The notes beneath the pieces were generated by a model. That model made no database searches and was not told the origin of the DNA. It saw only the letters and a list, made by a program, of their open reading frames with translations. A stretch of DNA of 64,000 nucleotides, from NCBI GenBank assembly GCA_963825545.1, contig CAWGTR010000006.1, positions 223,475-287,474 on the forward strand, read 5' to 3'. Source of the stretch: an uncultured Chloroflexia bacterium. Its GTDB lineage: Bacteria; Chloroflexota; Limnocylindria; Limnocylindrales; CSP1-4. Shown here piece after piece: positions 1 to 64,000 of the stretch (within the stretch, counting starts at the first letter, position 1; every line of letters starts with the position of its first letter). The position numbers were made by a program, and so were the translations under genes.

Positions 1-225
1 CGGACCGAGGACCTGGCCTCGGGCGAGAACCTGGTCTTCGCGGCGACCGGGGTCACGAGCGGCGACCTGCTGCACGGCGTCCGCTTCTTCGGCGGCGGGG
101 CGCGGACGCACTCGCTCGTGATGGCCTACCAGTCGAAGCAGGTCCGCTTCGTCGACACCGTCCGCGATGTTCGACCGGGATCGGCCGCCGGCGGTTCGGC
201 TCTAGGAGGCGCGATCGATGGCTGA
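1..225 (+). CDS. glpX: fructose-1,6-bisphosphatase class II (GlpX), C-terminal fragment; 5' end outside window
   Basis: Frame 1 is open from the window edge to TGA 223-225. Translation ...[45 protein letters not shown]... matches the conserved GlpX C-terminus. Confidence 0.8.
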
Positions 226-418
226 ACGACCGCAGCGCGGGTGGCGTGACCGCCTCCGACGGTGGCTCGACGGCGTGCTTCCGACACCACCGGACATCGA
301 CGAAGCCCGCGCGGAGCAGGCACTCGAGGACGAAGGCCTGACACCGGCCGAAGCCGAGGAACGTCGAGCGCTCCGCATCAAGGCCCAGGAGAAGGAAGGG
401 AAGGGGTCCTACCGCTAG
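218..418 (+). CDS. small hypothetical protein (66 aa)
   Basis: ATG overlaps the glpX stop (ATGGCTGA). Codons are mostly GC3-rich and the sequence is charged/helical. No recognisable family. Confidence 0.4.
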
Positions 419-457
419 GTTGCCGTGAGCCCGGCGGCCTCGGCTGCAGAACCGGCA

Positions 458-1081
458 TCAGTCGAGAGGCTGCCAGGTCCGAAGCGACCGGCCCCAGCGC
501 GCGATCGGGACGGCCGCGTCGGGGCCCTCGGCGATCGAGCGGCGGGCACGGGCAGTGGCGACGCTCTCGCCCCAGCCGGGCGGGACGAGACCCGACGCAA
601 GGTCGGCGAGCGGGGCCAGGACGAACAGCCGCTCGCGCGCCTCGGGGTGCGGCACGACGAGCAGCCGGGCGGCCTTCGCCGGGTCAGTTCGGGCTTCGAC
701 CGAGCGACCCTCGGGCGGCCGCTCGACGGCGAGGCGGGCGCGGCCGAACACGAGCAGGTCCAGGTCGAGCTCGCGCGGTCCCCAGCGCCGCCGCGGGCGC
801 CGCCCGAACGCCCGCTCGAGGCCCTTGAGCGCGATGAGCAGCGCGAGGGCGCCCGTCGAGGGGTGCGGACCGGCCGGTACGTCGAGCGCCACGGCGGCGT
901 TGCGGAACGGAGGCTGGTCGGTCACGCCGACGGGCGTCGTCGTGTACAGCCGGGATACGCCGACAAGACGCACGCCCGGCAACGCCGCGAGCGCACGGAT
1001 CGCCGCCGCCATGGTGGCCGGCGCGTCGCCGACGTTCGCGCCCAGACCGACGTAGGCGCGTGTCCGTCTCGGCCTGGCCAT
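458..1081 (-). CDS. folK: 2-amino-4-hydroxy-6-hydroxymethyldihydropteridine diphosphokinase (HPPK)
   Basis: AYVGLGANVGD...QPPFRNAAVAL...RWGPRELDLDLL...VVPHPEARERLFVLAPLADL are HPPK landmarks. Confidence 0.85.
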   Translation of the reverse strand: MARPRRTRAYVGLGANVGDAPATMAAAIRALAALPGVRLVGVSRLYTTTPVGVTDQPPFRNAAVALDVPAGPHPSTGALALLIALKGLERAFGRRPRRRWGPRELDLDLLVFGRARLAVERPPEGRSVEARTDPAKAARLLVVPHPEARERLFVLAPLADLASGLVPPGWGESVATARARRSIAEGPDAAVPIARWGRSLRTWQPLD

Positions 1082-1128
1082 CCGCCGCTGCCCTCCGTCG
1101 GCGCCCGCACCGTCGCTAGACTCGCCCG

Positions 1129-2231
1129 ATGGGTGCCGTCGAGGTCATCATCCTCCACCCGCTGCCGGGCCCGGCGAGCGGACCGCTCGAACGCGCCCTG
1201 GCTGAGACACGCGCCGAGGTAGCCGAGCGGAACCGGGCCGGGTTCGAGCCGCCGGGGCCGCCCGGGTCACGATCGTCGGCGGCGCTCCCGACGGCCGCCC
1301 GTTCGGATCCCGCCTGCCCGAGCTGCTCGCCACGGTCCGCCGCGGCCACGGGCTCGTCCTCCTGGGGTCGGGGGCGCTGCCGCTGGCGACGACCACCGAT
1401 CGCCGGGCGTTCGTCGCCGCGGCGGCCGCGGCCGCGCCTCGGGCGCTCGCGAACAACCGCTACTCCGCCGACGTCGTTGCAGTCTCCGCGTCGACGCTTC
1501 CCATCCTCGCCCGTCTGCCGCGCGAGTTCCCGGCCGACAACGCGCTGCCGCGCTGGCTGGTGGAGATCGGCGCAGTGCCGGTCGAAGACCTGCGGCGGCG
1601 CTGGCGGCTGGCGGTCGACCTCGACTCGCCACTCGATGCGATCCTCGTCGCCGCCGCCCGACGCCCGGGTCGGTCGGACCCGTACGTGCCGGCTGAGCTG
1701 GGGGACCGCGGCGAGGCCGTCGTCGCGCGGATCGAACGGCTCCGGTCGATCCTCGCGGACGCGCGCGCCGAGCTCGTCGTGGCCGGCCGGACCTCCGCGG
1801 CCACGCTCGTCTGGCTGGAGCGCTCCGCGCGCTGCCGGATCCGGGCGGTCGTCGAGGAGCGTGGCCTCCGGGCGTCGAGCCGCCTGGCGCTCGGGCCGGC
1901 CAGCCGGGCGCCGGCCCGCCGCCCACGGTCGCTCCTGGCGATGGCGCTCGAGCACGACGGCCCGGCGGCGCTCGGAGCGCGGCTCGCCGAACTCGGTGAC
2001 GGCGCACTCGTCGACACCCGGGTCCTGCTGGCCGACCGGCTTGGTGCGGACGAGGCGGCCTGGCCGCGACCGGAAGCGCGCTACGCGTCGGACCTGCTCG
2101 ATGCGACGGCCGTCGGCGAGCCGTGGCTCGCGGCCCTGACCGCAGCGGCGGCCGGCGCGACGATCCCGATCCTCCTGGGCGGCCACTCGCTTGTCGGACC
2201 GGGCATCCGGTTGATCGGTTCGCGGCGCTGA
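1129..2231 (+). CDS. hypothetical protein; reading frame broken near 1250
   Basis: A protein-like N-terminus (MGAVEVIILHPLPGPASGPLERALAETRAEVAERNRAGFE) runs from ATG 1129 in one frame. The protein-like continuation (ARVTIVGGAPDGRPFGSRLPELLATVRRGHGLVLLGSGALPL...) lies in the -1 frame, which has no start codon before GTG 1560 and runs to TGA 2229-2231. The two frames meet at the G/C run around 1245-1262. Confidence 0.5.
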
Positions 2232-2233
2232 GG

Positions 2234-3451
2234 ATGGACGGGTTCGAGGCCGGCCTGCGGCGCGTCCCCGGGCCGGAGCCGCTGCCCGTCAAGGGCGAGC
2301 CACGGCTTGTCGAGCGGATCCGCGCCGAGATCGCTTCGACCGGGCCACTGACGTTCGACCGATTCATGGAGCTCGCGCTCTACGAGCCGGATCTCGGCTA
2401 CTACCGCTCGCCGGCCGAGCGACCCGGTCGGGGTGGCGACTTCCTCACCGCGCCCGAGACGCACCCGATCTTCGGGGCGACGCTCGCCCGTCAGCTCGAC
2501 GAGGTTTACCGGCGGCTCGGCTCGCCGGGCCGGTTCGTCGTCCGCGAGTACGGCGCCGGGTCGGGGACGCTCGGACTGACGATCCTCCAGGCGATCGCCG
2601 GCGAGGGCCGTCTCGGCGAGGTCGCCGCGTCCCCGGCGCTTGCCCGGGCGATCCGCTACGCCCCGGTCGAGATCAACCCCTACCGTCGGGCAGAGCTCAT
2701 CGATCGGCTCACGGGCGCCGGGTTCGGCGGCGCCCTCGAGCTCGACCTCACGCCCGGCGTCGCCGTGCCCGGGGCGGTCGTCGCCAACGAGTTCCTCGAC
2801 GCGCTGCCGGTCCATCGCGTCGTCGGCCGGGCGGGCGGTGTGCGCGAGCTCCGGGTCGACTGGGCGGGTGACGGGTTCGCCGAGGTCGAGGCGGACCCAT
2901 CGACCCCGGCGATCGAGGCGCGGCTCGCGGCGGAGGGGATCGTGCTCGAGGACGGCATCCGGGCGGAGGTCTGTCTCGCGATCGACGGCTGGGTGGACGA
3001 AGTCGCGGCCGGCCTGGAGGGCGGGATCGTCGTCGTAATCGACTACGGCCGGGTGGCGATCGAGCTGTACGGCAGGCAGCGCCCGGCGGGCACGCTGATG
3101 GCCTACGCCGGCCATCGCGCGCACGACGATTGGGCCGTCGCCGTGGGTCGCCAGGACCTGACCGCCCACGTCGACTTCAGCGCCGTCGAGCGGGCCGCCG
3201 GCGCGGTCGGGCTCGACCAGCTGGGGCTGACCACCCAGGCCGAGTTCCTCGTCGGGGCCGGGATCGAGGAGCTGCTCGAATCGATCCGCTCCGATCCGTC
3301 GACCACGATCGAGTCCTGGCTGGCCGTCCGCTCGGCCGTCCGGCGACTGCTCGATCCGCGCGCGACCGGTGGCTTCCGCGTGGCGTTGCTCGGTCGTGGG
3401 ATCCCGATCGAGCCAGCGCTGCACGGCCTCGCCTACCGCCTCGGGCGCTGA
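2234..3451 (+). CDS. MidA/NDUFAF7-family (DUF185) SAM-dependent methyltransferase
   Basis: GGDFLTAPETHPIFGATLARQLDEVY...VREYGAGSGTLGLTIL and the C-terminal DLTAHVDFS motif are typical of the family. ATG 2234 follows the upstream stop (TGAGGATG). The ORF-track start at 2123 lies inside the previous gene. Confidence 0.8.
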   Translation: MDGFEAGLRRVPGPEPLPVKGEPRLVERIRAEIASTGPLTFDRFMELALYEPDLGYYRSPAERPGRGGDFLTAPETHPIFGATLARQLDEVYRRLGSPGRFVVREYGAGSGTLGLTILQAIAGEGRLGEVAASPALARAIRYAPVEINPYRRAELIDRLTGAGFGGALELDLTPGVAVPGAVVANEFLDALPVHRVVGRAGGVRELRVDWAGDGFAEVEADPSTPAIEARLAAEGIVLEDGIRAEVCLAIDGWVDEVAAGLEGGIVVVIDYGRVAIELYGRQRPAGTLMAYAGHRAHDDWAVAVGRQDLTAHVDFSAVERAAGAVGLDQLGLTTQAEFLVGAGIEELLESIRSDPSTTIESWLAVRSAVRRLLDPRATGGFRVALLGRGIPIEPALHGLAYRLGR

Positions 3452-3650
3452 TTCGGGGGCCCCGAAGTACGGCATTCGCCCTATTGTCGGCGGACCCGCG
3501 AGGGGCGCAGGCTGGACTCGCCGGGGGGCGGCTCGCATCCCTGCTACGCGCGCTCGGCGCGAGTCGTCCCCCGGTATCCCATACCCCCTCCGGACCGTTC
3601 GGCGAGTACGCCCGGCGGTGCCTCGCCCGGGCGCCCGCGAGGGCGACCGC

Positions 3651-3659
3651 TGCTAGAAT
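3651..3659 (+). promoter_or_regulatory. candidate extended -10 element (TGcTAGAAT) upstream of nuoA
   Basis: This is the only AT-rich hexamer in the 328-bp gap before nuoA and it has a TG at -15/-14. There is no convincing -35. Confidence 0.3.
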
Positions 3660-3779
3660 TGAGCGGCGTGGACCGCCCGGTCCCGTATGTCGTCCCGTGC
3701 CCGCACGGTTCCACATTCGCCGCGTCATGGAAACGCCGCCCAGCCGCCACAGCAAGCGGGGCGTGTCCGCGAGGTTGGA

Positions 3780-4136
3780 TTGACCGCCATCTGGTACGTC
3801 GTCGGGTTCGCCTTCGCCGGCGTCTCGTTCGTCCTGCTGACGATCGGCGCGGCCTGGCTGATCTCGCATCGGAACCGCGGGGACGAGCACAAGGGCCTCC
3901 CCTACGAGTCGGGGATCGACACCTTCGGCGACACCCACGGGCGGTTCGGGCTGTCGTTCTACATCTACGCCTTGCTGTTCGTGGCGTTCGACATCGAGGT
4001 GGTCTTCATCTACCTCTGGGCGATCGTCTTCCGGGATCTCCTCATCGGCGGCTTCGTGAGCATGCTCGTGTTCGTGGCGGTCCTGCTGCTCGGGCTGGCC
4101 TACGCCTGGCGGAAGGGCGTCCTCACGTGGCGCTGA
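3780..4136 (+). CDS. nuoA: NADH-quinone oxidoreductase subunit A
   Basis: Three TM segments plus YESGI...FDIEVVFIYLWA motifs. TTG 3780 is preceded by GAGG. The longer ORF-track start at 3687 adds a non-conserved leader. Confidence 0.85.
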   Translation: MTAIWYVVGFAFAGVSFVLLTIGAAWLISHRNRGDEHKGLPYESGIDTFGDTHGRFGLSFYIYALLFVAFDIEVVFIYLWAIVFRDLLIGGFVSMLVFVAVLLLGLAYAWRKGVLTWR

Positions 4137-4858
4137 AGGGCAACCCCCCGGCGGCGGACCTTCCCGCGCCGGCAGCGCCCGACGCAGCGACGAACGCGGT
4201 CGTGGTCGCCGGCGGGCGCGACCTGATCGTGCCGATCGTGGTCCCGAACACGCTCTGGGAATCGCCCACCACGGCGGCGTACGGCGGCCAGCCCGTCGGC
4301 GACACCCACCTGCGCGAGTTCGGGGCGACCGAGCTGGGGCGCCACGACGACGCCCGCTGGGGCGCCCTCGAGGTGATCCCGACGAAGGCGGACATCGTCC
4401 TCGACCTGATCCGGGCCAACAGCCTCTGGCCGCTGCTGTCGGGGCTGGCCTGCTGCGCGATCGAGATGATGTCGGCGGCGACCTCGAAGAACGACATGGA
4501 CCGCTGGGGCATGTTCCCGTTCCGGGCCAGCCCGCGCCAGGCCGACGTGCTGATCGTCGCCGGCACGCTGACGACGAAGATGGCCGGTCCGCTCATCCGC
4601 CTGTGGGAGCAGATGCCCGAGCCGAAGTGGTGTGTCGCGATGGGCGACTGCACCTGCTCGGGCGGCCGCTACAAGCGCAGCTACTCGACGATCCAGGGGA
4701 TCGACCGGGTCCTCCCGGTCGACGTCTACGTGCCCGGCTGCCCGCCCCGCCCGGAAGGGCTGATCTACGGGATGATGCGGCTCCAGCAGCTCGTCCTGGA
4801 GCGGCGCGGCCACTGGCCGGAGCGAGCGATCGGCCCGACGGTCCCGGACGGGGTCTGA
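4127..4858 (+). CDS. nuoB: NADH-quinone oxidoreductase subunit B (N2 cluster subunit) with an N-terminal extension
   Basis: SLWPLLSGLACCAIEMM, ASPRQADVLIVAGT, GDCTCSGG and VPGCPPRPE. GTG 4127 overlaps the nuoA stop. The start is uncertain because several in-frame GTGs lie downstream. Confidence 0.85.
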   Translation: MALKGNPPAADLPAPAAPDAATNAVVVAGGRDLIVPIVVPNTLWESPTTAAYGGQPVGDTHLREFGATELGRHDDARWGALEVIPTKADIVLDLIRANSLWPLLSGLACCAIEMMSAATSKNDMDRWGMFPFRASPRQADVLIVAGTLTTKMAGPLIRLWEQMPEPKWCVAMGDCTCSGGRYKRSYSTIQGIDRVLPVDVYVPGCPPRPEGLIYGMMRLQQLVLERRGHWPERAIGPTVPDGV

Positions 4859-4863
4859 GCGCG

Positions 4864-5416
4864 ATGGATCGAGCCCTCAAGCGCCGCCTCGAGGCCCGCT
4901 TCGGAGAGCGGCTGCTCGGACCCGTCCGGCAGCGCCACGACGAGACCGAGATCCGGGTCGCGCCGGGCGACCTGCCCGAGGTGATGCGCGCCCTCCACGA
5001 CGAGCCCGACCTGCGCTTCGAGTCGCTGATGGACCTGTGCGGCGTCGACACCGGGACCGCGATGCAGACGGTCTACCACCTGTGGAGCGCGCACCACCTC
5101 GGACTGGCTCCGGGTGATCGCCGACGGCCTGTCCCGCGACGAGCCTCGGGTCCCGTCGGTCACCTTCCTGTGGAAGGGCGCCGAGTGGCAGGAGCGCGAG
5201 GCGTACGACATGTTCGGGATCGCGTTCGAGGGGAACCGCGACCTGCGCCGGATCTATATGCCGCCGGACTACACGAGCTTCCCGCTGCGCAAGGACTTCT
5301 ACCTGCCCGATGACGCCGCCCGCTCGCCCGGCGGCGGTGTCCGCCAGATGGAGCAGACCCACGCCCCGACGAACGCCACGGCCGAGGCGGCCGTGCGCCG
5401 CGCCAAGGTGAGCTGA
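4864..5416 (+). CDS. nuoC: NADH-quinone oxidoreductase subunit C, interrupted by a +1 frame change near 5095
   Basis: The N-terminal part ([21 protein letters not shown]...[10 protein letters not shown]) is in the frame of ATG 4864. The conserved C-terminal part ([66 protein letters not shown]) is in the next frame, ending at 5416. Confidence 0.8.
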
Positions 5417-5426
5417 GGTCGATCGG

Positions 5427-6644
5427 ATGACCGTCGTTCGCCATCCGTCCGCCGACGACCCGCGGGTCATGCTCGACGAGGAGGTCGGGGTCTTCGAGCC
5501 CGTCCCGCCGTATCCCCCGCGGACCGAGCGTGAGGCCGAGTTCTACTCGCTCGGCGCGGGCGAGATGTTCATCAACATGGGGCCCCAGCACCCATCGACC
5601 CACGGCGTCCTGCGGGTCGTCCTCAAGATCGAGGGCGAGCGGGTCGTGGACCTCGACCCGGTCCTCGGCTACCTCCACCGCGGGGTCGAGAAGCTGTGCG
5701 AGAACGCCGACTACCACCACACGATCGCCTACACCGACCCGCTCGAGTACGTCAGCGCGCTGTTCAACGAATGGGCGCCGGTGATGGCCTTCGAGAAGCT
5801 GCTCGACGTCGAGGTGCCCCGCCGGGCCGAATACATCCGGGTCCTGTCCGGGGAGCTCAACCGGGTCGCCAGCCACGCCCTGTTCATGGGCTGGATGGCG
5901 CTCGACCTGGGCGGCCTCACCCCGATCCTGTGGAGCTTCATCGAGCGCGACGACATCGTCGACATGCTCGCCTCGCTGACCGGCCAGCGGATGCTCTTCA
6001 ACTACTTCCGGATCGGCGGCGTCAACGGCGACCTGAACCACGAGTTCATGAGCCGGCTCGGGACGTGGATGAGCAAGGCGACCGAGCAGATCGAGGCGAA
6101 CATCACGCTGCTCAACGAGAACGAGATCTTCGTCCGGCGGATGCGCGGCCTGGGAATCCTCGACCGTGAGACGGCCTTCCGGATGTGCATGACCGGCCCG
6201 AACATCCGCGCCTCGGGCGTGCCGCTCGACATGCGCCGCTCGCACCCGTACAGCGTTTACCCGGAGCTCGAGTTCGACATCCCGACCCGCCAGGAGGGCG
6301 ACTGCCTGGCGCGCTACCTCCTCCGCCTCGAGGAGATCAAGCAGAGCCTCCGGATCATCGACCAGTGCCTGAACCAGATGCCCGACGGGCCGATCATGGC
6401 CAAGCTGCCGCGGCTCATGCGACCCCGACCCGGGCGGGCCTACGCGGCCGTCGAGGGTCCGCGCGGCCAGTACGCGACCTATGCGATCAGTGACGGGACG
6501 GACCAGCCGTACCGGATGCGGATCCACGACCCGAGCTTCGTCCACCTCCAGGCCGTCGGGCTGCTGACGCCCGGCAACCTGATCGCCGACACGATGGCGA
6601 TCATGGCCTCGCTCGATCCGATCATGGGCGGCGTCGACAAGTAG
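5427..6644 (+). CDS. nuoD: NADH-quinone oxidoreductase subunit D
   Basis: NMGPQHPSTHGVLR, LGYLHRGVEKL and the C-terminal SLDPIMGGVDK. 405 aa. Confidence 0.95.
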   Translation: MTVVRHPSADDPRVMLDEEVGVFEPVPPYPPRTEREAEFYSLGAGEMFINMGPQHPSTHGVLRVVLKIEGERVVDLDPVLGYLHRGVEKLCENADYHHTIAYTDPLEYVSALFNEWAPVMAFEKLLDVEVPRRAEYIRVLSGELNRVASHALFMGWMALDLGGLTPILWSFIERDDIVDMLASLTGQRMLFNYFRIGGVNGDLNHEFMSRLGTWMSKATEQIEANITLLNENEIFVRRMRGLGILDRETAFRMCMTGPNIRASGVPLDMRRSHPYSVYPELEFDIPTRQEGDCLARYLLRLEEIKQSLRIIDQCLNQMPDGPIMAKLPRLMRPRPGRAYAAVEGPRGQYATYAISDGTDQPYRMRIHDPSFVHLQAVGLLTPGNLIADTMAIMASLDPIMGGVDK

Positions 6645-7991
6645 ATGACGATGCTCAGCCGCTCGTTCGGCCGCCTGACCCTGCCGGGCAAGATCATCTT
6701 CACGGTCGTCCCCCTCGTCCTCATCGTCGGCGGGGTGGCCACGGCGGCCGCGATCATCGCCGCGCCGCTCGTCATCGACTTCGTCGGGGCGAACCTGCCG
6801 CTCTTCCGGTTCGTGCTGGCGGCGACGGTCGTGCTGCTGATGACCGTCCCGACGGCGTTCCTGATCATCTACATGGAGATGAAGGTCATCGCCCTGATGA
6901 ACCTTCGCTACGGGCCGGACCGGGTGGGCCCGTTCGGCTCGCTCCTGTCGGTCGTGCACGGGCTCAAGGTCCTGATGAAGGAGGACTTCACCCCGACCGG
7001 TGCCGACTCGGTGGTCTTCACCTGGGCGCCGGTGGTCGTCTACATGGCCAGCGTGATGACCCTGCTGGTGCTGCCGTTCGCCCCGGGCCTGTTCGGGCAG
7101 GACCTCAACATCGGGCTGCTGTACTTCTTCGCGATGGGCGGGCTGGGCGTCGTCGGGCTGCTCATGGCCGGCTGGTCGAGCTTCAACAAGTACTCGCTGC
7201 TCGGCGGGCTGCGCTCGGCGGCGCAGGTCGTCAGCTACGAGATTCCGCTGACCCTGTCGGTCGTCGGGATCATCCTCCTTGCCGGGACCCTGAGCCTCAA
7301 CAAGATCACGCTCGACCAGTCCGGCAGCCTGTTCGACTGGTTCGTGTTCAAGCAGCCGCTGGCGTTCCTCATCTTCTTCATCGCCGCTACGGCCGAGGCC
7401 AACCGGACGCCGTTCGACCTGACCGAGGCCGACTCGGAGATCGTGGCCGGGTTCGCCACCGAGTACTCGGGGATGCGCTTCGGGTTCTTCTTCTTCGCCG
7501 AGTACGTGAACGTGTTCATCATCTCGGGGCTCACCGTCGCGCTCTTCTTCGGCGGCTGGAACGCCCCGTTCGACTGGCCCTGGCCGATCACGCCGCACCC
7601 GGATCCGGGCGGCATGGGGGTCGGCCTGCTCGTCGCCATCGGGCTCGTGCCGCCGATCCTGATCCTCGTCCTCGGGCTGCCGTTCTATCTCGTCAACAGC
7701 CGGACGAAGCTGTGGCAGGCCCTGGTGATCGGGTTCGTCCTGTTCAACGTCCTCGCGGTCGCCGCGCTCATCGGGCTTGCCTTCCTCAGCTTCGACTGGG
7801 TCGTCGGCCTGTTCTGGTTCCTGATGAAGACGTACGCCTTCGTGTTCATGTTCGTCTGGATGCGCGGCACGCTGCCGCGGGTCCGGATCGACCAGCTCAT
7901 GGGCTTCGCCTGGAAGTGGCTGCTGCCCGCCTCGCTGCTCAACCTGTTCGTGACCGCCCTGGCGATCGTGCTCGTCGAGGGCGTTCGATGA
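6645..7991 (+). CDS. nuoH: NADH-quinone oxidoreductase subunit H, enlarged (448 aa; extra N-terminal and internal TM segments)
   Basis: EMKVIALMNLRYGPDRVGPFG, AAQVVSYEIPL, AEANRTPFDLTEADSEIVAGFATEYSG and RGTLPRVRIDQLM. Confidence 0.9.
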   Translation: MTMLSRSFGRLTLPGKIIFTVVPLVLIVGGVATAAAIIAAPLVIDFVGANLPLFRFVLAATVVLLMTVPTAFLIIYMEMKVIALMNLRYGPDRVGPFGSLLSVVHGLKVLMKEDFTPTGADSVVFTWAPVVVYMASVMTLLVLPFAPGLFGQDLNIGLLYFFAMGGLGVVGLLMAGWSSFNKYSLLGGLRSAAQVVSYEIPLTLSVVGIILLAGTLSLNKITLDQSGSLFDWFVFKQPLAFLIFFIAATAEANRTPFDLTEADSEIVAGFATEYSGMRFGFFFFAEYVNVFIISGLTVALFFGGWNAPFDWPWPITPHPDPGGMGVGLLVAIGLVPPILILVLGLPFYLVNSRTKLWQALVIGFVLFNVLAVAALIGLAFLSFDWVVGLFWFLMKTYAFVFMFVWMRGTLPRVRIDQLMGFAWKWLLPASLLNLFVTALAIVLVEGVR

Positions 7992-8001
7992 GCGCCGGGC
8001 G

Positions 8002-8664
8002 ATGACGTTCGTCCCGGGCCTTGGCCTCGTCAAGGGGATGGCGCTGACCCTGCGCCGCTTCTTCGAGCCGAAGGTGACGAACCTGTACCCGGAGGTCCCC
8101 GCCCAGATCCCGCCCAAGTTCCGCGGCCGGCTGCAGCTCCTGTACGACGAGTGGGGCACGCTCAAGTGCGAGACCTGCTTCCAGTGCGCCCAGGCCTGCC
8201 CGATCGAGTGCATCGACATGGGCGGTACCGACACCAAGGGCCGTTACGCCGTCCACTGGGGGGCGCCCGAGACGTACGGCGAACGGCGCGAGGAGTCGGC
8301 CCTCCGGCGGTCGGGCCGGACCGTGCCCGACCCCGCTTACGAGCACTTCCACGGGATCGATCTGGCGGCCGTGGATGCCGTTCTCGACGAGGTCGACCAC
8401 GATCCGCGCGAGATGCTCCGGATCCTGGCCGCGATCCAGGACGCGTACGGCTACGTACCCGTGGCCGCGCTCAAGCGGGTCAGCGAGGCGACCGGCGCGT
8501 GGTACGCGATGCTGTATGGCACGGCGACCTACTACGACCACCTCGCGGTCGGGGCACGGGAGACGGCGCCGAGCGCCGACGACGCCTACGTCGGAGCGCT
8601 CGAGGGGGCCCTCCACGGTGGCATCGACGACGGGGCGGCGAGCCGGGACGCGGGCGCCCGATGA
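8002..8664 (+). CDS. nuoI: NuoI-like ferredoxin half fused to a NuoE N-terminal helical domain (I::E' chimera)
   Basis: The N-terminal half carries NLYPEVPAQIPPKFRGR and one CETCFQCAQACP motif, as in NuoI. The C-terminal half carries MLRILAAIQDAYGYVPVAALKRVSEATGAWYAMLYGTATYYDHL, as in the NuoE four-helix domain. I see only 5 Cys in total, no second CxxCxxCxxxCP, and no thioredoxin-like 2Fe-2S part. Confidence 0.75.
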   Translation: MTFVPGLGLVKGMALTLRRFFEPKVTNLYPEVPAQIPPKFRGRLQLLYDEWGTLKCETCFQCAQACPIECIDMGGTDTKGRYAVHWGAPETYGERREESALRRSGRTVPDPAYEHFHGIDLAAVDAVLDEVDHDPREMLRILAAIQDAYGYVPVAALKRVSEATGAWYAMLYGTATYYDHLAVGARETAPSADDAYVGALEGALHGGIDDGAASRDAGAR

Positions 8665-10004
8665 CCGGCCTCCTGAAGACTCCGACCGGCTGGCCGAAGG
8701 TCCTCATCGAGTCGCCCCAGGCCGTCGACCCGACCGACCTCGATCGAGCCGTCCGCGATGGCGCCTTCGAGGCGCTCCGGACCGCGGTCCGGGCGATGAC
8801 CCCGAGCCAGGTCATCGGGGCGGTGGTCGGCTCCGGCCTGCGCGGTCGCGGCGGCAGCGGCTTCCCGACCGGGGCGAAGTGGCGGGTCGCGGCGAGCGCC
8901 CCCGGACCCACCCGCTACGTCGTCGCCAACGGCTACGGCGCCGACCCGGCGGTCCAGACCGACCGGACGCTCATGGAGCTGGCCCCGTATGCCGTGGTCG
9001 AGGGGGTCGCCCTGGCGGCCTATGCGATCGGGGCCGGCGAGGCGATCATTGCCGTCCGGGCCGATGCCGCCGAGGCGATCCGCCGGCTTGACGCGGCGAT
9101 CGGCGCCGCCGAGGAGGCCGGCTTCGCGGGGCCCGACGTCCTGGAGTCCGGCTGGGACCTGTCGATCCAGGTCCGCCCCGTCCAGGGTGCCTACATGCTC
9201 GGCGAGGAGACCGTCCTGCTCAAGGCGCTCGAGGGCAAGCGGGGCCAGCCCGAGCAGCGGCCGCCGCACCCGGCGGAGCGCGGGCTGTTCGGCCGCCCGA
9301 CGGTCGTCGACAACGTCCAGACCCTGGCGAGCGTGCCCTGGATCGTCCGCAACGGACCCGAGGCATACGCCGCGATCGGCTCGACGGCGAGCCCAGGGAC
9401 GATCCTCGTCCAGCTCCGCGCGCCGGCCGGCGGTGGGATCGCCGAGGTGCCGCTCGGGACCCCGCTCCGGGAGCTCATCGCGCTCGCCGGCCCGCGGGCC
9501 GGCCGATCGGACGGCGGCCGGCCGGTCAAGGCGGTCCTCGTCGGCGGACCCGCGGGTGGGTTCCTGCCGGCGGACCTGCTCGACACGCCGTTCGACTTCG
9601 AGTCGCTCCGCGACGTCGGGGCGCACGTCGGATCCGGCTCCATCGTCGTCGCCGACGACCGGGCCTGCGTCGTCGACCTGGCCCGGCTGCTCAGCCGCTT
9701 CTGCGCCGATCAGGCCTGTGGCAAGTCGATCCCCTGCCGGATCGGCACCCGTCGCCTGTCCGAGATCGCCGACCGGATCGCGGTCGGCACGCCGCGCCCG
9801 ACCGATGCCGGGCTGGCCGCCGACCTGGCCGCCGACATCCAGGGTTCCGGCCTGTGCGACCACGAGCGGCTGGCGACGCTGCCGATGACCAGCGCGATGC
9901 GATACTTCCGTGCCGAGCTCGACGACCATCTCCTCCGCAGCACCTGCCCCGCCGGCGTCTGCCACCCGATCAAGGTGGCCGTCGGGGCCGACCGAGGCGC
10001 TTGA
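8661..10004 (+). CDS. nuoF: divergent NuoF-like flavoprotein subunit (F')
   Basis: GLRGRGGSGFPTGAKW and GAYMLGEETVLLKALEG are present. ATG 8661 overlaps the upstream stop (ATGA). The dinucleotide-site segment reads ANGYGADPA rather than CNADE-type, and the N3 region reads FCADQACGKSIPC...GLC. Confidence 0.8.
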   Translation: MTGLLKTPTGWPKVLIESPQAVDPTDLDRAVRDGAFEALRTAVRAMTPSQVIGAVVGSGLRGRGGSGFPTGAKWRVAASAPGPTRYVVANGYGADPAVQTDRTLMELAPYAVVEGVALAAYAIGAGEAIIAVRADAAEAIRRLDAAIGAAEEAGFAGPDVLESGWDLSIQVRPVQGAYMLGEETVLLKALEGKRGQPEQRPPHPAERGLFGRPTVVDNVQTLASVPWIVRNGPEAYAAIGSTASPGTILVQLRAPAGGGIAEVPLGTPLRELIALAGPRAGRSDGGRPVKAVLVGGPAGGFLPADLLDTPFDFESLRDVGAHVGSGSIVVADDRACVVDLARLLSRFCADQACGKSIPCRIGTRRLSEIADRIAVGTPRPTDAGLAADLAADIQGSGLCDHERLATLPMTSAMRYFRAELDDHLLRSTCPAGVCHPIKVAVGADRGA

Positions 10005-12640
10005 TGACCGACCTGATCGTCCGACCCGAAGGCGCCCCGCCCGCCGAGCCGGGCGTCGCCGAGACCCTCGCGGAGCGACTGCTCGACGTGTCGGCGCCGC
10101 AGCGCCCGATGAGCGCCCCGGTGATCCGGATCGAGGTCGACGGGCGGGTCGTCGAGGGTCGCGACGGCCAGACGATCCTCGAGGTCTGCCGCGACAACGG
10201 GATCGAGGTCCCGACGCTGTGCTACGAGCCGAAGCTGCCCGGCTTCGGCGCCTGCCGGATGTGCGTCGTCGAGGTCGAGGGCGAAGAGCACCCGCCGATC
10301 AGCTGCTCGCGCGCGGCAGAGGCCGGCATGAAGGTCCAGACCCAGACCGACGAGGTGCGCCGCCTGCGGGCCACGAACCTCGAGCTGATCTTCAGCGACC
10401 ACAACGCCTACTGCCTGCCGCCCTGCCAGAACAAGTGCCCGAGCCACATCGACATTCCCGGCTTCCTCAAGCAGAACGCCGAGGGCGAGTGGCGCGAGTC
10501 GACCCGGATCTTCAAGCGGACGATCCCCTTCCCGAGCGTGCTCGGACGGGTCTGCCCGGCGCCGTGCGAGGAGCACTGCCGGCGCGACGAGGTCGATGAG
10601 GCGATCGCCATCCGTGACAGCCACCGCTACGCCGGGGACCAGGTCATCAAGGCGATGCTCGACGACGGGATCGACCCGCCGCTGCCATTCGAGCCCCAGC
10701 CGAAGACGGGTCGCCGGGCGGCCGTCATCGGGTCCGGCCCGGCCGGGATGAGCGCCGCCTACTACCTCCTCCTGGCCGGTCACGACGTGACCGTCTTCGA
10801 GCGCGACCCGGCGCCCGGCGGGATGCTCCGCTACGGGATCCCGCAGTACCGGCTCCCGAAGATCGAGGTCCTCGAGGCGGAGTACGAGTCGGTCAGCCGG
10901 CTGGGCGGGAAGATCGTATGCAACCAGGCCCTCGGGCGCGACTTCACCCTCGACGACCTCCAGGGCCAGGGCTACGACGCCGTCCTGGTGGCGATCGGCT
11001 GCTACGACACGAACAAGCTGGGCATCCCGAACGAGGACGCCGACGGCGTCATCGACGGCCTCGAATACCTCCAGACGGCCACCCTCGGCCTGCCCTACCC
11101 CGGGCACCGCGGGAAGCGCGTCGTCGTGATCGGCGGGGGGTTCACCTCGATGGACTGCTCGCGGACGTCGATCCGCCAGGGTGCCGCCGAGGTGACCCTC
11201 GTCTATCGCCGGGACATGAAGGACATGCCCGCCTCGAACGAGGTCCACGAGGCGATCGAGGAAGGCGTCCAGGCGATCTTCCAGGCCGCCCCGACGCGGG
11301 TCATCGTCGACGAGAAGACCGGCCGGGTGAGCGGCGTCGAGTTCATCCGCAACAAGCTCGGCGAGCCCGACGCGTCGGGCCGGCGGCGGCCCGAGCCGTC
11401 GCCCGGCACGGAGTTCACAATCGATTGCGACCGGGTCCTCCTGGCGATCGGCCAGGGCCCCGACCTGACCTGGATCGGGCCGGGCTCGGAGGGTCCCGAG
11501 GCGACGAAGCAGCGCCGGCTGAAGGCCGACCCGGTGACGTTCGAGACCGGACGGCCCGGCGTGTTCGGGACCGGCGACGTGCGGGTCGGCGCGGCCACCG
11601 TCGTCCAGGCGATCGCCGAGGGCCGCCGGGCGTCGTACGCCGCGGACGCCTACCTGCGTGGGATGGACCTCGGGACGATCCGGGCCCGCCAGACGCTCGC
11701 CGAGCCGCAGCCCGAGTTCCTGTCGATCGTGCCATTTACGAGCGAGGTCAAGGAACCCCGCTACCGGCTCAAGGCGATGGACGCCGAGGTCCGCAACAAG
11801 AGCTACCTCGAGTACGAGATCCCGTACACCCCCGCGGAGGCGGTCGCGGAGTCGACCCGCTGCCTGCAGTGCACCTGCGAGGCGATTGGGTTCTGCGACC
11901 TGCGCCGGCTCGGAATCGAGTACGGGACGACACTGCGCACGCTCGAGCCGCAGTTCCACCAGGGCGCGGGCTACCGGAGCGTCACCGAGAACCGCTTCAC
12001 CGGGATCAACCACGACTACGTGCGCGACGACAGCCACGCCTTCATCCTCCGCGAGCCGTCGCGCTGCATCGACTGCGGCCGCTGCGCCCAGGTCTGCTCC
12101 GAGGTCGTCGGGGCCGCCTGCTACGACTTCATGCGGATCGGCTTCGACACGCTCGTGACGACCCCGCTCGACATGAGCCTCAACGACACCCCGTGCGTGT
12201 CCTGTGGGCGCTGCGCCGAGACCTGCCCGACCGGGGCGCTGATGCCGAAGCCACGGGTGCTCGAGAAGTACGAGGTCGACGAGAGCCGCTGCATCCTGTG
12301 CGGGATCTGCGTCGATGCCTGTCCGTACGACGCCCTCCGCGACGGCGCCGACTTCGAGCTCAGCCACGTCGATCGCTCCGAGCCGATGGTCGACCTGATC
12401 GCCCTGGCGGCCATCGACCGGGAGACGGAGGCGACCTACATCCGCCGCGAGCGCGACTGGGTCGCCCGCGCCACCGCCGCCGGGCGTCCACCGGATCCGT
12501 CGCGCCTCCTGCCGGTCCTGCCGCCATCCGTCACCGGGGGCGGGGCGGGCCTGGCCGCCGCGCGCCACGGAGAGCGAACGGGCGGCAACGGCGCCTCCGG
12601 CAACGGCGCGGCCGGCGCCGGCCACGCCCATCACGAGTAG
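10004..12640 (+). CDS. NuoG-type Fe-S protein with an inserted GltD-like FAD/NAD(P)H oxidoreductase module and no molybdopterin-like domain (G'::GltD)
   Basis: Domain order: a 2Fe-2S motif (CYEPKLPGFGACRMCVVEVEG...ISC); GltD-type Fe-S sites (YCLPPCQNKCPSHIDIPGFLK, GRVCPAPCEEHC); GxGxxG sites (AVIGSGPAGMSAAYYL, VVVIGGGFTSMD); then CIDCGRCAQVC, CVSCGRCAETCPTGAL and CILCGICVDACPYDAL. The start overlaps the nuoF' stop (TGATG). Confidence 0.8.
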   Translation: MTDLIVRPEGAPPAEPGVAETLAERLLDVSAPQRPMSAPVIRIEVDGRVVEGRDGQTILEVCRDNGIEVPTLCYEPKLPGFGACRMCVVEVEGEEHPPISCSRAAEAGMKVQTQTDEVRRLRATNLELIFSDHNAYCLPPCQNKCPSHIDIPGFLKQNAEGEWRESTRIFKRTIPFPSVLGRVCPAPCEEHCRRDEVDEAIAIRDSHRYAGDQVIKAMLDDGIDPPLPFEPQPKTGRRAAVIGSGPAGMSAAYYLLLAGHDVTVFERDPAPGGMLRYGIPQYRLPKIEVLEAEYESVSRLGGKIVCNQALGRDFTLDDLQGQGYDAVLVAIGCYDTNKLGIPNEDADGVIDGLEYLQTATLGLPYPGHRGKRVVVIGGGFTSMDCSRTSIRQGAAEVTLVYRRDMKDMPASNEVHEAIEEGVQAIFQAAPTRVIVDEKTGRVSGVEFIRNKLGEPDASGRRRPEPSPGTEFTIDCDRVLLAIGQGPDLTWIGPGSEGPEATKQRRLKADPVTFETGRPGVFGTGDVRVGAATVVQAIAEGRRASYAADAYLRGMDLGTIRARQTLAEPQPEFLSIVPFTSEVKEPRYRLKAMDAEVRNKSYLEYEIPYTPAEAVAESTRCLQCTCEAIGFCDLRRLGIEYGTTLRTLEPQFHQGAGYRSVTENRFTGINHDYVRDDSHAFILREPSRCIDCGRCAQVCSEVVGAACYDFMRIGFDTLVTTPLDMSLNDTPCVSCGRCAETCPTGALMPKPRVLEKYEVDESRCILCGICVDACPYDALRDGADFELSHVDRSEPMVDLIALAAIDRETEATYIRRERDWVARATAAGRPPDPSRLLPVLPPSVTGGGAGLAAARHGERTGGNGASGNGAAGAGHAHHE

Positions 12641-12652
12641 GGAGGAGCGCGG

Positions 12653-13204
12653 GTGCCGATCCCGGACACGATCCCGGTCATCGGGGCGACTTGGAACGAC
12701 GCCCTGTTCGTGATCTTCGCCGGGATCCTCCTCGGATCCGGGCTGCTCGTCGTCACCCTCCGCGACATCATCCGCTGCGGGCTGGCGATGATCGTCTGCT
12801 TCGGCGCCCTGGCCGGCATCTACGTCATCCTCGGCGCACCGCTCATCGCCGGGGCCCAGGTGCTCGTCTACATCGGCGCGATCAGCGTGCTCATCCTGTT
12901 CGCCATCATGCTCACCCAGACGAAGGCCGCCCCGGCCCGCCTCGTGTTCCAGACCCAGGCGGTCCCGGCGGCGATCGCCGCGCTCGTCCTGGCAGTGATC
13001 CTCGCGCTCGTGGTCGTGTCGACGGACTGGGGTGCCGCGGCGGCGGTCGCGCGGACGGCGACGGACGACATGGCCCGCCTCCTGTTCCACGACTATGTCC
13101 TGCCGTTCGAGGTCGTGAGCGTCCTGCTCCTCGCGGCGGTCGTCGGCGGGGTCTACCTTGCCAAGCGCGAGGTCGACGCGACCGAGGAGCGCGGCCCGCG
13201 ATGA
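12653..13204 (+). CDS. nuoJ: NADH-quinone oxidoreductase subunit J
   Basis: GTG follows GGAGGAG. TM-rich, with AGAQVLVYIGAISVLILFAIML and a C-terminal GGVYLAKRE. Confidence 0.9.
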   Translation: MPIPDTIPVIGATWNDALFVIFAGILLGSGLLVVTLRDIIRCGLAMIVCFGALAGIYVILGAPLIAGAQVLVYIGAISVLILFAIMLTQTKAAPARLVFQTQAVPAAIAALVLAVILALVVVSTDWGAAAAVARTATDDMARLLFHDYVLPFEVVSVLLLAAVVGGVYLAKREVDATEERGPR

Positions 13205-13512
13205 CGAACTCCCTCGATGCCTACCTGATCCTGTCCGGCCTGCTGTTCTGCCTCGGGACCTTCGGCTTCCTTGCCCGCCGCAACGCGATCAGCATGCTCA
13301 TGTCGATCGAGCTGATGCTCAACGCCGTCAACCTCTCGATCGTCGCCTTCGGGGCGTTCGTGCCCAAGCTCCAGGGCCAGGGCTCGATCATCGCCCTGGT
13401 GGTGATGGCCGTGGCGGCGGGTGAGGCGACGGTCGGGCTGGCCATCGTCATGGCGATCTTCCGCAACCGGCGGACGCCGCTCGTCGACGAGTACGACTCG
13501 ATGCGGCAGTAA
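13201..13512 (+). CDS. nuoK: NADH-quinone oxidoreductase subunit K
   Basis: ATGA overlap with nuoJ. LMSIELMLNAVNLSIVAF...AAGEATVGLAIVMAIFRNRRT. Confidence 0.95.
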   Translation: MTNSLDAYLILSGLLFCLGTFGFLARRNAISMLMSIELMLNAVNLSIVAFGAFVPKLQGQGSIIALVVMAVAAGEATVGLAIVMAIFRNRRTPLVDEYDSMRQ

Positions 13513-13516
13513 GCCG

Positions 13517-15487
13517 ATGCCGTACGACGCGCTGATCGTCGCCATCCCGGCGCTGCCGATCGCCGGCTTCGCCTTCACCGCCCTGTTCGGCCGGCGCATC
13601 CAGGCGCGGCTCGGCCGGAACGCGGCCAGCGCCGTCCCGCTCGCCGTGGTGATCCTGAGCTGGCTGGCGGCGATGATCGTCGTGGTCCCCGCGCTCGGGC
13701 ATGCCGAGCCATTCGGCGAGCGCGGTCTCGACTTCACGCTGTACACCTGGATCCCGGCCGGGAACTTCGTCGTCGACGTCGGGTTCCACGTCGACGCCCT
13801 GACGGCCTGCCTCCTGATCGTGGTGACGACGATCGGGATGCTCGTCCACGTCTACTCGGTCGGGTACATGGCCCACGACCCCGGGACGTGGCGGTTCTTC
13901 GCCTACCTCAACCTGTTCATGTTCTCGATGCTGCTGCTCGTGCTGGCCGACAGCTTCCTCGTGATCTTCGTGGCCTGGGAGCTGGTCGGGCTGTCGAGCT
14001 ACCTGCTGATCGGGTTCTGGTACCGCAAGCCGACCGCGGCGCTCGCCGCGAAGAAGGCGTTCATCGTCAACCGTGTCGGGGACGTCGGCTTCGCGCTCGG
14101 GATCATGCTCATCTTCGTGAGCCTCGGGACGCTCAACGTCCAGGCGGTGCTCGGGTCGATCGGGACGCTCGACCAGTTCACGATCGTGGCCATCGCGCTG
14201 CTCGTGTTCTGTGGCGCAGTCGGCAAGAGCGCCCAGTTCCCGCTCCACGTCTGGCTGCCCGACGCGATGGAGGGCCCGACCCCCGTCTCGGCGCTGATCC
14301 ATGCCGCGACGATGGTCAACGCCGGGGTCTACCTGATCGCGCGGGTCAACCCGATCTTCGGCCACGCCCAGGGCGCGATGGTCGTGGTGGCGGCGATCGG
14401 GATCTTCACCGCGCTGCTCGCCGCGTCGATCGCGTTCACCCAGACCGACATCAAGCGCGTCCTCGCCTACTCGACGTTGTCCCAGCTCGGCTACATGTTC
14501 GCCGCGCTCGGCGTCGGCGCCTGGATCGGCGCCATCTTCCACCTCATGGCCCACGGTTTCTTCAAGGGCCTCCTGTTCCTCGATTCGGGGTCGGTGATCC
14601 ACGCCGTCCACGAGGAGCAGGACATGCGCCGGATGGGCGGGCTGTGGCGCAAGATCCCGATCACGTACTGGACGATGCTCATCGGCGCGCTGGCGATCTC
14701 GGGGATCCCGCCGCTGGCCGGCTTCTTCAGCAAGGACGAGATCCTCGGCGAGGCGTTCAAGAACGGCTTCCTCGTCGTCTGGGCGATCGGCTTCGCGGTC
14801 GCCGGGATGACCGCCTTCTACATGTTCCGGCTGATGGGGATGACCTTCTGGGGCCCGAGCCACGTCGACCCGAAGGTGGAGCCCACGATCCATGAGTCGC
14901 CCCGCTCGATGACCGTGCCGCTCATCCTGCTGGCGATCGCGTCGATCTTCCTCGGGCTCGTGATCGGCGTGCCGCTCGGTGCCGGCCTGATCAACACCTG
15001 GCTCGAGCCGGTGTTCGCCGAGACGATCGCGCTGACTGGCGGCGAGGCGGCTCCGTTCGGCCCGCTTGACGTAGCCCTGATCCTGGCCAGCGTGTCGATC
15101 GCGACGATCGGGATCATCGTCGCCTGGCGCTTCTTCGGGGTCGAGCTCGGCGCCCTCCGCCGCGCTCCGCGGCCGAAGGAGGTCACGGCGATCGCCACGG
15201 CCAGCCCCCTGACCCGGTTCCTCTACCGCGCTTCGCTCAACAAGTGGTGGTTCGACGACCTCAACGACCTGTTGTTCATCCGGATCGGCGGGCGGATCGC
15301 GGCCGCGGCCTGGTGGTTCGACCGGACGATCATCGACGGCACGGTCAACGAGATCGGCACAATCGCTGTCGGCGTCGGCCGGGAGCTGCGCCGGGTCCAG
15401 ACCGGTCGGGTCCAGAACTACGCCCTCGGGATCGCCATCGGGCTGATCGTGATGGCCGGCTCGTACCTCGTGATCGTGGGGCGCTGA
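13517..15487 (+). CDS. nuoL: NADH-quinone oxidoreductase subunit L
   Basis: WELVGLSSYLLIGFW, KSAQFPLHVWLPDAMEGPTPVSALIHAATMV and YSTLSQLGYMF. 656 aa. Confidence 0.95.
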   Translation: MPYDALIVAIPALPIAGFAFTALFGRRIQARLGRNAASAVPLAVVILSWLAAMIVVVPALGHAEPFGERGLDFTLYTWIPAGNFVVDVGFHVDALTACLLIVVTTIGMLVHVYSVGYMAHDPGTWRFFAYLNLFMFSMLLLVLADSFLVIFVAWELVGLSSYLLIGFWYRKPTAALAAKKAFIVNRVGDVGFALGIMLIFVSLGTLNVQAVLGSIGTLDQFTIVAIALLVFCGAVGKSAQFPLHVWLPDAMEGPTPVSALIHAATMVNAGVYLIARVNPIFGHAQGAMVVVAAIGIFTALLAASIAFTQTDIKRVLAYSTLSQLGYMFAALGVGAWIGAIFHLMAHGFFKGLLFLDSGSVIHAVHEEQDMRRMGGLWRKIPITYWTMLIGALAISGIPPLAGFFSKDEILGEAFKNGFLVVWAIGFAVAGMTAFYMFRLMGMTFWGPSHVDPKVEPTIHESPRSMTVPLILLAIASIFLGLVIGVPLGAGLINTWLEPVFAETIALTGGEAAPFGPLDVALILASVSIATIGIIVAWRFFGVELGALRRAPRPKEVTAIATASPLTRFLYRASLNKWWFDDLNDLLFIRIGGRIAAAAWWFDRTIIDGTVNEIGTIAVGVGRELRRVQTGRVQNYALGIAIGLIVMAGSYLVIVGR

Positions 15488-15491
15488 GCCG

Positions 15492-17039
15492 ATGGGCGAC
15501 CTGACCATCCCGCTGCTCAGCGCGATCACCTTCACGCCGCTCGTCGGGGCGCTGGTCATCGCGGTCGTCCCGCGCACCGCCGAACGGGCGATCCGCTGGA
15601 TCGCGCTGGCGACGTCGCTGATCGCGTTCGGGCTGTCGCTCGTGCTGCTGGCGGCGTTCGACCCGCTCAAGCCGGGCTTCTCGTTCGTCGAGCAGGTGGA
15701 CTGGATCCCCGTCTTCGGGATCCAGTACAAGGTCGGGGTCGACGGCCTGTCGGCCGTGCTCGTGGTGCTCACGACGACGCTGTCGTGGATCAGCATCCTC
15801 GCCTCGTTCGGGCCGATCCACGAGCGGATCAAGGAGTACATGATCTCGTTCCTGATCCTCGAGGTCGGCCTGATCGGCGTGTTCGTGGCGCTCGACCTGT
15901 TCCTGTTCTACGTGTTCTGGGAGGTCGTCCTCGTCCCGATGTACCTGATCATCGGGATCTGGGGCGGCTCAAACCGGGTGTACGCGACGATCAAGTTCGT
16001 GCTGTACACGCTCGTCGGGTCGCTGCTGATGCTGGTCGCGATCCTGGCCACGGCCTTCACCTACCAGTCGGCGACCGGCAGCTGGGACCACGCCTTCGAC
16101 TTCGAGTACCTGCGCAGCTTCGCCGCGACAGTCGGGTTCGCGAATGGGCTCCAGGTGTTCGCGTTCCTGGCCTTCTTCCTCGCCTTCGCGATCAAGGTCC
16201 CCATGTTCCCGTTCCACACCTGGCTGCCGGATGCCCACGTCGAGGCCCCGACGGCCGGGTCGGTGATCCTCGCGGCGATCATGCTCAAGCTCGGCGCCTA
16301 CGGGTTCATCCGCTTCGCGGTGCCGCTGTTCCCCGATGCGGCCCACACGTTCGCGGTACCGATCATCGTGCTCAGCCTCATCGCGATCATCTATGGCGCG
16401 GTCGTCGCCCTCGTCCAGCCCGACCTCAAGAAGCTCATCGCCTACTCGTCGGTCAGCCACATGGGCTTCGTGACCCTCGGGATCTTCGTGTTCCAGCAGC
16501 AGGGCCTGCAGGGGGCGATCCTGCAGATGGTCAACCACGGGCTGATCACCGGGGCCCTGTTCCTCCTGGTCGGGGTGATCTACGAGCGGACCCACGACCG
16601 GACGATCGCCAGGATGGGCGGGCTGTCGGGCCGAACTCCGGTGTACGCCGCCGCATTCGGCTTCTTTGTCTTCGCCAGCGCCGGGCTGCCCGGGCTGTCC
16701 GGGTTCGTCGGCGAGTTCCTGGTGCTGGTCGGGACCTTCGCGGCCAGCCCGTACGCCGCGGCCATCGCCACGTTCTGCATGATCCTGGCGGCCGGCTACC
16801 TGCTCTGGATGTTCCAGCGCGTCTTCACGGGCGAGCTGTCCGACTTCCTGGCCGGCCTCGGCCAGCACCTGACCGACATCCGTCCGATCGAGATCGCGAC
16901 GCTCGCCCCGCTCGGGGCGATGATCGTCGTGTTCGGGCTCTTCCCCGGCCTCCTCCTGACGATCATCCAGGGCACCGTGGCGACCTTCACCGCGAGCGTC
17001 GGCGCCCACGACGTCGCCGTCCACCTGATGGTCCGGTAG
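15492..17039 (+). CDS. nuoM: NADH-quinone oxidoreductase subunit M
   Basis: FYVFWEVVLVPMYLIIGIWGG, FPFHTWLPDAHVEAPTAGSVILA and YSSVSHMGFV. Confidence 0.95.
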   Translation: MGDLTIPLLSAITFTPLVGALVIAVVPRTAERAIRWIALATSLIAFGLSLVLLAAFDPLKPGFSFVEQVDWIPVFGIQYKVGVDGLSAVLVVLTTTLSWISILASFGPIHERIKEYMISFLILEVGLIGVFVALDLFLFYVFWEVVLVPMYLIIGIWGGSNRVYATIKFVLYTLVGSLLMLVAILATAFTYQSATGSWDHAFDFEYLRSFAATVGFANGLQVFAFLAFFLAFAIKVPMFPFHTWLPDAHVEAPTAGSVILAAIMLKLGAYGFIRFAVPLFPDAAHTFAVPIIVLSLIAIIYGAVVALVQPDLKKLIAYSSVSHMGFVTLGIFVFQQQGLQGAILQMVNHGLITGALFLLVGVIYERTHDRTIARMGGLSGRTPVYAAAFGFFVFASAGLPGLSGFVGEFLVLVGTFAASPYAAAIATFCMILAAGYLLWMFQRVFTGELSDFLAGLGQHLTDIRPIEIATLAPLGAMIVVFGLFPGLLLTIIQGTVATFTASVGAHDVAVHLMVR

Positions 17040-17046
17040 GCGGGCG

Positions 17047-18519
17047 ATGAGCTCGCAGGAACTCCTCACGATCGCCCCGCTCGTGACGGCCATCCTGGTA
17101 GCCGCGGCGGTCATCGTCGTCGACCTCGTACGGCCCGGCGCGCGCACCGAGCCACTCGTCGTCGCGCTGGTCGGGCTGGCGATCGTCGCCGCGGTCACGG
17201 TCGTGTCCGGGGCGAACCCGGGCGACGCCTTCGGCGGCGCCTACCGGGTGGACGCGCTGACGACGCTGCTCGACCTGCTGTTCGTCGCGATCATCGCCTT
17301 CACGCTGCTCTTCGCGCCCGACTACCTGGCGGCCCGGAACCTGCCGCTGGCCGAGTTCGCGGCCGTGCTCGTGTTCGCGATGACCGGGGCGATGCTCATC
17401 TCCGCGTCGATGGACCTGCTCGTGCTCTTCCTCGGGCTCGAGTTGATGGTCCTGCCAGGCTACCTGCTGGCCGGGTTCGCCAAGCGCGACTCGCTGTCGA
17501 CGGAAGGCGCGATCAAGTACTTCCTCCTCGGCTCGTTCAGCTCGGCGATCTTCCTGTTCGGGCTGTCGTTCGTCTGGGGCCTCACCGGGTCGACCCGGAT
17601 CGCCGCGGTCGCGTCGAGCCTCGGCGCGGTGGTCGCGGGCACCGCGCCGCTGTCCCCGGGGCTGGCAATGGGGCTCGCGTTCCTGACGACCGGCGTGGCG
17701 TTCAAGATCGCCGCGGTGCCGTTCCACTACTGGACGCCGGACGCCTACCAGGGCTCGCCCACGCCGGTCACCGGCTACCTGTCGGTCGGCCCCAAGATCG
17801 GCGCCTTCGCGCTGATCCTGCGCCTGTTCGTGGGCGCCCTCGGTCCGCTCCACGCCGACTGGCTGGTGGTGATCGTGATCCTGTCGACGATCACGATGAC
17901 GCTCGGCAACTTCGTGGCCATCACCCAGGACAACGTCAAGCGGATGCTCGCCTACTCGTCGATCGCGCACACGGGCTACATGCTCGTCGGGCTGGCCGCC
18001 TGGGCGAGCCCGAACTCGCGCATCGAGGGCATCGAGGGCCTGCTCTTCTACGCGGTCGCCTACAGCTTCATGAACCTCGGCGCGTTCGCCGTCGTGGCCG
18101 CGCTCCAGCGCCGGCGCGGGGTCACCAGCAGCATCGACACGTTCGCCGGCCTCGGCGCCCGCGAGCCCGCGCTGGCGATCCTGATGACCCTGTTCCTGCT
18201 GTCCCTGACCGGGATCCCGCCGACGGCCGGCTTCTTCGCCAAGGCGTTTGTGATCCTGGCCGGCGTCGAAGCCGGTGGGGCGGCGGCCGTGCTGGCGGTC
18301 ATCGCAGTGCTCAACGCCGCGGTCGCCGCGTTCTACTACCTGCGCGTCGTCGTCTACATGTTCATGCGCGACGCCAAGGGCGAGCCGGTGCCCCTCGAGA
18401 AGAGCGGCATCCTGCGGGTGGGCCTCGCCGGCACGGCGTTCCTGACGATCGTCCTCGGGCTGTTCCCCGGAGCGCTCGTCCAGGTCGTCGAGAACGCCGC
18501 GCGCGCCCTCGTCTCCTAG
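17047..18519 (+). CDS. nuoN: NADH-quinone oxidoreductase subunit N
   Basis: LGLELMVLPGYLLAGF, VPFHYWTPDAYQGSPTPVTGYLS and AYSSIAHTGYML. Confidence 0.95.
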   Translation: MSSQELLTIAPLVTAILVAAAVIVVDLVRPGARTEPLVVALVGLAIVAAVTVVSGANPGDAFGGAYRVDALTTLLDLLFVAIIAFTLLFAPDYLAARNLPLAEFAAVLVFAMTGAMLISASMDLLVLFLGLELMVLPGYLLAGFAKRDSLSTEGAIKYFLLGSFSSAIFLFGLSFVWGLTGSTRIAAVASSLGAVVAGTAPLSPGLAMGLAFLTTGVAFKIAAVPFHYWTPDAYQGSPTPVTGYLSVGPKIGAFALILRLFVGALGPLHADWLVVIVILSTITMTLGNFVAITQDNVKRMLAYSSIAHTGYMLVGLAAWASPNSRIEGIEGLLFYAVAYSFMNLGAFAVVAALQRRRGVTSSIDTFAGLGAREPALAILMTLFLLSLTGIPPTAGFFAKAFVILAGVEAGGAAAVLAVIAVLNAAVAAFYYLRVVVYMFMRDAKGEPVPLEKSGILRVGLAGTAFLTIVLGLFPGALVQVVENAARALVS

Positions 18520-18552
18520 CCCGCGGTCTCCCCGCCCCGCGGCGGCGCGCCG

Positions 18553-19485
18553 TCAACCGGCCTCGGCTTCGATCGTACTGGCGACCAGCGACAGGACGCG
18601 TGCCGCGTCGTGCGGCGTGGCCAGGAAGCCGTCGGCGCGCTCCACGACCTCCGGCGGCGTCTCGTAGGCGCCGTGCACGGCGAGCGCGAGGCCCTGGGGC
18701 AGCCGGCCGGCGGCCCGCGCCTCGGCGATCGCGGCGAAGGCCTCGGCGTCGCTCCGGTCGTCGCCGAGGACGATCGCGGCACCGAACGGCCGGCTCGCCA
18801 GGAGCCGGGCGACCGCCGCTCCCTTCCCCCCGGCACCGGCCGGACGGAGCTCGACGATCCGGCGGCCGCGGAAGCGGGTGAGACGGTCGTGCCCGGTCTC
18901 GGGACCGAGCACCCGGTCCAGGGCGGCCTCGACCGACCGACCGGCGACGTCGGGATCCGGCGCGGCGCGGAAGTGGAACGCGACGGATGGGCCCTTGTCC
19001 TCGACGTACAGCCAGGCCGGCGAGCCAAGCTCACGGGCGACGGCCGTCCCGACCTCACGGGCGACGGCCGTCCCGACCTCGCGGGCGAGAGCCGTCGTCG
19101 CGTCGAGCGCCGGGTCCACGGCCAGCGACAGGCCGGCGATCCGGCCGCCCCTGGCCAGCCGCCCCTCCTGGAGCCCGTGGTCGCCGAGGTAGCCGACGCC
19201 ACCGACCCGGACCCGGGCGACGAGATCGGCCACCGTCCGTCCGCTCAGGACGACGACGCCCAGGCGCGCCGGTCGCGCGTCCGCGAGCCGGGCCAGCCGG
19301 CGCAGGGCGGTCCGCCCGAGCGGATCGATGGCCGCCGCCATCGGGTCGGGTGAGACCCGGGCGAGGGTCCCGTCGAAATCGGTCACGACCAGGAGCGGAC
19401 CGGGCGCCGCGGCGACGGCCCGGACAAGTCCGCGGATGTTCGGCCAGGGCTCTACCGGTGGGCCGGCCGCCGCGGCCGGGTTCAG
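18553..19485 (-). CDS. otsB: trehalose-6-phosphate phosphatase (HAD-IIB) domain region; no usable start codon in its own frame
   Basis: LLVVTDFDGTLARV, VVLSGRTV and LGDDRSDAEAF are HAD motifs. Upstream of the HAD motif this frame has no ATG/GTG/TTG until 19827, and that stretch is Arg-rich junk overlapping a better frame. Confidence 0.7.
   Translation of the reverse strand: MNPAAAAGPPVEPWPNIRGLVRAVAAAPGPLLVVTDFDGTLARVSPDPMAAAIDPLGRTALRRLARLADARPARLGVVVLSGRTVADLVARVRVGGVGYLGDHGLQEGRLARGGRIAGLSLAVDPALDATTALAREVGTAVAREVGTAVARELGSPAWLYVEDKGPSVAFHFRAAPDPDVAGRSVEAALDRVLGPETGHDRLTRFRGRRIVELRPAGAGGKGAAVARLLASRPFGAAIVLGDDRSDAEAFAAIAEARAAGRLPQGLALAVHGAYETPPEVVERADGFLATPHDAARVLSLVASTIEAEAG
19030..19101. 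repeat. 24-bp tandem duplication inside otsB (2 perfect units plus 1 degenerate)
   Basis: CTCACGGGCGACGGCCGTCCCGAC occurs at 19030-19053 and 19054-19077, followed by a diverged third unit. It encodes AREVGTAV-AREVGTAV-ARELG. Confidence 0.85.
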
Positions 19486-19805
19486 GGCGACGCCGACGCT
19501 CCGCCGCTCGGGGCGGCCGAGCCGGACGGGGCGACGGACGGGAGCAGCGGGCTCGGGGAGGTCGACCCGGGGATCGCCGACGCGCCGCCCGACGGCAGCG
19601 CGGACGGGGAGGGCAGCGCCGATCCCGAGGCCGAGGGCATGGCCGACGGGCTCGGGGATGCCGAGCTGGACGGCGCGACGGTCGGCGTCGGGGTCGGGGT
19701 CGGGTGGACGGGCCCCGGAACGAAGGCCACGGCCGCCGCGATCAGCAGCGCCGCCGCCGCGGCGCCGGCGAGCAGCGCGAGGACAAGGGCAAGGCGCGGC
19801 GGCAT
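19482..19805 (-). CDS. TM anchor plus Pro/Ser/Thr/Ala-rich linker ORF (107 aa), possibly the true N-terminus of otsB
   Basis: MPPRLALVLALLAGAAAAALLIAAAVAF followed by PTPTPTPT/PS-rich sequence. GC3-rich codons make this the coding frame between 19485 and 19805. It ends at a TGA created directly after a CCC run. Confidence 0.5.
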   Translation of the reverse strand: MPPRLALVLALLAGAAAAALLIAAAVAFVPGPVHPTPTPTPTVAPSSSASPSPSAMPSASGSALPSPSALPSGGASAIPGSTSPSPLLPSVAPSGSAAPSGGASASP

Positions 19806-19872
19806 GGCGGGAGGGTACCAGTACCATGCGGCCGCGGCGCCCTCATCGGGGAACGGCTAGGATGACGGCCCC

Positions 19873-20583
19873 ATGCGCACCGTCTTCGACCGGGTCCAGC
19901 GCCGCCTGGTGCCCGCCCTCCTGGCAGCACTCGGCGTCTCGCTCATCGCGGCCGGTCTGCTCAGCTACACCGCCCCGGTCGACGCCACCCCGGCGCCGTC
20001 GGGGAGTCAGTCCGTCGCCGGCGCGAGCCCGACGGCGAGCGCGCTGTTGACGTTCCCGCCGCTCGTCAGCCCGAGCCCGTCGGCCAGCGCCGGCGCCTCG
20101 CCGGGCAAGGTCGCGGTGGCCTCCCGGGTGGTCGTCCCGGCGCTGGACATCGACCTGCCGATCATCCGCCAGCCCGGCGGCGCGAACGCGTTCCCGCCGT
20201 GCAACGTGGCGATGTACCTCCAGCAGCTCCACCAGCCGGGGCAGCCGGGTCCGACGTACATCTACGCTCACGCGCGGACGGGCATGTTCCTGCCGATCCT
20301 GACCGCGTCGAAGATCGACAACGGCCGGCGGATGATCGGGATGCTCGTCGAGGTCTACACGACCGACGACCAGCTCTACCTGTACGAGGTGATCCAGGTC
20401 CGGCGCCACGTCACGACGCTCGACGGCGCGATGGCGGAGAAGCGCGAGACGCTCTGGCTGCAGACCTCGGAGGGACCGGTCGGGACGATCGAGAAGACCC
20501 AGCTCGTGGCCCTCCCGCTCGGTCATGCCCCGGCCGACCACAAGGAGGCGAACCCGAAGCCGAACCCGGTCTTCTGCCACTGA
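19873..20583 (+). CDS. membrane-anchored exported protein with a sortase-like domain (tentative)
   Basis: N-terminal TM (LVPALLAALGVSLIAAGLL), a PSA-rich linker, then RVVVPALDIDLPII, YIYAHARTGMF and ETLWLQTSEGP, which resemble sortase landmarks but with Ser at the TLxTC Cys position. Confidence 0.55.
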   Translation: MRTVFDRVQRRLVPALLAALGVSLIAAGLLSYTAPVDATPAPSGSQSVAGASPTASALLTFPPLVSPSPSASAGASPGKVAVASRVVVPALDIDLPIIRQPGGANAFPPCNVAMYLQQLHQPGQPGPTYIYAHARTGMFLPILTASKIDNGRRMIGMLVEVYTTDDQLYLYEVIQVRRHVTTLDGAMAEKRETLWLQTSEGPVGTIEKTQLVALPLGHAPADHKEANPKPNPVFCH

Positions 20584-20626
20584 GCCGTGCTGGGTGCGGG
20601 GTCGCCCGCGGGCCGCGATCGGGTCG

Positions 20627-21688
20627 CTAGATCCAGTTGATCCGGCGGAGGAGGTAGGCCATCAGGAACGCCAGCCCGATGATCGCGGCGGTCACCAGCC
20701 AGAAGCCGGCCGCCTCGGTGCCGGCGAATGCCGCGCCAGCCTCACTCATCCCGAAGATCCCGCCGAGCGCGCCAATCCCCGCCAGCACGACCGTCACCCC
20801 GGTCAGCCGCTTCATGATCAGCGACAGGTTGTTGTTGACCGTCGAGAGGTAGACGTCGAGGGTCCCGCTGACGAGTTCGCGGTAGGTGTCGAGCTCGTCG
20901 GTGAGGCGGATCAGGTGGTCATAGACGTCGCGGAAGTAGACGATCTCCGCGCTGTCGACGAGCGCGAGGTCGCGGTTCGTGAGCTGGTTGAAGATCTCGC
21001 GGACGGGCCCCGCCGCGCGACGGATCGCGACGAGCTCCCGCTTGAGCTCGAACAGCCGCTCGAGGGTCTGCGGGTCGCCCTTCTCGATCACGGCATCCTG
21101 GATCAGGTCGATCTCGTCGCCGAGCTTGTCCATGAGCGGGAAGTAGCCGTCGACGAGGTCGTCGCAGATCGCCCACAGCAGGTGGTCGGGGCCATGCGCC
21201 AGGACGAGCTCGAAGCCACCGGCCTTGAGGTGGTGGATCGCCCGGGGGTCCCAGTCTGAATCGTGGACCGTGAGCAGGAATCCTTCGCCGAGCACGACGT
21301 CGATCTCGCTCGGCACGATCGGGTCGCCGTACTCGAGCGCGAACAGCACGATGTGGATCAGGTCGTCGGTGACCTCGATCTTCGCCCGCTGGTTACCCTC
21401 GAGGATGTCCTCCGCGATGAGCTCGTGCAGCCCGAGCGCCTGGGTGATCGCAGCGACCTGGTCGGGCGACGGCCCGCTCGCGTCGATCCAGACGGAGCCG
21501 TCGGCCGGGATGGATGTCGGGATCGACGCGAGCCCTTCGGCCTCGCGGACCGCGGACCCGGCCCGCTCGAAGACGCGGATCCGCCCGTCGCCCGCGCCGA
21601 CGGCGTCGTGGTGGACACGATGAGCGAACCCGTCGAGCGGATCCGAGCGCGGCTCAGAGCGCGAGGGTCGGCTCCGTTTCCTCGCCAT
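20627..21688 (-). CDS. corA: CorA-family divalent cation transporter (signature reads GMS instead of GMN)
   Basis: Cytoplasmic CorA domain (LHELIAEDILEGNQRAKIEV...) with two C-terminal TMs and GGIFGMSE. ATG 21688 was chosen; the longer ORF start at 21928 is Arg-rich junk. Confidence 0.8.
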   Translation of the reverse strand: MARKRSRPSRSEPRSDPLDGFAHRVHHDAVGAGDGRIRVFERAGSAVREAEGLASIPTSIPADGSVWIDASGPSPDQVAAITQALGLHELIAEDILEGNQRAKIEVTDDLIHIVLFALEYGDPIVPSEIDVVLGEGFLLTVHDSDWDPRAIHHLKAGGFELVLAHGPDHLLWAICDDLVDGYFPLMDKLGDEIDLIQDAVIEKGDPQTLERLFELKRELVAIRRAAGPVREIFNQLTNRDLALVDSAEIVYFRDVYDHLIRLTDELDTYRELVSGTLDVYLSTVNNNLSLIMKRLTGVTVVLAGIGALGGIFGMSEAGAAFAGTEAAGFWLVTAAIIGLAFLMAYLLRRINWI

Positions 21689-23366
21689 CGATCGTCCGCG
21701 AGCCTCCCTCGTGGCGAGTGCCCTCGCCGACGTCGCCGGACCCGACCGCCGGCGAGTCGTCCGCCAGCATACGCGTCCGGCGGGTCCCGAGCGCGAGCGC
21801 CGGGAGGACCGCGGCGGCGACCACGATCGCCGCAGCGAGGAACAGCCCGACCATGATCCGGGACGCCTCGCCCGACGCCCAGCGCTCGAGGGCGGCCACC
21901 ACCAGCCCGTCGTCGAACGGCCGGCCAACGAGGTTGGGCGGGAGGAACTGCTGGTACGCGTCGGGCGTGGCGCTGATCGCCTGGCTCAGCCGATCGATCG
22001 TCGTCGAGCCATACGCCGTGAGCACGGCGAGCCCGACCGCCATCCCCATCATCCGGGCGACGGTCACGGTCGCCGAAGCCATCCCGAATGCCGCCCGGCC
22101 GGCGGCCTCGACCGCGGCCGTGGAGCGCGGCGTCACGGTCAGCCCGAACCCGGCCCCGAACAACGCCACCGCCAGGGCCGCGCTGGGGATCGTGGTCGCC
22201 GGCGTCCAGCCGGCCATGGCGACCAGACCGACCCCGCAGGCCAGCAGGCCGGCGAGGGTCACCAGCCGGAGCGACAGCCGGCGCACGGCGAAGCCGGCCA
22301 CGAGGGCCCCGATCGCGGTCGTGGCGGCCAGCGAGCCGAGCACGACCTGCTGCTCGGCCGGGCCGCCGTAGAGCACCCGATCGACGAACACAGCGGCCCC
22401 CACGATCGCCGTCGCGAACGCGTACCCGGTGAGGAGCGAGATCAGCGCGGCCGACGAGAACTCCACCGAGCGGAACAGCCGGACGTCGATGAACGGATCC
22501 CGCCGGACCAGTCCACCGGCGATCGCCAGCCCGAGGCCGGCGACCGCGACGACGAACAAGCCGGCGATCAGGACTGGCGTGGGCACGCCCAGCGTCGTGC
22601 CGTCCGCCGGACTGCCGAGCAGGGTCAGCCCGAGCAGCCCCGCTCCGAGCCCGAGCGTGAACGCGACGGCCCCGCCGATGTCGACCCGGCCGGCCCGGCG
22701 CGGCGTCTCCCAGCCGGTGTCGGCGGCCCAGGCGATCGCCAGGGCGACGATCCCGATCGGGACGTTGATGTAGAAGACCCAGCGCCACGCCGGCACGAGC
22801 AGCGAGCCGAGCGGCCCGCCGGCGACGCCGGCCGCCGCCAGGGCCGATTCGGCGTGGATCGTCCGGAGCAGGGCGGCGCCGAGGAATGGGCCGGCGGCCA
22901 TGCCCAGGAAGGTCAGGGCACCGATCGCGCCGAGCGCCCGCGGTCGCGCCGAGCCGCCGTACAGGTGCGCCGCGGCGGCGGTGGCCACGGGTACGAGCGC
23001 CCCGCCACCGACCGCCTGGATGAGCCGCGCCGCAATCAGCCAGTCGAGGCTCTGGGCCGCGCCGGCGAGGAGCGATCCGAAGGTGAACGCCACGAGGGCC
23101 CCGAGGAACAGCCGCCGGGTCCCCCAGATGTCGGCGAGCCGGCCGGCCAACGGCATCGTCGCGACGTACACGAGGAGGTAGCCGTTGACGATCCAGGATG
23201 CCCGGCGTAGCTGGGTCCAGGCATCGATCTCGGCGATCCCCTCCTTGTGCGCCATGTCGACGATGATCGACGGCAGGGCGACGGCGGTGATCATCAGCTC
23301 GAGGCCGGCGAGGAAGACCCCGACGCCGAGCACGCCGAGCAGCAGGAGATTCTCGCGGCGTCGCAT
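21654..23366 (-). CDS. MFS transporter, 14-TMS DHA2/EmrB-like
   Basis: MRRRENLLLLGVLGVGVFLAGLELMITAVALPSI..., MPLAGRLADIWGTRR and many TM segments. This is the C-terminal part of a 972-aa composite track ORF. Confidence 0.85.
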   Translation of the reverse strand: MRRRENLLLLGVLGVGVFLAGLELMITAVALPSIIVDMAHKEGIAEIDAWTQLRRASWIVNGYLLVYVATMPLAGRLADIWGTRRLFLGALVAFTFGSLLAGAAQSLDWLIAARLIQAVGGGALVPVATAAAAHLYGGSARPRALGAIGALTFLGMAAGPFLGAALLRTIHAESALAAAGVAGGPLGSLLVPAWRWVFYINVPIGIVALAIAWAADTGWETPRRAGRVDIGGAVAFTLGLGAGLLGLTLLGSPADGTTLGVPTPVLIAGLFVVAVAGLGLAIAGGLVRRDPFIDVRLFRSVEFSSAALISLLTGYAFATAIVGAAVFVDRVLYGGPAEQQVVLGSLAATTAIGALVAGFAVRRLSLRLVTLAGLLACGVGLVAMAGWTPATTIPSAALAVALFGAGFGLTVTPRSTAAVEAAGRAAFGMASATVTVARMMGMAVGLAVLTAYGSTTIDRLSQAISATPDAYQQFLPPNLVGRPFDDGLVVAALERWASGEASRIMVGLFLAAAIVVAAAVLPALALGTRRTRMLADDSPAVGSGDVGEGTRHEGGSRTIDGEETEPTLAL

Positions 23367-23421
23367 CGGCCGAGTGTAGCCGGGCGACCCCGAAGCACCG
23401 TCCGCGGGGCGCCGGCGATGG

Positions 23422-23450
23422 TTGACACACGCGGTTCCCGGTCGTAGCAT
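23422..23450 (+). promoter_or_regulatory. sigma-70-like promoter: TTGACA, 17 nt spacer, TAGCAT
   Basis: TTGACA at 23422-23427 and TAGCAT at 23445-23450 with an exact 17-nt spacer, in the MFS/arsR divergent gap. Confidence 0.6.
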
Positions 23451-23478
23451 CAACAGCGATTTATATAAATCCGTGTTG
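23451..23478. promoter_or_regulatory. AT-rich inverted repeat, candidate ArsR-type operator
   Basis: CAACAgcGATTTATATAAATCcgTGTTG. The core GATTTATATAAATC (23458-23471) is a perfect 14-bp palindrome and the outer CAACA/TGTTG arms also pair. It sits just downstream of the -10 and spans the likely arsR start. Confidence 0.6.
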
Positions 23479-23898
23479 AGCCATCCGTCGCTCGACGCCC
23501 CTCGGAGCCGTCTCCTGAGCCCCTCCCCGGTCCGCATCCGCTCGACCATCGCGTCCGTCGTCGACCAGCCCGACGAGCTGCGCCAGGTGCGCCAGTTCCA
23601 CCGGGCGCTGGCCGACGTCAACCGGCTGCGGATCGTCCAGCGGCTGGCAGACGGCGCGGCGACCGTGACCGAGCTCATCGAGCACGTCGGACTGTCCCAG
23701 CCGCTCGTCAGCTGGCACCTCGGCAAGCTCCGCGCATCGGGCATCGTCACCACCCGCCGGAGCGGCCGCGAGACGCTGTGCAGCCTCCGCCGGGACGCCT
23801 TCGACGAGGCGCTCGCCCGGGAACGAGCCCTGCTCGGTCTCGGCCTCCCCGTGCTGCCCGGCCGAACCGCCGGCACGACGGACGAGCCGGCGTCATGA
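23473..23898 (+). CDS. ArsR/SmtB-family winged-helix transcriptional regulator
   Basis: FHRALADVNRLRIVQRLADGAATVTELIEHVGLSQPLVSWHLGKLRASGIV. The start is uncertain: GTG 23473 was chosen because TTG 23422 is the -35 box. The stop overlaps the next start (ATGA). Confidence 0.75.
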   Translation: MLSHPSLDAPRSRLLSPSPVRIRSTIASVVDQPDELRQVRQFHRALADVNRLRIVQRLADGAATVTELIEHVGLSQPLVSWHLGKLRASGIVTTRRSGRETLCSLRRDAFDEALARERALLGLGLPVLPGRTAGTTDEPAS

Positions 23899-24608
23899 CC
23901 GCCACGAAGCCGACGGGCGGCGGCTCGCTCGTCCGGCCCGAGACCCGGACGAGGGTCAAGAAGCTGGGCGAGCCCGTCGCTCTGTTCTTCGGCCGTCTCG
24001 GGCTCACCCCGAACGGGCTCACCCTGATCGGATTCGGCATCACCGTCCTTGGCGCGGTGCTGGTGGGCTTCCAGTACTGGCTGATCGGCGGGATCGTCGT
24101 CTTCCTCGGCGGGGTGTTCGACATGTTCGACGGGACACTGGCCCGGGCGACCGGCAAGGTCAGCCCGCTCGGCGCGTTCATGGACTCGGTCTTCGATCGC
24201 TGGGGCGAGGCCTTCGTCTATGTCGGCGTCATCGCCGGCCTGGCCGGGGCCGGCTGGGACGTCGGCGGACCGGTCCTGGCCGCCGCTGCCATGGGCTCGG
24301 CGTTCATGGTCAGCTACACCCGCGCCAAGTCCGAAGGGCTTGGGTTCACCGAGGGGACCGGGATGGCCGCGGTCGGATTGATGCCCCGCGAGGTGCGGCT
24401 CATTGTCCTGTCGGCTGGGCTCATCCTCGGTGGGATCGTTGGGACCGAGGTGATTGACCGCGGCTTCTCGATCGGCGGGACCACGGTTCCGGCGGGCATC
24501 GTCCTCATCGAGGTCGCGCTGGGCATCATCACCCTGGGCGCGACCATCACCGTCATCCAGCGCATCCTCCATGTCAGGCAGCAGGCCGTCGCGCGCGACG
24601 GGAAGTAG
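23895..24608 (+). CDS. pgsA: CDP-alcohol phosphatidyltransferase, phosphatidylinositol-phosphate synthase-like
   Basis: DMFDGTLARATGKVSPLGAFMDSVFDR matches the D-x2-DG-x2-AR...G-x3-D-x3-D motif. Polytopic, and immediately upstream of ino1. Confidence 0.8.
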   Translation: MTATKPTGGGSLVRPETRTRVKKLGEPVALFFGRLGLTPNGLTLIGFGITVLGAVLVGFQYWLIGGIVVFLGGVFDMFDGTLARATGKVSPLGAFMDSVFDRWGEAFVYVGVIAGLAGAGWDVGGPVLAAAAMGSAFMVSYTRAKSEGLGFTEGTGMAAVGLMPREVRLIVLSAGLILGGIVGTEVIDRGFSIGGTTVPAGIVLIEVALGIITLGATITVIQRILHVRQQAVARDGK

Positions 24609-24620
24609 GGAGACAGTCAG

Positions 24621-25859
24621 GTGGCCAAGACCGGGAAGAACGGAACCAACGGCACGAACGGCGCGAAGCCGGCTGCCGGCGCGGCGCGCCGGACCGACGG
24701 CAAGATCCGGGTCGCGATCGTCGGGGTGGGGAACTGCGCCAGCAGCCTCGTCCAGGGTCGTTACTACTACGAGAACGCGAAGAAGGAGGACTTCGTCCCC
24801 GGCCTAATGCACGTCGAGCTCGGCGGGTACCACGTTCGCGACATCGAGTTCGTCGCCGCGTTCGACATCGACAAGAACAAGGTCGGCAAGGACCTCTCCG
24901 AGGCGATCTACCAGAAGCCGAACAACACCTACGTCTTCCAGCAGGTCCCGCACATCGGGGTGACCGTCGACCGCGGAATGACCCACGACGGGCTCGGCAA
25001 GTACCTCAGCCAGATCATCGAAAAGGCGCCCGGCCCGACGGCCGACGTCGTCGGGATCCTCCGCGAGCGCGAGGTCGACGTGATGGTCTCCTACCTGCCG
25101 GTCGGCAGCGAGGAGGCCACGAAGTGGTACGTCGAGCAGGCGCTCAAGGCGGGCGTCGGGTTCGTGAACGCCATCCCGGTGTTCATCGGCCGCGAGCCGT
25201 ACTGGCAGCGGCGCTTCGCCGAGGAGGGCCTGCCGGTCATCGGTGACGACATCAAGAGCCAGGTCGGGGCCACGATCAGCCACCGCGTCCTGACCCGCCT
25301 GTTCATGGACCGCGGCGTCCGCCTCGACCGGACCTACCAGCTCAACTTCGGCGGCAACACCGACTTCCTCAACATGCTCGAGCGCGAGCGTCTCGAGTCG
25401 AAGAAGATCTCGAAGACGAACGCGGTCACGAGCATGCTCGACTACGAGGTCGACCCCGATGACGTCCACGTCGGCCCGAGCGACCACGTTCCGTGGCTGC
25501 TCGACCGGAAGTGGTGCTACATCCGGATGGAGGGCACGACCTACGGCGACGTGCCGCTCAACGCCGAGCTCAAGCTCGAGGTCTGGGACAGCCCGAACAG
25601 CGCCGGCGTGATCACCGACGCGATCCGCTGCCTCAAGCTCGGCCTCGACCGCGGGCTCACCGGAACCCTGGTCGCGCCGTCGAGCTACTTCATGAAGAGC
25701 CCGCCAATCCAGATCCACGACGACATCGCGTTCAACCGGGTCGAGGCGTTCATCCGGGGCGAGGACAACGAGACCCTCGTCGGCACGGAGGCTCCGCAGA
25801 AGCGGACGCTCAGGCGGCTGGCCGGGCCGAAGGCGAAGGTGGCGGCCGGAGCCCGGTGA
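24621..25859 (+). CDS. ino1: myo-inositol-1-phosphate synthase
   Basis: [53 protein letters not shown] and [11 protein letters not shown]. Confidence 0.95.
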
Positions 25860-26872
25860 CCTCGGTCCCGGATCGGCCCGTGGCCGGCGGGCCGATCGAC
25901 CCTGGACCGCGACCCGCACTCGAGAGGCCCAACCGGCGCGTCGCGAGCGCGCCACGGGTCGTCGAGAAGACGGCGGTGCTCGCCTACCGGCTGGCCGAAT
26001 GGCTCGTCGCCCGGCTGCCGACCGGGCCGACGGCGCGTGTCGTCGGCTGGTTCGTCCAGGGGTCCTACCTGCTCTGGCCGACGAAGCGGCGCTGGTCCAA
26101 CCGCAACTTCGGCCATGTCCTCGGGCTGCCGCCCGACGACCCGGCGGTGCGGCGGATGGCGCTCCGGGCGTACCGGAGCTACGCCCGCTACCTCGTCGAG
26201 CTCCTTCAGCTCCCGTCGCTGAGCCAGGAGCGGGCGATCGGCCTGATCGACCAGGCCGCCGTCGACGACGTCGAGCGGCTGTGGCGGGGCTCGAACGGGC
26301 TGATCTTCGCGGCCTGCCACGTCGGGAACAACGAGATCATCGCCGCGGCCATCGGGTGGCGCGGCTGGCCGTTGGCGGGGCTGGCCGACGACTCGACGTT
26401 CCCCGAGCTGTTCGAGCATCTCCGCGCGGAGCGAGCCCGCTGGAACGCCCGGGTGATCCCGTGGCGCAACCTGCGCGAGGTCTACGCGGTCCTCCGACGG
26501 CGCGAGATGCTCGCCCTGCTGGTCGACTGGGGCTATCGGGCGGATGACGTCCCGGTCCGCCTGTTCGGCGCCTGGACGACCCTGCCGGCCGGACCGGCGA
26601 CGCTCGCCGGAAAGACCGGAGCGCTCATCGTGCCGGTCGCCATCCGGCGGCTGCCCGACGGCCGGTTCCACGCCTCGACCGAGCCACCGATCCAGGTGGC
26701 GTCGACCGAGCCGGCCGAGGTCCTGCGCGCTACGCAGGCCATCGCCGACGCGATCGAAGGGGTGATCGCGGCCGCTCCCGAGCAGTGGTACAGCTTCAAG
26801 CCGATATGGCCCGAGACCGCGGCCGAGGCCGCCGAGCTGGAGCGGCGTGCCGCCCGGATGGCCGCCGGATGA
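25856..26872 (+). CDS. LpxL/HtrB-PatA-type lysophospholipid/glycolipid acyltransferase (paralog 1)
   Basis: GTGA overlap with ino1. AACHVGNNE (HX4-acidic motif) and the C-terminal [12 protein letters not shown] typical of the family. Confidence 0.7.
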
Positions 26873-27870
26873 GCCGCGCAACGGCCGCCCCGGCCGCCGG
26901 GATCCCGGCGAGCGAGCGATCCACCGCCCGGCAGCGGATCGTCGCCGACGCCGTGACCGCCGCGTCGTGGCTCGCCTGCCATCTGCCCGAGCGACCGCTC
27001 GTCGGGCTGGCCGAGCTCGTCGGCGAGCTGTGGTACCTGGTCGACCGGCGGCGTGCCGAGCAGGCTCGCCGCAACCTGCGCCGGGTGACCGGCTGGATGG
27101 TGGCCGAGGGTCTTGCCGACGCACGGATCCGCGCGGCGTCCCGCGGCGGGCGGGCGCTCGACCGGTTGGTCCGGGCGGCGTTCCGCCACTACGCCACCTA
27201 TTACCTCGACGTTGCCCGGGCACCCGCGCTGACGCCCGCCTATCTCGCCGAGCGGCTGACGATCGAGACGCCGGAAGCGTTCGACGACGCCTTTGGCGAG
27301 CCCGGGCCGCGGATCTTCCTCGGGCTCCACTTCGGAGCGATCGAGCTGCAGGCGTACGTCGCCGCCGTCCACGCCGCGCGGCCGCTGACCACGCCGATGG
27401 AGACGGTCGACGATCCGGCTCTCCAGCGCTACTTCGTCCGGACGCGCGGCGCGCTCGGGATCCGGATCGTCGGGCTGCGCGAGGCGCGCCGCGAGGTCCT
27501 CGCCGCCCTCGGCCGTGGCGAGCCCGTCGGGATCGTCGGGGACCGCGACCTGACCGGCGGCGGAATGCCGGTCACGCTGTTCGGATCGCGCGCGTCGCTG
27601 CCCCTCGGCCCGGCGCTCGTGGCCATCGAGAGCGGCGCGCCGACGTTCGCGGTGACGGCGCGCCGGCTGCCGGGCGGGCGCTACGTCGGCCGGCTCGACC
27701 GGCTGGCCATCCCGGCCGCCGGCTCGCGGCGCGAGCGCGTGTCGGCCTTCCTCGACGAGGAGGCGCGCTGGTTCGAGCGCCAGGTCAGCGCCGCCCCGGA
27801 GCAGTGGTGGGCGGTCTTCTTCCCGATCTGGCCCGATCTCGAGGCCGCTCCGGCCGGGATCCGGCGATGA
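26869..27870 (+). CDS. LpxL/HtrB-PatA-type acyltransferase (paralog 2)
   Basis: ATGA overlap. RRAEQARRNLRRV, GLHFGAIEL, GIVGDRDL and APEQWWAVFFPIW. Confidence 0.7.
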   Translation: MSRATAAPAAGIPASERSTARQRIVADAVTAASWLACHLPERPLVGLAELVGELWYLVDRRRAEQARRNLRRVTGWMVAEGLADARIRAASRGGRALDRLVRAAFRHYATYYLDVARAPALTPAYLAERLTIETPEAFDDAFGEPGPRIFLGLHFGAIELQAYVAAVHAARPLTTPMETVDDPALQRYFVRTRGALGIRIVGLREARREVLAALGRGEPVGIVGDRDLTGGGMPVTLFGSRASLPLGPALVAIESGAPTFAVTARRLPGGRYVGRLDRLAIPAAGSRRERVSAFLDEEARWFERQVSAAPEQWWAVFFPIWPDLEAAPAGIRR

Positions 27871-28688
27871 CCGATCGGCTGGGTCGCGCCGACCTGCACA
27901 TCCACACGCTGGCATCGGACGGGATCTCCGGGATCGACGAGATCCTCGACCGGGTCGAGACGGTCGGCGAGCTCGACGTGATCGCCATTACCGACCACGA
28001 GCGGATCGACGCGGCGCTGGCCGCCCGGACGATCGCCCGCGATCGCGGCGCCCCGTTCGAGGTCGTCATCGGCGAGGAGGTCACCACCCGCGGCGGCCAT
28101 CTCCTCGCCCTGTTCATCGAGTCCCCGGTCCGCTCGCTGCGCTCGCTGCGCTCGACGATCGCCGAGATCCACGACCAGGGCGGCCTGGCCATCCCGGCGC
28201 ACCCGCTCGTTCCGTACCCGCTGTGCGCCCAGGGGTTCGTGCTGCGGCGGCTGCTCGGCGAGTCGGACCCGCGCTACCACCCGGACGGGCTCGAGACATT
28301 CAACCCGACGACCCTCGGTCGGCCGCTCCACGCCCGGGTCGTGCGCTTCGCCGTCGACCACGACCTGGCCCAGATCGGCGACAGCGATGCCCATGCGGCG
28401 GTGTCGATCGGTACGGGCTGGACGACCTTCCCGGGCCGTGGCGCCGACGATCTCCGGGCCGCGATCCTCGCGCGCGAGACGCACGCGCACGGGAGCTTCC
28501 ACGGCACCGGCAACCAGGTGTCGACGTTCGGGCGGCAGCTCCGCAAGTACGGCCGCGACGTGCGCGACGAGGTGCGCGGCCGGGTCCGTCGGGACGGCAC
28601 CGGGCGGGACCACGGCTACCCGGGCGGCCGGGCCCGACCGCCACGCTACGAGCCGGGAGCCGTGGCCGGTCCGGAGCACGGACGATGA
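27867..28688 (+). CDS. PHP-domain metal-dependent phosphoesterase
   Basis: ATGA overlap. ADLHIHTLASDG, AITDHERID, IGEEVTTRGGHLLALF, AIPAHP and GDSDAH are PHP His/Asp metal ligand motifs. Confidence 0.8.
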   Translation: MTDRLGRADLHIHTLASDGISGIDEILDRVETVGELDVIAITDHERIDAALAARTIARDRGAPFEVVIGEEVTTRGGHLLALFIESPVRSLRSLRSTIAEIHDQGGLAIPAHPLVPYPLCAQGFVLRRLLGESDPRYHPDGLETFNPTTLGRPLHARVVRFAVDHDLAQIGDSDAHAAVSIGTGWTTFPGRGADDLRAAILARETHAHGSFHGTGNQVSTFGRQLRKYGRDVRDEVRGRVRRDGTGRDHGYPGGRARPPRYEPGAVAGPEHGR

Positions 28689-29917
28689 AGATCGGGCTGG
28701 TGACGCCGTACGTGTACCCGGTTCCGGGCGGCGTCAACGAACACGTCCGCTACCTCTACGAGAACCTGCGCCTGCACGGACACGACGTCCGGATCATCAG
28801 CAGCAGTCACGGCCTCCAGCGCGCCTCCGAGGGCGACATCATCCGGCTCGGGAAGGGCTTCAGCGTCCCGATGAACGGCTCCGTCGGAACGGTTACCCTC
28901 TCGCCGCGCTACGTGGGCCTGGTCGACGAGATGCTCGACCGCGAGCGGTTCGACGTCCTGCACTTCCACGAGCCGTTCGTGCCGTTCCTGTCGCTCATCC
29001 TGCTGCGCCGGTCGCGGAGCGTGAACGTCGCGACGTTCCACGCCTACGCCGGGTTCTCGCTGTCCTACGAGTTCGGGGCGCGCGTCATGCAGGGCCACGC
29101 CCGGCTGCTCCATGGCCGAATCGCCGTCAGCGCAGCGGCGCGGCACTTCATCGACCGCTACTTCCCGGGCGACTACAAGATCATCCCCAACGGCGTCGAC
29201 GTCGACCGCTACCGGAAGGCGGTCCCGATCGCGCGCTGGCAGGACGGCACGCGCAACCTCCTGTTCGTCAGCCGCCTCGAGCCGCGCAAGGGAGTGCTCG
29301 TCCTGCTCAAGGCGTACCGGATCCTGCGCAAGACCGGTTGCCCATGCCGGCTCCTCGTCGTCGGTTCCGGACCGCAGGAGCGCGAGGCTCGGCGCTACGT
29401 GATGACCCGCCGGCTGGCCGGGGTGGAGTTCCTCGGCCGGGTGAGCGACGCGGAGAAGGCCCAGCTGTTCCGCACGGCCGACGTGTTCGTGGCCCCGGCG
29501 ACCGGTCGCGAGTCGTTCGGGATCGTGCTCCTCGAGGCGATGGCCGCCGGCGCGCCGATCGTGGCCTCGGACATCCACGGCTACAAGGGCGTCGTCCGGC
29601 GCGGCGAGCAGGGCCTGCTCGTGCCACCGGGCGAGCCGCGCGAGCTCGCCGCGGCGATCGGGCGGCTCGTCGTCGACGACAGCCTGCGCGCTGACATGAG
29701 CGCGAGCGGGATGGCCCGGGCCGAGACGTTCAGCTGGGAGCGGATCACCGAGCGTGTCGAGAGCTACTACGGCTTCGTGATCCGCCGGCTCGCGGCCCAG
29801 GGCGCCTTGCCGGCGGACTTCCGGGCCGAGATCCCGCCCTCGCCGCGCGTCCAGCCCGCGATCGCAGACTCCGACGGAACGGTCGAGGAACCCTCGGTCA
29901 TCGCCCGCCGCGGCTAA
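28685..29917 (+). CDS. pimA: GT4 (GT-B) glycosyltransferase, PimA-like
   Basis: ATGA overlap. MKIGLVTPYVYPVPGGVNEHV, FVSRLEPRKG and ESFGIVLLEAMAAGAPIVASD (E-x7-E). The gene symbol is tentative and rests on operon context. Confidence 0.7.
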   Translation: MKIGLVTPYVYPVPGGVNEHVRYLYENLRLHGHDVRIISSSHGLQRASEGDIIRLGKGFSVPMNGSVGTVTLSPRYVGLVDEMLDRERFDVLHFHEPFVPFLSLILLRRSRSVNVATFHAYAGFSLSYEFGARVMQGHARLLHGRIAVSAAARHFIDRYFPGDYKIIPNGVDVDRYRKAVPIARWQDGTRNLLFVSRLEPRKGVLVLLKAYRILRKTGCPCRLLVVGSGPQEREARRYVMTRRLAGVEFLGRVSDAEKAQLFRTADVFVAPATGRESFGIVLLEAMAAGAPIVASDIHGYKGVVRRGEQGLLVPPGEPRELAAAIGRLVVDDSLRADMSASGMARAETFSWERITERVESYYGFVIRRLAAQGALPADFRAEIPPSPRVQPAIADSDGTVEEPSVIARRG

Positions 29918-29951
29918 CGCTCGCGGCCCGACCCGGACCGGGCAAGGAGCC

Positions 29952-32900
29952 TCAGCCGGCCTGGCCGGTTGTCACGATCGAGCCAGGGTCGCGGCGCGCC
30001 GCCTCGCGCTCGGCCGCGGCGATCCGCCAGGCCCACGCGGCGTAGCCCACGATCACGCTCGTAACGAGCAGCGCGGCCAGGAGCAGGAGCACGTCGGCGA
30101 GGTGAGCCGTGATCGAGAACGGAACGACCTTGTCGGTGTTGACGGGGAACTGGAACGCGTACAGGTAGGTCGGCAGGAGGCCCTGGTACGCGTTCACGAT
30201 CGCGGCCGGCAGCGGGAGCCCCGAGATGTTCGGATACCACGTGACGAACCAGACGACGCAGGCGAGCATGATCCCTGCCGCGAACCGGCGGCTGTCGCGC
30301 GCGGTAGCCACGACCCAGGCGATCGGCGACAGGGCGATGAGGACGACGAGGGCGATCGGCTCGATTCGGAAGCCGTCCTGGCTCAGGATCGCGGTGTCCG
30401 GCAGGAACCCGCCAACGAGGATGAGCCCGATCGCCCCGCCGACGGCGGTCGCGGCGATCTGGAGGAACCGCCGATTCGCCTCCTCGGCCGATCGGTTGCC
30501 CGAACCGAGCCGGAGGATCTGGACGACAAGCAGCGCGCCGGCGACGAGCAGGATCGCGGCCAGCCCGGCGGTCCGCCAGGTCAGGACGATCTGCCCCGGG
30601 GCCGTCGCGACGCAGGCCTCCGAGCCCGGGTTGACCGCCGTGACCCGCACGAACGTGCACAGCGGGCCCTTGAACAGCCACATGAGAGCCGGGCCGAGGA
30701 CCGCGATCGCCGCGCTCACCCGGGCCAGCGCCCAGGTCCGTGCCGACGGCCCGTTCCGGAGCTCCGCGACGAAGTAGGCGAGGGCGATCAGCAGGAACGG
30801 CACCGCCGCGTAGTAGTGGTACTGGAAGGTGGCCCGGTCGATCCGCGCCCAGGGCAGCCACTGGAAGGCAAACGCGACGAAGACGAGCCCGAGGGCCAGG
30901 CTCCGGCGCTTGAACGCCTGCCAGGCCACGAACAACATCGCCGGGATCGACAGCCACCAGGCGACGAGGTTCCCCGCGTCGTAGATCGCCGCGGACGTGT
31001 TGGCCGCGAACGAGTCCTGGTAGAACCAGACCGGCTTGAGGTCGAGCGGCCAGGCCCAGTACGGCGACGACGCCGCATGGGTCGCCCGGAGCCCGTTGTG
31101 GTAGTCGTACATCTGGCGGGTCAGCGCGAGCAGCGTCTGGCCCGTGTTGCCGGGCGGCCACGTATCGGTGAGCCGGTTGCCCAGCGCCACCCAGGGCAGG
31201 TATGAGATCACGTAGACGACGATCGGGACCACCGCCAGGCAGATCACGCCCCATACGATCGGGAGGCCGAGGAGCGTCCCTGGTCGGAGCCAGCCCTCGG
31301 GCGGCGGGGACCCGGGCTCGGTGAGCCGGACCGGGTCGTCCGGGTCGGGCGGCAGCGCCAGCGGCCCGAGCCCCCAGATGCCGGCGAATCGCAGGATCGC
31401 CCAGACCACGCCCGAGCCGAGGATGAGCAGGAGCGAGATCACCGTCGGCGTCAGGGCCGCCGGGCCCGCGCCGATCGGCTTCACGGCGATGCCGAGCGGG
31501 ACCGCGATGAGGAACACCAGGATCCCGATCGCAGCCGGACCCACGATCGCGAGACGGGTCTCCTCGGCCGACCAGGCGATCGGACGGAAGACGGTCACGA
31601 GGACGGCCCCGAGCGTCAGGGCGATCATCAGCGCGACGAAGAGGAAGTTGCCGGCGCTCGTCGAGGCGTCCGGGGCGATGTCGATCGCCATGTAGCCTAG
31701 CACGGCCGTCCCGAGCGCCAGCCCGAGGATGAGCAGGATCCGGCCGAGCGCGGAGCGGCCCAGGATGAGCACGACGACGCCGGCCATGGCGTACAGCCCG
31801 ACCCATTTCGAGGCGAGCGCGAACCCAAGCAGCACGCCCACCGCGGGCAGCACGACCCAGAACGCCCACGGCCGTTTCCAGCGTCCGAGCCAGAGCGGTG
31901 CGAACAGGGTGTAGGCGGCCACGATGAAGAGGCCGACGTAGACGTCGTTCATCGCGATCCGGCTCTGCACGAAGAGCATTCCGTCGACCAGGACGAGAAT
32001 GGCGGCGATGACCGCGATCTCGCGACGCCGGAACAGGATCCGCACGAGCAGGAAGATGAGCCCGGCCGTGAGCGCCCCGGCGAGCATTCCCGGCAGGCGC
32101 CAGGCGAACGCGTGGTTGCCTGAGTCGACCGTGGCGAGCATCCCGTCGGCGGACGTGGCCAGGATCGCCTGGCGGTCGCCGCTCGGGTTCTCCGGGTTGG
32201 CGTCGAGCGCCCAGGCCTGCGCGTCGAACGGCAACCGGGCATCCGCATAGACCGCATTGCCGTGCGGCTCGACGACGTAGATCGTGTCGCTCGTCCCGTC
32301 CGGGGTCCGACCCAACACGTGGACCATCTGGGTCGGCTGGTCGTACACGAGGTCCCGGACGTCACCCGGCATCGGGAACGTCGTCGTCAGGTGCGGCCCC
32401 TCCTTGCCGTCGCCCTGCCCGAGCTGGATGACGGCCACGTTCTTGCCTTCGAGGGCCGCGTACAGGGTGGGCTGGTCGATCCCCGTCACGACGGTCAGGC
32501 CGCGGGCGGCGCCGTCGAGCGTCACGGTGTCCACGATCTGGCCCGTGGCCGGCGAGATGAACGTCACGCCGCCCTCGTCCGCGACCGCGATCCGCGGCAG
32601 CGGCGCGACCGTCAGCCCGGTCAGGCGGCCGTCCGAGATCGCGGTCGAGATGTCCTTCTGTTGCTGGTCGTCGGTGAACCCGCCGAGCAGGACCACCGCG
32701 GCCTCCCCCGCCGACGTGGCGGCCGTCAGTCGAGCCTGGTAGTCGGCGGCGTTCCCGCCGGTGATCGTGGCCAGGGCCGCGGACACGGCGGCCGGGTCGG
32801 TGACGGCCGTCGGGTCTGCCGTCAGCCCGTCGCCCAGTCCGCCGTCGGCGAGATCCGAGACGCCGCCGAGCCGCTGCCGGCCCGTCTCGGCGCCCGTGCT

Positions 32901-35396
32901 CGGGTCGACGAGGACGACCTCGCCACCACTCGTGGCGACCGCCATCCCGGAGGCGTCGGTGGTCAGCCCGAGATGCGTCACCGGCGCCTTCACGTCGGCC
33001 AGCGGCGCCGGCCCGTCGACGCTGGTGATCGGCGTTTCGGCGCTGTACCCGCCTGACGCCCGGGCGTCGTCGAGCACCGTCGTGTCGAGCGCGAGCACCT
33101 GGCCGCTGTCCGTGCCGACGAGGACGCGGTGACCGACGGGATCGAGCGTGAGGGCCGACGCCCCCGGCACCGACCAGGTCGTGATCAGGCCGCGGGTCAC
33201 CAGGTCGTAGGCCCGCAGCTCGTCGCCGCCGGCGACGTAGAAGCGGTCCCCGGACGGCGGGGACGGCCGGCTCGAGTCGACCCACTGCGGCTCGACGAGC
33301 ACGTCGCGGACCGTCGTGCCCAGCGAGCGCTGCGCGGTCACCCGGTCGTCCCCGGCGACGATCAGCCCGGCGGCCATCGCGTACTTGGCGATGTGGGGGT
33401 GGGTCCACTCGTAGATGTCGTGTGGCATCCCGTAGCGCCAGTCCTGGAGGAACTCCGTGGCGGTCCGCGCGTGGTAGACCTCGTCGAAGTGCATGCGGTA
33501 CGGCTCCGACAGCCGGAACGTCCGCGATACCAGGGCGACGAGCACGATCACCACGAGCAGCCACAGGTCGAGCCGGTCGAGCCGCCCGCCGCCCTCGCCG
33601 TGGAGTCGACGCGACCGATCGGGCAGGAGGGTCCGGATCCGGGCCAGCCCGAACGGCAGCGGCAGCCAGCCCGGGTCACGCTCGGCCGCGAACGAGGCTT
33701 CGTCCCACGCGATCGCCGGGCCGGCGCTTGGAGGGGCCGCCACCACCCGTCCGGCGACGGCACCGCCGGCCGCGGTCGTGGCCGCCACCGCCTCGCCGGC
33801 GGTCCCGGGGCCGCCCGAAGGGGCGCTCGTGTCGCCGCCGATCCACCCTCCGTCGGTCGCGTCGGCAGCGACGGCGTCCTCGTCCGCCTCCCAGAGCGCG
33901 GCGTCGATCGCCTCGCGATCCAGCCGTCGGAGCGCGGCGGGACGCAGCTCGGTGACCGCGAACACGAAGGCCGCGAAATGGATCGCCGCGACGGTCGCCA
34001 CCCCGACCGGGGATCGGATCGCGTCGGCCATGCCCAGCCAGTCCTTGATCCCGGGGTTCTGGAAGTACGGGATCAGGAGGACCGCGTACAGGTTCGCGAA
34101 GTTGGCCAGCGAGAGCAGGACGTAGGCCACGCGCCAGCGAACCGACGTGGCGGCGAGGATGGCGCCGAGGATGGCGAACGGGAAGAGGTACCGCTCGTGG
34201 ACCCGGGTGGGCACGACGAAGAACGCGATCGCCATCACCGTCAGCGCGACGAGGAGCAGCCGCCGGTCGTCGACGATGGCCCGGATCCGCTCGCCGCCCG
34301 AGCCTTCGTCGATGGTCACGATCGACGGCCGGTCCAGCCAGCCGACGACGAGGCAGACCGCCGCGATGACGATCAGCAGCAGCGCGGTCCCGACGTACAG
34401 CGCAGGGACGCCGGCGATGAGCGTCGCGACCTCGGCGGCGGTCGCCCCGGCGACGTCGCGCAGCCATTGGCCGTTCTCCGCCAACCCGTTGCCGCCGCGG
34501 CTGATCAGCGCCCACGGGTTATAGGCGTTGACGGTGATGTACGGGTAGCCGCCGGCCGTCTTGCCGACCTGCTCGACGAGCCCCACGATCGACAGGCCGA
34601 ACGGGAGGCACAGGAGGACCGCCGTCGCGAGCCCGACGCCGGCGCTCGTGACCAGCCGCAGCGGACCTTCGCCGAAGCGGTCGAGCCACGGCTCGCCGCG
34701 CGGTCCCGGCTGGGCGTCGGCCAGCGGGACGTCCCCTCCGGCTCCCGCCGGCGCAGGCGGCGCGGGCGGTCGCAGGCGATCCCACACGTGGCGCCGCAGC
34801 AGGACGATCGCCAGGATCGGCAGGAGGATCCCGAGCTGCGGCTTGATGACCGCGGCGAGCACGGCGAAGAACGTCGCCCGCTCGGGCCGGCGCCGCCACA
34901 GGTCGCGCAGGCCGAGCAGCAGGAAGATCACCCCGAAGGCGTCGACCTGGCCCCAGATCGCACTGTCGAACCAGGTGACCGGGTTGACGAGCACGAACGC
35001 GGCGCCGAGCAGGGCGGCCCGGCGCGATCCACCGAGCTCGCGGACCAGGGAGTGGACCAGCCATGCGAGGACGACGTCGGCGAGGATCGGGGGCAGCTTG
35101 ATCAGGTCGCCGATGCCCCCGATCGCGTTCCCGACGATCCCCACGAGCCACAGCACGTAGAGGTAGCCGGGCGTGTAGTCGACGAAGAAGCCCCGGTTGT
35201 AGAAGCCCCCCGGACCGTGCGTCGCGAGCTCGTTCGCCCAGGCCTGGAAGGAGCCGCGGTCCGCTCCGAACCCGGAGCCGGGGAGCAGGACGTATGCGAT
35301 GATGAGGCGGAGGGCGAGGCCGACGATCAGGATCGCGATGAGCGCCAGGGCGGCCTCGAACGACCGCCTCGGCGCCGCGGTGCCTCGGTCGGGCAC
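29952..35396 (-). CDS. giant (1814 aa) polytopic membrane protein: N-terminal GT-C module plus a GT39/PMT-like module split by a beta-propeller-like periplasmic insert
   Basis: Module 1: VDYTPGYLYVLW...VHERYLFPF. Module 2: MHFDEVYHARTA...HPHIAKYAMAAGLIVAGDD, then a roughly 420-aa repeat-rich soluble insert (FYVAGGDELRAYDL..., VLVGTDSGQVLALD...), then HAFAWRLPGMLAG...SRIAMNDVY...PYWAWPLDLKPVWFY...QYHYY. GTG start at 35396. Confidence 0.8.
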   Translation of the reverse strand: MPDRGTAAPRRSFEAALALIAILIVGLALRLIIAYVLLPGSGFGADRGSFQAWANELATHGPGGFYNRGFFVDYTPGYLYVLWLVGIVGNAIGGIGDLIKLPPILADVVLAWLVHSLVRELGGSRRAALLGAAFVLVNPVTWFDSAIWGQVDAFGVIFLLLGLRDLWRRRPERATFFAVLAAVIKPQLGILLPILAIVLLRRHVWDRLRPPAPPAPAGAGGDVPLADAQPGPRGEPWLDRFGEGPLRLVTSAGVGLATAVLLCLPFGLSIVGLVEQVGKTAGGYPYITVNAYNPWALISRGGNGLAENGQWLRDVAGATAAEVATLIAGVPALYVGTALLLIVIAAVCLVVGWLDRPSIVTIDEGSGGERIRAIVDDRRLLLVALTVMAIAFFVVPTRVHERYLFPFAILGAILAATSVRWRVAYVLLSLANFANLYAVLLIPYFQNPGIKDWLGMADAIRSPVGVATVAAIHFAAFVFAVTELRPAALRRLDREAIDAALWEADEDAVAADATDGGWIGGDTSAPSGGPGTAGEAVAATTAAGGAVAGRVVAAPPSAGPAIAWDEASFAAERDPGWLPLPFGLARIRTLLPDRSRRLHGEGGGRLDRLDLWLLVVIVLVALVSRTFRLSEPYRMHFDEVYHARTATEFLQDWRYGMPHDIYEWTHPHIAKYAMAAGLIVAGDDRVTAQRSLGTTVRDVLVEPQWVDSSRPSPPSGDRFYVAGGDELRAYDLVTRGLITTWSVPGASALTLDPVGHRVLVGTDSGQVLALDTTVLDDARASGGYSAETPITSVDGPAPLADVKAPVTHLGLTTDASGMAVATSGGEVVLVDPSTGAETGRQRLGGVSDLADGGLGDGLTADPTAVTDPAAVSAALATITGGNAADYQARLTAATSAGEAAVVLLGGFTDDQQQKDISTAISDGRLTGLTVAPLPRIAVADEGGVTFISPATGQIVDTVTLDGAARGLTVVTGIDQPTLYAALEGKNVAVIQLGQGDGKEGPHLTTTFPMPGDVRDLVYDQPTQMVHVLGRTPDGTSDTIYVVEPHGNAVYADARLPFDAQAWALDANPENPSGDRQAILATSADGMLATVDSGNHAFAWRLPGMLAGALTAGLIFLLVRILFRRREIAVIAAILVLVDGMLFVQSRIAMNDVYVGLFIVAAYTLFAPLWLGRWKRPWAFWVVLPAVGVLLGFALASKWVGLYAMAGVVVLILGRSALGRILLILGLALGTAVLGYMAIDIAPDASTSAGNFLFVALMIALTLGAVLVTVFRPIAWSAEETRLAIVGPAAIGILVFLIAVPLGIAVKPIGAGPAALTPTVISLLLILGSGVVWAILRFAGIWGLGPLALPPDPDDPVRLTEPGSPPPEGWLRPGTLLGLPIVWGVICLAVVPIVVYVISYLPWVALGNRLTDTWPPGNTGQTLLALTRQMYDYHNGLRATHAASSPYWAWPLDLKPVWFYQDSFAANTSAAIYDAGNLVAWWLSIPAMLFVAWQAFKRRSLALGLVFVAFAFQWLPWARIDRATFQYHYYAAVPFLLIALAYFVAELRNGPSARTWALARVSAAIAVLGPALMWLFKGPLCTFVRVTAVNPGSEACVATAPGQIVLTWRTAGLAAILLVAGALLVVQILRLGSGNRSAEEANRRFLQIAATAVGGAIGLILVGGFLPDTAILSQDGFRIEPIALVVLIALSPIAWVVATARDSRRFAAGIMLACVVWFVTWYPNISGLPLPAAIVNAYQGLLPTYLYAFQFPVNTDKVVPFSITAHLADVLLLLAALLVTSVIVGYAAWAWRIAAAEREAARRDPGSIVTTGQAG

Positions 35397-35443
35397 GGAT
35401 GTGGGGGAAGCCAGGGAGGTCCGCCTCCTGCACGGGCGCTGAG

Positions 35444-36847
35444 GTGGAGCGGAGTATAGCGCAGGGTCCCGCGACGGACGCCCGAGCGAGCCGCCTCCCC
35501 GACCTCCGATCCGGGACCGCCAGGACGGTCGCGGTCGGCCTCGCGATCACCGCGTTGATGCTCGCGGTGTATGTCGTCAGCAACCCCACCCGGGACAGCT
35601 ACTACAACCATTTCGTGTGGCAGGCCGAGGCGTTCCTCGACGGCCGCGCCACCATCCGCTACCCGGTCGCGGACCAGCCCGGGATCCACGGCGACAACCT
35701 GTTCCAGGACGTCCTCCTTGCGCCGGGGCCGCACGGCGAGCCAACCGGCTACGCGCTGCTGCCGTTCCCGCCCCTGCCGGCTGTGATCCTCATGCCGTTC
35801 GTCGCGATCTGGGGCCTGGCCACGGACGCCCAGCTGATCGCAGCGATCCTCGGCGCGCTGGTCGTTGGCATCGCCTTCTGGGTCCTCGGACGCCTGCCGA
35901 TCGCTCCGCGGGTCCGGGTCGCCAGCACGCTCTTCCTCGGCCTGGGCACCGTCTTCTGGTACACGTCCGAGCTGGGGACGACGTGGTACCTCGCGCACGT
36001 CGTCGCCGTCGGGTTCACCCTTCTCGCGATCGGGGTCGCGTTGCGCGGCGATCCGCTCGCGGCGGCAGGAGAACCCGATCCCGAGCCCGATTCGACCCGC
36101 CGCCGGCTCGTGCTCGACCCGGGTCAGGTGTTCGCCGGGTTCCTGTTCGGGCTCGCCTGCACCGCCCGGCTGACCGTGGTCTTCGGCCTGCCGTTCTTCG
36201 TGTTCGTCGGCGGGGGCGGCGACCGCCTTCGGCGTGGCGTGTCGGCCGTCGTCGGCATGGCTGTCCCGATCGGTGCCCTGATCGCCTACACCTACGCCAC
36301 GACCGGGCAGCTGATGAACCCGGGCTACGACGTGCTGTACCACCTCGAGACGGTCTTCTATCCCCAGCTCGGCTACCACAGCGGCTGGGGAATCGAGGAT
36401 CCACGTTACCTCGCCCAGAACGTGCCGCTCATGCTCGCCGGGCTTCCGTCGATCCTGCCTGCCTGCCCGCCGGATGCCGTGCGCGGCTGGTTCGATCCGG
36501 CCTGCCCCGTGATCGCGCCGCGCGACGTGGGGATGGGGCTGTTCCTGACCAGCCCGGCCTGGCTGGTGTCGTTCGCGTCGCTGCGCTGGTTCGGCCGGGA
36601 TCGCCTGGTCACCGGGGCGGTCATCGCCGTCGCGCTGATCGCCCTCGTCGACGTGATGCACTTCAGCCAGGGCTGGGTCCAGTTCGGCTACCGGTTCAGC
36701 AACGACTACGCGCCGTTCGCCCTCCTCCTTTTCGCCTTGGCGCTCGAGGCTGGACGCCGGACCCGGCGGCTCGGCTACGTGCTCATCGCGATCTCGATCG
36801 CGATCGTCACCTGGGGCGTGGCCTGGGGCCACCTCTTGGGATGGTGA
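35444..36847 (+). CDS. GT-C-like polytopic membrane protein (ArnT/PMT-like, putative glycosyltransferase)
   Basis: About 12 hydrophobic segments, an N-terminal periplasmic-loop segment YYNHFVWQAEAFLDGR, and operon context. The start is uncertain: the ORF opens at ATG 35399, GTG 35444 is listed, and the first TM begins around 35520. Confidence 0.6.
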   Translation: MERSIAQGPATDARASRLPDLRSGTARTVAVGLAITALMLAVYVVSNPTRDSYYNHFVWQAEAFLDGRATIRYPVADQPGIHGDNLFQDVLLAPGPHGEPTGYALLPFPPLPAVILMPFVAIWGLATDAQLIAAILGALVVGIAFWVLGRLPIAPRVRVASTLFLGLGTVFWYTSELGTTWYLAHVVAVGFTLLAIGVALRGDPLAAAGEPDPEPDSTRRRLVLDPGQVFAGFLFGLACTARLTVVFGLPFFVFVGGGGDRLRRGVSAVVGMAVPIGALIAYTYATTGQLMNPGYDVLYHLETVFYPQLGYHSGWGIEDPRYLAQNVPLMLAGLPSILPACPPDAVRGWFDPACPVIAPRDVGMGLFLTSPAWLVSFASLRWFGRDRLVTGAVIAVALIALVDVMHFSQGWVQFGYRFSNDYAPFALLLFALALEAGRRTRRLGYVLIAISIAIVTWGVAWGHLLGW

Positions 36848-38403
36848 TCGCCGCGCGCCCCGCAGGGCCGACGACCGGGCTCGTCCTCGCCGCGCTGGGG
36901 TCGGCCGTCTTCGCCCTGGCGATCGCCGTCCCGACGCTCCTGCCCGGCGTGTCGTTCTGGGACACGGCCGAGCTGCAGACGGTCGGGCCGCTGCTCGGGA
37001 CGGCGCACCCGACCGGCTTCCCGACCTGGGTGATCCTCGGCTGGCTCGCATCGATCGTGTTCCAGCCGCTCGGCGACCCGGCGTTCCGGATGAACCTGCT
37101 CAACGCCGTCTGCCTGGCCGTGGCCGCCGCCCTGATGGCCGTGCTCGTCCATCGGCTGACCGCGCGCGCCTGGCTCGCCTTCGCCTTCGGCGTGGTCCTG
37201 GCGGCGACACCGATCGCCTGGTCGATCGGGACCCATGCCGACGTTCACGGGCTTCATCTCGTCCTGTGCGCCCTCCTGCTCATCCTGCTCGTCGACTGGG
37301 AACGGCTCGAGCGGTCGGGGGCTGCCGGCGCGGACCGCCGCCTGGTGGCCGCGACGATCGTCTTCGCCCTCGCGCTCGGGAACCACAGCCTCGTGCTCCT
37401 GTTCGTGCCCGGGATCGTCCTGTTCGTGTTCGCGGTCGCGCCGTCGATCCTCGGCCGTCGCCGGCTGGTCGGGGCCTGCGTGGCGGCCCTTGCCGGGACG
37501 CTCGTCGTCGTGTACCTCGAGCTGCCGGTCCGCGCCGGGCTCATGCCGGCGCCGCTGGTGTACGGCCATCCCGACACCTGGGCGGGGTTCTGGTACATCG
37601 TCCTGGCAGAGCAGTTCCAGGGCAGCCTCATCGACCCGCTGGGCGAGCTCCCCCAGAAGGCGGCGACGCTCGTTCGCTTCAGCGGCGACCAGCTCGGACC
37701 ACTCGCCTTGCTGGTCCCGCTCGGGTTCGCGGCGACGATCGTCCGCCGGCCGCGCTACGCGGTGCTGACCGGCCTGACTCTGGCGATCACCTGCTTCTTC
37801 GCGGTGTCCTACGACAACGCCCAGATCGACCGCTACTACCTCGTACCGGCGCTCATCGCGCTGAGCTGGGTGGCGGTCCTCTTGGCGACGGTCGTCGACT
37901 GGCTCGAGCGGCGGATCGTGCCGGGCGGGCTCGATCGCCATGGGGACCGGGCGCCGCGGCCGGTCGTCGGGCTCCTCCTCGCCGCGCTCGTCGTCGTTCC
38001 GACAGCGGTGCTCCTGCCGGCGCGCTGGCAGGCAGTCGACCAGAGCGCGAACCGATCGGGCGACGCATGGCTCGACGCGCTGCTCGACGAGCGGGTCGCC
38101 GGCCCCGGGGCGGTGATCGTCTCGTGGTGGAGCTACTCGACCCCGCTATGGTACGCGCAGCACATCGACGACCGGCGACCGGACATCCGGGTCGTCGACG
38201 ACCGGACCCGCCTCGACGAGAACCTCGGAGCCATCAGCGACGTGATCGACAGCAACCTCGGACGCCACCCCGTCCTCGTCATCCAGGTCGACCCGGCTAT
38301 CGTCGGCTCGCTCATGGAGCGCTACCGGCTGACGCCCCTGCCCGTTCCGGGCTCGCAGGTCGTGTACCGGGTCGACGGGGTCCTCGCCGCGGCCAATCGA
38401 TGA
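36841..38403 (+). CDS. DUF2723/TMEM260-like GT-C membrane protein
   Basis: The start overlaps the upstream stop. GVSFWDTAELQTVGPLLGTAHPTGFPTWVILGW is the family signature. TM-rich N-terminal two thirds and a soluble C-terminal domain. Confidence 0.7.
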   Translation: MVIAARPAGPTTGLVLAALGSAVFALAIAVPTLLPGVSFWDTAELQTVGPLLGTAHPTGFPTWVILGWLASIVFQPLGDPAFRMNLLNAVCLAVAAALMAVLVHRLTARAWLAFAFGVVLAATPIAWSIGTHADVHGLHLVLCALLLILLVDWERLERSGAAGADRRLVAATIVFALALGNHSLVLLFVPGIVLFVFAVAPSILGRRRLVGACVAALAGTLVVVYLELPVRAGLMPAPLVYGHPDTWAGFWYIVLAEQFQGSLIDPLGELPQKAATLVRFSGDQLGPLALLVPLGFAATIVRRPRYAVLTGLTLAITCFFAVSYDNAQIDRYYLVPALIALSWVAVLLATVVDWLERRIVPGGLDRHGDRAPRPVVGLLLAALVVVPTAVLLPARWQAVDQSANRSGDAWLDALLDERVAGPGAVIVSWWSYSTPLWYAQHIDDRRPDIRVVDDRTRLDENLGAISDVIDSNLGRHPVLVIQVDPAIVGSLMERYRLTPLPVPGSQVVYRVDGVLAAANR

Positions 38404-39176
38404 CCGACCCGGCGGCGAACCCGGATCGCCTCGCGGAGCTGTCGTACTTCTTCCCGGCCCACAACGAGGAGGCCAACCTCGAGCCGCTCGTGACGGAGGC
38501 GCTGGCGACCCTGCCCGAGCTCGCCGGCCGTTTCGAGGTCGTGATCGTCGACGACGGCTCGCGCGATGCCACTGCCGAGATCGCCGATCGACTTGCCGCC
38601 GCCCATCCTGACCTCGTCCGTGTGGTCCACCACGAGACGAACCGCGGCTACGGAGCCGCGTTGCGGTCCGGCTTTCGGGCCGCGAGATTCGGCTACGTCG
38701 CCTTCACCGACGGCGACCGGCAGTTCAAGATCGCCGACCTGGCCCGGCTGACGGCCCGGATGGGCGCCCCCGACCGACCCGACGTCGTGATCGGTTTCCG
38801 CATCCGACGGGCGGACCCGATCATCCGGACGATCTACGCCCGGTCCTACCGGCTGGCGAACCGGGTCTTCTTCGGGCTGCGGGCGACCGACGTCGACTGC
38901 GCCTGCAAGCTCTACCGGCGCGAGGCGCTCGACGGGATCCGGGTCGAGTCCGGCGGCGCCTTCCTGTCCGCCGAGCTGCTGATCAAGCTCCGGGCACGCG
39001 GCCGATCCGTCGTCGAGGTCGGCGTCCCGCACTACCCACGCACGGCCGGCTCACCGACCGGGGCCCGGCCGCAGGTGATCGTCCGGGCCGTTCGCGACTT
39101 CTGGATGCTCCGGCTGCGGATGTGGGCGTCGCGGGACCGGGCGCTGTCGCGCGGGGCATCGATCCTGGGCGACTGA
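38400..39176 (+). CDS. GT2 polyprenyl-phosphate sugar synthase (DPM1/Ppm1/GtrB-like)
   Basis: ATGA overlap. LSYFFPAHNEEANL, VVIVDDGSRDAT, NRGYGAALRSGF and FTDGDRQF (DxD-type). Confidence 0.8.
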   Translation: MTDPAANPDRLAELSYFFPAHNEEANLEPLVTEALATLPELAGRFEVVIVDDGSRDATAEIADRLAAAHPDLVRVVHHETNRGYGAALRSGFRAARFGYVAFTDGDRQFKIADLARLTARMGAPDRPDVVIGFRIRRADPIIRTIYARSYRLANRVFFGLRATDVDCACKLYRREALDGIRVESGGAFLSAELLIKLRARGRSVVEVGVPHYPRTAGSPTGARPQVIVRAVRDFWMLRLRMWASRDRALSRGASILGD

Positions 39177-39235
39177 CCGGTGGCCGGAGGGCCGTGGTCC
39201 CTTCGAGGAGCGATCCGGGCCGGCTCGCCGGTCAG
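39173..39235. terminator. candidate bidirectional hairpin between convergent genes
   Basis: CTGACCGG (39173-39180) pairs with CCGGTCAG (39228-39235), with further GGCCGG/CCGGGCC pairing inside. Both stop codons lie in the stem. No U-tract. Confidence 0.3.
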
Positions 39236-39789
39236 TCCGGCCGCGGGCCCTCGCGGGTCCCGGCGTCGCCGCCGAGGTCGAGCGAGTTGATGAAGTCGCG
39301 GAAGACATCGAGCCGCGGGTCGGCCGGCGAGGCCGCCTCACTCGTCGACTCGAGGTCCTCGATCGAGCTGGCCTCGCCGTCGTCCGGCCGCACCCCGGCC
39401 CGGTCCAGGACCTCGTCGGCGGCGAAGATCTGCACCCCGGCCCGGACCGCCAGCGCGAGCGCGTCCGAGGGGCGCGAGTCGACCTCGAGCTCGCGCTCAC
39501 CCGACTGGAGGAAGAGCCGGGCGTGGAACGTCTCCTCGGCCAGCGAGGAGATGACGACGCGCCGGATCGAGACCCCCAGCTCGTCGAGCGTCGAGGAGAA
39601 CAGGTCGTGGGTCAGCGGTCGCTCGGACGACACACCCTGCAGCTTCATGGCGATCGCGTTCGCCTCCCACGGCCCGATCCAGATCGGGAGGTAGCGCTCG
39701 CGGTCGAGCTCCTTGAGGATCACCACGTGCTGGCTCGACGGCATGTGGACCCGCACGCTCTCGACGACCATCTCCACGAGCTGCGCCAT
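39232..39789 (-). CDS. bifunctional nuclease family (BFN/DUF151) protein
   Basis: HVVILKELDRERYLPIWIGPWEANAIAMKLQG...RPLTHDL...AHARLFL...VDSRPSDALALAVRAGVQIFA. Confidence 0.8.
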   Translation of the reverse strand: MAQLVEMVVESVRVHMPSSQHVVILKELDRERYLPIWIGPWEANAIAMKLQGVSSERPLTHDLFSSTLDELGVSIRRVVISSLAEETFHARLFLQSGERELEVDSRPSDALALAVRAGVQIFAADEVLDRAGVRPDDGEASSIEDLESTSEAASPADPRLDVFRDFINSLDLGGDAGTREGPRPD

Positions 39790-39850
39790 GGGCGGATTAT
39801 CCCACGCTCACCGGACGACCGGCCTTCGGGTCGGGCCGCGCCGGCGCTGC

Positions 39851-40555
39851 TCAACCCGAGCCGACCGGGCGCGGCCGGGCGCGACGGACGAGCAGGCCGA
39901 CGAGCATCCCCGTCACGAACCCGCCGATGTGGGCGAAGATCGCGACGCCGCCGACCACGTCCTCGACGCCGAGCGATGCCAGCCCGTCGATGACCTGCAG
40001 GACGAACCACAGGCCGAGCACCAGGATCGACGGGACCTCGGTGAGCTGGAAGAACACGACGAGAAACACGATCGCCAGGACACGTGCCCGCGGGAACAGC
40101 ACGGCGTACGCGCCGAGGACGGCGGCGATCGCCCCCGAGGCACCCACGAGCGGCGTGTCGGAGCGCGGGTCGATCGCAACCTGGGCGAGGCCGGCCACGA
40201 CCCCGCCGGCGAGGAAGAAGGCCAGGTAGGCCGGCCGGCCGAGACGGTCCTCGACGTTGTTGCCGAAGATCCACAGGTAGAGCAGGTTCGCCCCGATGTG
40301 CAGCCAGCCGCCGTGCAGGAACTGGTACGTGATCAGGGTGACGAGCGACCAGTCGAGCAGGTGTCCGGACTGGAGCGCATCGACCAGGTTGCTCGGGACG
40401 AGCCCGAACGTCTCGAAAAGCTTCGTGAGGGCATCCTCGCCACCGGTCGCCTGGACGGCCAGCTCGACCGCGAAGACCACGAAGCAGGCGATGATGATCG
40501 CGGCCGTCACCACCGGGGTCCGGCGGGTCGGGTTCGCGTCCCGGAGGGGGATCAC
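39851..40555 (-). CDS. rhomboid-family intramembrane serine protease
   Basis: FLHGGWLHIGANLLYLWIFGNNVEDRLG and GASGAIAAVLGAY (Ser), plus a downstream H in FAHIGGF. Six or more TM segments. Confidence 0.85.
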   Translation of the reverse strand: MIPLRDANPTRRTPVVTAAIIIACFVVFAVELAVQATGGEDALTKLFETFGLVPSNLVDALQSGHLLDWSLVTLITYQFLHGGWLHIGANLLYLWIFGNNVEDRLGRPAYLAFFLAGGVVAGLAQVAIDPRSDTPLVGASGAIAAVLGAYAVLFPRARVLAIVFLVVFFQLTEVPSILVLGLWFVLQVIDGLASLGVEDVVGGVAIFAHIGGFVTGMLVGLLVRRARPRPVGSG

Positions 40556-40559
40556 GCGA

Positions 40560-42842
40560 TCACGGCTTTGGCGTCCTCTTCGGCTTCTTCGTCGCCTTGG
40601 GCGTCGGCTTCGGCGTCGCCGCCGGGCTCGCCCCGGCGCTCGGGCTGGGGGACGCGGTGGGCGCCTTGACCGCCTCGAGGAGCGAGCTCATGAGCCGGTT
40701 CTTGTCGATCCAGACGACCGAGTCGGGGATGTCGCCCGTCCCCGGCAGGACGTAGAACCCGCGCAGGTCGGACCAGCCGGCGTCGTCGCTCGCGAGACGG
40801 TACTGGGCCTGGACCGCACCGCTGTCCTTCGACAGGGCGATGATCCGGCGGTTCGCCTTGTCGTAGCCGTAGATCGACCCGGTGTCCTTGATCGAGCCGG
40901 TCGCGATGTCGCTGTAGGCGGGCGGCGTGCGCAGGAGACCGTCGCCGGGATCGGCCGGCTTCCAGCCGGTCGTGCCGCCGCGGACGAAGCGGGCGATCGT
41001 GCCCGACCGCGACAGGTAGATGTCGCCGTCGATGACCATCGCGTCGACCGCCGAGACGTCCTGCGGCGCGGCCAGCCAGTTCGTCGGGTCGGCCGGGAAG
41101 CCGGAGCCGTCGAAGGCGGGCGAATAGGCCAGGATCTGCTTGGACGACGGGTCGACGACGTACAGGTTGTAGAGGCCCTGCTCGACGTTCCGGATGAACG
41201 CCCCGATCGCCCGGACGTCGTCGCCCCAGCTCGACGACTGGGTGACGTTGACCCGCCCGAGAGTGCCCCGGCCGGAGGTCTTGTCGGCCGGCCGCCAGCG
41301 CCACAGCACGTTCTTGGCGTCGAGGATCAGGAGATCCGGGCCGGCGAGGGTGATGAACTTCGGGTTGCCGACCTTGGCCGTTGTTCCACGCACGACCTGG
41401 CCGGCGCGCGCGACCGGGACGGCCTTGCCGCCCTTCACGTCGACGCGGTAGACGGAGTTCGTCGCGGCGTCGAGGACGTACGGCGCGCCGTCCGGACCCA
41501 GCGACACCGCCTGGAGGTCGACCGGCGGCTTGGCGTCGGCGAACGAGAACAGCGCCGTCTCGCCGACCGACTGCATCCCGTACAGCTGGTCGAGCCCGTC
41601 GCGGGTCTTGGCCCGCAACGGATCGATCGCGCTGGCCGGGATCCCGGCCTGGGCCGCGGCGTCGAGCTGCTGCCAGGCCGTGGTCAGCAGGTCGGTCGCC
41701 CGAGGCGGGTCGTCCTTGACCAGGTCGACTCCCGGTGCGTACACCTGGTCGATCGCCGTCTTCGCCGACATCAGCGCCTTCTGCCCGGCCGTGAGCGAGC
41801 CCAGGTTGGCGTTCGAGCCGCTGCGGCCGCCGACGTACCAGATCCCGAGCCCCAGGATGGCCACGAAGACGATCAGGGCGAGCGCGGCGACGGCCGCCCG
41901 GCGCTGCGTCTCGCGCCTGGACGACTGGGTTGTCACCCGCCGGTCGGACGGCCCGGATCGCCGCGGCAGGCGGTCCTGGACGCCGCCGAGCAACCGCCCG
42001 GCTGCGCCCCCGGCTGCCGTCCTGGCCTGGCGGGCCGACTGCTGGACCACCGCTGCACCCGCTGTGACGCTGTCGGCAAGCGGGATCGGCGACTTGTCCG
42101 GGGTGCCCGCCAGCGGCTCCGGCGGCTTGACCGGGACGAGCTTGCGCTGCTTCGTCGTCGCCGAGACCTCGGTCGCCTCGAAGGCGATCGCCCCGTCGCT
42201 GCCGGTCCCGTCGGCGGCGATGAAGCGATGGTGGAGGTGCTCCATCGCCGACTGCGGATGGAGCGTGACCATCGCGTCCTTGAGCTCGTCGGGTCCCAGC
42301 CGGCCGACGAGGTTCGGCGAGGCGAGCACGACCGAGTCGCCGACGGAGATCTCGCCGCGCCAGACGTCCGGCTCGATGTCCGTCGTGGGCAGGCCGCGCT
42401 CGCGGTGGGGGTCCGGCAGCGTCGACAGCCGTGCCTGCCGGATCAGGTAGGCCTCGGCCGGCCCGACCGTCACGACGTACAGCTCGTTGCCGCGGACCAC
42501 GGCGGCGGCCACCCCGATCGGGCCGTTCGTCTCGTCGCCGGCCAGCCGCTCGCGCTGGTGGCCGAGCTTCTTGTTTGCCGCCTTGATCGCCTTCTCGAGG
42601 CAGACGACGATCCCGGCCGACTCGTCGTAGTAGTACTCGCGCCGGACCGTCTCGGCGACCTGGCGGGTGACCTCGCGCAGCCGCCCGCCGGGCGTGCGGC
42701 CCGTGACGAGCAGGTAGAGGTTGCCCTTCGAGCGAACGATCGAGCCGATCGTGGGCTCCTCGGGGACGACCGTGTCCGGCGAGTCGGGGAGGCGGTCTTG
42801 CTCGGCCACGAAGCCGAGCTTCATCTGGAGCCGTGCGGCCAA
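40560..42842 (-). CDS. membrane protein: degenerate PP2C-like N-domain, single TM, extracytoplasmic beta-propeller-like domain, Lys/Pro-rich tail
   Basis: GVAAAVVRGNELYVVTVGPAEAYLI is PP2C-like, but VGDSRAY reads VGPAEAY. TM is AAVAALALIVFVAILGLGIWYV. The C-terminal repeats include VYRVDVKGG..., LLILDAKNVLWRW..., LYVVDPSSKQILAY... and IYGYDKANRRIIAL. The tail is PKPTPKATKKPKRTPKP. Confidence 0.7.
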   Translation of the reverse strand: MAARLQMKLGFVAEQDRLPDSPDTVVPEEPTIGSIVRSKGNLYLLVTGRTPGGRLREVTRQVAETVRREYYYDESAGIVVCLEKAIKAANKKLGHQRERLAGDETNGPIGVAAAVVRGNELYVVTVGPAEAYLIRQARLSTLPDPHRERGLPTTDIEPDVWRGEISVGDSVVLASPNLVGRLGPDELKDAMVTLHPQSAMEHLHHRFIAADGTGSDGAIAFEATEVSATTKQRKLVPVKPPEPLAGTPDKSPIPLADSVTAGAAVVQQSARQARTAAGGAAGRLLGGVQDRLPRRSGPSDRRVTTQSSRRETQRRAAVAALALIVFVAILGLGIWYVGGRSGSNANLGSLTAGQKALMSAKTAIDQVYAPGVDLVKDDPPRATDLLTTAWQQLDAAAQAGIPASAIDPLRAKTRDGLDQLYGMQSVGETALFSFADAKPPVDLQAVSLGPDGAPYVLDAATNSVYRVDVKGGKAVPVARAGQVVRGTTAKVGNPKFITLAGPDLLILDAKNVLWRWRPADKTSGRGTLGRVNVTQSSSWGDDVRAIGAFIRNVEQGLYNLYVVDPSSKQILAYSPAFDGSGFPADPTNWLAAPQDVSAVDAMVIDGDIYLSRSGTIARFVRGGTTGWKPADPGDGLLRTPPAYSDIATGSIKDTGSIYGYDKANRRIIALSKDSGAVQAQYRLASDDAGWSDLRGFYVLPGTGDIPDSVVWIDKNRLMSSLLEAVKAPTASPSPSAGASPAATPKPTPKATKKPKRTPKP

Positions 42843-42952
42843 TGGGGGCCTCGTCTCGGATCTGGCGGGCTGGGCGGGTCCGGGCGCCCGGCTGGCTGGT
42901 CGAGGTCTCGAGGACGGGCTCCCGACCCCCGAGCGGCTGGCAGGCCTGCCGG

Positions 42953-42958
42953 ATTATA
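42953..42958 (-). promoter_or_regulatory. perfect TATAAT hexamer upstream of the 760-aa gene
   Basis: The minus strand reads gcgggTATAATccgg and overlaps the DUF721 stop. The -35 is weak (TTCGCG, 15-nt spacer). Confidence 0.3.
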
Positions 42959-43271
42959 CCCGCCGCACCCGGACGCGAAGCCCGCTCGCCCCGAACCCGC
43001 CAGGGGCGTTCCGGAAGGCCCCGAGGAGCTCGGGGCCTCGCATCCGCAGCTCCTGGGCCACGATCGGCGCGTCGGTCTCCACGAGCAGCGCATCGCCCTC
43101 CAGGCCGACCAGGCGGCAGGCACCCGTGGCGGCCGGGACGCGCTCCGCCACGAGGGCGTCCCAGGTCGTCGTCGCGCGTGCCAGGCGGAGTTCGGCCTCG
43201 AGCCCGAGCGCTCGGGCGGCGGCCGGGAGGAGGTCGCCGATCCGCTCCATCGGCCGTCGGCGGGAGGTCAT
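42954..43271 (-). CDS. DUF721-family protein (DciA-like position downstream of recF)
   Basis: 105 aa with a 4-nt overlap with the recF stop. The size, the synteny after dnaA-dnaN-recF, and the pattern ...WDALVAERVPAATGACRLVGLEGDALLVETDAPIVAQELRMRGPELL resemble DUF721. Confidence 0.6.
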   Translation of the reverse strand: MTSRRRPMERIGDLLPAAARALGLEAELRLARATTTWDALVAERVPAATGACRLVGLEGDALLVETDAPIVAQELRMRGPELLGAFRNAPGGFGASGLRVRVRRV

Positions 43272-44434
43272 CGCACGCCCGCGATCGTGCCCGGGCCACC
43301 GAGCGTCGCGCCATCCGGCCCGGCCTCGACGGCCCAGCTGGAGCCGGCGGCGCGGAGGGCCGGATCGAGGTCGTCGAGCGTTGTCGTCGTCACGAACGCC
43401 TGGGGCAGGTCCGCGATCCGACGGACCAGATGGGCCCGTCGCTCCGGATCGAGCTCACTGAAGACGTCGTCGAGCAGGAGCAGTGGCGGGCGTCCGTCGA
43501 CCGTGGTCAGCACGTCGAGCTCGGCGAGCTTGAAGGCGAGGATCGCCGTTCGCTGCTGGCCGCGCGAGGCGAAGCCGGCCAGGTCCCGACCCTCCAGCTC
43601 GAACACGAGGTCGTCGCGGTGGGGCCCGACCAGCGTCGTCCCGTTCCAGACCTCCTTCTCGGCCGTCTCCGTCAGGCGCCGGGTCAGCGCCGCCCGCACC
43701 GACTCACCCGGCCGCGCAGGAGCGTTCGTCTCGTAGCGCACGGCAAGCCGCCCCTCGTCCGGCGCGATCTCCGCATGGGCGCGGGCAAGCGGCTCGGCGA
43801 CCGCGGCGAGCGTCTCGAGACGGCCCTCGACGACCGCGCTGCCGGACTCGAGGAGGGCACCGTCCCAGAAGCGGAGCTCGCCCGGGTCGGCGGTCCCCTC
43901 GCGGATCGCCCGCAACAGGCCGTTGCGCTGCTGGAGCGCTCGCCCATACGTCGCGAGATCCGCCCCGAACCGGGCTGCCCGGCTGGCGGCCAGCGCGTCG
44001 ATCGTGGTGCGGCGGAGACCCGGCGAGCCCGCCACGAGGAGCATGTCCTCGGGCGCGAAGATCACGACCCGCAGCGAGGCCGAGAGCGCCGTCACGCGGC
44101 GGGCCACGCCGTTGACCCGGATCCGCTTGCGCTGGCCGCCGGCGCCTTCCCGCGCGAGCGCGACCTCGACAACCGTCGGATCGGCTGCCGTCGCGCCCGT
44201 CGCCGGCTCGGCTACGAACCGACCCTCAACCCGTGCCAGGTCGCTCCCCCAGCGGATCAGCTCGACGTCGGTGCTGGTTCGGTGGGAGCGGCCCCAGGCC
44301 AGCAGGACGATCGCCTCCAGCAGGCTCGTCTTGCCCGCCGCGTTCGGGCCCCAGACGAGCTGAGGACCAGGGCCGAACTCGGCCTCGAGCGCTCCGTAGC
44401 CGCGCAGGTCGCGCAGGCTGATCGACGCGAGCAG
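43268..44434 (-). CDS. recF: DNA replication and repair protein RecF (no canonical start codon)
   Basis: The Walker A segment GPNAAGKTSLLEAI lies upstream of the first ATG/GTG/TTG (44107) in the open frame. ASRGQQRTAILAFKLAE and LLLLDDVFSELD are present. The N-terminus LLASISLRDLRGY aligns to RecF starts, and CTG 44434 (or GTC 44437) is the only candidate. Confidence 0.8.
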   Translation of the reverse strand: MLASISLRDLRGYGALEAEFGPGPQLVWGPNAAGKTSLLEAIVLLAWGRSHRTSTDVELIRWGSDLARVEGRFVAEPATGATAADPTVVEVALAREGAGGQRKRIRVNGVARRVTALSASLRVVIFAPEDMLLVAGSPGLRRTTIDALAASRAARFGADLATYGRALQQRNGLLRAIREGTADPGELRFWDGALLESGSAVVEGRLETLAAVAEPLARAHAEIAPDEGRLAVRYETNAPARPGESVRAALTRRLTETAEKEVWNGTTLVGPHRDDLVFELEGRDLAGFASRGQQRTAILAFKLAELDVLTTVDGRPPLLLLDDVFSELDPERRAHLVRRIADLPQAFVTTTTLDDLDPALRAAGSSWAVEAGPDGATLGGPGTIAGVR

Positions 44435-44460
44435 GACGCTCCGGGTGCGGACCCGGCCTC

Positions 44461-45579
44461 CTAGGACGTCGTCCGGACGGGCATGACGACGTGGGTGTAG
44501 GTGTCGTCGCCGACCGGCCGGAACACCCCGGGCGACAGCGGCCCGTTGAGCTCGAGTGCGAACTGGTCGACGGTCACGTTCTGGAGCACGTCGACGAGAT
44601 AGCGCGCGTTGAACGCGATCGTGGTCCCGTCGCCCTCGACGGTCGCTTCGACCCGACCCTCGTTGTCGCCCACCTCGGCCGCGGCGGTCACGATCACGCC
44701 GGCCTCGCCGTCAACCCCGACCCCGAGCTTGACGATGTTCGCCGCCGCGCTGGCGATCAGGGCGGCCAGGCGGACGGCCTTCAGCAGCTCCTCACGATCG
44801 AGCACCGACCGGGTGGTATGGCTCTTCGGCAGGACCTGCTCGTAGTTCGGGAACTGGCCGTCGATGAGCCGGCTGACGAGGTCGATGCCCTCGAGATGGA
44901 ACAGGATCTGGTTCTTGCTCGGCGCGAGGACGATGTCGACCGGGTCGTCGACGTCCGCGAGCACCCGGCTCAGCTCGTTGAGCGACCGGGCCGGAACGAC
45001 GATGCTCGTCTCCTCGACCGGATCGAGCGTCTGGACCGTCTTGACCGCGATCCGGTAGTTGTCCGCCGCGGCAAGAGTCAGCACGTCGCCCTCGAACCGG
45101 CAGAGGACCCCGGTCAGGATCGGCCGCGCCTCGTCGCTCGCGGCGGCGAATGTCGTCTCGTTGAGGGCGTCGCGGAGCAGCTTCTGGGGGATCCGCGTCG
45201 TCGGCCGCTCACCGGCGGTCGGGATCGCCGGGAACTCCTCCGCATCGATCCCCTTGACGTGAGTCTCGAACCGGCCCGAGCGGATCCGGAGCGTGTCGCC
45301 GGCCTGGAGCTCGAGATCGACCTTCTCCCCCGCCGGCAGCCCGGCGACGATGTCGGCGAGGAGCTTGGCCGGGACGGTGATCGCGCCGTCGACGTCAATC
45401 TTGCCGGGCACCCAGTAGGTGATCCCGATCTCGAGGTTCGTCGCGGTCAGCTTGAGACCTCCGTCCTCGGTCCGGATGAGGACATTTCCGAGGACCGGCA
45501 GGGTGCTGCGGGATGAGACGGCCCGGCTGACGATCGACAGGCCGCGGGCCAGGTTCTCCTGCATGACCGAGACGTTCAC
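44461..45579 (-). CDS. dnaN: DNA polymerase III beta sliding clamp
   Basis: 372 aa. LARGLSIVSRAVSSRSTLPVLGNVLI... three-domain pattern. GTG start with GGAG upstream. Confidence 0.95.
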   Translation of the reverse strand: MNVSVMQENLARGLSIVSRAVSSRSTLPVLGNVLIRTEDGGLKLTATNLEIGITYWVPGKIDVDGAITVPAKLLADIVAGLPAGEKVDLELQAGDTLRIRSGRFETHVKGIDAEEFPAIPTAGERPTTRIPQKLLRDALNETTFAAASDEARPILTGVLCRFEGDVLTLAAADNYRIAVKTVQTLDPVEETSIVVPARSLNELSRVLADVDDPVDIVLAPSKNQILFHLEGIDLVSRLIDGQFPNYEQVLPKSHTTRSVLDREELLKAVRLAALIASAAANIVKLGVGVDGEAGVIVTAAAEVGDNEGRVEATVEGDGTTIAFNARYLVDVLQNVTVDQFALELNGPLSPGVFRPVGDDTYTHVVMPVRTTS

Positions 45580-45834
45580 GGGCGGTTCACTCCAGGGAGG
45601 CGAAGCTGGTCTCCGGCGGTACGGGCCGCGTCCCGGCGACCCGGCCGGTTCGGCCCTCGGGCCCGATCGATCGGTCCGTGGATCCTCGTTGGGAGATCCT
45701 TCCGTATCTTAGAACGTCATCATCACCATCATGCGGTGGACCGTGTGGATCGTCGTGCATGGCCGAGCGCGACGGAACGGTGCACACGCCCGCCCGATCG
45801 GTGGACGGCAGACTGTCCCGCGGTGGACGGGTCC

Positions 45835-45882
45835 GGGACGGCCGGTGGGCAAATCGGCGGGACGGCCGGTGGGCAAATCGGG
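45835..45882. repeat. 2 x 24-bp direct tandem repeat inside oriC
   Basis: GGGACGGCCGGTGGGCAAATCGGC (45835-45858) and GGGACGGCCGGTGGGCAAATCGGG (45859-45882), 23/24 identical. Confidence 0.9.
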
Positions 45883-45948
45883 GGCCGGCCGATCCGTCCA
45901 CCGCGACCGGCCGGACGTGCCCAACAACCGACGGGATTCGGCGGCGGC

Positions 45949-45957
45949 TTGTCCACA
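45949..45957 (+). promoter_or_regulatory. DnaA box TTGTCCACA
   Basis: One mismatch to TTATCCACA. This is the high-GC (actinobacterial-type) consensus form. Confidence 0.7.
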
Positions 45958-45989
45958 ACGGCCGGTGCTTTTCCACCGAATCGCAGCCG

Positions 45990-45998
45990 TTATCCACA
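45990..45998 (+). promoter_or_regulatory. DnaA box TTATCCACA (perfect consensus)
   Basis: Exact 9-mer, 89 bp from the dnaA stop side of the gap. Confidence 0.8.
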
Positions 45999-46086
45999 GG
46001 ATCGGGCCGAATGGTGCCTCGCCGCACCGGACCGCACCGCTCCCCACCAGCCCGAGACCGGCGTCCGCGATGCCCCGGCTGGGCCG

Positions 46087-47448
46087 TCAGTCGGCGTAGA
46101 TCAGCTCGCGCACGGCGGCGATCTCGCGGCGCAGCTCGTCGTTGACGGCCGACTCGCGGTTGATCTTGTCGCAGGCGTGGAGCACGGTCGAATGGTCGCG
46201 CCCGCCGAGCTCGGCGCCGATCCGCAGGAGCGAGACGTCGGTCTCCTCTCGCATCAGGAACATCGCGATCTGGCGGGGCATGACGATCGCCTTGTCGCGC
46301 TTCTGGCCCTGCAGCGCGTCCATCGGCACCCCGTAGTAGTCGGCCACGACGCGGGCGATCCGCTCCGGCGTCACCTGGCGCTTCTTTGGGTTGTAGATCA
46401 CGTTCGCGAGCACCGCCTGGGCGAGCTCGATGCTGATCGGCACCGCGCTCATGCTCGCGTAGGCCACGATCCGGTTGAGCGCACCCTCGAGCTCGCGGAT
46501 GTTGCTGACCACTTTGCGGGCGATGAACTCGATCACGTCGGACGTGATCGGGACGGCTCCCTCCTCGGCCTTGGCCCGGAGGATCGCGATCCGCGTCTCG
46601 AGATCCGGTGCCGTCAGGTCCGCGATGAGGCCCCACTCGAACCGGCTGCGCAGCCGCTCCTCGAGGGTGACGATCTGCTTCGGCGGCCGGTCGCTCGACA
46701 GGACGATCTGCTTGCCGTCCTCGTGGATCGCATTGAAGGTGTGGAAGAACTCTTCCTGCGTCCGCTCCTTGTCGGCGATGAACTGGATGTCGTCGATGAG
46801 GAGCAGGTCGATCCGCCGGTAGCGCGATCGGAACTCGTCGATCTTGCCCTGCTGGATCGAGGTGATGAACTCGTTGGTGAACTTCTCCGACGTCGCGTAC
46901 ACGACCTTCTTGCGCGGGAACTTGGCGATCACCTGGTTGCCGATCGCATGCATCAGGTGGGTCTTGCCGAGACCGACCCCGCCGTACAGGAAGAGCGGGT
47001 TGTAGGCGTGCCCCGGACGCTCCGCGACCGACAGGCTCGCGGCGTGGGCGAGCCGGTTGGCCGACCCGACGATGAAGTTCGCGAACGTGTACCGGGGATT
47101 GAGGTTCGATGCGCCGCCCTCGCCGCCGACGCGGGTCGGCTCGAGGCGAACCTGCTGGCCGGCCGCGGCGCCGGGATCGACCGCCTTGACGGCCTCCGGC
47201 GGGCTCGAGCGGACGACGAACTCGACCTGGACGCTGTAGCCCACGATCCGGGCGAGCGTCTGCGAGATCAGGGAGCGGTAGCGAGTGTCAAGCCAGTCCT
47301 TGGCGAACCCGTTGGGGACCGAGATCCGAAAGCGATTGTCATCGACGTCGACCAGCTGGGTCTCGCGAAGCCAGGTCTCGAAGTTCGCCGGCGAGAGGGC
47401 GACCTGCAACTCGCCGAGGGCGGCACGCCAGACTTGCTTCGCGTCCAT
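46087..47448 (-). CDS. dnaA: chromosomal replication initiator protein DnaA
   Basis: MDAKQVWRAALGELQ..., NPLFLYGGVGLGKTHLMHAIG, LLIDDIQF, SNIRELEGALNRI and GGRDHSTVLHACDKI. ATG 47448; the longer track ORF start is junk. Confidence 0.95.
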   Translation of the reverse strand: MDAKQVWRAALGELQVALSPANFETWLRETQLVDVDDNRFRISVPNGFAKDWLDTRYRSLISQTLARIVGYSVQVEFVVRSSPPEAVKAVDPGAAAGQQVRLEPTRVGGEGGASNLNPRYTFANFIVGSANRLAHAASLSVAERPGHAYNPLFLYGGVGLGKTHLMHAIGNQVIAKFPRKKVVYATSEKFTNEFITSIQQGKIDEFRSRYRRIDLLLIDDIQFIADKERTQEEFFHTFNAIHEDGKQIVLSSDRPPKQIVTLEERLRSRFEWGLIADLTAPDLETRIAILRAKAEEGAVPITSDVIEFIARKVVSNIRELEGALNRIVAYASMSAVPISIELAQAVLANVIYNPKKRQVTPERIARVVADYYGVPMDALQGQKRDKAIVMPRQIAMFLMREETDVSLLRIGAELGGRDHSTVLHACDKINRESAVNDELRREIAAVRELIYAD

Positions 47449-47820
47449 CGATCGGGTCTGACCTGTTGGCTGTCGGGGTGGCGATGGGTAATGGTCGGCC
47501 AGGGGCGCGGGCTCGGGGGAACCGTGGCGTGGGCTCGTTCGGCGCGCTCTGCAGGCCGGCGGCGGTCCGCTCCAGGGGCTCCTCGGAGGGTCTTCCAGAG
47601 GCTGCCACCGACCTTCCCGGCGCCGGGGGCCCGCGAAGGATAGCACCGGCCGGAGGAGGCTCGCAAGGCGTTCCGGCGCGATTCGCCAGATACTCCCCAG
47701 GGGTATCCGTGCGTGGCCGCCCCGACGGCCCCGACGGGTCCGACCGGGGTCGCCTCGCCGGTCGACGCCAGTCTCGCCGAAACGCGGCACGCAGGCCGGC
47801 GCCGGCGCATCCGACCTCGT

Positions 47821-47850
47821 TTGACACCCCCTTCGCGACCGCCCCATAAT
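47821..47850 (+). promoter_or_regulatory. sigma-70-like promoter upstream of rpmH: TTGACA, 18 nt spacer, CATAAT
   Basis: TTGACA at 47821-47826 and CATAAT at 47845-47850. Confidence 0.55.
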
Positions 47851-47964
47851 CGCGGGAACGTCGACGCGCCCTGCGCTCTCGAGCGCCAGGCGCGTTTACG
47901 TGCCTTTCGGGGGTCGAGAACGGTCGCCCCAGAGGCCGGATGGAGAGGATCGCGCACAGCCCCG

Positions 47965-48099
47965 ATGAAGCAGACCTACCAGCCCAAGAAGCGCCATCGC
48001 GCCAAGGAGCACGGCTTTCGCGCCCGGATGAAGACCACCGGGGGCCGGCGCATCCTGGCCGCTCGCCGCGCGCGCGGTCGCAAACGGCTGACGGTCTGA
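47965..48099 (+). CDS. rpmH: 50S ribosomal protein L34
   Basis: [44 protein letters not shown]. Confidence 0.95.
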
Positions 48100-48131
48100 C
48101 GAGCGAACGCGGGGCCCCGGCGCCGCGGCTC

Positions 48132-48470
48132 GTGATGCTCTCTCGCCCGAAGGATTTCCGAGCCGTCCAGGGGGACGGGACCCCACGGTCCCATCCGCTC
48201 CTCGCAGCCCGGTTCCTGAGGACCGACCTCGAGACGACCAGGATCGGCCTGTCGACCGGTCGGAAGCTCGGCGGCGCCGTCGTGCGCAACCGGGTCCGCC
48301 GCCGACTCCGGGAGGTGCTCAGGGCGATGGCGCCCTCGTTCCGGCCCGGCTGGGACGTCCTGATCATCGCCCGCCCGGCGGTCGTGGAGGCGAGCCACGA
48401 CGAGATGGCCGAGGCGGTTCGGCGGCTCCTCCTCCGCGGGGGAGTGCTGGGAGGACCGACGACCGCGTGA
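48132..48470 (+). CDS. rnpA: ribonuclease P protein component
   Basis: [10 protein letters not shown]...[25 protein letters not shown]...DVLIIARP. Start is GTG 48132 or ATG 48135. Confidence 0.85.
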
Positions 48471-48673
48471 AGACGCTCGGGATCGGCTTGATCAAGCTCT
48501 ATCGGATCGTCTTCTTCTGGCTGCCCTCGAGCTGTCGCTTCGAGCCCACCTGCTCGCGCTACACCGAGCAGGCGATCGCGAAGTACGGCCTGTTCCGTGG
48601 GAGCTGGATGGGCGCCCGCCGGATCGCCCGGTGTCATCCATGGAACCCGGGCGGCTATGACCCGGTCCGCTAG
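48467..48673 (+). CDS. yidD: membrane protein insertion efficiency factor YidD
   Basis: GTGA overlap with rnp[35 protein letters not shown]...RIARCHPW. Confidence 0.9.
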
Positions 48674-49910
48674 CGCGGAGACCGCGCCACGGCACCGCGG
48701 GCGGGTCCGGCCGTGGGTCGTCCCGCTGTTCCTGCTCGGCCTGCTCCTGGCCGCCCTGTCGGCCTGTGCCCCGATCACGGTCACGCCGCCGGCGGCGACC
48801 GCGCCAGCGGCGTCGGCAGCGGCCTCCGGCGCGGCGGCTCCGAGCGCCTCCCCGTCGGTCAAGGCGAGCCCGACGCTCAACCCGGCGGCGGTCCCGTTGG
48901 AGCCGGCGAAGCCCGGCACGGACCCGTTCTCGACGATCGCCTGGCTGTTCACCCCGGTCTTCCAGACCCTCTTCATCACCCTCGTGTTCTTCGAGCAGGC
49001 AACCGGCAGCATCATCCTTGGGATCGTCATCACGACCCTGCTGGTCCGGATCCTGCTGATCCCGCTCTACCGCCGCCAGATCGTGTCCCAGAAGCGGATG
49101 CAGCTGCTGGCGCCCGAGCTCAAGGAGATCCAGCGCCGCTACAAGGGCGACCGGGTCAAGGTCCAGCAGGCCACCGCGGACTTCTACAAGGAGCGGGGAG
49201 TCAACCCGGCGTCCGGCTGTCTGCCGCTGATCCTCCAGTTCGTCCTGCTCATCCCGATGTACACGGTCTTCCGGGACGGACTCCAGAACTTCAACCCGAA
49301 CGCGATGCTCAACGTGTTCGGGGTCCAGCTGATCACCCTGCCGTGCTCCCCCGTGCCGCTCTACACGGCCGCCGGCCAGGTGATCCCGTGCATCAACTCG
49401 ACGGTCTTCGGGATCGACCTCAGCCAGCCGAGCGTTCTGTTCACGACGCCGATCATCGGCATCGGGATCTCGGTCCTGGCGATCTTCTCGGCCCTCCTCC
49501 AGCTCGTCCAGTCGCGGATGACCCTGCCGCCGGCCGGGGCGGTCAGCGACGACCAGAACACCCGGATCCAGCGCCAGACGATGCTGTTCGTCCCGCTCAT
49601 CTCGATCTTCTACGGGGGCTTCCTGCCCGCCGGCCTGTTCGTCTACTGGATCACCTCGACGATCTTCTCGATCGTCCAGCAGTACTTGATCCTCGGCTGG
49701 GGCGGCATGTTCCCCATCTTCGGCTGGTACCCGTCGTTTGCCCGGGACCACACCCCGCGCTTCCCGGTCGCCGTCCCGGCGCCCGATCCAACGAAGCGAG
49801 CACCCACCTCGGTGCTCACCAATACCGACGAGCGAGCCGCCCGAGCGGCCTCGACCGTCCGACCCCGCGAGCGCAGCGGCCGCACGAGCCGCCGAGGGAG
49901 ACGACGCTGA
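48657..49910 (+). CDS. yidC: membrane protein insertase YidC (lipoprotein-type signal)
   Basis: Lipobox LLAALSAC; [38 protein letters not shown]; [22 protein letters not shown]; C-terminal basic tail. Confidence 0.9.
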
Positions 49911-49911
49911 C

Positions 49912-50882
49912 ATGAGTGCCTATCAGGAATTCACCGGCAAGACCGTCGAGGAGGCTCTTCGCAACGCCCGCGAGGCGTTCTCGGTCGGGCTCGACGATCT
50001 CGACTTCGAGATCATGACCCCGGGCAGCCGGGGCGTCCTCGGCATGGGCGCGGAGCCTGCCCGCATCGTGGCCGCGCCGCGCAACGCGCTCGGCGGCGCC
50101 GCGCCGAAGCGCGAGGCGGCCGCCTCCGCACCGCTGCCACCGCCGACCCACGAGGACCGGCCACCGCGCCAGGACGACCGGCCGCCCCGGCGTGACGACC
50201 GGCCACCGCGTCGGGACGCCGAGCGGAGCCAGGCCCCGGCCGACCGGCCACCGCGGCCCGACGACCGGCCACCCCGGCGTGACGATCGGCCACCCCGGCG
50301 TGACGACCGACCGCGTCGTCCGAGCTCCGGCGACCTGACCGAGCGCGACCGGGCCGAGCTGGCCGCCGCCCGCGGCTCGGTCGCCTCCGAGCGCGCGGAG
50401 CTCGATGCGGCCGAGGCTTCCCCGAGGCGCTCGCGGCCGGGAAGGAGATCCTCGAGAAGCTGATGGAGCTGCTCGAGTTCGACGTCCGGGTCGAGGTCCA
50501 GACCGGCGAGACGAGCCGGCTGAACGTCGTCGGCGATGAGAGCGAGAAGGAGGCGCTCGGCGCCCTGATCGGTCGCAAGGGGGAGCGCCTGTCAGCGCTC
50601 CAGCACCTCGTCAACCTGATGCTGTCACGGCGGATGGGCGACTGGACCCGCGTCCTGGTCGACGTCGAGGACTACCGCGGCCGGCGGGAGCGCCAGCTGG
50701 TCGAGATCGCTCGGCGCGCCGCCGAGCGCGTCGTCGAGACCGGCAAGATGCTCCAGCTGGAGCCGATGTCGGCGCTCGAGCGCCGCTGGATCCACATCGC
50801 CCTGCGCGACCATCCCGATGTCGTGACCCAGTCGATCGGCGAGGAGCCAAACCGCCGCATCGTCGTCCTCCCGCGCGCCTGA
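49912..50882 (+). CDS. jag: Jag/KhpB RNA-binding protein (Jag_N, repeat linker, KH, R3H), interrupted by a frame change near 50415
   Basis: The N-terminal part (EFTGKTVEEALRNAREAFSVGLDDLDFEIM) plus linker is in the frame of ATG 49912 and stops at 50463. The KH/R3H part (FPEALAAGKEILEKLMELLEFDVRVEV...LIGRKGERLSALQHL...PMSALERRWIHIAL) is in the -1 frame and ends at 50882. Confidence 0.8.
50152..50316 (+). repeat. tandem 24-nt coding repeats (DRPPRRDD octapeptide, about 6.5 units in two blocks)
   Basis: EDRPPRQD-DRPPRRD-DRPPRRD ... ADRPPRPD-DRPPRRD-DRPPRRD-DRPRRP, with GACCGGCCACC(G/C)CG... units visible at the DNA level. Confidence 0.85.
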
Positions 50883-50982
50883 CACACCCGCCCATGCTCG
50901 CGCGTCTTGCCACCGTCCCAGCGACTGGGAGAACCGTACCGCTGGAATTGGCGAAACTTGCTGGTAGGATGACGCACGCATC

Positions 50983-52827
50983 ATGACCACGACGACCGAG
51001 ACCCAGCTCGTTGAAAGTGGAGTCAGCGTCGCATCGCGCCGCTGGCGGTTCGGCCGCGTCCTGATCGCGTTCGTGATCGGGTTCCTCCTGGTCGCGGTCG
51101 CGGCCGGCGGCTCCATCCTCGCGTACGAGCAGAACTACACGGGCAAGGTGGCCGCCGGGGTGTCGATCGGGGGGGTCGACGTCTCCGGGCTGACCCGCCA
51201 GGACGCGGCGGCCAAGCTCCAGGCGGCCTTCGCATCGGTCGGTACCGGCACCGTCACGCTCGACACGCCGATCGGAGCGAAGACCCTGACCTATGCCCAG
51301 CTCGGACGCCGCCCGGACATCGACGGGATGCTCGACGAGGCGTTCGCGGTCGGCCGGACGGGCAACCCGGTCGAGCGCGTGGTGGAGGAAGCGCGAACGG
51401 CCGTCAACCGGTCGACCGTCGCGCCGCGCGTCGCGATCGACACCGATGTGCTCCAGGCGGCCATCGCCGGGCTCGCGACCTCGATCGACCGCGCGCCAAC
51501 GTCCGCCATCGTGACCCCGAGCCCGACCGGCCTGGCCGACACGGCGGCGGTCTGGGGTCGGACGGTCGACGTGACGGCGATGACGAGCTCGATCTCGGCG
51601 GCGCTCGCCGCCCCGGATGCGCCGAGCACGCTGTCGATCCCGCTGGCCGTCGAACCCGTGGCACCGGCCGTCACCGACGTCGACGCGATGATCGCCCAGT
51701 CGCGGGCCAACCGGATGGTCGCCCCGATCGTCCTCAACCACGGCAAGGACAAGTGGACCATCGCCGACAAGACCGTCCGCACATGGCTGACCTTCGGGAG
51801 CTGGCCCGACGGGAGCTACGGGCCGCTCGTCGATCCGACCAAGGTCCAGGCCGCGGTCGCCGCACTGTCGACGAAGATCGACCAAAAGGCCGTCTCGGCG
51901 ACGTTCTACACGAGCAAGGGCGGATCGGTGGTCGGGGTGAAGCCCGCCAAGACCGGCCGCAAGCTCGACGTCCCCGGCACGGTGACTGCGATCCAGGCAC
52001 TGCTGAACGATCGCGCTGGAGCCGGCAAGGAACCGTCCGCGCCGATCGTTCCCGCGCTGGCCGTACTCCAGCCGCAGCTGACCACCGACCAGGCGGCCAA
52101 GGCCGCACCGCTCATGAGGGCGATCTCCTCGTGGACCACGTACTACGCGGTCGGCGCCCACAACGGCTTCGCCGCGAACATCACGATCCCGTCGATGGCC
52201 ATCAACGGCACGGTCGTCGCCCCCGGCCAGTGGTTCAGCTACTGGAAGACCGTCGGTGAGGTCAGCCTTGCCAAGGGCTACAAGCTCGGCGGCGCGATCA
52301 TCGACGGCCACTCGGTGGAGGGCAAGTCGATCGGCGGCGGGATCTGCTCCTCGTCGACCACGCTGTTCAACGCGGCCCTGCGGGCCGGCCTCCAGATGGG
52401 CGCCCGGAAGAACCACTACTACTACATCTCGCGCTATCCGAAGGGCCTCGACGCCACGGTCTTCAAGAGCGACGGCGGCGGCGCCCAGGACATGACGTTC
52501 CGCAACGACACGAAGTACCCGATCCTCATCCGGACCTACGCCCGGCCGGGCATCGTCCGGTTCACGGTCTTCAGCGTTCCGACGGGCCGGCGGGTCACGT
52601 TCAGCCGGCCGATCGTGAAGAACTACAAGCCGGGCTACACGGTCACGAAGTACGTCACCTCGCTCAGGCCGGGCGTGCACGAGCAGGTCGAGTACCAGGC
52701 GGACGGCCAGGATGTGTGGGTGACCCGCTTCGTCAAGGACAGGACGGGCAAGCTCATCCACAAGGAGACGTTCTACAGCCACTACGCCCAGATGATCGGC
52801 GTCGTCCTGATCGGGCGGAGGAACTGA
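50983..52827 (+). CDS. VanW-family protein (membrane-anchored)
   Basis: N-terminal TM, then GGGICSSSTTLFNAALRAGLQM...HYYYISRYPKGLDATV...MTFRNDTKYPILI. Confidence 0.85.
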   Translation: MTTTTETQLVESGVSVASRRWRFGRVLIAFVIGFLLVAVAAGGSILAYEQNYTGKVAAGVSIGGVDVSGLTRQDAAAKLQAAFASVGTGTVTLDTPIGAKTLTYAQLGRRPDIDGMLDEAFAVGRTGNPVERVVEEARTAVNRSTVAPRVAIDTDVLQAAIAGLATSIDRAPTSAIVTPSPTGLADTAAVWGRTVDVTAMTSSISAALAAPDAPSTLSIPLAVEPVAPAVTDVDAMIAQSRANRMVAPIVLNHGKDKWTIADKTVRTWLTFGSWPDGSYGPLVDPTKVQAAVAALSTKIDQKAVSATFYTSKGGSVVGVKPAKTGRKLDVPGTVTAIQALLNDRAGAGKEPSAPIVPALAVLQPQLTTDQAAKAAPLMRAISSWTTYYAVGAHNGFAANITIPSMAINGTVVAPGQWFSYWKTVGEVSLAKGYKLGGAIIDGHSVEGKSIGGGICSSSTTLFNAALRAGLQMGARKNHYYYISRYPKGLDATVFKSDGGGAQDMTFRNDTKYPILIRTYARPGIVRFTVFSVPTGRRVTFSRPIVKNYKPGYTVTKYVTSLRPGVHEQVEYQADGQDVWVTRFVKDRTGKLIHKETFYSHYAQMIGVVLIGRRN

Positions 52828-53047
52828 GCCCCGGCCGGCCACCCGCCGGCCCGCCTGTCGTCGACGCCCTCCCATCCGCGCCCGCATTCGGATGCCTGCG
52901 ACCCGCATCGCCTGCGCGGTCGGTCCCTGCCGGGACGGTCCGATCGGCTCTGGTGGGCCCAGGTCGGTCCGGGCATCGTGACCTCGTCGACGCCAGCGGC
53001 GGATTCGAGCCGGGTCGATCGGCTGCTCGCGGGAAGGAAGGTCGCAG

Positions 53048-53545
53048 ATGAAGGTGCTGGTCAGCGCCGCCTCGAAGCACGGTGCCACCCTCGGGATCGC
53101 CGACGCGATCAGCCGCGGTCTCGCCAGGGGGGACATCGAGGCCGAGATCGTGGCACCCGACGACGTACGCAGCCTCAAGGGCTACGACGCCGTGGTCATC
53201 GGGAGTGCCGTGTACGCGGGTCGCTGGATGGATGACGCCAAGCGGCTGGTCGACCGCGAGGCCGCGGCGCTGAAGGAGCTCCCGGTCTGGATCTTCTCGA
53301 GCGGGCCGATCGGGGATCCGCCCAAGCCCGAGGAGGAGCCGGTCGACGTCGAAGCGATCCGGGTGGCGATCCGTCCGCGTGACCACCGCATGTTCGCGGG
53401 GCTGCTCGACAAGAGCCGGCTCGGCTTCGGCGAGCGCGCGATCGTGAAGGTCGTGCGGGCCGAGGAGGGCGACTACCGCCCCTGGGCGGACGTCGAGGCG
53501 TGGGTCGCCGGGATCGCCGAGGCGCTCAAGGCGCCGGTCGCCTAG
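53048..53545 (+). CDS. flavodoxin-like domain protein (HemG/flavodoxin family)
   Basis: MKVLVSAASKHGAT...YDAVVIGSAVYAGRW...PVWIFSSGP. Confidence 0.7.
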   Translation: MKVLVSAASKHGATLGIADAISRGLARGDIEAEIVAPDDVRSLKGYDAVVIGSAVYAGRWMDDAKRLVDREAAALKELPVWIFSSGPIGDPPKPEEEPVDVEAIRVAIRPRDHRMFAGLLDKSRLGFGERAIVKVVRAEEGDYRPWADVEAWVAGIAEALKAPVA

Positions 53546-53606
53546 CCCGCGCCCGGTCTGAGCCGGCAACCCGGGGCGGCGCTACGCGAGCGCACGCCGG
53601 ATCGGT

Positions 53607-53980
53607 TGGTGGAGATGGGGGAGAGTCGAACTCCCCGTCCAGAACCCGTCGCCCGGGACCACTACGAGCGTGTCCGATGGTTTGTCGTCGACCGCCCGAG
53701 CGCCCATCGGCAGGCTACCGGACGGTCCAGTCACGTGTCCCTAGATCGGGCTTGGTCCGACGTTACGCGACGCTTGCGCCGGCTGCATCCTCGCTGAATG
53801 ACGCTTCCACAGCCCGCGAGGAGGAGGCTGCTTCCACGCTCACCTTACCGCCTAAGCGGCGAGGGCGAGAGTCGACTGGCGGTTGCCAGGTACTTCGTTT
53901 TGCCGCCTGTTTAACGAGGCCTGACGGCACCTCGGCTCGCACTCCCGGGTAGCTGGACCCTGTCGAATCCACGCATCCCC
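53607..53980 (-). ncRNA. ssrA: tmRNA (SsrA), 374 nt
   Basis: 5' GGGGAUGCGUGGAUUCGACAGGG and 3' GGAGUUCGACUCUCCCCCAUCUCCACCA. The 7-bp acceptor stem has a G3:U pair. The internal tag frame GGC AAC CGC CAG UCG ACU CUC GCC CUC GCC GCU UAG encodes (A)GNRQSTLALAA. Adjacent to smpB. Confidence 0.9.
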
Positions 53981-53988
53981 GTTCCCCC

Positions 53989-54017
53989 AGTGTAGCGTGG
54001 CCGCCTCGTTCGGCCAA
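53989..54017 (-). promoter_or_regulatory. candidate ssrA promoter: TTGGCC, 17 nt spacer, TACACT
   Basis: The -10 TACACT (53994-53989) ends 8 nt before the mature 5' G. The -35 TTGGCC (54017-54012) is at exact 17-nt spacing. Confidence 0.5.
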
Positions 54018-54048
54018 TCTGCCCGCCCGTGGACGCCGCCGCGGTGCG

Positions 54049-54516
54049 TCAGGATCGGCCGCGCTGGACGTCGGCGAGCTCGCGGGCGACGTCGCGTCGC
54101 GAGTCGCGATCGGCGATATCGCGCCGGCGATCGTGGAGCTGCTTGCCACGGGCGAGCCCGATCTCGAGCTTGGCCCGGCCGCGCTCGGTCAGGTAGAGCT
54201 TGAGCGGGACCATGGTCTGGCCCTTCTGCTTCGTCCGGGACAGCAGCTGGGTGATCTGCGCCCGGTGGAGGAGCAGCTTGCGCTGGCGCTTGGCCTCGTG
54301 GTTGTAGCGGTTGCCCGTCTCCCACGGCGCGATGTGCATGCCGAAGACCCAGGCCTCGCCGCGGTCGATCCGGACGTAGGCGTCGGCCAGGTTCACCTTC
54401 CGCGCACGGATCGACTTGATCTCGGTGCCGGTCAGGACGAGACCGGCCTCGAACGTGTCGTCGATCGTGAACTCGTGGCGTGCTCTTCGGTTGTGGGCGA
54501 TCGTCTCCTCGCCCAT
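54049..54516 (-). CDS. smpB: SsrA-binding protein SmpB
   Basis: IAHNRRARHEFTIDDTFEAGLVLTGTEIKSIR...NHEAKRQRKLLLHRAQI...VPLKLYL...AKLEIGLARGKQLHDRR. ATG 54516 is preceded by AAGGAG. Confidence 0.95.
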   Translation of the reverse strand: MGEETIAHNRRARHEFTIDDTFEAGLVLTGTEIKSIRARKVNLADAYVRIDRGEAWVFGMHIAPWETGNRYNHEAKRQRKLLLHRAQITQLLSRTKQKGQTMVPLKLYLTERGRAKLEIGLARGKQLHDRRRDIADRDSRRDVARELADVQRGRS

Positions 54517-54695
54517 GCGGGACTCCTTGATGTGAGGCGCCGTGCCGGGCCGCGGCCCGACCGGATCGCGCCGGCCGATCGCGAGAACGGACAGTGTGCG
54601 CCGGATGCCGGCCGCCGGGGCCGCGATCCGGACCGCGAACTGCCCGGCGCCGATGGGAGCCGGATCGGGCTGGACCCGACTCCCGGCGGACGCAC

Positions 54696-54723
54696 GAACG
54701 CCGGCCCTCTCGGACCGGCGTTC
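54696..54723 (-). terminator. strong hairpin GAACGCCGG, 10 nt loop, CCGGCGTTC (no U-tract)
   Basis: Perfect 9-bp GC-rich stem about 150 nt downstream of the ctpA stop. It is the third of three consecutive hairpins. Confidence 0.4.
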
Positions 54724-54872
54724 GAAAGCTTCATCCACCCGCAGGGGTGTCCGCTTAGACGGCCATCTCCTGCGAGGTGGTGCAGCTACGTGGTTCGATC
54801 ACTGCACATCACCTCCTTTCGTTCGCGGCAACCCTACTGGAACCGGCCGCGGAGCGCAACCGGTAGCCGAGC

Positions 54873-56255
54873 TCAGGCCGCGGGGTCCAGGGCCATCACT
54901 CCCGTCGGTGGCTCGCCGAGCACGCTGAGGGCGCGGTCAAGCACCGGATCGGTGCCCGGCGCGGCCCCGCTGCCGTCGACCGGAACGTCGGGGGTGAGCC
55001 CGACGTGGTGGATCCAGCGACCCTTGGGCGTCAGCCACTTCGCGATCGTCAGCCGATAGCCGCCGTTGTCGTCGGCCAGCTGCTGCCAGACCTGGATCGT
55101 GCCCTTGCCGTACGACTTCGCCCCGACGAGCGTGGCCCGTCCGAGGTCCTGCAGGGCACCCGCCACGATCTCGCTCGCCGAGGCGCTGCCGCCGTCGATC
55201 AGGACCGCGACCCTGATGGCCGGGTCGGTTGCGGCGCCGCCCGCCTGGGCCAGGGTCGGCGTGCGCGTCCCGGCGGCGTCCTCCTCCGAGAAGATCGTGG
55301 TCCCCGCCGGGACGAACTGGCTGATGACCTGCTGCGCGTCGGTGACGAAGCCGCCGGGGTTGCCGCGCAGGTCGACGACGATCCGCTTCTGGCCGGCCGC
55401 CACGTCCGCCGCGACGTCGGCCGCGAAGTCCCTGGCCGCCTGGTCGCTGAACCCGGCGAGCTTGATGTAGCCAACGGCGCCCCCGGCCAGCGAGCGCGTG
55501 GACACCTCGGGCTGGACGACGACGTCGCGCACGATCGCGAGGTCGAACGGCGCCGCCGAGCCGCGCACGATCGCCAGGGTGACGGTGGTCCCCTTGGGGC
55601 CGCGAACCTTCGCCAGGGCGGCGTCGGCGGTCAGACCGTCGACGGTGACCCCGTCGATCGCCGTGATCTGGTCGCCGGCCCGCAGGCCCGCCTTCTCGGC
55701 CGGGGCCCCGGGAATCGGCTGCGTGACGACGAGGGCGCAGCCACGGCCGAGCGTCGGGCAGTCGCCCGCGCCGCTGACCCGGCGCGTCTCGACCTGGGCG
55801 CCGATCCCTTCGAATTGACCCGACAGTCCCTGCAGTGACTGGCGGTACTCGTCCGGGCTCAGGTAGGCGCTGAACGGGTCGCCCAGGGCGGCGATCATGC
55901 CCCGGATCGCGCCGTCAATCAGCGTCTTCCGATCGACCGGCCCGCCCGCATAGTCCTCGGTCACGGACCGGTAGGCGTCCCAGAACGGCTGGAACGCCGC
56001 TTCCTCGCCGGCCGGCGTGCCCGGGGTCGTCGCCTTGAGCGAGCCGAGCGCAAAGCCGGACAGGAACAGCGTGGATCCGGCGACGATCGCGACAAGCCCG
56101 ATGGCGATCCAGCGCGGGGCCGATCGCGACCGCGGGATCGGCGGTGCAGCACGGGCCGCGGAGTCTGGTGGAGCGCCGGCCTCGGCGGCAGGCGGCCGGT
56201 CGGTCTCGACGATGCCGGCAGCCCCCGCGGGCTGGTCGGCGTCGGGTTCGGTCAT
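54873..56255 (-). CDS. ctpA: S41 carboxy-terminal processing peptidase (PDZ-containing)
   Basis: N-terminal TM; GIGAQV...PAEKAGLRAGDQITAIDG (PDZ); VVDLRGNPGGFV; DGGSASASEIVAGALQD...GAKSYGKGT (Ser/Lys dyad). Confidence 0.9.
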   Translation of the reverse strand: MTEPDADQPAGAAGIVETDRPPAAEAGAPPDSAARAAPPIPRSRSAPRWIAIGLVAIVAGSTLFLSGFALGSLKATTPGTPAGEEAAFQPFWDAYRSVTEDYAGGPVDRKTLIDGAIRGMIAALGDPFSAYLSPDEYRQSLQGLSGQFEGIGAQVETRRVSGAGDCPTLGRGCALVVTQPIPGAPAEKAGLRAGDQITAIDGVTVDGLTADAALAKVRGPKGTTVTLAIVRGSAAPFDLAIVRDVVVQPEVSTRSLAGGAVGYIKLAGFSDQAARDFAADVAADVAAGQKRIVVDLRGNPGGFVTDAQQVISQFVPAGTTIFSEEDAAGTRTPTLAQAGGAATDPAIRVAVLIDGGSASASEIVAGALQDLGRATLVGAKSYGKGTIQVWQQLADDNGGYRLTIAKWLTPKGRWIHHVGLTPDVPVDGSGAAPGTDPVLDRALSVLGEPPTGVMALDPAA

Positions 56256-56407
56256 GGTGGTCGTCCTGGTGTGGAGATTCGGGAATGGGGGCGCCAGCGT
56301 ACGACGAGCCCGCGAAACCGTCCGGCGTTGGGTCGGATGGGGGCTCGACGCTCCGAAGGGGGTCGACGGGTCCGGCGGGGCCGACCCGCGCCCGGATCGG
56401 CCGGCGG

Positions 56408-57292
56408 CTACTTGAGCAGGTAGCTCCGGACCGACACCCACGAGCCGAGGACCCCGAGCCCGACCCCGGTCACGAGGACGATGAGCGTCAGGTCGCGACC
56501 GAGCGACCCGAGCTGGAGCGGCAGGACCTGGAAGAAGCCGGTCATGAACCGCCCGAGCGGCTCGGCGCCGAGCGCCAGCAGCGCCAGCGTCGCCACCGCC
56601 CCGATGAGGCCCACGAGCGCCCCTTCGAAGATGAACGGCCAGCGGATGAACGCGTCCGACGCCCCGACGAGACGCATGATCTCGATCTCCTCGGCGCGGG
56701 CCACGACCGCCAGGCGGATCGTGTTCACGATGATGAACAGCACGACGACCCCGACCAGGATGAGCACGATCAGGCCGCCCGTCCGCAGGAGGTTGGTCAC
56801 GGTCAGGACCCGGTCGATCAGGCTCTGGACCTCGATCACCCGGTCGACCGACGGATCCGCGCGCAGGAACTCGACGACGTTGCCGAAGACCTTGGGGTCC
56901 TTGAGCTTGACCTCGATCGACCCGGGCAGCGGGTTCGCGTCGAGGTACTGGGTAAGGTCGCTGCGACCCTGCTCGCGGAGTCGTTCCTGGAAGCGTCGCA
57001 GCGCCTCGCCGGAGGTGACGTACTCGACGCTGGCGACCTCGGGCAGGGCGGCGGTCCGCCGGGTGAGGTCGTCGATCGCCGGGGTCGTGGCCTCGGTCTT
57101 GACGTCGGCCACGATCTGGACCTTCTGCTCGACGAACTCGAGCCCCGCATTCAGCCCGGTGAGGACGACGAAGAACCCGGACAGCAGCAGGAGCATGAAG
57201 ATCATCGTCGCGGTCGCCGCCAGGCTCATCACCGCGTTCCGCCAGAAGCCCTGCCACGCCCGCCGGAGGCTGAAGCCGACGAACGAGATCAT
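56408..57292 (-). CDS. ftsX: cell division permease-like protein FtsX
   Basis: Four TM segments plus a periplasmic domain. NTIRLAVVARAEEIEIMRLVGASDAFIRWPFIFEG. Confidence 0.9.
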   Translation of the reverse strand: MISFVGFSLRRAWQGFWRNAVMSLAATATMIFMLLLLSGFFVVLTGLNAGLEFVEQKVQIVADVKTEATTPAIDDLTRRTAALPEVASVEYVTSGEALRRFQERLREQGRSDLTQYLDANPLPGSIEVKLKDPKVFGNVVEFLRADPSVDRVIEVQSLIDRVLTVTNLLRTGGLIVLILVGVVVLFIIVNTIRLAVVARAEEIEIMRLVGASDAFIRWPFIFEGALVGLIGAVATLALLALGAEPLGRFMTGFFQVLPLQLGSLGRDLTLIVLVTGVGLGVLGSWVSVRSYLLK

Positions 57293-57298
57293 CGTTCG

Positions 57299-58075
57299 CT
57301 AGTCCTCACGGTGGTAGGCCGCGGCCTCCTCGTCGCGGATCACGCGGCCCTCCTCGAGGGCCACGACCCGCTTTCGGAGGGCGGTGACGATCTCGGCGTT
57401 GTGGGTGGCCATGAGGACCGTCACGCCGAGCTCGTTGATCCGCAGCAGCAGCTGGAGGATCTCCCAGCTGATGAGCGGGTCGAGGTTGCCGGTCGGTTCG
57501 TCGGCGATGATCAGCCGGGGATCGTGAACGAGCGCGCGGGCGATCGCCGTCCGCTGCTGCTCGCCACCCGACAGCGTGCTCGGCAGCTGGCGGGCCTGGG
57601 CGGTCAGCCCGACGAGAGCAAGGACCCGGTCGACGGCGGGCCCAATCTCCCGGCTTGGCGTGCCGGTCACCTCGAGCGCGAACGCGACGTTCTCCCAGAC
57701 CGTCTTCGTCGGGAGGAGCTTGAAGTCCTGGAAGATGATCCCGATCTTGCGCCGGATGCGCGGGACCTCGCGGCGGGCGAGCCGGGCAAGGTCCAGGCCG
57801 TCGAGGATGACCACGCCCTCGGTCGCGATCTCGTCGCGGATGAGCAGCTTGATCAGGGTCGACTTGCCGGCTCCGGACGGTCCGACGAGGAACACGAAGT
57901 CGCCCTCGGGGACGACGAGGTCGACGTCGCGCAGGGCGACGTTGCCGTTCGGGAAGGTCTTGGTGACGTCGTGCAGAACGACGACGGCCCCATCGACGGG
58001 GGCCTCGGTCGGGGCGAGACCGACGGGGCGTCCACGGTGGGAGCGAGCGGCGGCTCGGAGGGGGGCCAGGGTCAC
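57299..58075 (-). CDS. ftsE: cell division ATP-binding protein FtsE
   Basis: GPSGAGKSTLIKLL, LSGGEQQRTAIARAL and LIIADEPTGNLD. The start is uncertain: GTG 58075 is listed, TTG 58138 is the ORF opening, and there is no canonical start nearer the conserved N-terminus. Confidence 0.9.
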   Translation of the reverse strand: MTLAPLRAAARSHRGRPVGLAPTEAPVDGAVVVLHDVTKTFPNGNVALRDVDLVVPEGDFVFLVGPSGAGKSTLIKLLIRDEIATEGVVILDGLDLARLARREVPRIRRKIGIIFQDFKLLPTKTVWENVAFALEVTGTPSREIGPAVDRVLALVGLTAQARQLPSTLSGGEQQRTAIARALVHDPRLIIADEPTGNLDPLISWEILQLLLRINELGVTVLMATHNAEIVTALRKRVVALEEGRVIRDEEAAAYHRED

Positions 58076-58204
58076 GATCAGCTCCGCGGCGGCGGTCCGG
58101 ACCGGCGCGGATCGCCGATCACCGGGTCCCGGCTCCAACCCTGGGCACGAACGAGGGAGCCACGTCCTGCGGAGGCTACCACGCTCGGCCGGGATCGGTG
58201 CTCG

Positions 58205-59209
58205 TCAGAGCAGCCCGGGCGAGATCGGGACGTACCGGGAGAAGTCGGCGAATGGGCGGTCCCAGCACAGCATGACGGGATGGCCGTCCACCCGGAGGCC
58301 GGCCGCCAGGAGCGTCGGGATCAGCTTCGGGGCGCCCCCGAGACCCCAGACGGCCTGCGCCCCGCGCGCCGGGACGGCGGCCGCGAGATGGCCGACCACC
58401 GCCTCGAGGAGCGCTCCGTCGCGGACCGCGATCGGGCCGATCCGGCCGATGGCGCCCGCGTAGCCGTAGCCGAGCGGGGTGCCGTCCGGGCCGCGGTACA
58501 GGAATCCCTGGCGGCTTTCCGCGCGCAGGAAGCCGTGATCGACCGGGTGTGCGACCCCGAGCAGCTCGCGATCGAGCGCGTCGACGGTGTCCGCGAGCTC
58601 GCGGTGGCCGGCGCCGCCGGGCGGGCCCGCAGCGATCGTCTCGAACGGGATCGACACGATCCCCGACGGAAGGGCCGGGAACGCCTCCGGCCGGCTGATC
58701 ACCCCGCGGAGGTCGAGGACGGGCATCCGCGGCGCGATCCCGTAGCTCGCGTACAGCGCCGTCGAGATCGGCTGAAGGGTGTCGACCGCGGTCGCCAGCG
58801 AGCCGACCCGCTCCGGCGGCGGGAGCAGGCGCTCGAGCAGCGCGCGGCCGAGCCCCTGGCCCTGCGCCTCGGGGCGGACGAACAGCATCGACAGGAACCA
58901 GAGCGACCCGCGCTCGACGGCCGAGCCGAAGCCGACGATCCGCTCCTTGCCGTCGCCGGGCACGGTCGCGACCACGAAACGGTCGGGGTCACTCGCCAGG
59001 GTGTGGGCGTGCAGCCGGCCGATTGGGCCGAGCTCGTCGGGCACCTCCTCGAGGTGGAGCGGACGCAGGTAGTCGTTGATCGACTCGCGCCAGATGACCG
59101 CGCAGGCGGGAAGGTCGTCCGTGCGGGCGGAACGGAACGCCGTCCCGATCAGCGCCGCCGGCAGCCCCGCGCGACGCCCGATCCGCCGATCCGGTGCGGG
59201 CTCAGCCAC
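58205..59209 (-). CDS. GNAT-family N-acetyltransferase with an extra C-terminal domain
   Basis: LSMLFVRPEAQGQGLGRALLERLL (acetyl-CoA motif A). 334 aa. Confidence 0.65.
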   Translation of the reverse strand: MAEPAPDRRIGRRAGLPAALIGTAFRSARTDDLPACAVIWRESINDYLRPLHLEEVPDELGPIGRLHAHTLASDPDRFVVATVPGDGKERIVGFGSAVERGSLWFLSMLFVRPEAQGQGLGRALLERLLPPPERVGSLATAVDTLQPISTALYASYGIAPRMPVLDLRGVISRPEAFPALPSGIVSIPFETIAAGPPGGAGHRELADTVDALDRELLGVAHPVDHGFLRAESRQGFLYRGPDGTPLGYGYAGAIGRIGPIAVRDGALLEAVVGHLAAAVPARGAQAVWGLGGAPKLIPTLLAAGLRVDGHPVMLCWDRPFADFSRYVPISPGLL

Positions 59210-60342
59210 CGGCGCCCGCCGCCGGCCCGTCCGACGGCTCGTCCCCGACGTCCTCGGTCGCGACCCGCTCGAGCTCGGCCAGCATGAACGTGTCGAGGTC
59301 GCCGTCGAGCACCGCCGTGGTGTTGCTCGTCTCGACGTCCGTCCGGAGGTCCTTGACCATCTGGTAGGGGTGGAGCACGTAGCTCCGGATCTGGTTGCCC
59401 CAGCCGGCCTCGACGTGCTCGCCCTTGAGCGCCCGTAGCTCGGCCTCCTTCTCCTCGAGCGCGCGCTCGAGGAGGCGGGCCTTGAGGACCTTGATCGCCG
59501 TCTCCTTGTTCTGGGTCTGCGACCGCTCGTTCTGGCTCTGGGCGACGATGCCGGTCGGGAGATGGGTCAGCCGGACCGCCGAGTCGGTCTTGTTGACGTG
59601 CTGGCCGCCGGCGCCCTGGCTCCGGTACGTGTCGACCCGGATCTCGTCCCAGTCGAGCTCGATCTCGACGTCGTCGTCGACCTCCGGCAGGACCTCGACG
59701 AGGGCGAACGTCGTCTGGCGCCGGTTCTGGGCGTCGAACGGGCTGATCCGGACGAGGCGATGGACGCCTCGCTCGGCGCGCAGGAAGCCGTACGCGCGAC
59801 GGCCGTTGATCTCGATCGTGGCGCTCTTGATCCCGGCCTGCTCGCCCTCCTGGCGGTCGACGATCTCGGTCTTGAAGCGATGCCGGTCCGCCCAGCGGAG
59901 GTACATCCGCAGCAGCATGTCGGCCCAGTCGGTGGCCTCGGTCCCGCCAGCGCCGGCGCTGATCGACAGGATCGCCGACCGGTCGTCGTAGGCGCCCGAG
60001 AAGAGGAGCTGCGCCCGGGCCGTGACCAGATCGCGGTCGAGCTGGCGCGACTTCGACTCGAGCTCGGCCTCGAGCTCCGGATCGGCGGACTCCTCGATGA
60101 GCTCGATGAGGGTGGGCAGCTCGTCGGCGCGCGACTCGAGGTCGCGCCAAAGGCCGATCTCCTCGCGCAGCCCGTCGGCTTCGCGGAGGACGGCCTGCGC
60201 CGTCTGCGGGTCGTCCCAGAACCCCGGTTCCTGGGTCAGCGCCTCGAGCTGAGCGACCCGCGACGCCTTGGCGTCGAGGTCAAAGACGCCCCGAGGTCGA
60301 CCGGATCCGCTCGGCCAGGTCCCGAACGGCTGAGGCGTCCAC
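59202..60342 (-). CDS. prfB: peptide chain release factor 2, with programmed +1 frameshift
   Basis: ORF1 is GTG 60342 ... GGG CGT CTT TGA (20 codons). The +1 frame continues DLDAKASRVAQLEALTQEPGFWDD...SAGAGGTEATDWADML...SQGAGGQHVNKTDSAVRLTHLPTG...SYVL. 60281-59202 is in frame (360 codons). Confidence 0.95.
60279..60292 (-). promoter_or_regulatory. prfB recoding site: GGGG cgu CUU UGA C
   Basis: A Shine-Dalgarno-like GGGG lies 3 nt before the CUU UGA C slippery/stop context, the same layout as the classical RF2 autoregulatory site. Confidence 0.9.
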
Positions 60343-60570
60343 CTAGGACCGGCTCGCCTGGGCTTCCTGGAGCAGGATCGGGCGGAGCTCGATGAGCCGC
60401 AGGGCGGTCTTGCTCCGGGCGACGACGGGGTTCACGCAGGGGCAGTAGCTGTTGTGGGGGCAGATGCCGCAGTTGCCATCACAGTCCAGGGCGGCGGCGT
60501 AGCTGCAGTTCCGACAATCGCGCTCGCAGGCGATGAGATCGATGAAGGACGCTTCCTCGGCCTGCTTCAC
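60343..60570 (-). CDS. small Cys-rich protein (75 aa) with twin CX3CX2C motifs
   Basis: GTG 60570 is preceded by AGAGGGA. The sequence is MKQAEEASFIDLIACERDCRNCSYAAALDCDGNCGICPHNSYCPCVNPVV..., with GC3-rich codons only from this GTG on. The TAG stop abuts the prfB GTG (TAGGTG). Confidence 0.6.
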   Translation of the reverse strand: MKQAEEASFIDLIACERDCRNCSYAAALDCDGNCGICPHNSYCPCVNPVVARSKTALRLIELRPILLQEAQASRS

Positions 60571-60664
60571 GAGTCCCTCTCTAAGTGGGCGGGGAACATC
60601 GGCGCGGTGTCTCGGGGAGTGATCGGAACCGGCCCCCTCCGGGCGGTCCGACGCAACTTGGCCC

Positions 60665-60693
60665 AGTATACCGGCGCAATCCCGCCACGCCAA
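60665..60693 (-). promoter_or_regulatory. sigma-70-like promoter: TTGGCG, 17 nt spacer, TATACT
   Basis: -35 at 60693-60688 and -10 at 60670-60665, in the 150-nt gap upstream of the small Cys-rich gene and prfB. Confidence 0.5.
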
Positions 60694-60719
60694 GAGGGGA
60701 AACGATTTCACGCGCCGAT

Positions 60720-61340
60720 TCAGCGCGGTTCGTTGAGCTCTCCTGCGGGTGACCCGCCGACGGTGAAATAGAGCGCGAGTGCGCCGAGCTCGTGGACGTA
60801 GGCGGCCGCCAGGCGCCCCGGGTTCGCGGCGACCGGGCTCGTCGGAGTCGCTGAGCCCCAGCCCTGGATGCCGAGGTCCGCGGCCATCCGCAGGACGCGC
60901 AGCATGTGCGGCGGGTCGGACACGAAGACCGCGTCGTCGACCGACTTCTGGCGCAGGATCGCGGCCACCGACTGGAGCGACTCGAGCGTGCTCCGTCCGT
61001 GGTCCTCGACGAGGATTCGATCCTCGGGCACGCCCCGCTCGAGGGCGTACTTGCGGGCGACCGCGGCCTCGGTCGTCCGGTCGCCGTCGGCCTTGCCGCC
61101 GGTGACCACGAACCAGCGGTAGTTGCCGGTCAGGAACAGGGCGACGGCATGGTCGAGCCGGGCCGCAAGGACCGGCGACGGGCGCCCGTCGTACTGCGCC
61201 GCGCCCAGGACGACGATCGCGTCGGCCGGACGGCGCTCGTCGATCTGCCCCTGGTCCCAGATCCGGTATGCCCCGAACGCGCCCGCGGCGGCGACAATCG
61301 CGAGGCCGACGAAGCAGATGCGGCCGAGATCGCGGATCAC
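60720..61340 (-). CDS. YdcF/ElyC-like DUF218 family protein
   Basis: N-terminal TM; ADAIVVLGAAQYDGRPSPVLAARLDHAVALF...VVTGG...E...VSDPPHMLR. Confidence 0.75.
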   Translation of the reverse strand: MIRDLGRICFVGLAIVAAAGAFGAYRIWDQGQIDERRPADAIVVLGAAQYDGRPSPVLAARLDHAVALFLTGNYRWFVVTGGKADGDRTTEAAVARKYALERGVPEDRILVEDHGRSTLESLQSVAAILRQKSVDDAVFVSDPPHMLRVLRMAADLGIQGWGSATPTSPVAANPGRLAAAYVHELGALALYFTVGGSPAGELNEPR

Positions 61341-61368
61341 GCGATCGGTCGGTGCGGCGAGCCCTCGC

Positions 61369-64000
<2,632 letters not shown>

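Follow-up and report, generated by a model that had tools for sequence, protein, structure and literature searches.

The window, a 64,000-nucleotide stretch of DNA from an uncultured Chloroflexia bacterium, contains a complex I (nuo) operon with a large flavo-iron-sulfur protein encoded in its middle. The locus raises the question of what this protein is related to, and what it may do in a complex I-type enzyme. A preliminary description of the DNA read it as the N-terminal Fe-S domain of NuoG interrupted by a GltD-like module, an interpretation that the analysis below partly supports.

Domain structure and closest relatives of the 878-residue protein

The intact 878-residue ORF occupies positions 10004–12640 on the forward (+) strand, like all features below. 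Its ATG at 10004 and the TGA of the preceding gene overlap as TGATG, and its stop codon is at 12638–12640. Its translation contains all of the motifs quoted previously (PPCQNKCPSHIDIPGFLK, GRVCPAPCEEHC, CIDCGRCAQVC, CVSCGRCAETCPTGAL and CILCGICVDACP), and translation and Pfam mapping bear out the domain order given in the preliminary description: a 2Fe-2S domain, a GltD-like Fe-S/FAD/NADPH module, and 4Fe-4S motifs. The [2Fe-2S] domain, equivalent to A1/N1b (residues 40–115, 10121–10348; Pfam Fer2_4, E = 2.7e-20), contains the invariant residues C73, C84, C87 and C101. It is followed by a GltD/NfnL-type 2x[4Fe-4S] domain harboring A6/A7 (residues 137–216, 10412–10651; Pfam Fer4_20, 2.5e-17), in which the Lys ligand of A7 is replaced by His207. 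Alignment with 9bov_A places K170 opposite H207, which is invariant across both clades in which the protein was surveyed, Limnocylindria and Thermoleophilia.

The FAD (GSGPAG) and NADPH (GGGFTS...VYRR) domains span residues 239–553 (10718–11662), as indicated by Pfam Pyr_redox_2 (residues 239–540, 9.6e-30) and motif conservation. AF2 pLDDT is mostly >80 over this region, and its Foldseek matches are NfnA, NfnL and GltD. Of the two Rossmann GxGxxG sites described earlier, the FAD site holds, whereas the NADPH site, GGGFTS, is not a strict GxGxxG. Downstream lie an invariant C-x2-C-x-C-x5-C cluster motif, equivalent to A3 and aligned to CLECGC...C of Csac NfnA (residues 620–631, 11861–11896), and an invariant NuoG/Fdh-type ferredoxin domain with eight Cys residues for A2/N4 and A4 (residues 681–746, 12044–12241; Pfam Fer4_Nqo3 and alignments). 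A Pfam Fer4 match covers residues 756–779. The low-complexity C-terminal tail with the stop codon (12440–12640) has low pLDDT and is poorly conserved (0.63 in Limnocylindria and 0.38 in Thermoleophilia), and pLDDT in the full-length AF2 model is <50 for residues 623–811. As noted previously, the large molybdopterin-like C-terminal domain is absent, with no Pfam match in the protein and the chain ending at residue 878.

Searches against the PDB returned 9bov_A (E = 5e-165), 9n5u_A (4e-144) and 8oh5_C (2e-143), and the same three entries were the top Foldseek matches. The protein does resemble soluble NAD(P)H-linked and bifurcating oxidoreductases, as proposed earlier, and its architecture is that of the structurally solved NfnA/StnC (BfuA) rather than a NuoG interrupted by GltD. 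Of the neighboring genes, the F-like gene is nearest to NfnB and the E-like gene to NfnC. The best NCBIfam match, PRK12814, scored 541, below the curated cut-off of 916. Relatives carry generic annotations ("FAD-dependent oxidoreductase", "formate dehydrogenase major subunit"); the gene, although common in one clade, is therefore not routinely annotated as a complex I subunit with a demonstrated function. We consider it probable that it is an NfnA/StnC-type (BfuA-type) NADPH-oxidizing flavo-iron-sulfur subunit. Specificity for NADPH is likewise predicted from the conserved YRR motif and from homology.

The operon, the divided NuoI and the partner subunits

The operon has the order nuoA-B-C-D-H-[I'::E']-[F']-[NfnA-like::I'']-J-K-L-M-N, and the target gene lies, as previously placed, between a nuoF-like gene (8661–10004) and nuoJ (12653–13204; Pfam Oxidored_q3). 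The genes upstream are nuoA (3687–4136, true start possibly downstream; ORF translation, PF00507 in the syntenic gene of locus L001), nuoB (4130–4858, start approximate; GLACCAIEMM, WCVAMGDC and PGCPP in the translation, PF01058 in L001), which has the N2 ligands CC...C...C, nuoC (4858–5416), nuoD encoding the 49-kDa subunit (5427–6644; Pfam Complex1_49kDa, 2.8e-86), in which HPSTHG and GYLHRG provide the His and Tyr motifs of the quinone site, and nuoH (6645–7991; Pfam NADHdh, 2.4e-104), whose 448-residue product has ~75 extra residues compared with that of L082. The position of nuoH ahead of the E- and F-like genes was overlooked earlier. Downstream of nuoJ are nuoK (13201–13512; translation, PF00420 in L001) and, at 13517–18519, nuoL (about 13517–15487), nuoM (15492–17039) and nuoN (17047–18519), assigned from ORFs and synteny with L001 and L082. 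The window neighbors of the operon are housekeeping genes.

A 1-nt insertion near 5091 breaks the nuoC ORF into two frames. L001 and L002, the latter 95% identical to the window, carry an intact nuoC, and the frameshift is most likely an assembly indel, a pseudogene being formally possible.

Transcription of the target gene independently of the nuo genes is unsupported: adjoining genes are joined by ATGA and TGATG start/stop overlaps or separated by gaps of 10–12 nt, and promoter and terminator signals did not exceed chance. A Shine-Dalgarno-like GGAGGAG follows the target stop codon, ahead of nuoJ.

Neither an intact nuoI nor a separate nuoG was found among the operon ORFs; the lack of an intact nuoI had also gone unnoticed before. 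The motif CILCGICVDACP, previously regarded as an extra one, belongs to a C-terminal half of NuoI, and its complement lies in ORF 8002–8664. Positions 71–116 of the NuoI model TIGR01971 match target residues 751–796, covering CILCGICVDACP, and the fused half, I'' (residues 751–812, 12254–12439, CILCGICVDACPYDAL...FEL), aligns to the C-halves of solved NuoI/TYKY chains far past the Cys motif (8qby_I residues 93–152, E = 2.5e-11). The N-terminal half, I' (8002–8250), matches TIGR01971 positions 1–65 with residues 12–77, and PDB NuoI chains align to its residues 9–81; its first CxxCxxCxxxCP motif (CETCFQCAQACP) is invariant in 64 loci. Concatenated, I' and I'' match positions 1–116 of the 121 of the NuoI model in a single stretch (E = 2e-28), with a score of 98.5 bits, below the curated cut-off of 113. 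An AF2 model of the concatenated halves, run without an alignment, had a pLDDT of 36. These matches favor a NuoI divided between two fusion proteins, I'::E' and NfnA-like::I'', and one that is predicted to be physically reassembled from the two chains. The C-terminal half of NuoI would then, with similar confidence, replace the molybdopterin-like domain of the target, and the locus can probably be described as an nfnC-nfnB-nfnA-like cassette inside the nuoI of an 11-subunit-type operon (nuoABCDH-I'...I''-JKLMN).

The remainder of ORF 8002–8664 encodes E' (8353–8544), the N-terminal helical domain of NuoE/NfnC, which aligns with 9bov_C (residues 20–82), 8oh5_A and 9n5u_C. Pfam 2Fe-2S_thioredx was matched solely at model positions 2–58 of 145; the thioredoxin-like 2Fe-2S domain is absent, with no Cys beyond residue 85 of the ORF. 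Since E' contains no cysteines in the window or in any surveyed Limnocylindria locus with an intact reading frame, there is no C1 cluster. The 447-residue F' (8661–10004; Pfam Complex1_51K and NADH_4Fe-4S, motif survey) is an NfnB/NuoF-like flavoprotein core, which matches 9bov_B (residues 106–525 of 584, E = 6.7e-112) better than every respiratory NuoF. It covers the NfnB core only; both extra cluster domains are missing, and therefore the B2–B5 and Zn sites. Its FMN loop is intact, its N3/B1 site is remodelled by loss of the second N3 cysteine (CGK[T/S]IPC), and its NADEGDP motif reads NGYGADP, with loss of the acidic pair. Because of these two losses, NADH entry via F' may be altered or inactive.

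Occurrence and predicted function

The order D-H-I'E'-F'-G'I''-J..N was found in all ~60 Limnocylindria loci (MAGs) with enough flank. These ~60 assemblies are independent and include short- and long-read data, and the arrangement also occurs in a second phylum, with identical order and junctions in the Thermoleophilia loci L082 and L083. The Thermoleophilia form is more complete and Bfu-type: its BfuB is whole, with the 2Fe-2S domain at the N-terminus and the 2x[4Fe-4S] at the C-terminus, and its NuoE-type C1 site is fully retained. Relatives of the C-terminal region are present in at least 490 species-representative genomes. Across 119 + 120 cluster representatives, no variation occurs in any of the 26 Fe-S motif Cys residues, in His207 or in the YRR motif for NADPH. 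Purifying selection acts on every part, both NuoI halves included (dN/dS 0–0.26), with values for the target (0.06–0.12) and F' (0.14–0.27) near those of core subunits. Several related long-read MAG loci have indel-type disruptions.

We hypothesize that the complex is a non-bifurcating, proton-pumping NADPH(/NADH):quinone oxidoreductase, a reading to which we assign a probability of roughly 0.6 from sequence evidence. By homology to solved NfnABC, electrons would pass from NADPH to the FAD of the GltD-like module, the His-ligated A7, A6, A3 and A2. In soluble Csac NfnABC, for which the electron path has been described, the A2-A4 branch is a dead end at A5 in the pterin-less domain (PMC11829005), whereas here it would feed N6a/N6b. 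By the standard ligation rule for 2x[4Fe-4S] ferredoxins, N6a and N6b would each draw cysteines from both half-NuoI chains, and N6a, as the cluster of entry, would receive three of its four ligands from the half fused to the target. Electrons would continue through N2 in NuoB to quinone, presumably menaquinone, at NuoD/NuoH, with NuoL/M/N pumping protons. F' is a probable second, NADH-linked entry through A1 and A2, and E', fused to I', may serve as an anchor. No such enzyme was found described in the literature searched. If the reading is correct, abundant uncultured soil bacteria have an undescribed respiratory complex I that is fed by NADPH and has a divided NuoI.

It is unlikely that the enzyme runs mainly in reverse, using pmf to reduce NADP+ with electrons from quinol (which could be supplied by trace-gas hydrogenases, CO dehydrogenase or succinate, among others) and so providing NADPH for biosynthesis. 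Complex I is reversible, and the strict conservation of the NADPH motif is consistent with this direction. The GltD/NfnL module is also reversible in Nfn enzymes (PMC11829005, PMC10482914). However, nothing in the window, with its housekeeping neighbors, indicates a direction. Moreover, both Limnocylindria and Thermoleophilia are commonly held to be aerobic heterotrophs.

Rather improbable is a bifurcating or confurcating Nuo-Bfu-type membrane enzyme, in which an FMN-B1-C1 flavobicluster would couple ferredoxin with NADPH (or NADH) while quinone is reduced. The homology of the trio (I'::E', F' and the target) to bifurcating NfnABC/StnABC and the full BfuB and C1 site of the Thermoleophilia relatives point in this direction, and the Nuo-Bfu of Geobacter and Planctomycetes predicted by Schut et al. 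(PMC9304861) provides a precedent. Judged by the Bfu core criteria of PMC9304861 and PMC11829005, however, the bifurcation-specific clusters C1 and B2–B5 are absent from the window, and B1, which together with C1 belongs to the minimal bifurcation site (PMC11829005), lacks one Cys; the Zn sites are missing too. Because this bifurcating core is absent, the Limnocylindria form is expected to be non-bifurcating.

A novel NuoG in an ordinary complex I, with GltD inserted into the N-terminal Fe-S domain and the last Cys motif either left over from the cluster of the molybdopterin domain or simply an additional ferredoxin motif, is very doubtful. NuoG models do give weak matches to the N-terminal 2Fe-2S domain and the Nqo3-type ferredoxin domain (TIGR01973, 95.7 bits, below the cut-off of 470), and the region after CPTGA in 9bov_A and 8oh5_C aligns loosely to the molybdopterin-domain cluster CxxCxxxC. 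The full-length match, however, is to NfnA/StnC; the last motif, CxxCxxCxxxCP with YDAL...FEL, corresponds to NuoI model positions 71–116 and not to the A5 CxxCxxxC; and the upstream ORF holds exactly the half missing from an operon without intact nuoI. The NuoI-profile matches, the I'' alignments and the concatenation largely refute this reading. Hardly credible is an assembly artefact, pseudogenization of the operon, or inactivation of this complex I through the insertion into nuoI of an independent, soluble Nfn-like enzyme, since the nuoC frameshift and the indel-type disruptions in related long-read MAGs are outweighed by the arrangement shared across independent assemblies and two phyla, purifying selection throughout, invariant Cys ligands and the intact nuoC of L002, which already contradict it.

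Comparison with known systems

The closest known systems are NfnABC/StnABC of the Bfu family, from Caldicellulosiruptor saccharolyticus (9BOV/9BP5), Thermococcus sibiricus (9N5U) and Sporomusa ovata (8OH5). The trio shares with them the three genes in the order C-B-A, 35–45% sequence identity, the FMN loop of the B subunit and the N-terminal domain of the C subunit. With NfnA/StnC the target shares the N-terminal 2Fe-2S domain, the NfnL/GltD-like FAD/NADPH module with two 4Fe-4S clusters, the C-x2-C-x-C-x5-C cluster and the 8-Cys ferredoxin domain. Unlike these soluble enzymes, the trio sits within a nuo operon, half of NuoI replaces the Fdh/molybdopterin-like domain and A5 cluster, His replaces the A7 Lys, and, in the window, C1, both extra BfuB domains and one Cys of B1 are missing.

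Nuo-Bfu complex I has been predicted in Geobacter, Deferribacteres, Planctomycetes and Nitrospirae (Schut et al. 2022, PMC9304861), likewise as a complex I-type membrane enzyme with a Bfu-like input module, instead of canonical NuoEFG, in the middle of the nuo cluster. There, BfuABC occupies the usual EFG place of a 14-gene operon, nuoI is intact and BfuA lacks the GltD/NADPH module, whereas the cassette described here interrupts nuoI and includes the NADPH module, and its window form is without the Bfu core features. The BfuB selection criteria of that survey included the ferredoxin-type domain IPR017896, which F' lacks, and the survey would therefore probably have passed over such loci.

With canonical 14-subunit complex I of T. 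thermophilus and E. coli, the system shares NuoA, B, C, D, H, J, K, L, M and N, the N2, quinone-site and N6a/N6b motifs, and a NuoEFG-related flavoprotein and Fe-S input arm. It differs in having H ahead of the input module, NuoI in two polypeptides and an extra FAD/NADPH site, and in lacking N1a and the NuoG molybdopterin-like domain. The backbone ABCDHIJKLMN, with EFG missing between D and H, is that of 11-subunit enzymes (cyanobacterial NDH-1, Nuo11), reported for Chloroflexi and Actinobacteria in the case of Nuo11-type complexes (Moparthi & Hagerhall 2011, PMC3144371); those have an intact NuoI, no flavoprotein module, and ferredoxin or an unknown donor. In Mbx-like operons of Thermotoga and proteobacteria, too, a membrane module resembling complex I is accompanied by a GltD-type NAD(P)H flavoprotein, and this GltD-related subunit has been discussed in relation to NuoI (Degli Esposti 2015, PMC4758237). 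In those operons the flavoprotein is said to replace NuoI in an Mrp/Mbx-type complex (PMC4758237), whereas here both NuoI halves are kept, in a predicted Nuo-type quinone reductase.

An NfnA-like protein in a complex I operon

The ORF at 10004-12640 (+) encodes an intact 878-aa protein, running from ATG at 10004 to TAG at 12638-12640 in a window of about 71% G+C. The preliminary description had presented it as the N-terminal Fe-S part of NuoG interrupted by a GltD-like module. All of the motifs quoted there were found in the translation. A Pfam search returned the claimed order of 2Fe-2S, GltD-like module and 4Fe-4S motifs (Fer2_4, aa 40-115; Fer4_20, aa 137-216; Pyr_redox_2, aa 239-540; Fer4_Nqo3, aa 681-746; Fer4, aa 756-779) and, as claimed, no molybdopterin domain. 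The gene indeed lies between a NuoF-like gene (8661-10004, +; here F') and nuoJ (12653-13204, +). The description is accurate, and its interpretation is only partly right.

As a whole protein, the ORF scored 95.7 bits with the NuoG model TIGR01973 (cut-off 470), which matched only aa 43-141. The GltD equivalog models, which describe a separate GltB partner of about 450-480 aa, gave 229.5 (TIGR01317, cut-off 447.7) and 307.9 (TIGR01318, cut-off 483); the module is embedded here in a larger Fe-S protein with no gltB neighbour. The NuoG chimera gave way to a full-length match with NfnA/StnC. The best PDB match was NfnA of Caldicellulosiruptor saccharolyticus (9bov_A, E 5.4e-165, query aa 40-795 against chain residues 3-722), followed by Thermococcus sibiricus NfnA (9n5u_A, E 3.7e-144) and Sporomusa ovata StnC (8oh5_C, E 2e-143). 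A Foldseek search with the AF2 model put the same three chains on top, and all of its finds were of NfnA/StnC or GltD type. The best NCBIfam model was PRK12814 (NF009454), covered at positions 4-631 of 657 with a score of 541 versus the curated cut-off of 916. The domain order is that of NfnA/StnC: the NTD (2Fe-2S), an NfnL-like FAD/NADPH module and a NuoG/Fdh-like Fe-S part. Because these matches are to solved Nfn/Stn chains, the combination of 2Fe-2S, GltD and ferredoxin domains is an architecture already known and solved. What is new is the gene location and the exchange of the Fdh-like domain for half of NuoI: the Fdh/molybdopterin-like C-terminal domain with its A5 cluster is absent from the protein, which ends after the NuoI half.

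The two preceding genes are also related to Nfn subunits. F' is nearer NfnB (9bov_B, 378 bits, chain residues 106-525 of 584) than any respiratory NuoF (at most 273 bits). Residues 118-181 of the 220-aa ORF at 8002-8664 (+; here I'E') match the N-terminal domain of NfnC/StnA/NuoE, which in C. saccharolyticus NfnC is an anchor in the cleft between NfnA and NfnB (PMC11829005).

The operon carries the complex I core on the + strand: nuoA (3687-4136), nuoB (about 4130-4858), nuoC (4858-5416, in two reading frames), nuoD (5427-6644), nuoH (6645-7991), I'E', F', the NfnA-like gene, and nuoJ, nuoK, nuoL, nuoM and nuoN, ending at 18519. The N2 ligands and the quinone-site His/Tyr are present. nuoH precedes the E/F/G-like genes, and the operon contains no free-standing nuoI or nuoG. 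Genes meet as ATGA (8661) and TGATG (10004, where the ATG of the NfnA-like gene overlaps the TGA of F'), or across gaps of 10-12 nt with Shine-Dalgarno-like sequences. A consensus scan of the operon found no promoter-like sites, and terminator-like sites did not exceed the shuffled expectation. From these close junctions and the lack of any promoter or terminator excess, we infer a single operon.

nuoC is frameshifted in the window by a 1-nt insertion around 5091 (GAGCGCGCACC versus GAGCGC-CACC in the Limnocylindria locus L002). Since the gene is intact in L002, which is 95% identical, the insertion is probably an assembly indel of a long-read MAG; nuoC is also intact in a second Limnocylindria locus, L001, and a true frameshift is the alternative. 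A Methyltransf_28 (PF02636) protein is encoded at 2123-3451 (+), directly upstream of nuoA, with the same neighbour in L001. We take this family to be that of NDUFAF7/MidA, a complex I assembly arginine methyltransferase, and the protein may act on NuoD of the complex. NuoH has 448 aa versus 375 aa in the Thermoleophilia locus L082; the approximately 75 extra residues are apparently hydrophobic and fall inside the region spanned by the 298-position Pfam model.

Elsewhere, the presence of dnaN (44461-45579, -), dnaA (46087-47847, -) and yidC (48597-49910, +) indicates that the window takes in the replication-origin neighbourhood (44461-49910), about 28 kb from the nuo operon. A release factor ORF with RF-1/PCRF domains (59202-59918, -) picks up the PCRF model at position 121 and hence has its N-terminal part in another frame, which would fit an indel as well as the +1 frameshift programmed in prfB. 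A 1814-aa ORF at 29952-35396 (-) has PMT and PMT_4TMC domains at aa 1093-1549 only.

A NuoI divided between two polypeptides

The NCBIfam NuoI model TIGR01971 has 121 positions and a curated cut-off of 113 bits. Its positions 1-65 align to aa 12-77 of I'E', and positions 71-116 to aa 751-796 of the NfnA-like protein, with separate scores of 49.7 and 57.4 bits. Solved NuoI/TYKY chains divide likewise, their N-halves aligning to I'E' aa 9-81 and their C-halves to aa 753-812 of the NfnA-like protein (for example 8qby_I residues 93-152, E 2.5e-11). When aa 1-86 of I'E' and aa 745-836 of the NfnA-like protein were joined, a single end-to-end match resulted (TIGR01971 1-116, E 2e-28); its 98.5 bits are just below the cut-off, and the halves lie on different chains. 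All eight Cys ligands are present and invariant.

These complementary profile and PDB matches identify CILCGICVDACP, which the preliminary description had listed as an extra motif, as the second CxxCxxCxxxCP motif of NuoI. A remnant of the A5 cluster of the molybdopterin-like domain is rejected on the same matches and on motif type, the equivalent region of 9bov_A and 8oh5_C being a CxxCxxxC cluster of that domain. The anatomy is thus very probably that of an NfnCBA-like cassette inside nuoI, with the NuoI halves fused to the E-like domain and to the NfnA-like protein.

The two clusters of a 2x[4Fe-4S] ferredoxin fold each draw three Cys from one motif and a fourth from the other, so N6a and N6b would both need ligands from two polypeptides. 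Among the E. coli residues listed around the clusters, N6a lies by the second motif and N6b by the first (PMC8357420); the half fused to the NfnA-like protein would therefore supply three of the four N6a ligands. The split NuoI is predicted to bind N6a and N6b and to bridge the input arm to N2, with N6a as the cluster that would take electrons from that arm. AF2 prediction of the concatenated halves without an alignment gave a pLDDT of 36; the full protein, modelled with 82 homologues, was confident at aa 40-560 only, and the Fe-S/NuoI region (aa 623-811) was below 50.

Cofactor sites, selection and occurrence

All 26 Fe-S motif Cys of the NfnA-like protein (A1, 4; Fer4_20, 6; A3, 4; A2/A4, 8; NuoI half, 4) are invariant among 119 Limnocylindria and 120 Thermoleophilia cluster representatives. 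Also conserved are the glycine motifs for FAD and NADPH and a VYRR/LYRR motif; in this family, we take such an Arg pair to be a usual mark of 2'-phosphate binding. C. saccharolyticus K170, the Lys ligand of A7, aligns to His207 (10622-10624, +), and this position is invariably His in both lineages with the complex I-embedded form. In the characterised NfnA/StnC enzymes, the A7 Lys is both conserved and functionally important, an S. ovata mutant having severely reduced activity (PMC11829005, PMC12018979).

The other two subunits of the Limnocylindria form are reduced. The E-like part has no Cys in any locus with an intact reading frame; in the window, I'E' has none past aa 85 and matches PF01257 at positions 2-58 only, which leaves no C1 [2Fe-2S] site. 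F' corresponds to 9bov_B residues 106-525 only, without the N-terminal thioredoxin-like or C-terminal ferredoxin domain, the extra cluster/Zn domains of the Bfu B subunit. It retains the FMN loop GLRGRGGxGFPTG and GEET. Throughout the clade (L001-L081 and the window), NGYGADP replaces NADEGDP, CGK[S/T]IPC replaces CGKCxxC with loss of the second N3 Cys, leaving B1 short of four Cys, and CDHERLATLP after the fourth Cys replaces CGLGQTAPNP. These remodelled motifs suggest a non-standard N3/B1 ligand (Asp or His?) and an altered nucleotide pocket.

Calculated against three relatives, dN/dS was 0.06-0.12 for the NfnA-like protein, 0-0.26 for the NuoI halves, 0.14-0.27 for F', 0.12-0.28 for the rest of I'E' and 0.04-0.27 for the core subunits. 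Decay of F' is rejected on its core-like dN/dS and the clade-wide conservation of its altered motifs. By these substitution rates, no part of the module is decaying, and the NfnA-like gene is a real, strongly conserved feature under selection.

Soil metagenomes hold very many close homologues of the NfnA-like protein (82-98% identity); those with names are all Chloroflexota (Candidatus Limnocylindrales/Limnocylindria). They are annotated only as "FAD-dependent oxidoreductase", "formate dehydrogenase major subunit" or an uninterpreted COG pair. When each GTDB species was represented by one genome, relatives of the C-terminal region turned up in at least 490 genomes, and the best 80 were essentially all Limnocylindria-type MAGs. 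Hundreds of species-level genomes carry generic subunit labels and are presumably scored as lacking nuoI and nuoG. L002 has a protein identity of 99% and, across 20.6 kb, a DNA identity of 94.8%. The order nuoD, nuoH, I'E', F', the NfnA-like gene (G'I''), nuoJ to nuoN was kept wherever a locus had enough flank. The I'E' frame runs into F' or gains extra Cys-containing sequence in L075, L053 and L009, a few loci from long-read MAGs; indel errors are the probable cause, with an I'E'-F' fusion variant possible in L075.

Among the best 150 representatives at 50% identity, one other lineage has the C-terminal NuoI half (P0148, 42% identity), and its relatives are Thermoleophilia (Actinomycetota) MAGs. 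Other matches of about 810-850 aa, P0130, P0153, P0154, P0188, P0199 and P0212 among them, are Fdh-type and all end in ...NN(I/V)DHCARL; by analogy with formate dehydrogenases, these are probably gene calls stopped at an in-frame selenocysteine UGA. Two Thermoleophilia loci (L082, with the split-NuoI region at 7311-12475 of that locus, and L083) have a gene order and junctions identical to those of Limnocylindria. An assembly artefact is rejected on this conservation across assemblies and phyla. The Thermoleophilia E part is complete and keeps the CxxxxC...CxxxC (C1) site, and the 636-aa B subunit of L082 has the N-terminal thioredoxin-like 2Fe-2S and C-terminal 2x[4Fe-4S] domains together with the four-Cys B1. 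Judged by these domains and motifs, the Thermoleophilia form is a full Bfu core, and its operon would seem to show the same invention, at a less reduced stage, in another phylum. Identity between the phyla is 38-54% for all subunits, and that of the module (F, 47%; G, 45%) is close to that of the core (NuoD, 44%; NuoL, 51%). The similar divergence is compatible with an insertion that arose once and was then inherited or transferred with the whole operon.

Proposed electron path and comparison with known systems

The path described for C. saccharolyticus NfnABC is FAD-A7-A6-A3-A2-A1-[B1-FMN-C1], with A2-A4-A5 as a dead-end evolutionary remnant (PMC11829005). The NuoI half starts only about 20 residues past the A4/A2 ferredoxin domain, in the place of the lost A5 domain, and we therefore propose a route from A4 to N6a. 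Electrons would pass from NADPH through FAD, A7 (His), A6, A3, A2, A4, N6a, N6b and N2 to quinone, and NuoL/M/N would pump protons. A second entry, probably for NADH, would lead from the FMN of F' through the altered B1 to A1 and A2. The quinone is presumably menaquinone in these phyla. The complex may run forward or may serve pmf-driven NADP+ reduction. According to Schut et al. (PMC9304861), a donor of lower potential than NADH aids full pumping by menaquinone-linked complex I, an argument that NADPH would fit in vivo.

The minimal bifurcation site is FMN-B1-C1 (PMC11829005). Without C1 and the ferredoxin-side domains, the window form is expected to carry out plain NAD(P)H:quinone oxidoreduction, and we give slightly better than even odds to its being a non-bifurcating NADPH(/NADH):quinone proton pump. 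Bifurcation or confurcation may persist in the Thermoleophilia form.

Taken together, we propose, with a probability of about 0.45, that two classes of soil bacteria, both very abundant and for the most part uncultured (Limnocylindria of the Chloroflexota and Thermoleophilia of the Actinomycetota), respire through a complex I whose flavoprotein arm was gained independently of the canonical NuoEFG event, by insertion of a whole NfnCBA-type bifurcating transhydrogenase into nuoI. NADPH would be a direct energy-conserving donor, N6a and N6b would be ligated across two polypeptides as a natural split 2x[4Fe-4S] ferredoxin, and the clades would represent successive stages, a full Bfu core and then a stripped non-bifurcating form.

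It has long been asked how an 11-subunit, ferredoxin-type ancestor came by an NADH-oxidising arm. The present locus has the look of a second, independent origin of an N-module; its joins can still be seen as gene fusions, and a fuller stage (Thermoleophilia) can be compared with a reduced one (Limnocylindria). Canonical complex I is poor at NADPH oxidation; the prediction here is of proton-pumping NADPH oxidation in abundant soil bacteria, which would alter models of redox balance and energy yield. The two forms are also a natural experiment in what a Bfu bifurcating core can lose and in ligation by residues other than Cys (His for Lys at A7, Ser/Thr for Cys at B1). The split NuoI, if real, would be a rare natural two-cluster ferredoxin fold built from two chains.

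In the literature searched, we found no description of a split NuoI or of an Nfn-type insertion in complex I, and an earlier description elsewhere is possible; the nearest published ideas were Nuo-Bfu and the Mbx-like GltD. The likely backbone is the 11-subunit complex, because the order is ABCDH...JKLMN without EFG between D and H. Such complexes have been reported in Chloroflexi and Actinobacteria (Moparthi 2011, PMC3144371). The predicted Nuo-Bfu of Geobacter, Deferribacteres, Planctomycetes and Nitrospirae, as given in PMC9304861, differs in having BfuABC in the normal EFG position and an intact nuoI, without the NADPH module. In Mbx-like operons, Degli Esposti 2015 (PMC4758237) describes a GltD-related subunit as replacing NuoI, and Nitrospina NUO-2 (Lucker 2013) is different again from the window operon. 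The window complex is a variant built on complex I and Nfn-Bfu, relevant to the fields of complex I, bifurcation and soil physiology.

Follow-up and report, generated by a model that had tools for sequence, protein, structure and literature searches.

A seven-gene operon of Limnocylindria with a predicted route from glucose-6-phosphate to acylated PIM-type glycolipids and a PHP phosphoesterase as candidate PIP phosphatase

Known inositol-lipid gene clusters and the Limnocylindria locus

In Mycobacterium tuberculosis, the early PIM operon has the order Rv2613c-pgsA1-patA-pimA-Rv2609c, with Nudix and HIT genes at its flanks. Mycobacteria carry ino1 elsewhere, and their PIM cluster is not known to have a PHP gene or a dedicated regulator. 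The mycobacterial PIP phosphatase has been termed 'long-sought' in the literature. In Bacteroides thetaiotaomicron, the cluster BT_1522-BT_1526 combines genes for MIPS, PIP synthase and a dedicated PIP phosphatase; PIP is an obligatory intermediate of this inositol-lipid pathway, and the phosphatase BT_1525 belongs to the PgpA family (PMC9246714).

We analyzed a 64-kb stretch of DNA, here called the window, from a soil bacterium of the class Limnocylindria (Chloroflexota). As read from sequence and translations, seven consecutive plus-strand open reading frames span 23515 (corrected start) to 29917. In this order they encode an ArsR-type regulator, PIP synthase, Ino1, two PatA-like acyltransferases (AT1 and AT2), a PHP phosphoesterase and a PimA-like GT4 glycosyltransferase. 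Five of the six junctions are start/stop overlaps, namely ATGA at 23895-23898 (regulator/PIP synthase), GTGA at 25856-25859 (Ino1/AT1) and again ATGA at 26869-26872 (AT1/AT2), 27867-27870 (AT2/PHP) and 28685-28688 (PHP/GT4), all on the plus strand. At the sixth, between PIP synthase and ino1, a 12-nt gap with a GGGAGA Shine-Dalgarno sequence separates the stop TAG at 24606-24608 from the GTG at 24621. Third-position GC content (0.85-0.98) follows exactly the seven annotated frames. The operon is bounded upstream by a divergent gene starting at 23367 and downstream by a convergent gene with its stop at 29952, both on the minus strand. PMT-like, CorA and sortase genes in the flanks are likewise syntenic within the class. 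A preliminary description of the window had given the same gene order with five 4-bp overlaps and one 12-bp gap, and sequence, translations and GC3 frames bear it out; the Pfam, NCBIfam and PDB searches by which we assigned functions also recovered each of its gene assignments. The 4-base overlaps suggest translational coupling of most operon genes, and the seven genes are probably co-transcribed.

Like the mycobacterial early PIM operon, the locus places genes for a PIP synthase, a PatA-type acyltransferase and PimA side by side, and the pathway that we propose for it would likewise run from PIP via PI and PIM to AcPIM. It differs in host phylum (Chloroflexota versus Actinomycetota), in holding ino1, two PatA paralogues, the PHP gene and an ArsR regulator inside the operon, and in having no HIT or Nudix genes. 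The Bacteroides pathway continues to inositol sphingolipids, whereas the one proposed here would lead to mannosides. The operon represents a further variation on the known PIM pathway.

To place the locus we fetched 80 related Limnocylindria loci, each from a different species. The seven-gene order was kept in all of them wherever the contig was long enough, save for one locus without ino1 (L071) and one without AT1 (L055). Chance juxtaposition of the seven genes is excluded, and the conserved order supports a single functional unit. Furthermore, PHP relatives at 33-50% identity adjoin the same enzyme set on seven distant contigs. Gene order is identical to the window in L081 and L082, where the 4-bp overlaps linking AT1, AT2, PHP and GT4 are found again. 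It is rearranged to ArsR-Ino1-AT-AT-PHP-GT4-PIPS in L085 and reads AT-AT-PHP-GT4 in L086, PIPS-Ino1-AT-GT4-AT-PHP in L089 and L090, and GT4-AT-PHP in L094. Three low-GC contigs, of which one (L090) comes from a Candidatus Goldiibacteriota assembly, have a different gene order. The gene set thus outlasts both rearrangement and a change of phylum, which is the signature of a functional module, and because these distant PHP relatives sit with the same enzymes, they argue for the PHP protein as an integral member of the pathway.

The PHP phosphoesterase and the enzymes of the proposed route

The first two enzymes are a PIP synthase-type CDP-alcohol phosphatidyltransferase (23895..24608, plus strand; Pfam PF01066) and a myo-inositol-3-phosphate synthase, Ino1 (24621..25859, plus strand). 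In the former, the CDP-alcohol phosphotransferase signature DxxDGxxAR...GxxxDxxxD can be read as DMFDGTLARATGKVSPLGAFMDSVFD, and a crude hydropathy scan indicated several hydrophobic segments. Its best NCBIfam match is archaetidylinositol-phosphate (AIP) synthase with 128 bits (cut-off 180), and PIP synthase scores 110 bits (cut-off 170); the PgsA and PssA models, at 21-24 bits, lie far below. The best PDB matches are the PIP synthases 5D92, 6H53 and 6WM5. Ino1 matches the actinobacterial model TIGR03450 over positions 1-355 of 355 with 530 bits (E=3.5e-159; cut-off 638) and Pfam PF01658 (Inos-1-P_synth) at 8e-35, and its identity across loci is 81-99%. As the scores of PIP synthase, Ino1 and the PatA-like proteins stay under the NCBIfam equivalog cut-offs, their exact substrate specificities could differ.

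The metal-dependent phosphoesterase of the PHP family (27867..28688, plus strand), our candidate PIP 3-phosphatase, scores above the Pfam cut-off for PHP_C (38.8 versus 21.3) and below that for PHP (22.6 versus 26.4). Its metal ligands H11, H13, H44, E70, H102, H112, D174 and H176 are invariant in 32 sequences with identities down to 33%, and its AlphaFold model (pLDDT 88.9) resembles PHP structures. Identity over the 80 loci is 68-92%, mostly 69-77%, so that the protein is better conserved than the acyltransferases (41-64%) or PIP synthase (42-69% when the closest relatives are set aside). With superfamily members such as the TrpH/YciV RNase AM (7UG9, 9ETK), Cv1693 (2YB1) and 2YXO it shares the fold and the full set of His/Asp/Glu ligands. 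It differs from them in sequence (about 15-24% identity, TM 0.4-0.6), in a conserved C-terminal end of its own, made of a long helix and a basic tail, and in its genomic context, which is one of lipid biosynthesis and not of RNA or histidine metabolism.

The nearest structures are uncharacterized PHP proteins, RNase AM and a pAp phosphatase. Since the nearest characterized relatives are nucleases or nucleotide phosphatases of only about 20% identity (TM 0.5-0.6), homology does not specify a lipid substrate. Several superfamily members are phosphomonoesterases; Cv1693 is a 3',5'-nucleotide bisphosphate phosphatase and 2YXO a histidinol-phosphate phosphatase. The structure of the characterized Cv1693 contains bound AMP and phosphate, and the enzyme hydrolyzes a ring phosphomonoester beside a second phosphate. 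Dephosphorylation of PI3P would be analogous chemistry, which makes the role plausible for the PHP protein. Every step of the pathway but the conversion of PIP to PI can be given an enzyme of the cluster, which makes the PHP protein the best candidate for the PIP phosphatase. Pfam found no PgpA domain in any of the seven proteins. If the PHP protein is the PIP phosphatase, it would hence be an analogue of the Bacteroides type and not a homologue, BT_1525 being a PgpA-family protein unrelated to PHP.

Alternatively, the organism might make PI/PIM-type lipids with a PIP phosphatase encoded elsewhere in the genome, of which the window covers 64 kb, leaving the PHP protein an accessory role in the hydrolysis of a nucleotide by-product (comparable to the Nudix and HIT genes beside the mycobacterial operon), in the turnover of inositol phosphates or in remodelling the phosphodiester of the lipid. 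The closest solved relatives, RNase AM and the 3',5'-nucleotide bisphosphate phosphatase, would fit such a role, and some family members do occur outside inositol clusters: three PHP relatives (L084, L091 and L092) lie away from inositol-lipid genes, in L091 and L092 next to DUF5656 and in L091 with a LytR-family gene upstream. In L090, a gene for a PAP2 lipid phosphatase is located some 4 kb away from the Goldiibacteriota cluster, but the sister contig L089 lacks it. In the window, an HAD-type phosphatase (Pfam Trehalose_PPase) is encoded 3.6 kb upstream, but on the opposite strand and outside the operon, and it was found in only 16 of the 80 loci; many of the 80 do not extend far enough to cover its position. 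The PHP gene, by contrast, lies within the cluster in each arrangement seen and appears to be coupled in translation to its acyltransferase and PimA neighbours, and the cluster holds no other candidate for the missing step. We therefore regard an accessory role as rather unlikely, and the PIP phosphatase assignment as the better reading of the PHP gene.

The lipid-modifying enzymes bear on the nature of the product. Both acyltransferases, AT1 (25856..26872) and AT2 (26869..27870; both plus strand, PF03279), belong to the PatA/LpxL family and have the PIM acyltransferase PRK07920 as best NCBIfam match (125 and 119 bits, respectively; cut-off 209). In the PDB they match PatA structures only (E=5e-16 and 6e-16). 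The catalytic HX4(D/E) motif is present as H-VGNN-E in AT1 and H-FGAI-E in AT2; at the position of the second catalytic acid of PatA, E200, both have Asp and not Glu. The AT1 orthologues of the window, L081, L082, L085 and L086 cluster as one group, distinct from the AT2 orthologues. The GT4 glycosyltransferase (28685..29917, plus strand) combines Glyco_transf_4 (5e-20) and Glycos_transf_1 (3e-38), both domains of the GT-B fold, and aligns along its whole length (residues 1-363) with PimA of M. smegmatis (2GEJ, 4N9W; E=6e-62), with MshA-like proteins (3e-21) and PimB' (1e-18) as next GT4 matches. In a pairwise alignment it keeps equivalents of PimA Y9, G15/G16, H118, R196, K202, D253, K256, E274 and E282, among which Y9, G16, H118, R196, K202, E274 and E282 are the donor-binding and catalytic residues. 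The same alignment showed no conservation of the basic amphipathic membrane patch of PimA (R68, R70, R77, K78, K80, K81), the aligned residues being T, T, Y/V, G, V and D. Membrane binding may thus differ from that of PimA.

Could the operon make a different inositol glycolipid or lipid anchor instead of a mannoside? The GT4 enzyme could then use another nucleotide sugar, and the acyltransferases could act on PI or lyso-PI and not on a glycosylated headgroup. Equivalog scores under their cut-offs throughout and the loss of the membrane and PI-interaction patch would agree with this. However, among solved GT4 enzymes PimA is the closest to the GT4 protein by 40 orders of magnitude in E-value, and its donor-binding and catalytic residues are retained; both acyltransferases have PatA as their only solved homologue and a PIM acyltransferase as best NCBIfam match. 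A non-mannoside product hence seems improbable to us. The chemical product is presumably an acylated PIM-type lipid, and with a single glycosyltransferase in the cluster, synthesis may stop at monoglycosyl-PI.

Promoter, operator and regulator

Scanning positions 23200-30200 for promoters gave one promoter-like site (0.2 expected by chance), a sigma-70-type TTGACA, 17 nt, TAGCAT at 23422..23450 on the plus strand that matches 10 of 12 positions. In 44 loci, TTGACA and TAG[C/G]AT with a spacer of 17/18 nt are kept. The -10 box and the transcript start are overlapped by a conserved palindrome, the presumed ArsR operator (23449..23480, no strand assigned), which consists of two adjacent 6-4-6 inverted repeats, ATCAAC-AGCG-ATTTAT followed by ATAAAT-CCGT-GTTGAG. 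The consensus TAGcATCAAC-N4-aTTgATATAAAc-N4-GTTGAT is shared by 44 loci, the distant L082 among them, and occurs only once per 20-kb locus and once in the whole 64-kb window. In the rearranged cluster L085, related half-sites lie ahead of the ArsR gene. The ArsR-type protein probably binds this tandem palindrome, and since the operator overlaps the -10 box in an architecture that 44 loci share, the arrangement points to local autorepression. The last operator half-site is also part of a predicted 5'-UTR hairpin (23473..23498, plus strand; RNAfold -13.4 kcal/mol); hairpins are predicted at the corresponding place in most orthologous loci, in differing registers.

The regulator itself (127 aa, 23515..23898, plus strand) is an ArsR/SmtB-family protein with a winged-helix core (Pfam HTH_5, PF01022, 1e-12; NCBIfam NF033788, 77 bits with a cut-off of 55) and without a close member among solved structures, the best match having E=1e-8. 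The start GTG 23473 of the preliminary description probably lies 42 nt too far upstream. Translation most likely starts at CTG 23515, because protein conservation sets in at this position in every orthologue and because in several of them, the 90%-identical L001 among these, the open frame offers no alternative start codon. A GGAG at 23504-23507 lies 7 nt upstream of this CTG, and the orthologues start with CTG (28), GTG (14), TTG (3) or ATG (1).

With non-metal ArsR/SmtB repressors such as BigR, HlyU, SdpR and Rv0081 the regulator shares the HTH_5 core, the first position in a presumably repressed operon and a palindromic operator over the promoter. It differs from them in a clade-specific conserved N-terminal arm (SPSPxRIRSTIASVVDQPDELR) and the tandem 6-4-6 operator, and it has neither the Cys pair of BigR and HlyU nor an alpha3N or alpha5 metal site. 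Across 40 orthologues no metal-site motif is conserved; alpha3 lacks Cys and alpha5 lacks His, H29 and H68 are the only invariant positions among His and Cys, and C89 is variable (present in 30 of the 40). A regulator without metal site, as previously described, is hence what the orthologues also indicate, and we propose that it responds to a non-metal signal.

That the seven genes are mere neighbours by clade-wide synteny, with no shared regulation or pathway, is scarcely credible even though the PMT-like, CorA and sortase flanks are also syntenic in the class, for the gene set, unlike these flanks, persists through rearrangement and in another phylum, the genes overlap by 4 bp at start and stop, one promoter precedes them, and five of the six enzymes fall on consecutive steps of one known pathway.

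Proposed pathway and its meaning

Taken together, we consider it reasonably probable that a single autoregulated Limnocylindria operon leads by a self-contained route from glucose-6-phosphate to an acylated glycolipid of the PIM type, with the PHP protein as PIP phosphatase. Ino1 would convert glucose-6-phosphate to inositol-3-phosphate, which PIP synthase would join with CDP-diacylglycerol to phosphatidylinositol-3-phosphate. The PHP phosphoesterase would then take off the phosphate to yield PI, and the PimA-like enzyme would put a hexose, most likely mannose from GDP-mannose, on the inositol to give PIM1. Finally, the two PatA-like paralogues would acylate the headgroup; one probably acylates mannose, as PatA does, and the other may acylate the inositol O-3 freed by the phosphatase. 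The toolkit would be 'complete', as previously suggested, provided that the PHP protein is the PIP phosphatase. Transcription would proceed from one strong promoter and be repressed by the ArsR-type protein, bound as two dimers to the tandem operator over the -10 box and transcript start, until a non-metal signal releases it. In this scheme the gene identities (by homology), the junctions, the synteny and the conservation of promoter and operator are observed, while the substrate of the PHP protein, the sugar, the sites of acylation, the repression and its signal are deduced.

A further proposal is more tentative, and we hold it to be somewhat short of even: the PHP protein might be a third, non-homologous kind of PIP phosphatase, the second PatA paralogue a cytoplasmic inositol-O-acyltransferase, and the ArsR protein a sensor of a lipid or inositol intermediate. 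To our knowledge, inositol-O-acyltransferase activity has no assigned enzyme in mycobacteria. If the proposal is true, the PHP protein would join the PgpA-type phosphatase of Bacteroides and a mycobacterial one that is still to be identified; PHP, PimA and the two PatA paralogues would act as a translationally coupled module, with the second paralogue acting at the inositol position freed by the phosphatase. The PHP gene is a testable candidate for a lipid phosphatase step that in mycobacteria is still without an identified enzyme.

Operon layout and gene identities

In the window, whose G+C content is 72%, a frame scan showed seven consecutive plus-strand coding frames at ~23.5-29.9 kb with a third-position GC of 0.85-0.98. 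In order, they encode an ArsR regulator, a phosphatidylinositol phosphate (PIP) synthase, Ino1, two acyltransferases (AT1 and AT2), a PHP phosphoesterase and a PimA-like GT4 protein. Most neighbors overlap, via ATGA at regulator/PIP synthase (23895-23898), AT1/AT2 (26869-26872), AT2/PHP (27867-27870) and PHP/GT4 (28685-28688) and via GTGA at Ino1/AT1 (25856-25859), and a 12-nt gap with GGGAGA precedes the GTG of ino1 at 24621. Upstream, the unit is flanked by a divergent minus-strand gene starting at 23367 (21358-23367; 669 aa, without Pfam match, poorly conserved, with matches in 3 loci), and downstream by a convergent minus-strand gene for an 1814-aa protein with its stop at 29952. Sequence reading and ORF translation gave the same seven genes and junctions as the preliminary description, and its gene assignments were reproduced by profile and solved-structure searches.

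The regulator belongs to the ArsR/SmtB family (HTH_5, 1e-12; NF033788, 77 bits versus a cut-off of 55). The second protein is a CDP-alcohol phosphotransferase with archaetidylinositol-phosphate synthase (128 bits) and PIP synthase (110 bits) as top models, versus 21-24 bits for the PgsA and PssA models, and its closest solved relatives are PIP synthases. Ino1 is an inositol-3-phosphate synthase (TIGR03450, 530 bits). Both acyltransferases are of the LpxL/PatA family and retain the HX4E motif; for each, the top NCBIfam match is a phosphatidylinositol mannoside (PIM) acyltransferase model and the sole solved homolog is PatA of M. smegmatis. From PIP synthase to AT2, NCBIfam equivalog scores do not reach their cut-offs, which is no surprise in a lineage so remote from the model organisms. 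The GT4 protein aligned from end to end with PimA of M. smegmatis (E=6e-62; next GT4, 3e-21) and has conserved the PimA donor and catalytic residues; at residues ~60-85, neutral or acidic residues replace the basic amphipathic membrane-anchoring region of PimA. To the limit of what sequence can tell, the reading of the operon as a regulated set of genes leading from phosphatidylinositol (PI) to acylated PIMs is supported.

In pairwise scores and a neighbor-joining tree, AT1 of the window grouped with AT1 of four more distant loci (L081, L082, L085, L086), and the AT2 proteins formed a second, separate group. PatA is about as far from the one group as from the other, from which it follows that the duplication is old and that both copies were kept. 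In mycobacterial PIP the phosphate sits on inositol O-3, the position acylated in Ac2PIMs, and the mycobacterial enzyme for this acylation is still unidentified (PMC9490103). We may speculate that the paralogs split the work, with mannose O-6 as the target of one and inositol O-3 as that of the other.

The inositol-lipid gene set and its PHP protein

Scanning GTDB at one genome for each species yielded 510 relatives, and the loci of the best 80 were compared, nearly all labeled Chloroflexota or Limnocylindria MAGs; PHP homologs likewise carried the names Candidatus Limnocylindrales and Chloroflexota. When all seven proteins were searched by tblastn against these 80 loci, gene order and orientation were identical as far as the contigs reach. 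Two variants were seen: L071 lacks ino1 between the PIP synthase gene and AT1 and has a divergent upstream region, and L055 lacks AT1. Excluding a few close relatives, identities across loci were 81-96% for Ino1, 72-94% for the PimA-like protein, 68-86% for PHP, 59-89% for ArsR, 42-69% for PIP synthase and 41-64% for the acyltransferases, which ranks the PHP protein among the most constrained members.

For a view beyond the class, 1.8 billion cluster representatives were searched in full with HMMER, which gave 151 PHP relatives at E<=1e-30; genomic context was checked for twelve PHP proteins from this set or related to it (33-51% identity). The same enzymes surround PHP in seven of the twelve contexts. 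All seven genes are present in L081 (Ca. Limnocylindrus) and in L082, the latter with five 4-bp overlaps and a giant PMT gene. L085 is rearranged to ArsR-Ino1-AT-AT-PHP-GT4-PIP synthase, L086 has AT-AT-PHP-GT4 and L094 PimA-like-AT-PHP. L089 and L090, with a GC of 38-40%, carry PIP synthase-Ino1-AT-GT4-AT-PHP without ArsR, and L090 stems from a Ca. Goldiibacteriota assembly. In three contexts (L084, L091, L092) PHP lies away from these enzymes, with none of the operon's gene set near it in L084, and in the other two the contig was too short to judge. A neighbor-joining tree did not separate PIM-linked from unlinked PHP proteins. As the gene set persists through rearrangement and a change of phylum, it is a functional module.

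On the low-GC contigs (32-34%) L091 (8686-11586) and L092 (763-2418), the neighbors of a PHP sister group are genes for DUF5656 and trypsin/PDZ proteases; L091 additionally has a LytR-CpsA-Psr gene upstream. This is another, envelope-related setting. A 50%-identity protein library furthermore contains the PHP-GT4 fusion proteins P0130, P0188 and P0129, which may be genuine or frameshift artifacts. We set them aside as Rosetta-stone evidence because the two genes overlap by 4 bp, where one sequencing indel would produce such fusions.

PIP synthases start from inositol phosphate and yield PIP, and PimA can act only once PIP has been dephosphorylated. This dephosphorylation is the sole step of the pathway without an enzyme inside this cluster. 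The mycobacterial PIP phosphatase has been termed "long-sought", with EphE as the sole, unproven candidate (bioRxiv 10.64898/2026.07.15.738315). In Bacteroides, the PIP phosphatase is an unrelated PgpA-family enzyme (PMC9246714). Our literature search found no paper connecting PHP domains with the PIP step, nor any connecting Limnocylindria or Chloroflexi with PI, PIM or PimA. In the PHP protein of the operon, every PHP metal ligand is conserved in sequences down to 33% identity. In its confident model (pLDDT 88.9), a 28-residue helix and a basic tail, 14 Lys/Arg to 7 Asp/Glu, come after the core; this highly basic C-terminal tail (residues 214-262) is conserved across Limnocylindria.

We also searched solved structures by sequence, profile and Foldseek for a substrate-specific PHP function and retrieved generic relatives alone, namely uncharacterized PHP proteins, RNase AM, 3',5'-nucleotide bisphosphate phosphatase and histidinol-phosphate phosphatase. 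Homology thus permits a phosphomonoesterase but names no substrate. As a rival lipid phosphatase, the neighborhood offers one candidate, a HAD-type phosphatase (Trehalose_PPase) encoded on the opposite strand (18553-19842), among genes such as nuo, dnaA, dnaN and yidC. Judged from genomic context alone, the PHP protein is most likely a PIP 3-phosphatase, an assignment to which we give slightly better than even chances.

Predicted promoter and operator, and the regulator

The only sigma-70-like site in 23200-30200 is TTGACA-17-TAGCAT (23422-23450), matching 10 of 12 positions where 0.2 such sites are expected by chance. Its -10 box is overlapped by a putative operator of two adjacent 6-4-6 inverted repeats (23449-23480), ATCAAC-AGCG-ATTTAT and ATAAAT-CCGT-GTTGAG. 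The architecture TTGACA-17/18-TAGcATCAAC-N4-aTTgATATAAAc-N4-GTTGAT is common to 44 loci, the distant L082 included, and in the rearranged L085 cluster, similar half-sites stand in front of the ArsR gene. A search for a wider regulon turned up just one copy of the motif in each 20-kb locus and one in the 64-kb window. This arrangement fits a local autorepressor, in which ArsR would occlude its own promoter.

An orthologue alignment revealed no alpha3, alpha3N or alpha5 metal site in the regulator, bearing out the earlier remark that obvious metal-site Cys/His motifs are missing; H29 and H68 are its only invariant His or Cys residues, and its N-terminal arm is conserved and clade-specific. Its start had been placed at GTG 23473, a codon that is not conserved and lies within the operator. 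We therefore prefer CTG 23515. Protein conservation begins at the residue of 23515-23517 in every ortholog, a GGAG or GAGG lies 7-10 nt upstream (in the window, 23504-23517 spans GGAG through CTG), and the open frames of L001, L006, L038, L080 and others hold no alternative start codon. At this position orthologs have CTG (28), GTG (14), TTG (3) or ATG (1). On these grounds the regulator most likely has 127 aa and initiates at CTG.

A 5'-UTR hairpin (-13.4 kcal/mol) is predicted at 23473-23498 and takes in the last half-site of the operator. A hairpin occurs at the same place in most orthologous loci, with differing stem sequences and registers. It might affect the stability of the mRNA, extend the operator or control translation. 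No riboswitch or other known RNA was matched by Rfam at E<=0.1 in 22800-30400.

Neighboring genes and significance

The convergent gene (29952-35396, minus strand) encodes a PMT-type GT-C domain at residues ~1093-1549, preceded by ~1090 residues without Pfam match. It adjoins the operon in 71 of the 80 loci and, as a 2048-aa version, in L082. In L085, a minus-strand gene (538-2004) with a weak GT87 Pfam match precedes the rearranged cluster by about 4 kb. The PMT/GT-C domain is of the polyprenol-phosphate-mannose type, and GT87 is the family of PimE-type polyprenol-P-mannose mannosyltransferases. Either protein could extend or use mannosylated products; the 1814-aa protein could mannosylate proteins or extend a glycolipid.

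The upstream third of the window holds a nuo (complex I) cluster (3687-18519) including a 928-aa protein with Fer2, Pyr_redox_2 and Fer4 domains (9854-12640). The HAD-type phosphatase, a sortase (plus strand) and CorA (minus strand), all within 18553-21928 upstream of the operon, are syntenic in many Limnocylindria loci. About 16 kb downstream of the operon lie dnaN (44461-45576, minus), dnaA (46087-47844, minus) and yidC (48597-49907, plus), so that the window probably covers the region of the replication origin.

PIMs, like the pathway that makes them, are seen as an actinobacterial specialty, and the pathway as a target for tuberculosis drugs. The operon is a variant of the known pathway cluster and no new kind of system. 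Beyond the preliminary description, our analysis identifies the host clade and shows that the operon is conserved throughout it. PHP was found to accompany the pathway where gene order has changed and also in a second phylum; we further located a promoter and a putative operator, reassigned the regulator start to CTG and propose that PHP is the PIP phosphatase. Two PIM steps lack an assigned enzyme in mycobacteria, PIP dephosphorylation (bioRxiv 10.64898/2026.07.15.738315) and inositol acylation (PMC9490103). The operon alone leaves this enzyme problem unsolved; it offers cheaply testable candidates for both activities. In an abundant uncultured class of soil and freshwater Chloroflexota, the pathway takes the form of one compact unit that is conserved and regulated, a shorter version occurs in another candidate phylum, and the putative regulator-operator pair provides an entry to the bacterial control of inositol-lipid output.

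Follow-up and report, generated by a model that had tools for sequence, protein, structure and literature searches.

Phosphatidylinositol (PI) synthesis in bacteria and archaea passes through a phosphorylated intermediate. The mycobacterial pathway was reportedly revised in 2010, and its phosphatidylinositol-phosphate (PIP) phosphatase is said to have been called unidentified since. To our knowledge, the actinobacterial PI operons (Rv2613c-Rv2609c) contain no PHP gene, so such operons do not need a phosphatase of their own among their genes, a point against the proposal made below. The mycobacterial PI/PIM operon (Rv2613c-pgsA1-patA-pimA-Rv2609c) shares PIPS, a PatA-type acyltransferase and PimA with the Chloroflexota cluster described here, and its pathway likewise passes through PIP (PMC6506517); beyond these, the Chloroflexota cluster has MIPS, another PatA paralogue, a regulator of the ArsR type and a PHP protein.

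In Bacteroides thetaiotaomicron, BT_1525 of the PgpA family was assigned genetically in 2022 as the PIP-DAG phosphatase, and its knockout accumulates PIP (PMC9246714). Bacteroides (PgpA type) is so far the only case of such a genetic assignment. The first-pass annotation of our locus had held that the dephosphorylating enzyme was not firmly assigned; BT_1525 corrects this for Bacteroides, and the statement stands for mycobacteria, where the enzyme was described as unidentified in 2019 and 2020 (PMC6506517, PMC7502851) and our literature search found no later mycobacterial or actinobacterial assignment. BT_1525 catalyzes the reaction proposed below for PHP, PIP to PI after the PIPS step, and its gene clusters with those of PIPS (BT_1523) and MIPS (BT_1526), following the same genomic logic. 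Its PgpA fold and family are unrelated to the metal-dependent barrel of PHP, which we read as a non-orthologous alternative. BT_1525 rests on genetic proof, whereas for PHP we infer the function.

A PI gene cluster in a soil Chloroflexota bacterium

The window (the whole stretch of DNA analyzed, 64,000 nucleotides) belongs to a soil Chloroflexota bacterium and contains the gene order ArsR-PIPS-MIPS-PatA-like-PatA-like-PHP-PimA-like, with the following features:

23422..23450, + strand: promoter-like TTGACA-17-TAGCAT upstream of the cluster (consensus match only)
23422..23898 (ORF as listed), + strand: ArsR/SmtB-family HTH regulator, first cluster gene (HTH_5, HTH_metalloreg)
23895..24608, + strand: PIPS, CDP-alcohol phosphatidyltransferase (Pfam CDP-OH_P_transf, NCBIfam, solved structures)
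24621..25859, + strand: MIPS, myo-inositol-1-phosphate (inositol-3-phosphate) synthase (Pfam, NCBIfam)
25856..26872, + strand: PatA-like acyltransferase 1, AT1 (Lip_A_acyltrans, PRK07920, PDB PatA)
26869..27870, + strand: PatA-like acyltransferase 2, AT2 (start placed at the ATGA overlap with AT1)
27867..28688, + strand: PHP/PHP_C metal-dependent phosphoesterase, proposed PIP 3-phosphatase (fold and profile matches, genomic association with PIPS)
28685..29917, + strand: PimA-like GT4, phosphatidylinositol alpha-mannosyltransferase (PimA structures, Pfam)
29952..35396, - strand: 1814-aa PMT-family GT-C glycosyltransferase, a convergent neighbor given as context, for which pathway membership is not claimed

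Homology bears out the neighbors named in the first-pass annotation: PIPS, MIPS, two PatA-like acyltransferases and a PimA-like GT4. MIPS matches Pfam Inos-1-P_synth (8.3e-35) and TIGR03450 (E=3.5e-159, 529.7 bits against a cut-off of 638). For AT1, a Pfam Lip_A_acyltrans match (1.8e-29) is accompanied by the PIM acyltransferase PRK07920 as top NCBIfam match (3.9e-36) and by PDB matches to mycobacterial PatA only (5e-16); AT2 gives 3.1e-24 and 2.6e-34 with the same two models. The GT4, which carries Glycos_transf_1 and Glyco_transf_4 domains, aligns over its full length with Mycobacterium smegmatis PimA (2gej, 4n9w; E=6e-62), the next family following at 3e-21. Translational coupling of PHP between the acyltransferases and the mannosyltransferase was also confirmed, as ATGA overlaps flank the gene at both junctions (27867-27870 with AT2, 28685-28688 with GT4). 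An (A/G)TGA overlap further joins ArsR to PIPS, MIPS to AT1 and AT1 to AT2; the ATGA at this last junction (26869) recurs as an identical 4-nt overlap in the gene call of locus L001.

The regulator gene (Pfam HTH_5, 1.2e-12; NCBIfam HTH_metalloreg, 8.8e-22) probably starts downstream of the listed ORF start, near 23557-23635; its relatives are shorter, at 87 aa as called in L001 and 111-114 aa in Ktedonobacteria. At Limnocylindria, Dormibacteria-type and Ktedonobacteria loci, this gene stands first in the PI cluster. The promoter-like element is the single sigma-70-like match between 23000 and 30200, where 0.4 are expected by chance.

Transferase type and the step from PIP to PI

The window PIPS has the DxxDGxxAR...GxxxDxxxD motif, and its closest solved structures are the PIPS of Renibacterium, M. 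tuberculosis and M. kansasii. Its top NCBIfam matches are AIP synthase (127.6 bits), PIPSynth (110.4) and BT_1523 PIPS (98.6), all under the equivalog cut-offs. Across the transferases, four families that take inositol-1-phosphate score highest, at 129-154 bits (BT_1523 PIPS, AIP synthase, PIPSynth and DIPP synthase); PgsA reaches 29 bits. Aligned with M. tuberculosis PgsA1, whose inositol-phosphate pocket has been described (PMC6506517), the window PIPS keeps R94, S132, R152 and R155 and carries K135 to R and R137 to K changes. Inositol phosphate is the substrate of the bacterial enzymes studied so far (PMC9246714, PMC6506517). As the transferases are of this inositol-phosphate-using type, PI synthesis must pass through PIP and needs a PIP phosphatase.

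The remaining operon genes each have a homology-based role in PI/PIM synthesis. Only the conversion of PIP to PI has no gene assigned to it, and only the phosphoesterase has no step; we therefore propose, with a probability of roughly 65% and on the basis of gene context and enzyme class, that 27867-28688 encodes the PIP phosphatase of the Chloroflexota PI/PIM pathway.

These transferase data also bear on a different order of events, in which PHP acts before the transferase as a soluble inositol-monophosphate phosphatase, MIPS product is converted to free inositol, and the transferase is a eukaryote-like PI synthase. The clustering of PHP with MIPS and the transferase would follow just as readily from this order, PHP enzymes typically use small soluble phosphomonoesters (histidinol-P and pAp, for example), and histidinol-phosphate phosphatase activity is common to the PHP and IMPase families (IMPase-like, PMC4288329). 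We nevertheless consider it distinctly improbable given the family scores and the phosphate-binding pocket of the transferase. In addition, such an enzyme co-expressed with PIPS would destroy the PIPS substrate, and the Ktedonobacteria PHP gene lies beside that of the transferase with no MIPS nearby.

Fold and relatives of the PHP protein

The reading frame is intact from the ATG at 27867 to the stop codon ending at 28688 (273 aa) and, as first annotated, encodes a PHP-domain phosphoesterase with a complete ligand set. PHP_C (PF13263) matches with E=6.6e-10 (38.8 bits, cut-off 21.3) and PHP (PF02811) with E=1.4e-4, its 22.6 bits lying slightly below the cut-off of 26.4. The protein has the distorted (beta/alpha)7 barrel of the PHP superfamily and all nine metal ligands (H11, H13, D18, H44, E71, H78, H112, D174, H176), at positions that are invariant or nearly so in alignments A1 and A8 and match the ligand sites of TrpH-type structures. 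Histidinol-phosphate, pAp and Tyr-P phosphatases are among its structural neighbors. With a complete metal site, and with phosphomonoesterases among PHP enzymes, the enzyme class suits the conversion of PIP to PI. Features within the gene are:

27897..27905, + strand: HxH metal-binding motif H11-I-H13 (alignments A1 and A8, TrpH-type structures)
28506..28589, + strand: long basic amphipathic C-terminal helix, residues 214-241 (AF2 model, pLDDT ~63-78)
28599..28685, + strand: disordered Arg/Pro/Gly-rich C-terminal tail, residues 245-273 (AF2, pLDDT <50)

By sequence, the nearest characterized relatives are the TrpH/YciV enzymes (RNase AM, 7ug9 and 9etk; Cv1693, 2yb1), which share with the window protein the PHP superfamily, the N-terminal HxH...D...DH motifs and the PHP_C region. 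RNase AM-type proteins are the top PDB sequence matches (9etk, 1.4e-9; 7ug9, 4e-4), and the JGI annotation of the homologs reads 'predicted metal-dependent phosphoesterase TrpH'. PHP might accordingly act on a nucleotide or nucleic acid, or clear or regulate CMP or CDP-diacylglycerol near PIPS, leaving PIP untouched. The mycobacterial PI operon offers a parallel in its HIT and Nudix proteins, which we take to be nucleotide-directed accessory genes. The TrpH likeness, however, is confined to the N-terminal metal-binding third, and in alignments to 9etk, 7ug9 and 2yb1 some 17 query residues (76-92) replace about 100 chain residues (~71-172), so that most of the region between the matched blocks is absent. 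The NCBIfam equivalog cut-offs are missed by a wide margin (RNaseRnm, 45.6 bits against 375; nside_bi_sphtase, 31.0 against 400), and the matches cover the N-terminal 70 residues only. Membership among the TrpH/YciV RNase AM enzymes or the 3',5'-bisphosphonucleotide phosphatases was rejected on these grounds. Unlike TrpH/YciV, the window PHP adds a basic C-terminal helix and lies in a lipid-synthesis context, and a housekeeping RNase would not track PIPS across five gene orders and four classes; we regard a nucleotide substrate as very unlikely.

Other memberships were likewise discarded. The HisK/HisJ-type enzymes (4gc3, 2yxo, 3dcp) are PHP proteins that hydrolyze a phosphomonoester on a biosynthetic intermediate with a trinuclear metal center, but the window protein did not show the combination of a sequence or profile match to HisK models with close structural similarity. 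Pfam returned PHP_C and PHP only, without the PgpA of BT_1525, and no Inositol_P match to IMPase/SuhB was obtained in Pfam or NCBIfam. The closest structures, TM0559 (2anu) and BVU_3505 (3e38, which differs in having a second domain), are structural-genomics PHP phosphoesterases at only 22-24% identity; they have no known function, which counts against reading PHP as a PIP phosphatase. The CehA/McbA model NF038032 (cut-off 80 bits) scores 56.3 with the window protein, 71.4 with a Ktedonobacteria homolog and 84.7 with a Dehalococcoidia homolog; it is a generic domain model and carries no functional meaning.

The C-terminal tail has a net charge of +7 and a peak hydrophobic moment of 0.83, and its motif FGRQLRKYGRD...RRDGTGRDxGYPGG is retained down to 50% identity. 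The helix at 214-241 may serve as a membrane-surface anchor. As a PI-specific feature the basic amphipathic tail was rejected: relatives without PI neighbors carry it equally, so it does not discriminate, and no residues separated PI-linked from unlinked homologs at the thresholds used. Judged by its sequence, nothing in the PHP protein itself points to PIP, which counts against the proposed function. Neither lipids nor inositol phosphates are known substrates of any PHP enzyme, again a point against it, and a literature search found no link between PHP and PIP.

Linkage to PIPS and proposed function

All of 80 Limnocylindria species-level genomes have the cluster, and in them PHP, at 66-86% identity, is among the best-conserved cluster genes (median 72%, against 59% for PIPS and 51 and 58% for the acyltransferases). 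The genome-contig profile scan gave Limnocylindria matches only. Among metagenome loci with a PHP homolog (34-60% identity), 51/80 have PI-pathway genes within 5 kb. Where at least 3 kb is present on both sides, PIPS lies within 5 kb at 12 of 18 loci and the other six are without any PI gene; PIPS is thus found at every such locus that has any PI gene (12/12). PI-linked PHP occurs in Limnocylindria, Dormibacteria(ota), Dehalococcoidia and Ktedonobacteraceae, and the linkage has outlasted long divergence and reshuffling of the genes, with five or more gene orders observed:

Gene order 1: ArsR-PIPS-MIPS-AT-AT-PHP-GT4
Gene order 2: MIPS-AT-AT-PHP-GT4-PIPS
Gene order 3: PIPS-MIPS-AT-GT4-AT-PHP
Gene order 4: GT4-PHP with divergent ATs
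Gene order 5: ArsR-PHP-PIPS alone, with unrelated flanks (Ktedonobacteria)

The three-gene module of Ktedonobacteria, the most telling of these orders, is the minimal conserved unit, with no MIPS, PimA or PatA nearby, and ties PHP to the synthase and not to mannosylation or acylation. PI is a major polar lipid of Ktedonobacteria (PMC12453558), so a PIP phosphatase must exist there. The co-occurrence of the PHP clade with PIP synthase genes, a check put forward with the first-pass annotation, thus came out positive far beyond the window lineage, in Limnocylindria, metagenome loci and Ktedonobacteria. Lying inside the PI operon and adjoining the PIPS gene across several Chloroflexota classes, PHP is the best candidate for the enzyme converting PIP to PI in these bacteria. 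Comparative genomics (linkage to PIPS, the pathway hole and the enzyme class) thereby supports its original designation as a candidate PIP phosphatase.

Under this proposal, the pathway would run as follows. MIPS is predicted by homology to convert glucose-6-phosphate to inositol-3-phosphate (1L-myo-inositol-1-phosphate), which the membrane PIPS, likewise by homology, would join to CDP-diacylglycerol, giving PIP and CMP. PHP would sit on the cytoplasmic membrane surface through its basic amphipathic C-terminal helix, and its trinuclear metal center would hydrolyze the inositol-ring phosphomonoester, turning PIP into PI. The PI released could then be used by PimA; from their homologs, the PimA-like GT4 is expected to mannosylate it and the PatA-like enzymes to acylate the product.

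Not all relatives follow this pattern. At 28 PI-unlinked PHP loci, a negative control that favors the proposal, we found no recurrent neighbor family (no Pfam family in more than 2 of 63 neighbors) and, with profile HMMs, no PIPS or MIPS. Locus L110, with long flanks, groups with PI-linked members yet has no PI genes, which counts against the proposed function. At locus L106, a PLD-like lipid enzyme adjoins the PHP relative. The PI-linked set was cleanly monophyletic in a first NJ tree, a result dropped when the Ktedonobacteria group moved in a second tree after 113 further sequences; we count this instability of the deep branches against the proposed function. Apparent PHP-GT4, AT-PHP and four-domain fusions (P0130, P0188, P0172, P0232 and others) proved to be frameshifted read-throughs of adjacent genes, as in P0130 with its out-of-frame Arg/Pro-rich stretches; not being true fusions, they only restate adjacency.

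The unlinked relatives bear on a further explanation, in which the substrate of PHP is a different phosphorylated lipid or glycolipid within the envelope pathway and PHP works as a broad headgroup phosphatase, a phospholipase-C-like phosphodiesterase remodeling PI/PIM, or an enzyme on a mannosylated PIP intermediate, while an unlinked general phosphatase converts PIP to PI. The tail shared by all relatives, PI-unlinked ones included, and the want of separating residues suggest that the family has a wider function related to membranes; diesterases also occur among PHP enzymes (for example cyclic phosphate dihydrolase, a weak NCBIfam match), and the PLD-like neighbor at L106 fits as well. Yet in the smallest conserved unit PHP is partnered by PIPS and by neither PimA nor PatA, and a biosynthetic operon is unlikely to include a degradative diesterase as an obligate member coupled in translation, which leaves this explanation rather improbable. 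It is also unlikely, in our estimate, that there is a new family of peripheral-membrane phospholipid-headgroup phosphatases made up of compact PHP+PHP_C proteins whose C-terminal helix is basic and Trp/Phe-rich, in which the PI-linked members would serve Chloroflexota and Dormibacterota as their PIP phosphatases. Given the same active-site constellation and tail, the PI-unlinked relatives could then be dispersed orthologs or phosphatases for other headgroup phosphates, for example phosphatidylglycerophosphate in lineages without PgpA/B/C.

The named homologs belong to Chloroflexota or Dormibacterota, save a few MAGs labeled otherwise, so the clade is probably absent from Actinobacteria and PHP probably does not solve the mycobacterial case, which limits its medical relevance. 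The first-pass annotation had treated absence of the clade from most PIP-making genomes as grounds for abandoning the assignment, which is too strict; absence from Actinobacteria would be non-orthologous displacement as in Bacteroides and not a refutation. If PHP is the PIP phosphatase, it would be a second, unrelated enzyme family for PIP to PI, the step having been filled independently in different phyla, and would be the first known lipid-headgroup phosphatase, and the first known enzyme with a lipid substrate, in the PHP superfamily. For abundant soil Chloroflexota (Limnocylindria, Ktedonobacteria, Dormibacteria) the annotated PI/PIM pathway would then be complete, and a soluble, easily expressed candidate would be at hand for rebuilding bacterial PI synthesis in E. 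coli.

Downstream of the cluster, a PMT-family GT-C gene such as that of the window adjoins it in 57 Limnocylindria loci, and the L001 ortholog of the 1814-aa protein has PMT, PMT_2 and PMT_4TMC domains.

PHP gene and operon

The gene under study is an intact open reading frame of 273 codons in DNA of ~70% GC, encoding a PHP-domain phosphoesterase (PHP). The protein matches Pfam PHP_C above threshold (E=6.6e-10) and PHP just below threshold (E=1.4e-4), and is unrelated to PgpA and to inositol monophosphatases by Pfam search. Its top NCBIfam matches (generic CehA/McbA metallohydrolase domain, RNase RNM, 3′,5′-bisphosphonucleotide phosphatase) are all far under cut-offs and confined to the N-terminal third. 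The ligand motifs described in the first-pass annotation are present and the active site is complete. Its close homologues come from MAGs carrying the label Chloroflexota or Candidatus Limnocylindrales. The gene region is organized as follows, in order:

21654-23300, − strand: large MFS-type membrane transporter ORF, divergent from the operon
23422-23898, + strand: ArsR/SmtB-type HTH regulator (ArsR)
+ strand: phosphatidylinositol-phosphate synthase (PIPS), a CDP-alcohol phosphatidyltransferase; nearest solved structures are bacterial PIP synthases
+ strand: inositol-3-phosphate synthase (MIPS)
25856-26872, + strand: PatA-like acyltransferase (AT)
26869-27870, + strand: second PatA-like AT
27867-28688, + strand: PHP
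+ strand: mannosyltransferase (GT4), end-to-end match to mycobacterial PimA (E=6e-62)
29952-35396, − strand: 1814-aa PMT-family GT-C glycosyltransferase, convergent to the operon

Genes overlap by 4 nt, (A/G)TGA, at every operon junction save PIPS/MIPS, confirming the translational coupling claimed for PHP; its neighbors had also been named correctly, with acyltransferases upstream and the PimA-matching GT4 downstream. The gene, its fold class, its metal ligands and its operon coupling are established. The region contains a single sigma-70-like match, located just upstream of the regulator gene. The only promoter-like hexamers coincide with the listed regulator start (23422); the actual start therefore probably lies further downstream.

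Both tandem ATs are kept in most phosphatidylinositol (PI) clusters of Limnocylindria, Dormibacteria-type and Dehalococcoidia-type loci, and a single AT is present in a Dehalococcoidia MAG (L163). Mycobacteria carry one copy of PatA, and we know of no enzyme assigned to acylation of inositol O-3 (the Ac2PIM step), for which the second copy is a candidate; it would use the hydroxyl freed by a PIP phosphatase. The GT-C gene adjoins the operon in 57 Limnocylindria loci. In L001, a TMEM260_N-like gene and a GT2 gene come after it; the region is possibly a mannosylation island connected with synthesis of mannosylated PI or lipoglycan. The position orthologous to the transporter ORF is annotated Sugar_tr/MFS_1 in L001.

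Association of PHP with PIPS

Scanning one genome from each GTDB species gave at least 549 relatives. The best 80 of these, all MAGs and mostly labelled Chloroflexota or Limnocylindria-type (66-86% identity), have the same cluster wherever the contig is long enough. PIPS is present in 56 of the 58 loci with ≥4.3 kb upstream, the two misses being under the coverage filter, and a PimA-like gene lies directly downstream of PHP in 75/75 loci with enough downstream sequence, including three in which it overlaps the PHP stop and which the distance filter of the script had left out. PHP is better conserved (median identity 72%) than PIPS (59%) or the ATs (51 and 58%).

Because synteny within a single class could be inertia, we ran a distant-homologue profile against metagenome contigs and searched the 80 loci returned (PHP 34-60% identical to the window protein) with the window operon proteins. 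At least one PI-pathway gene lies within 5 kb of PHP in 51/80 loci; for 12 of the 29 loci with none, both flanks are <1.5 kb. Of the 18 loci whose flanks both reach ≥3 kb, 12 contain PIPS and 6 contain no PI gene, such that every long-flank locus with any PI gene has PIPS (12/12). The co-occurrence of this PHP clade with PIPS, proposed as a check, is supported by these counts. Gene order varies:

ArsR-PIPS-MIPS-AT-AT-PHP-GT4: window
[ArsR]-MIPS-AT-AT-PHP-GT4-PIPS: e.g. L084, L093, L104, L107, L111, L112
PIPS-MIPS-AT-GT4-AT-PHP: L095
GT4-PHP, ATs transcribed divergently: L130, L132
ArsR-PHP-PIPS, three-gene module: L113, L118, L120, L125, L128

The flanks of the three-gene module are unrelated (e.g. 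amino-acid permease, formamidase, NYN-domain protein). Two of the orders are corroborated by independent gene calls with precomputed Pfam annotation, which give HTH-PHP-(169 aa)-CDP-OH_P_transf on a Ktedonobacteraceae-type contig and MIPS-AT-PHP-GT4-PIPS with 4-nt overlaps in a Dehalococcoidia MAG. By source names, PHP subgroups belong to Ktedonobacteraceae, Dehalococcoidia and Candidatus Dormibacteraeota/Chloroflexota. The PHP-PIPS association is repeated and withstands rearrangement across four Chloroflexota/Dormibacterota lineages, and PI linkage of PHP occurs in several deeply diverged lineages.

The regulator, a member of the minimal module, is the first gene of the PI cluster in three classes and also occurs at L104, L107, L111, L112, L113, L118, L120, L125, L128 and L162. 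On a Ktedonobacteria-type contig (L122:10992-12179), a DDE transposase splits an otherwise adjacent PHP/PIPS pair. The Dehalococcoidia MAG GCA_035256565.1 carries a second PHP-domain gene at the edge of its PI cluster (L163:1-330, − strand), divergent from MIPS and truncated by the contig end.

Candidate reaction of PHP

PimA-type enzymes use PI as substrate, and PI is a major polar lipid of Ktedonobacteria such as Dictyobacter (PMC12453558). Top NCBIfam matches of the window, Ktedonobacteria and Dehalococcoidia transferases are BT_1523-type PIPS, archaetidylinositol-phosphate synthase, PIPSynth and DIPP synthase (up to 154 bits vs ~29-34 bits for PgsA). These four enzymes all use inositol-1-phosphate. 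By alignment, the window PIPS retains R94, S132, R152 and R155 of M. tuberculosis PgsA1, with K135/R137 swapped conservatively; these residues bind the substrate phosphate (PMC6506517). A transferase of this kind implies a PIP intermediate and hence requires a PIP phosphatase. All other cluster genes have a role. The one enzyme left over, PHP, is a metal-dependent phosphoesterase whose active site is complete, and the smallest conserved unit pairs it with PIPS rather than with MIPS, PimA or PatA.

We predict from these sequence comparisons, with a probability of about two in three, that PHP is the PIP phosphatase, a reading supported by the positive co-occurrence comparison with PIPS. PHP would dock at the membrane via its C-terminal helix and hydrolyze PIP to PI, presumably removing the phosphate carried in from inositol-3-phosphate. 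A soluble inositol-monophosphatase would destroy the substrate of PIPS. A housekeeping TrpH/RNase AM-like enzyme is disfavored by the spacing between two matched blocks (~17 residues in PHP vs roughly 100 in TrpH chains) and by equivalog scores an order of magnitude too low. Both roles are further argued against by the production of PI, the inositol-phosphate-type PIPS, the lack of another role-less enzyme and the PIPS partnership. Action on some other membrane phosphoester is a possible alternative to PIP hydrolysis.

The first-pass annotation held the dephosphorylating enzyme not to be firmly assigned, which agrees with descriptions for mycobacteria ('yet-unidentified' or 'unknown' in 2019-2020; PMC6506517, PMC7502851) and fails for Bacteroides thetaiotaomicron, where BT_1525 performs this step and its knockout accumulates PIP-DAG (PMC9246714). 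In the literature searched, we found no later mycobacterial assignment and no paper tying a PHP protein to PIP. BT_1525 belongs to the PgpA family, to which the window protein is unrelated. The known reaction would then be solved here by a non-orthologous protein, and the PHP superfamily would gain a new class of substrate. Named homologues are all Chloroflexota or Dormibacterota, bar a few MAGs labelled Verrucomicrobiia, Patescibacteria, Acidoferrum or Sulfomarinibacteraceae, which might be wrongly binned or labelled. The family is probably restricted to one phylum, and given this distribution PHP is unlikely to resolve the question for mycobacteria. If the prediction is true, a known pathway step would have a new enzyme family in PHP. 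Most PI-making bacteria have no enzyme assigned to this step, for which PHP is a specific candidate that can be tested cheaply.

PHP relatives at loci without PI genes

Neighbors at 28 loci without PI genes are heterogeneous, with top Pfam recurrence of ≤2/63 neighboring proteins. PIPS and MIPS profile HMMs built from sequences found here gave no match in these loci, bar one marginal partial match at the end of a short contig (L109). A first NJ tree placed PI-linked PHP proteins together with unlinked proteins outside; the Ktedonobacteria group moved when more sequences were added, so we do not claim monophyly of the PI-linked set. Comparison of linked and unlinked proteins revealed no cleanly separating residues, and both groups carry the basic amphipathic C-terminal tail, suggesting that unlinked proteins may be dispersed orthologues or serve related substrates.

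Thirteen unlinked PHP/PHP_C relatives (L110, L119, L134, L136, L138, L146, L147, L151, L154, L155, L157, L158, L160; 34-44% identity) share the same metal ligands and basic Trp/Phe-rich C-terminal tail, and no recurrent neighbor family was found at their loci. Apparent domain fusions (P0130, P0131, P0172, P0188, P0232 and others) were rejected as frameshifted read-throughs across overlapping AT2-PHP-GT4. Such read-throughs, from high-GC metagenome contigs, account for many of the long 'multi-domain' representatives in the 50%-identity protein library, so domain fusions should be inferred with care from data of this kind. L154 carries two PHP genes, each beside a distant GT4. On the short contig L106, a PLD-like (PLDc_2) lipid enzyme gene (54-980) lies directly upstream of a PHP gene whose product groups with PI-linked members.
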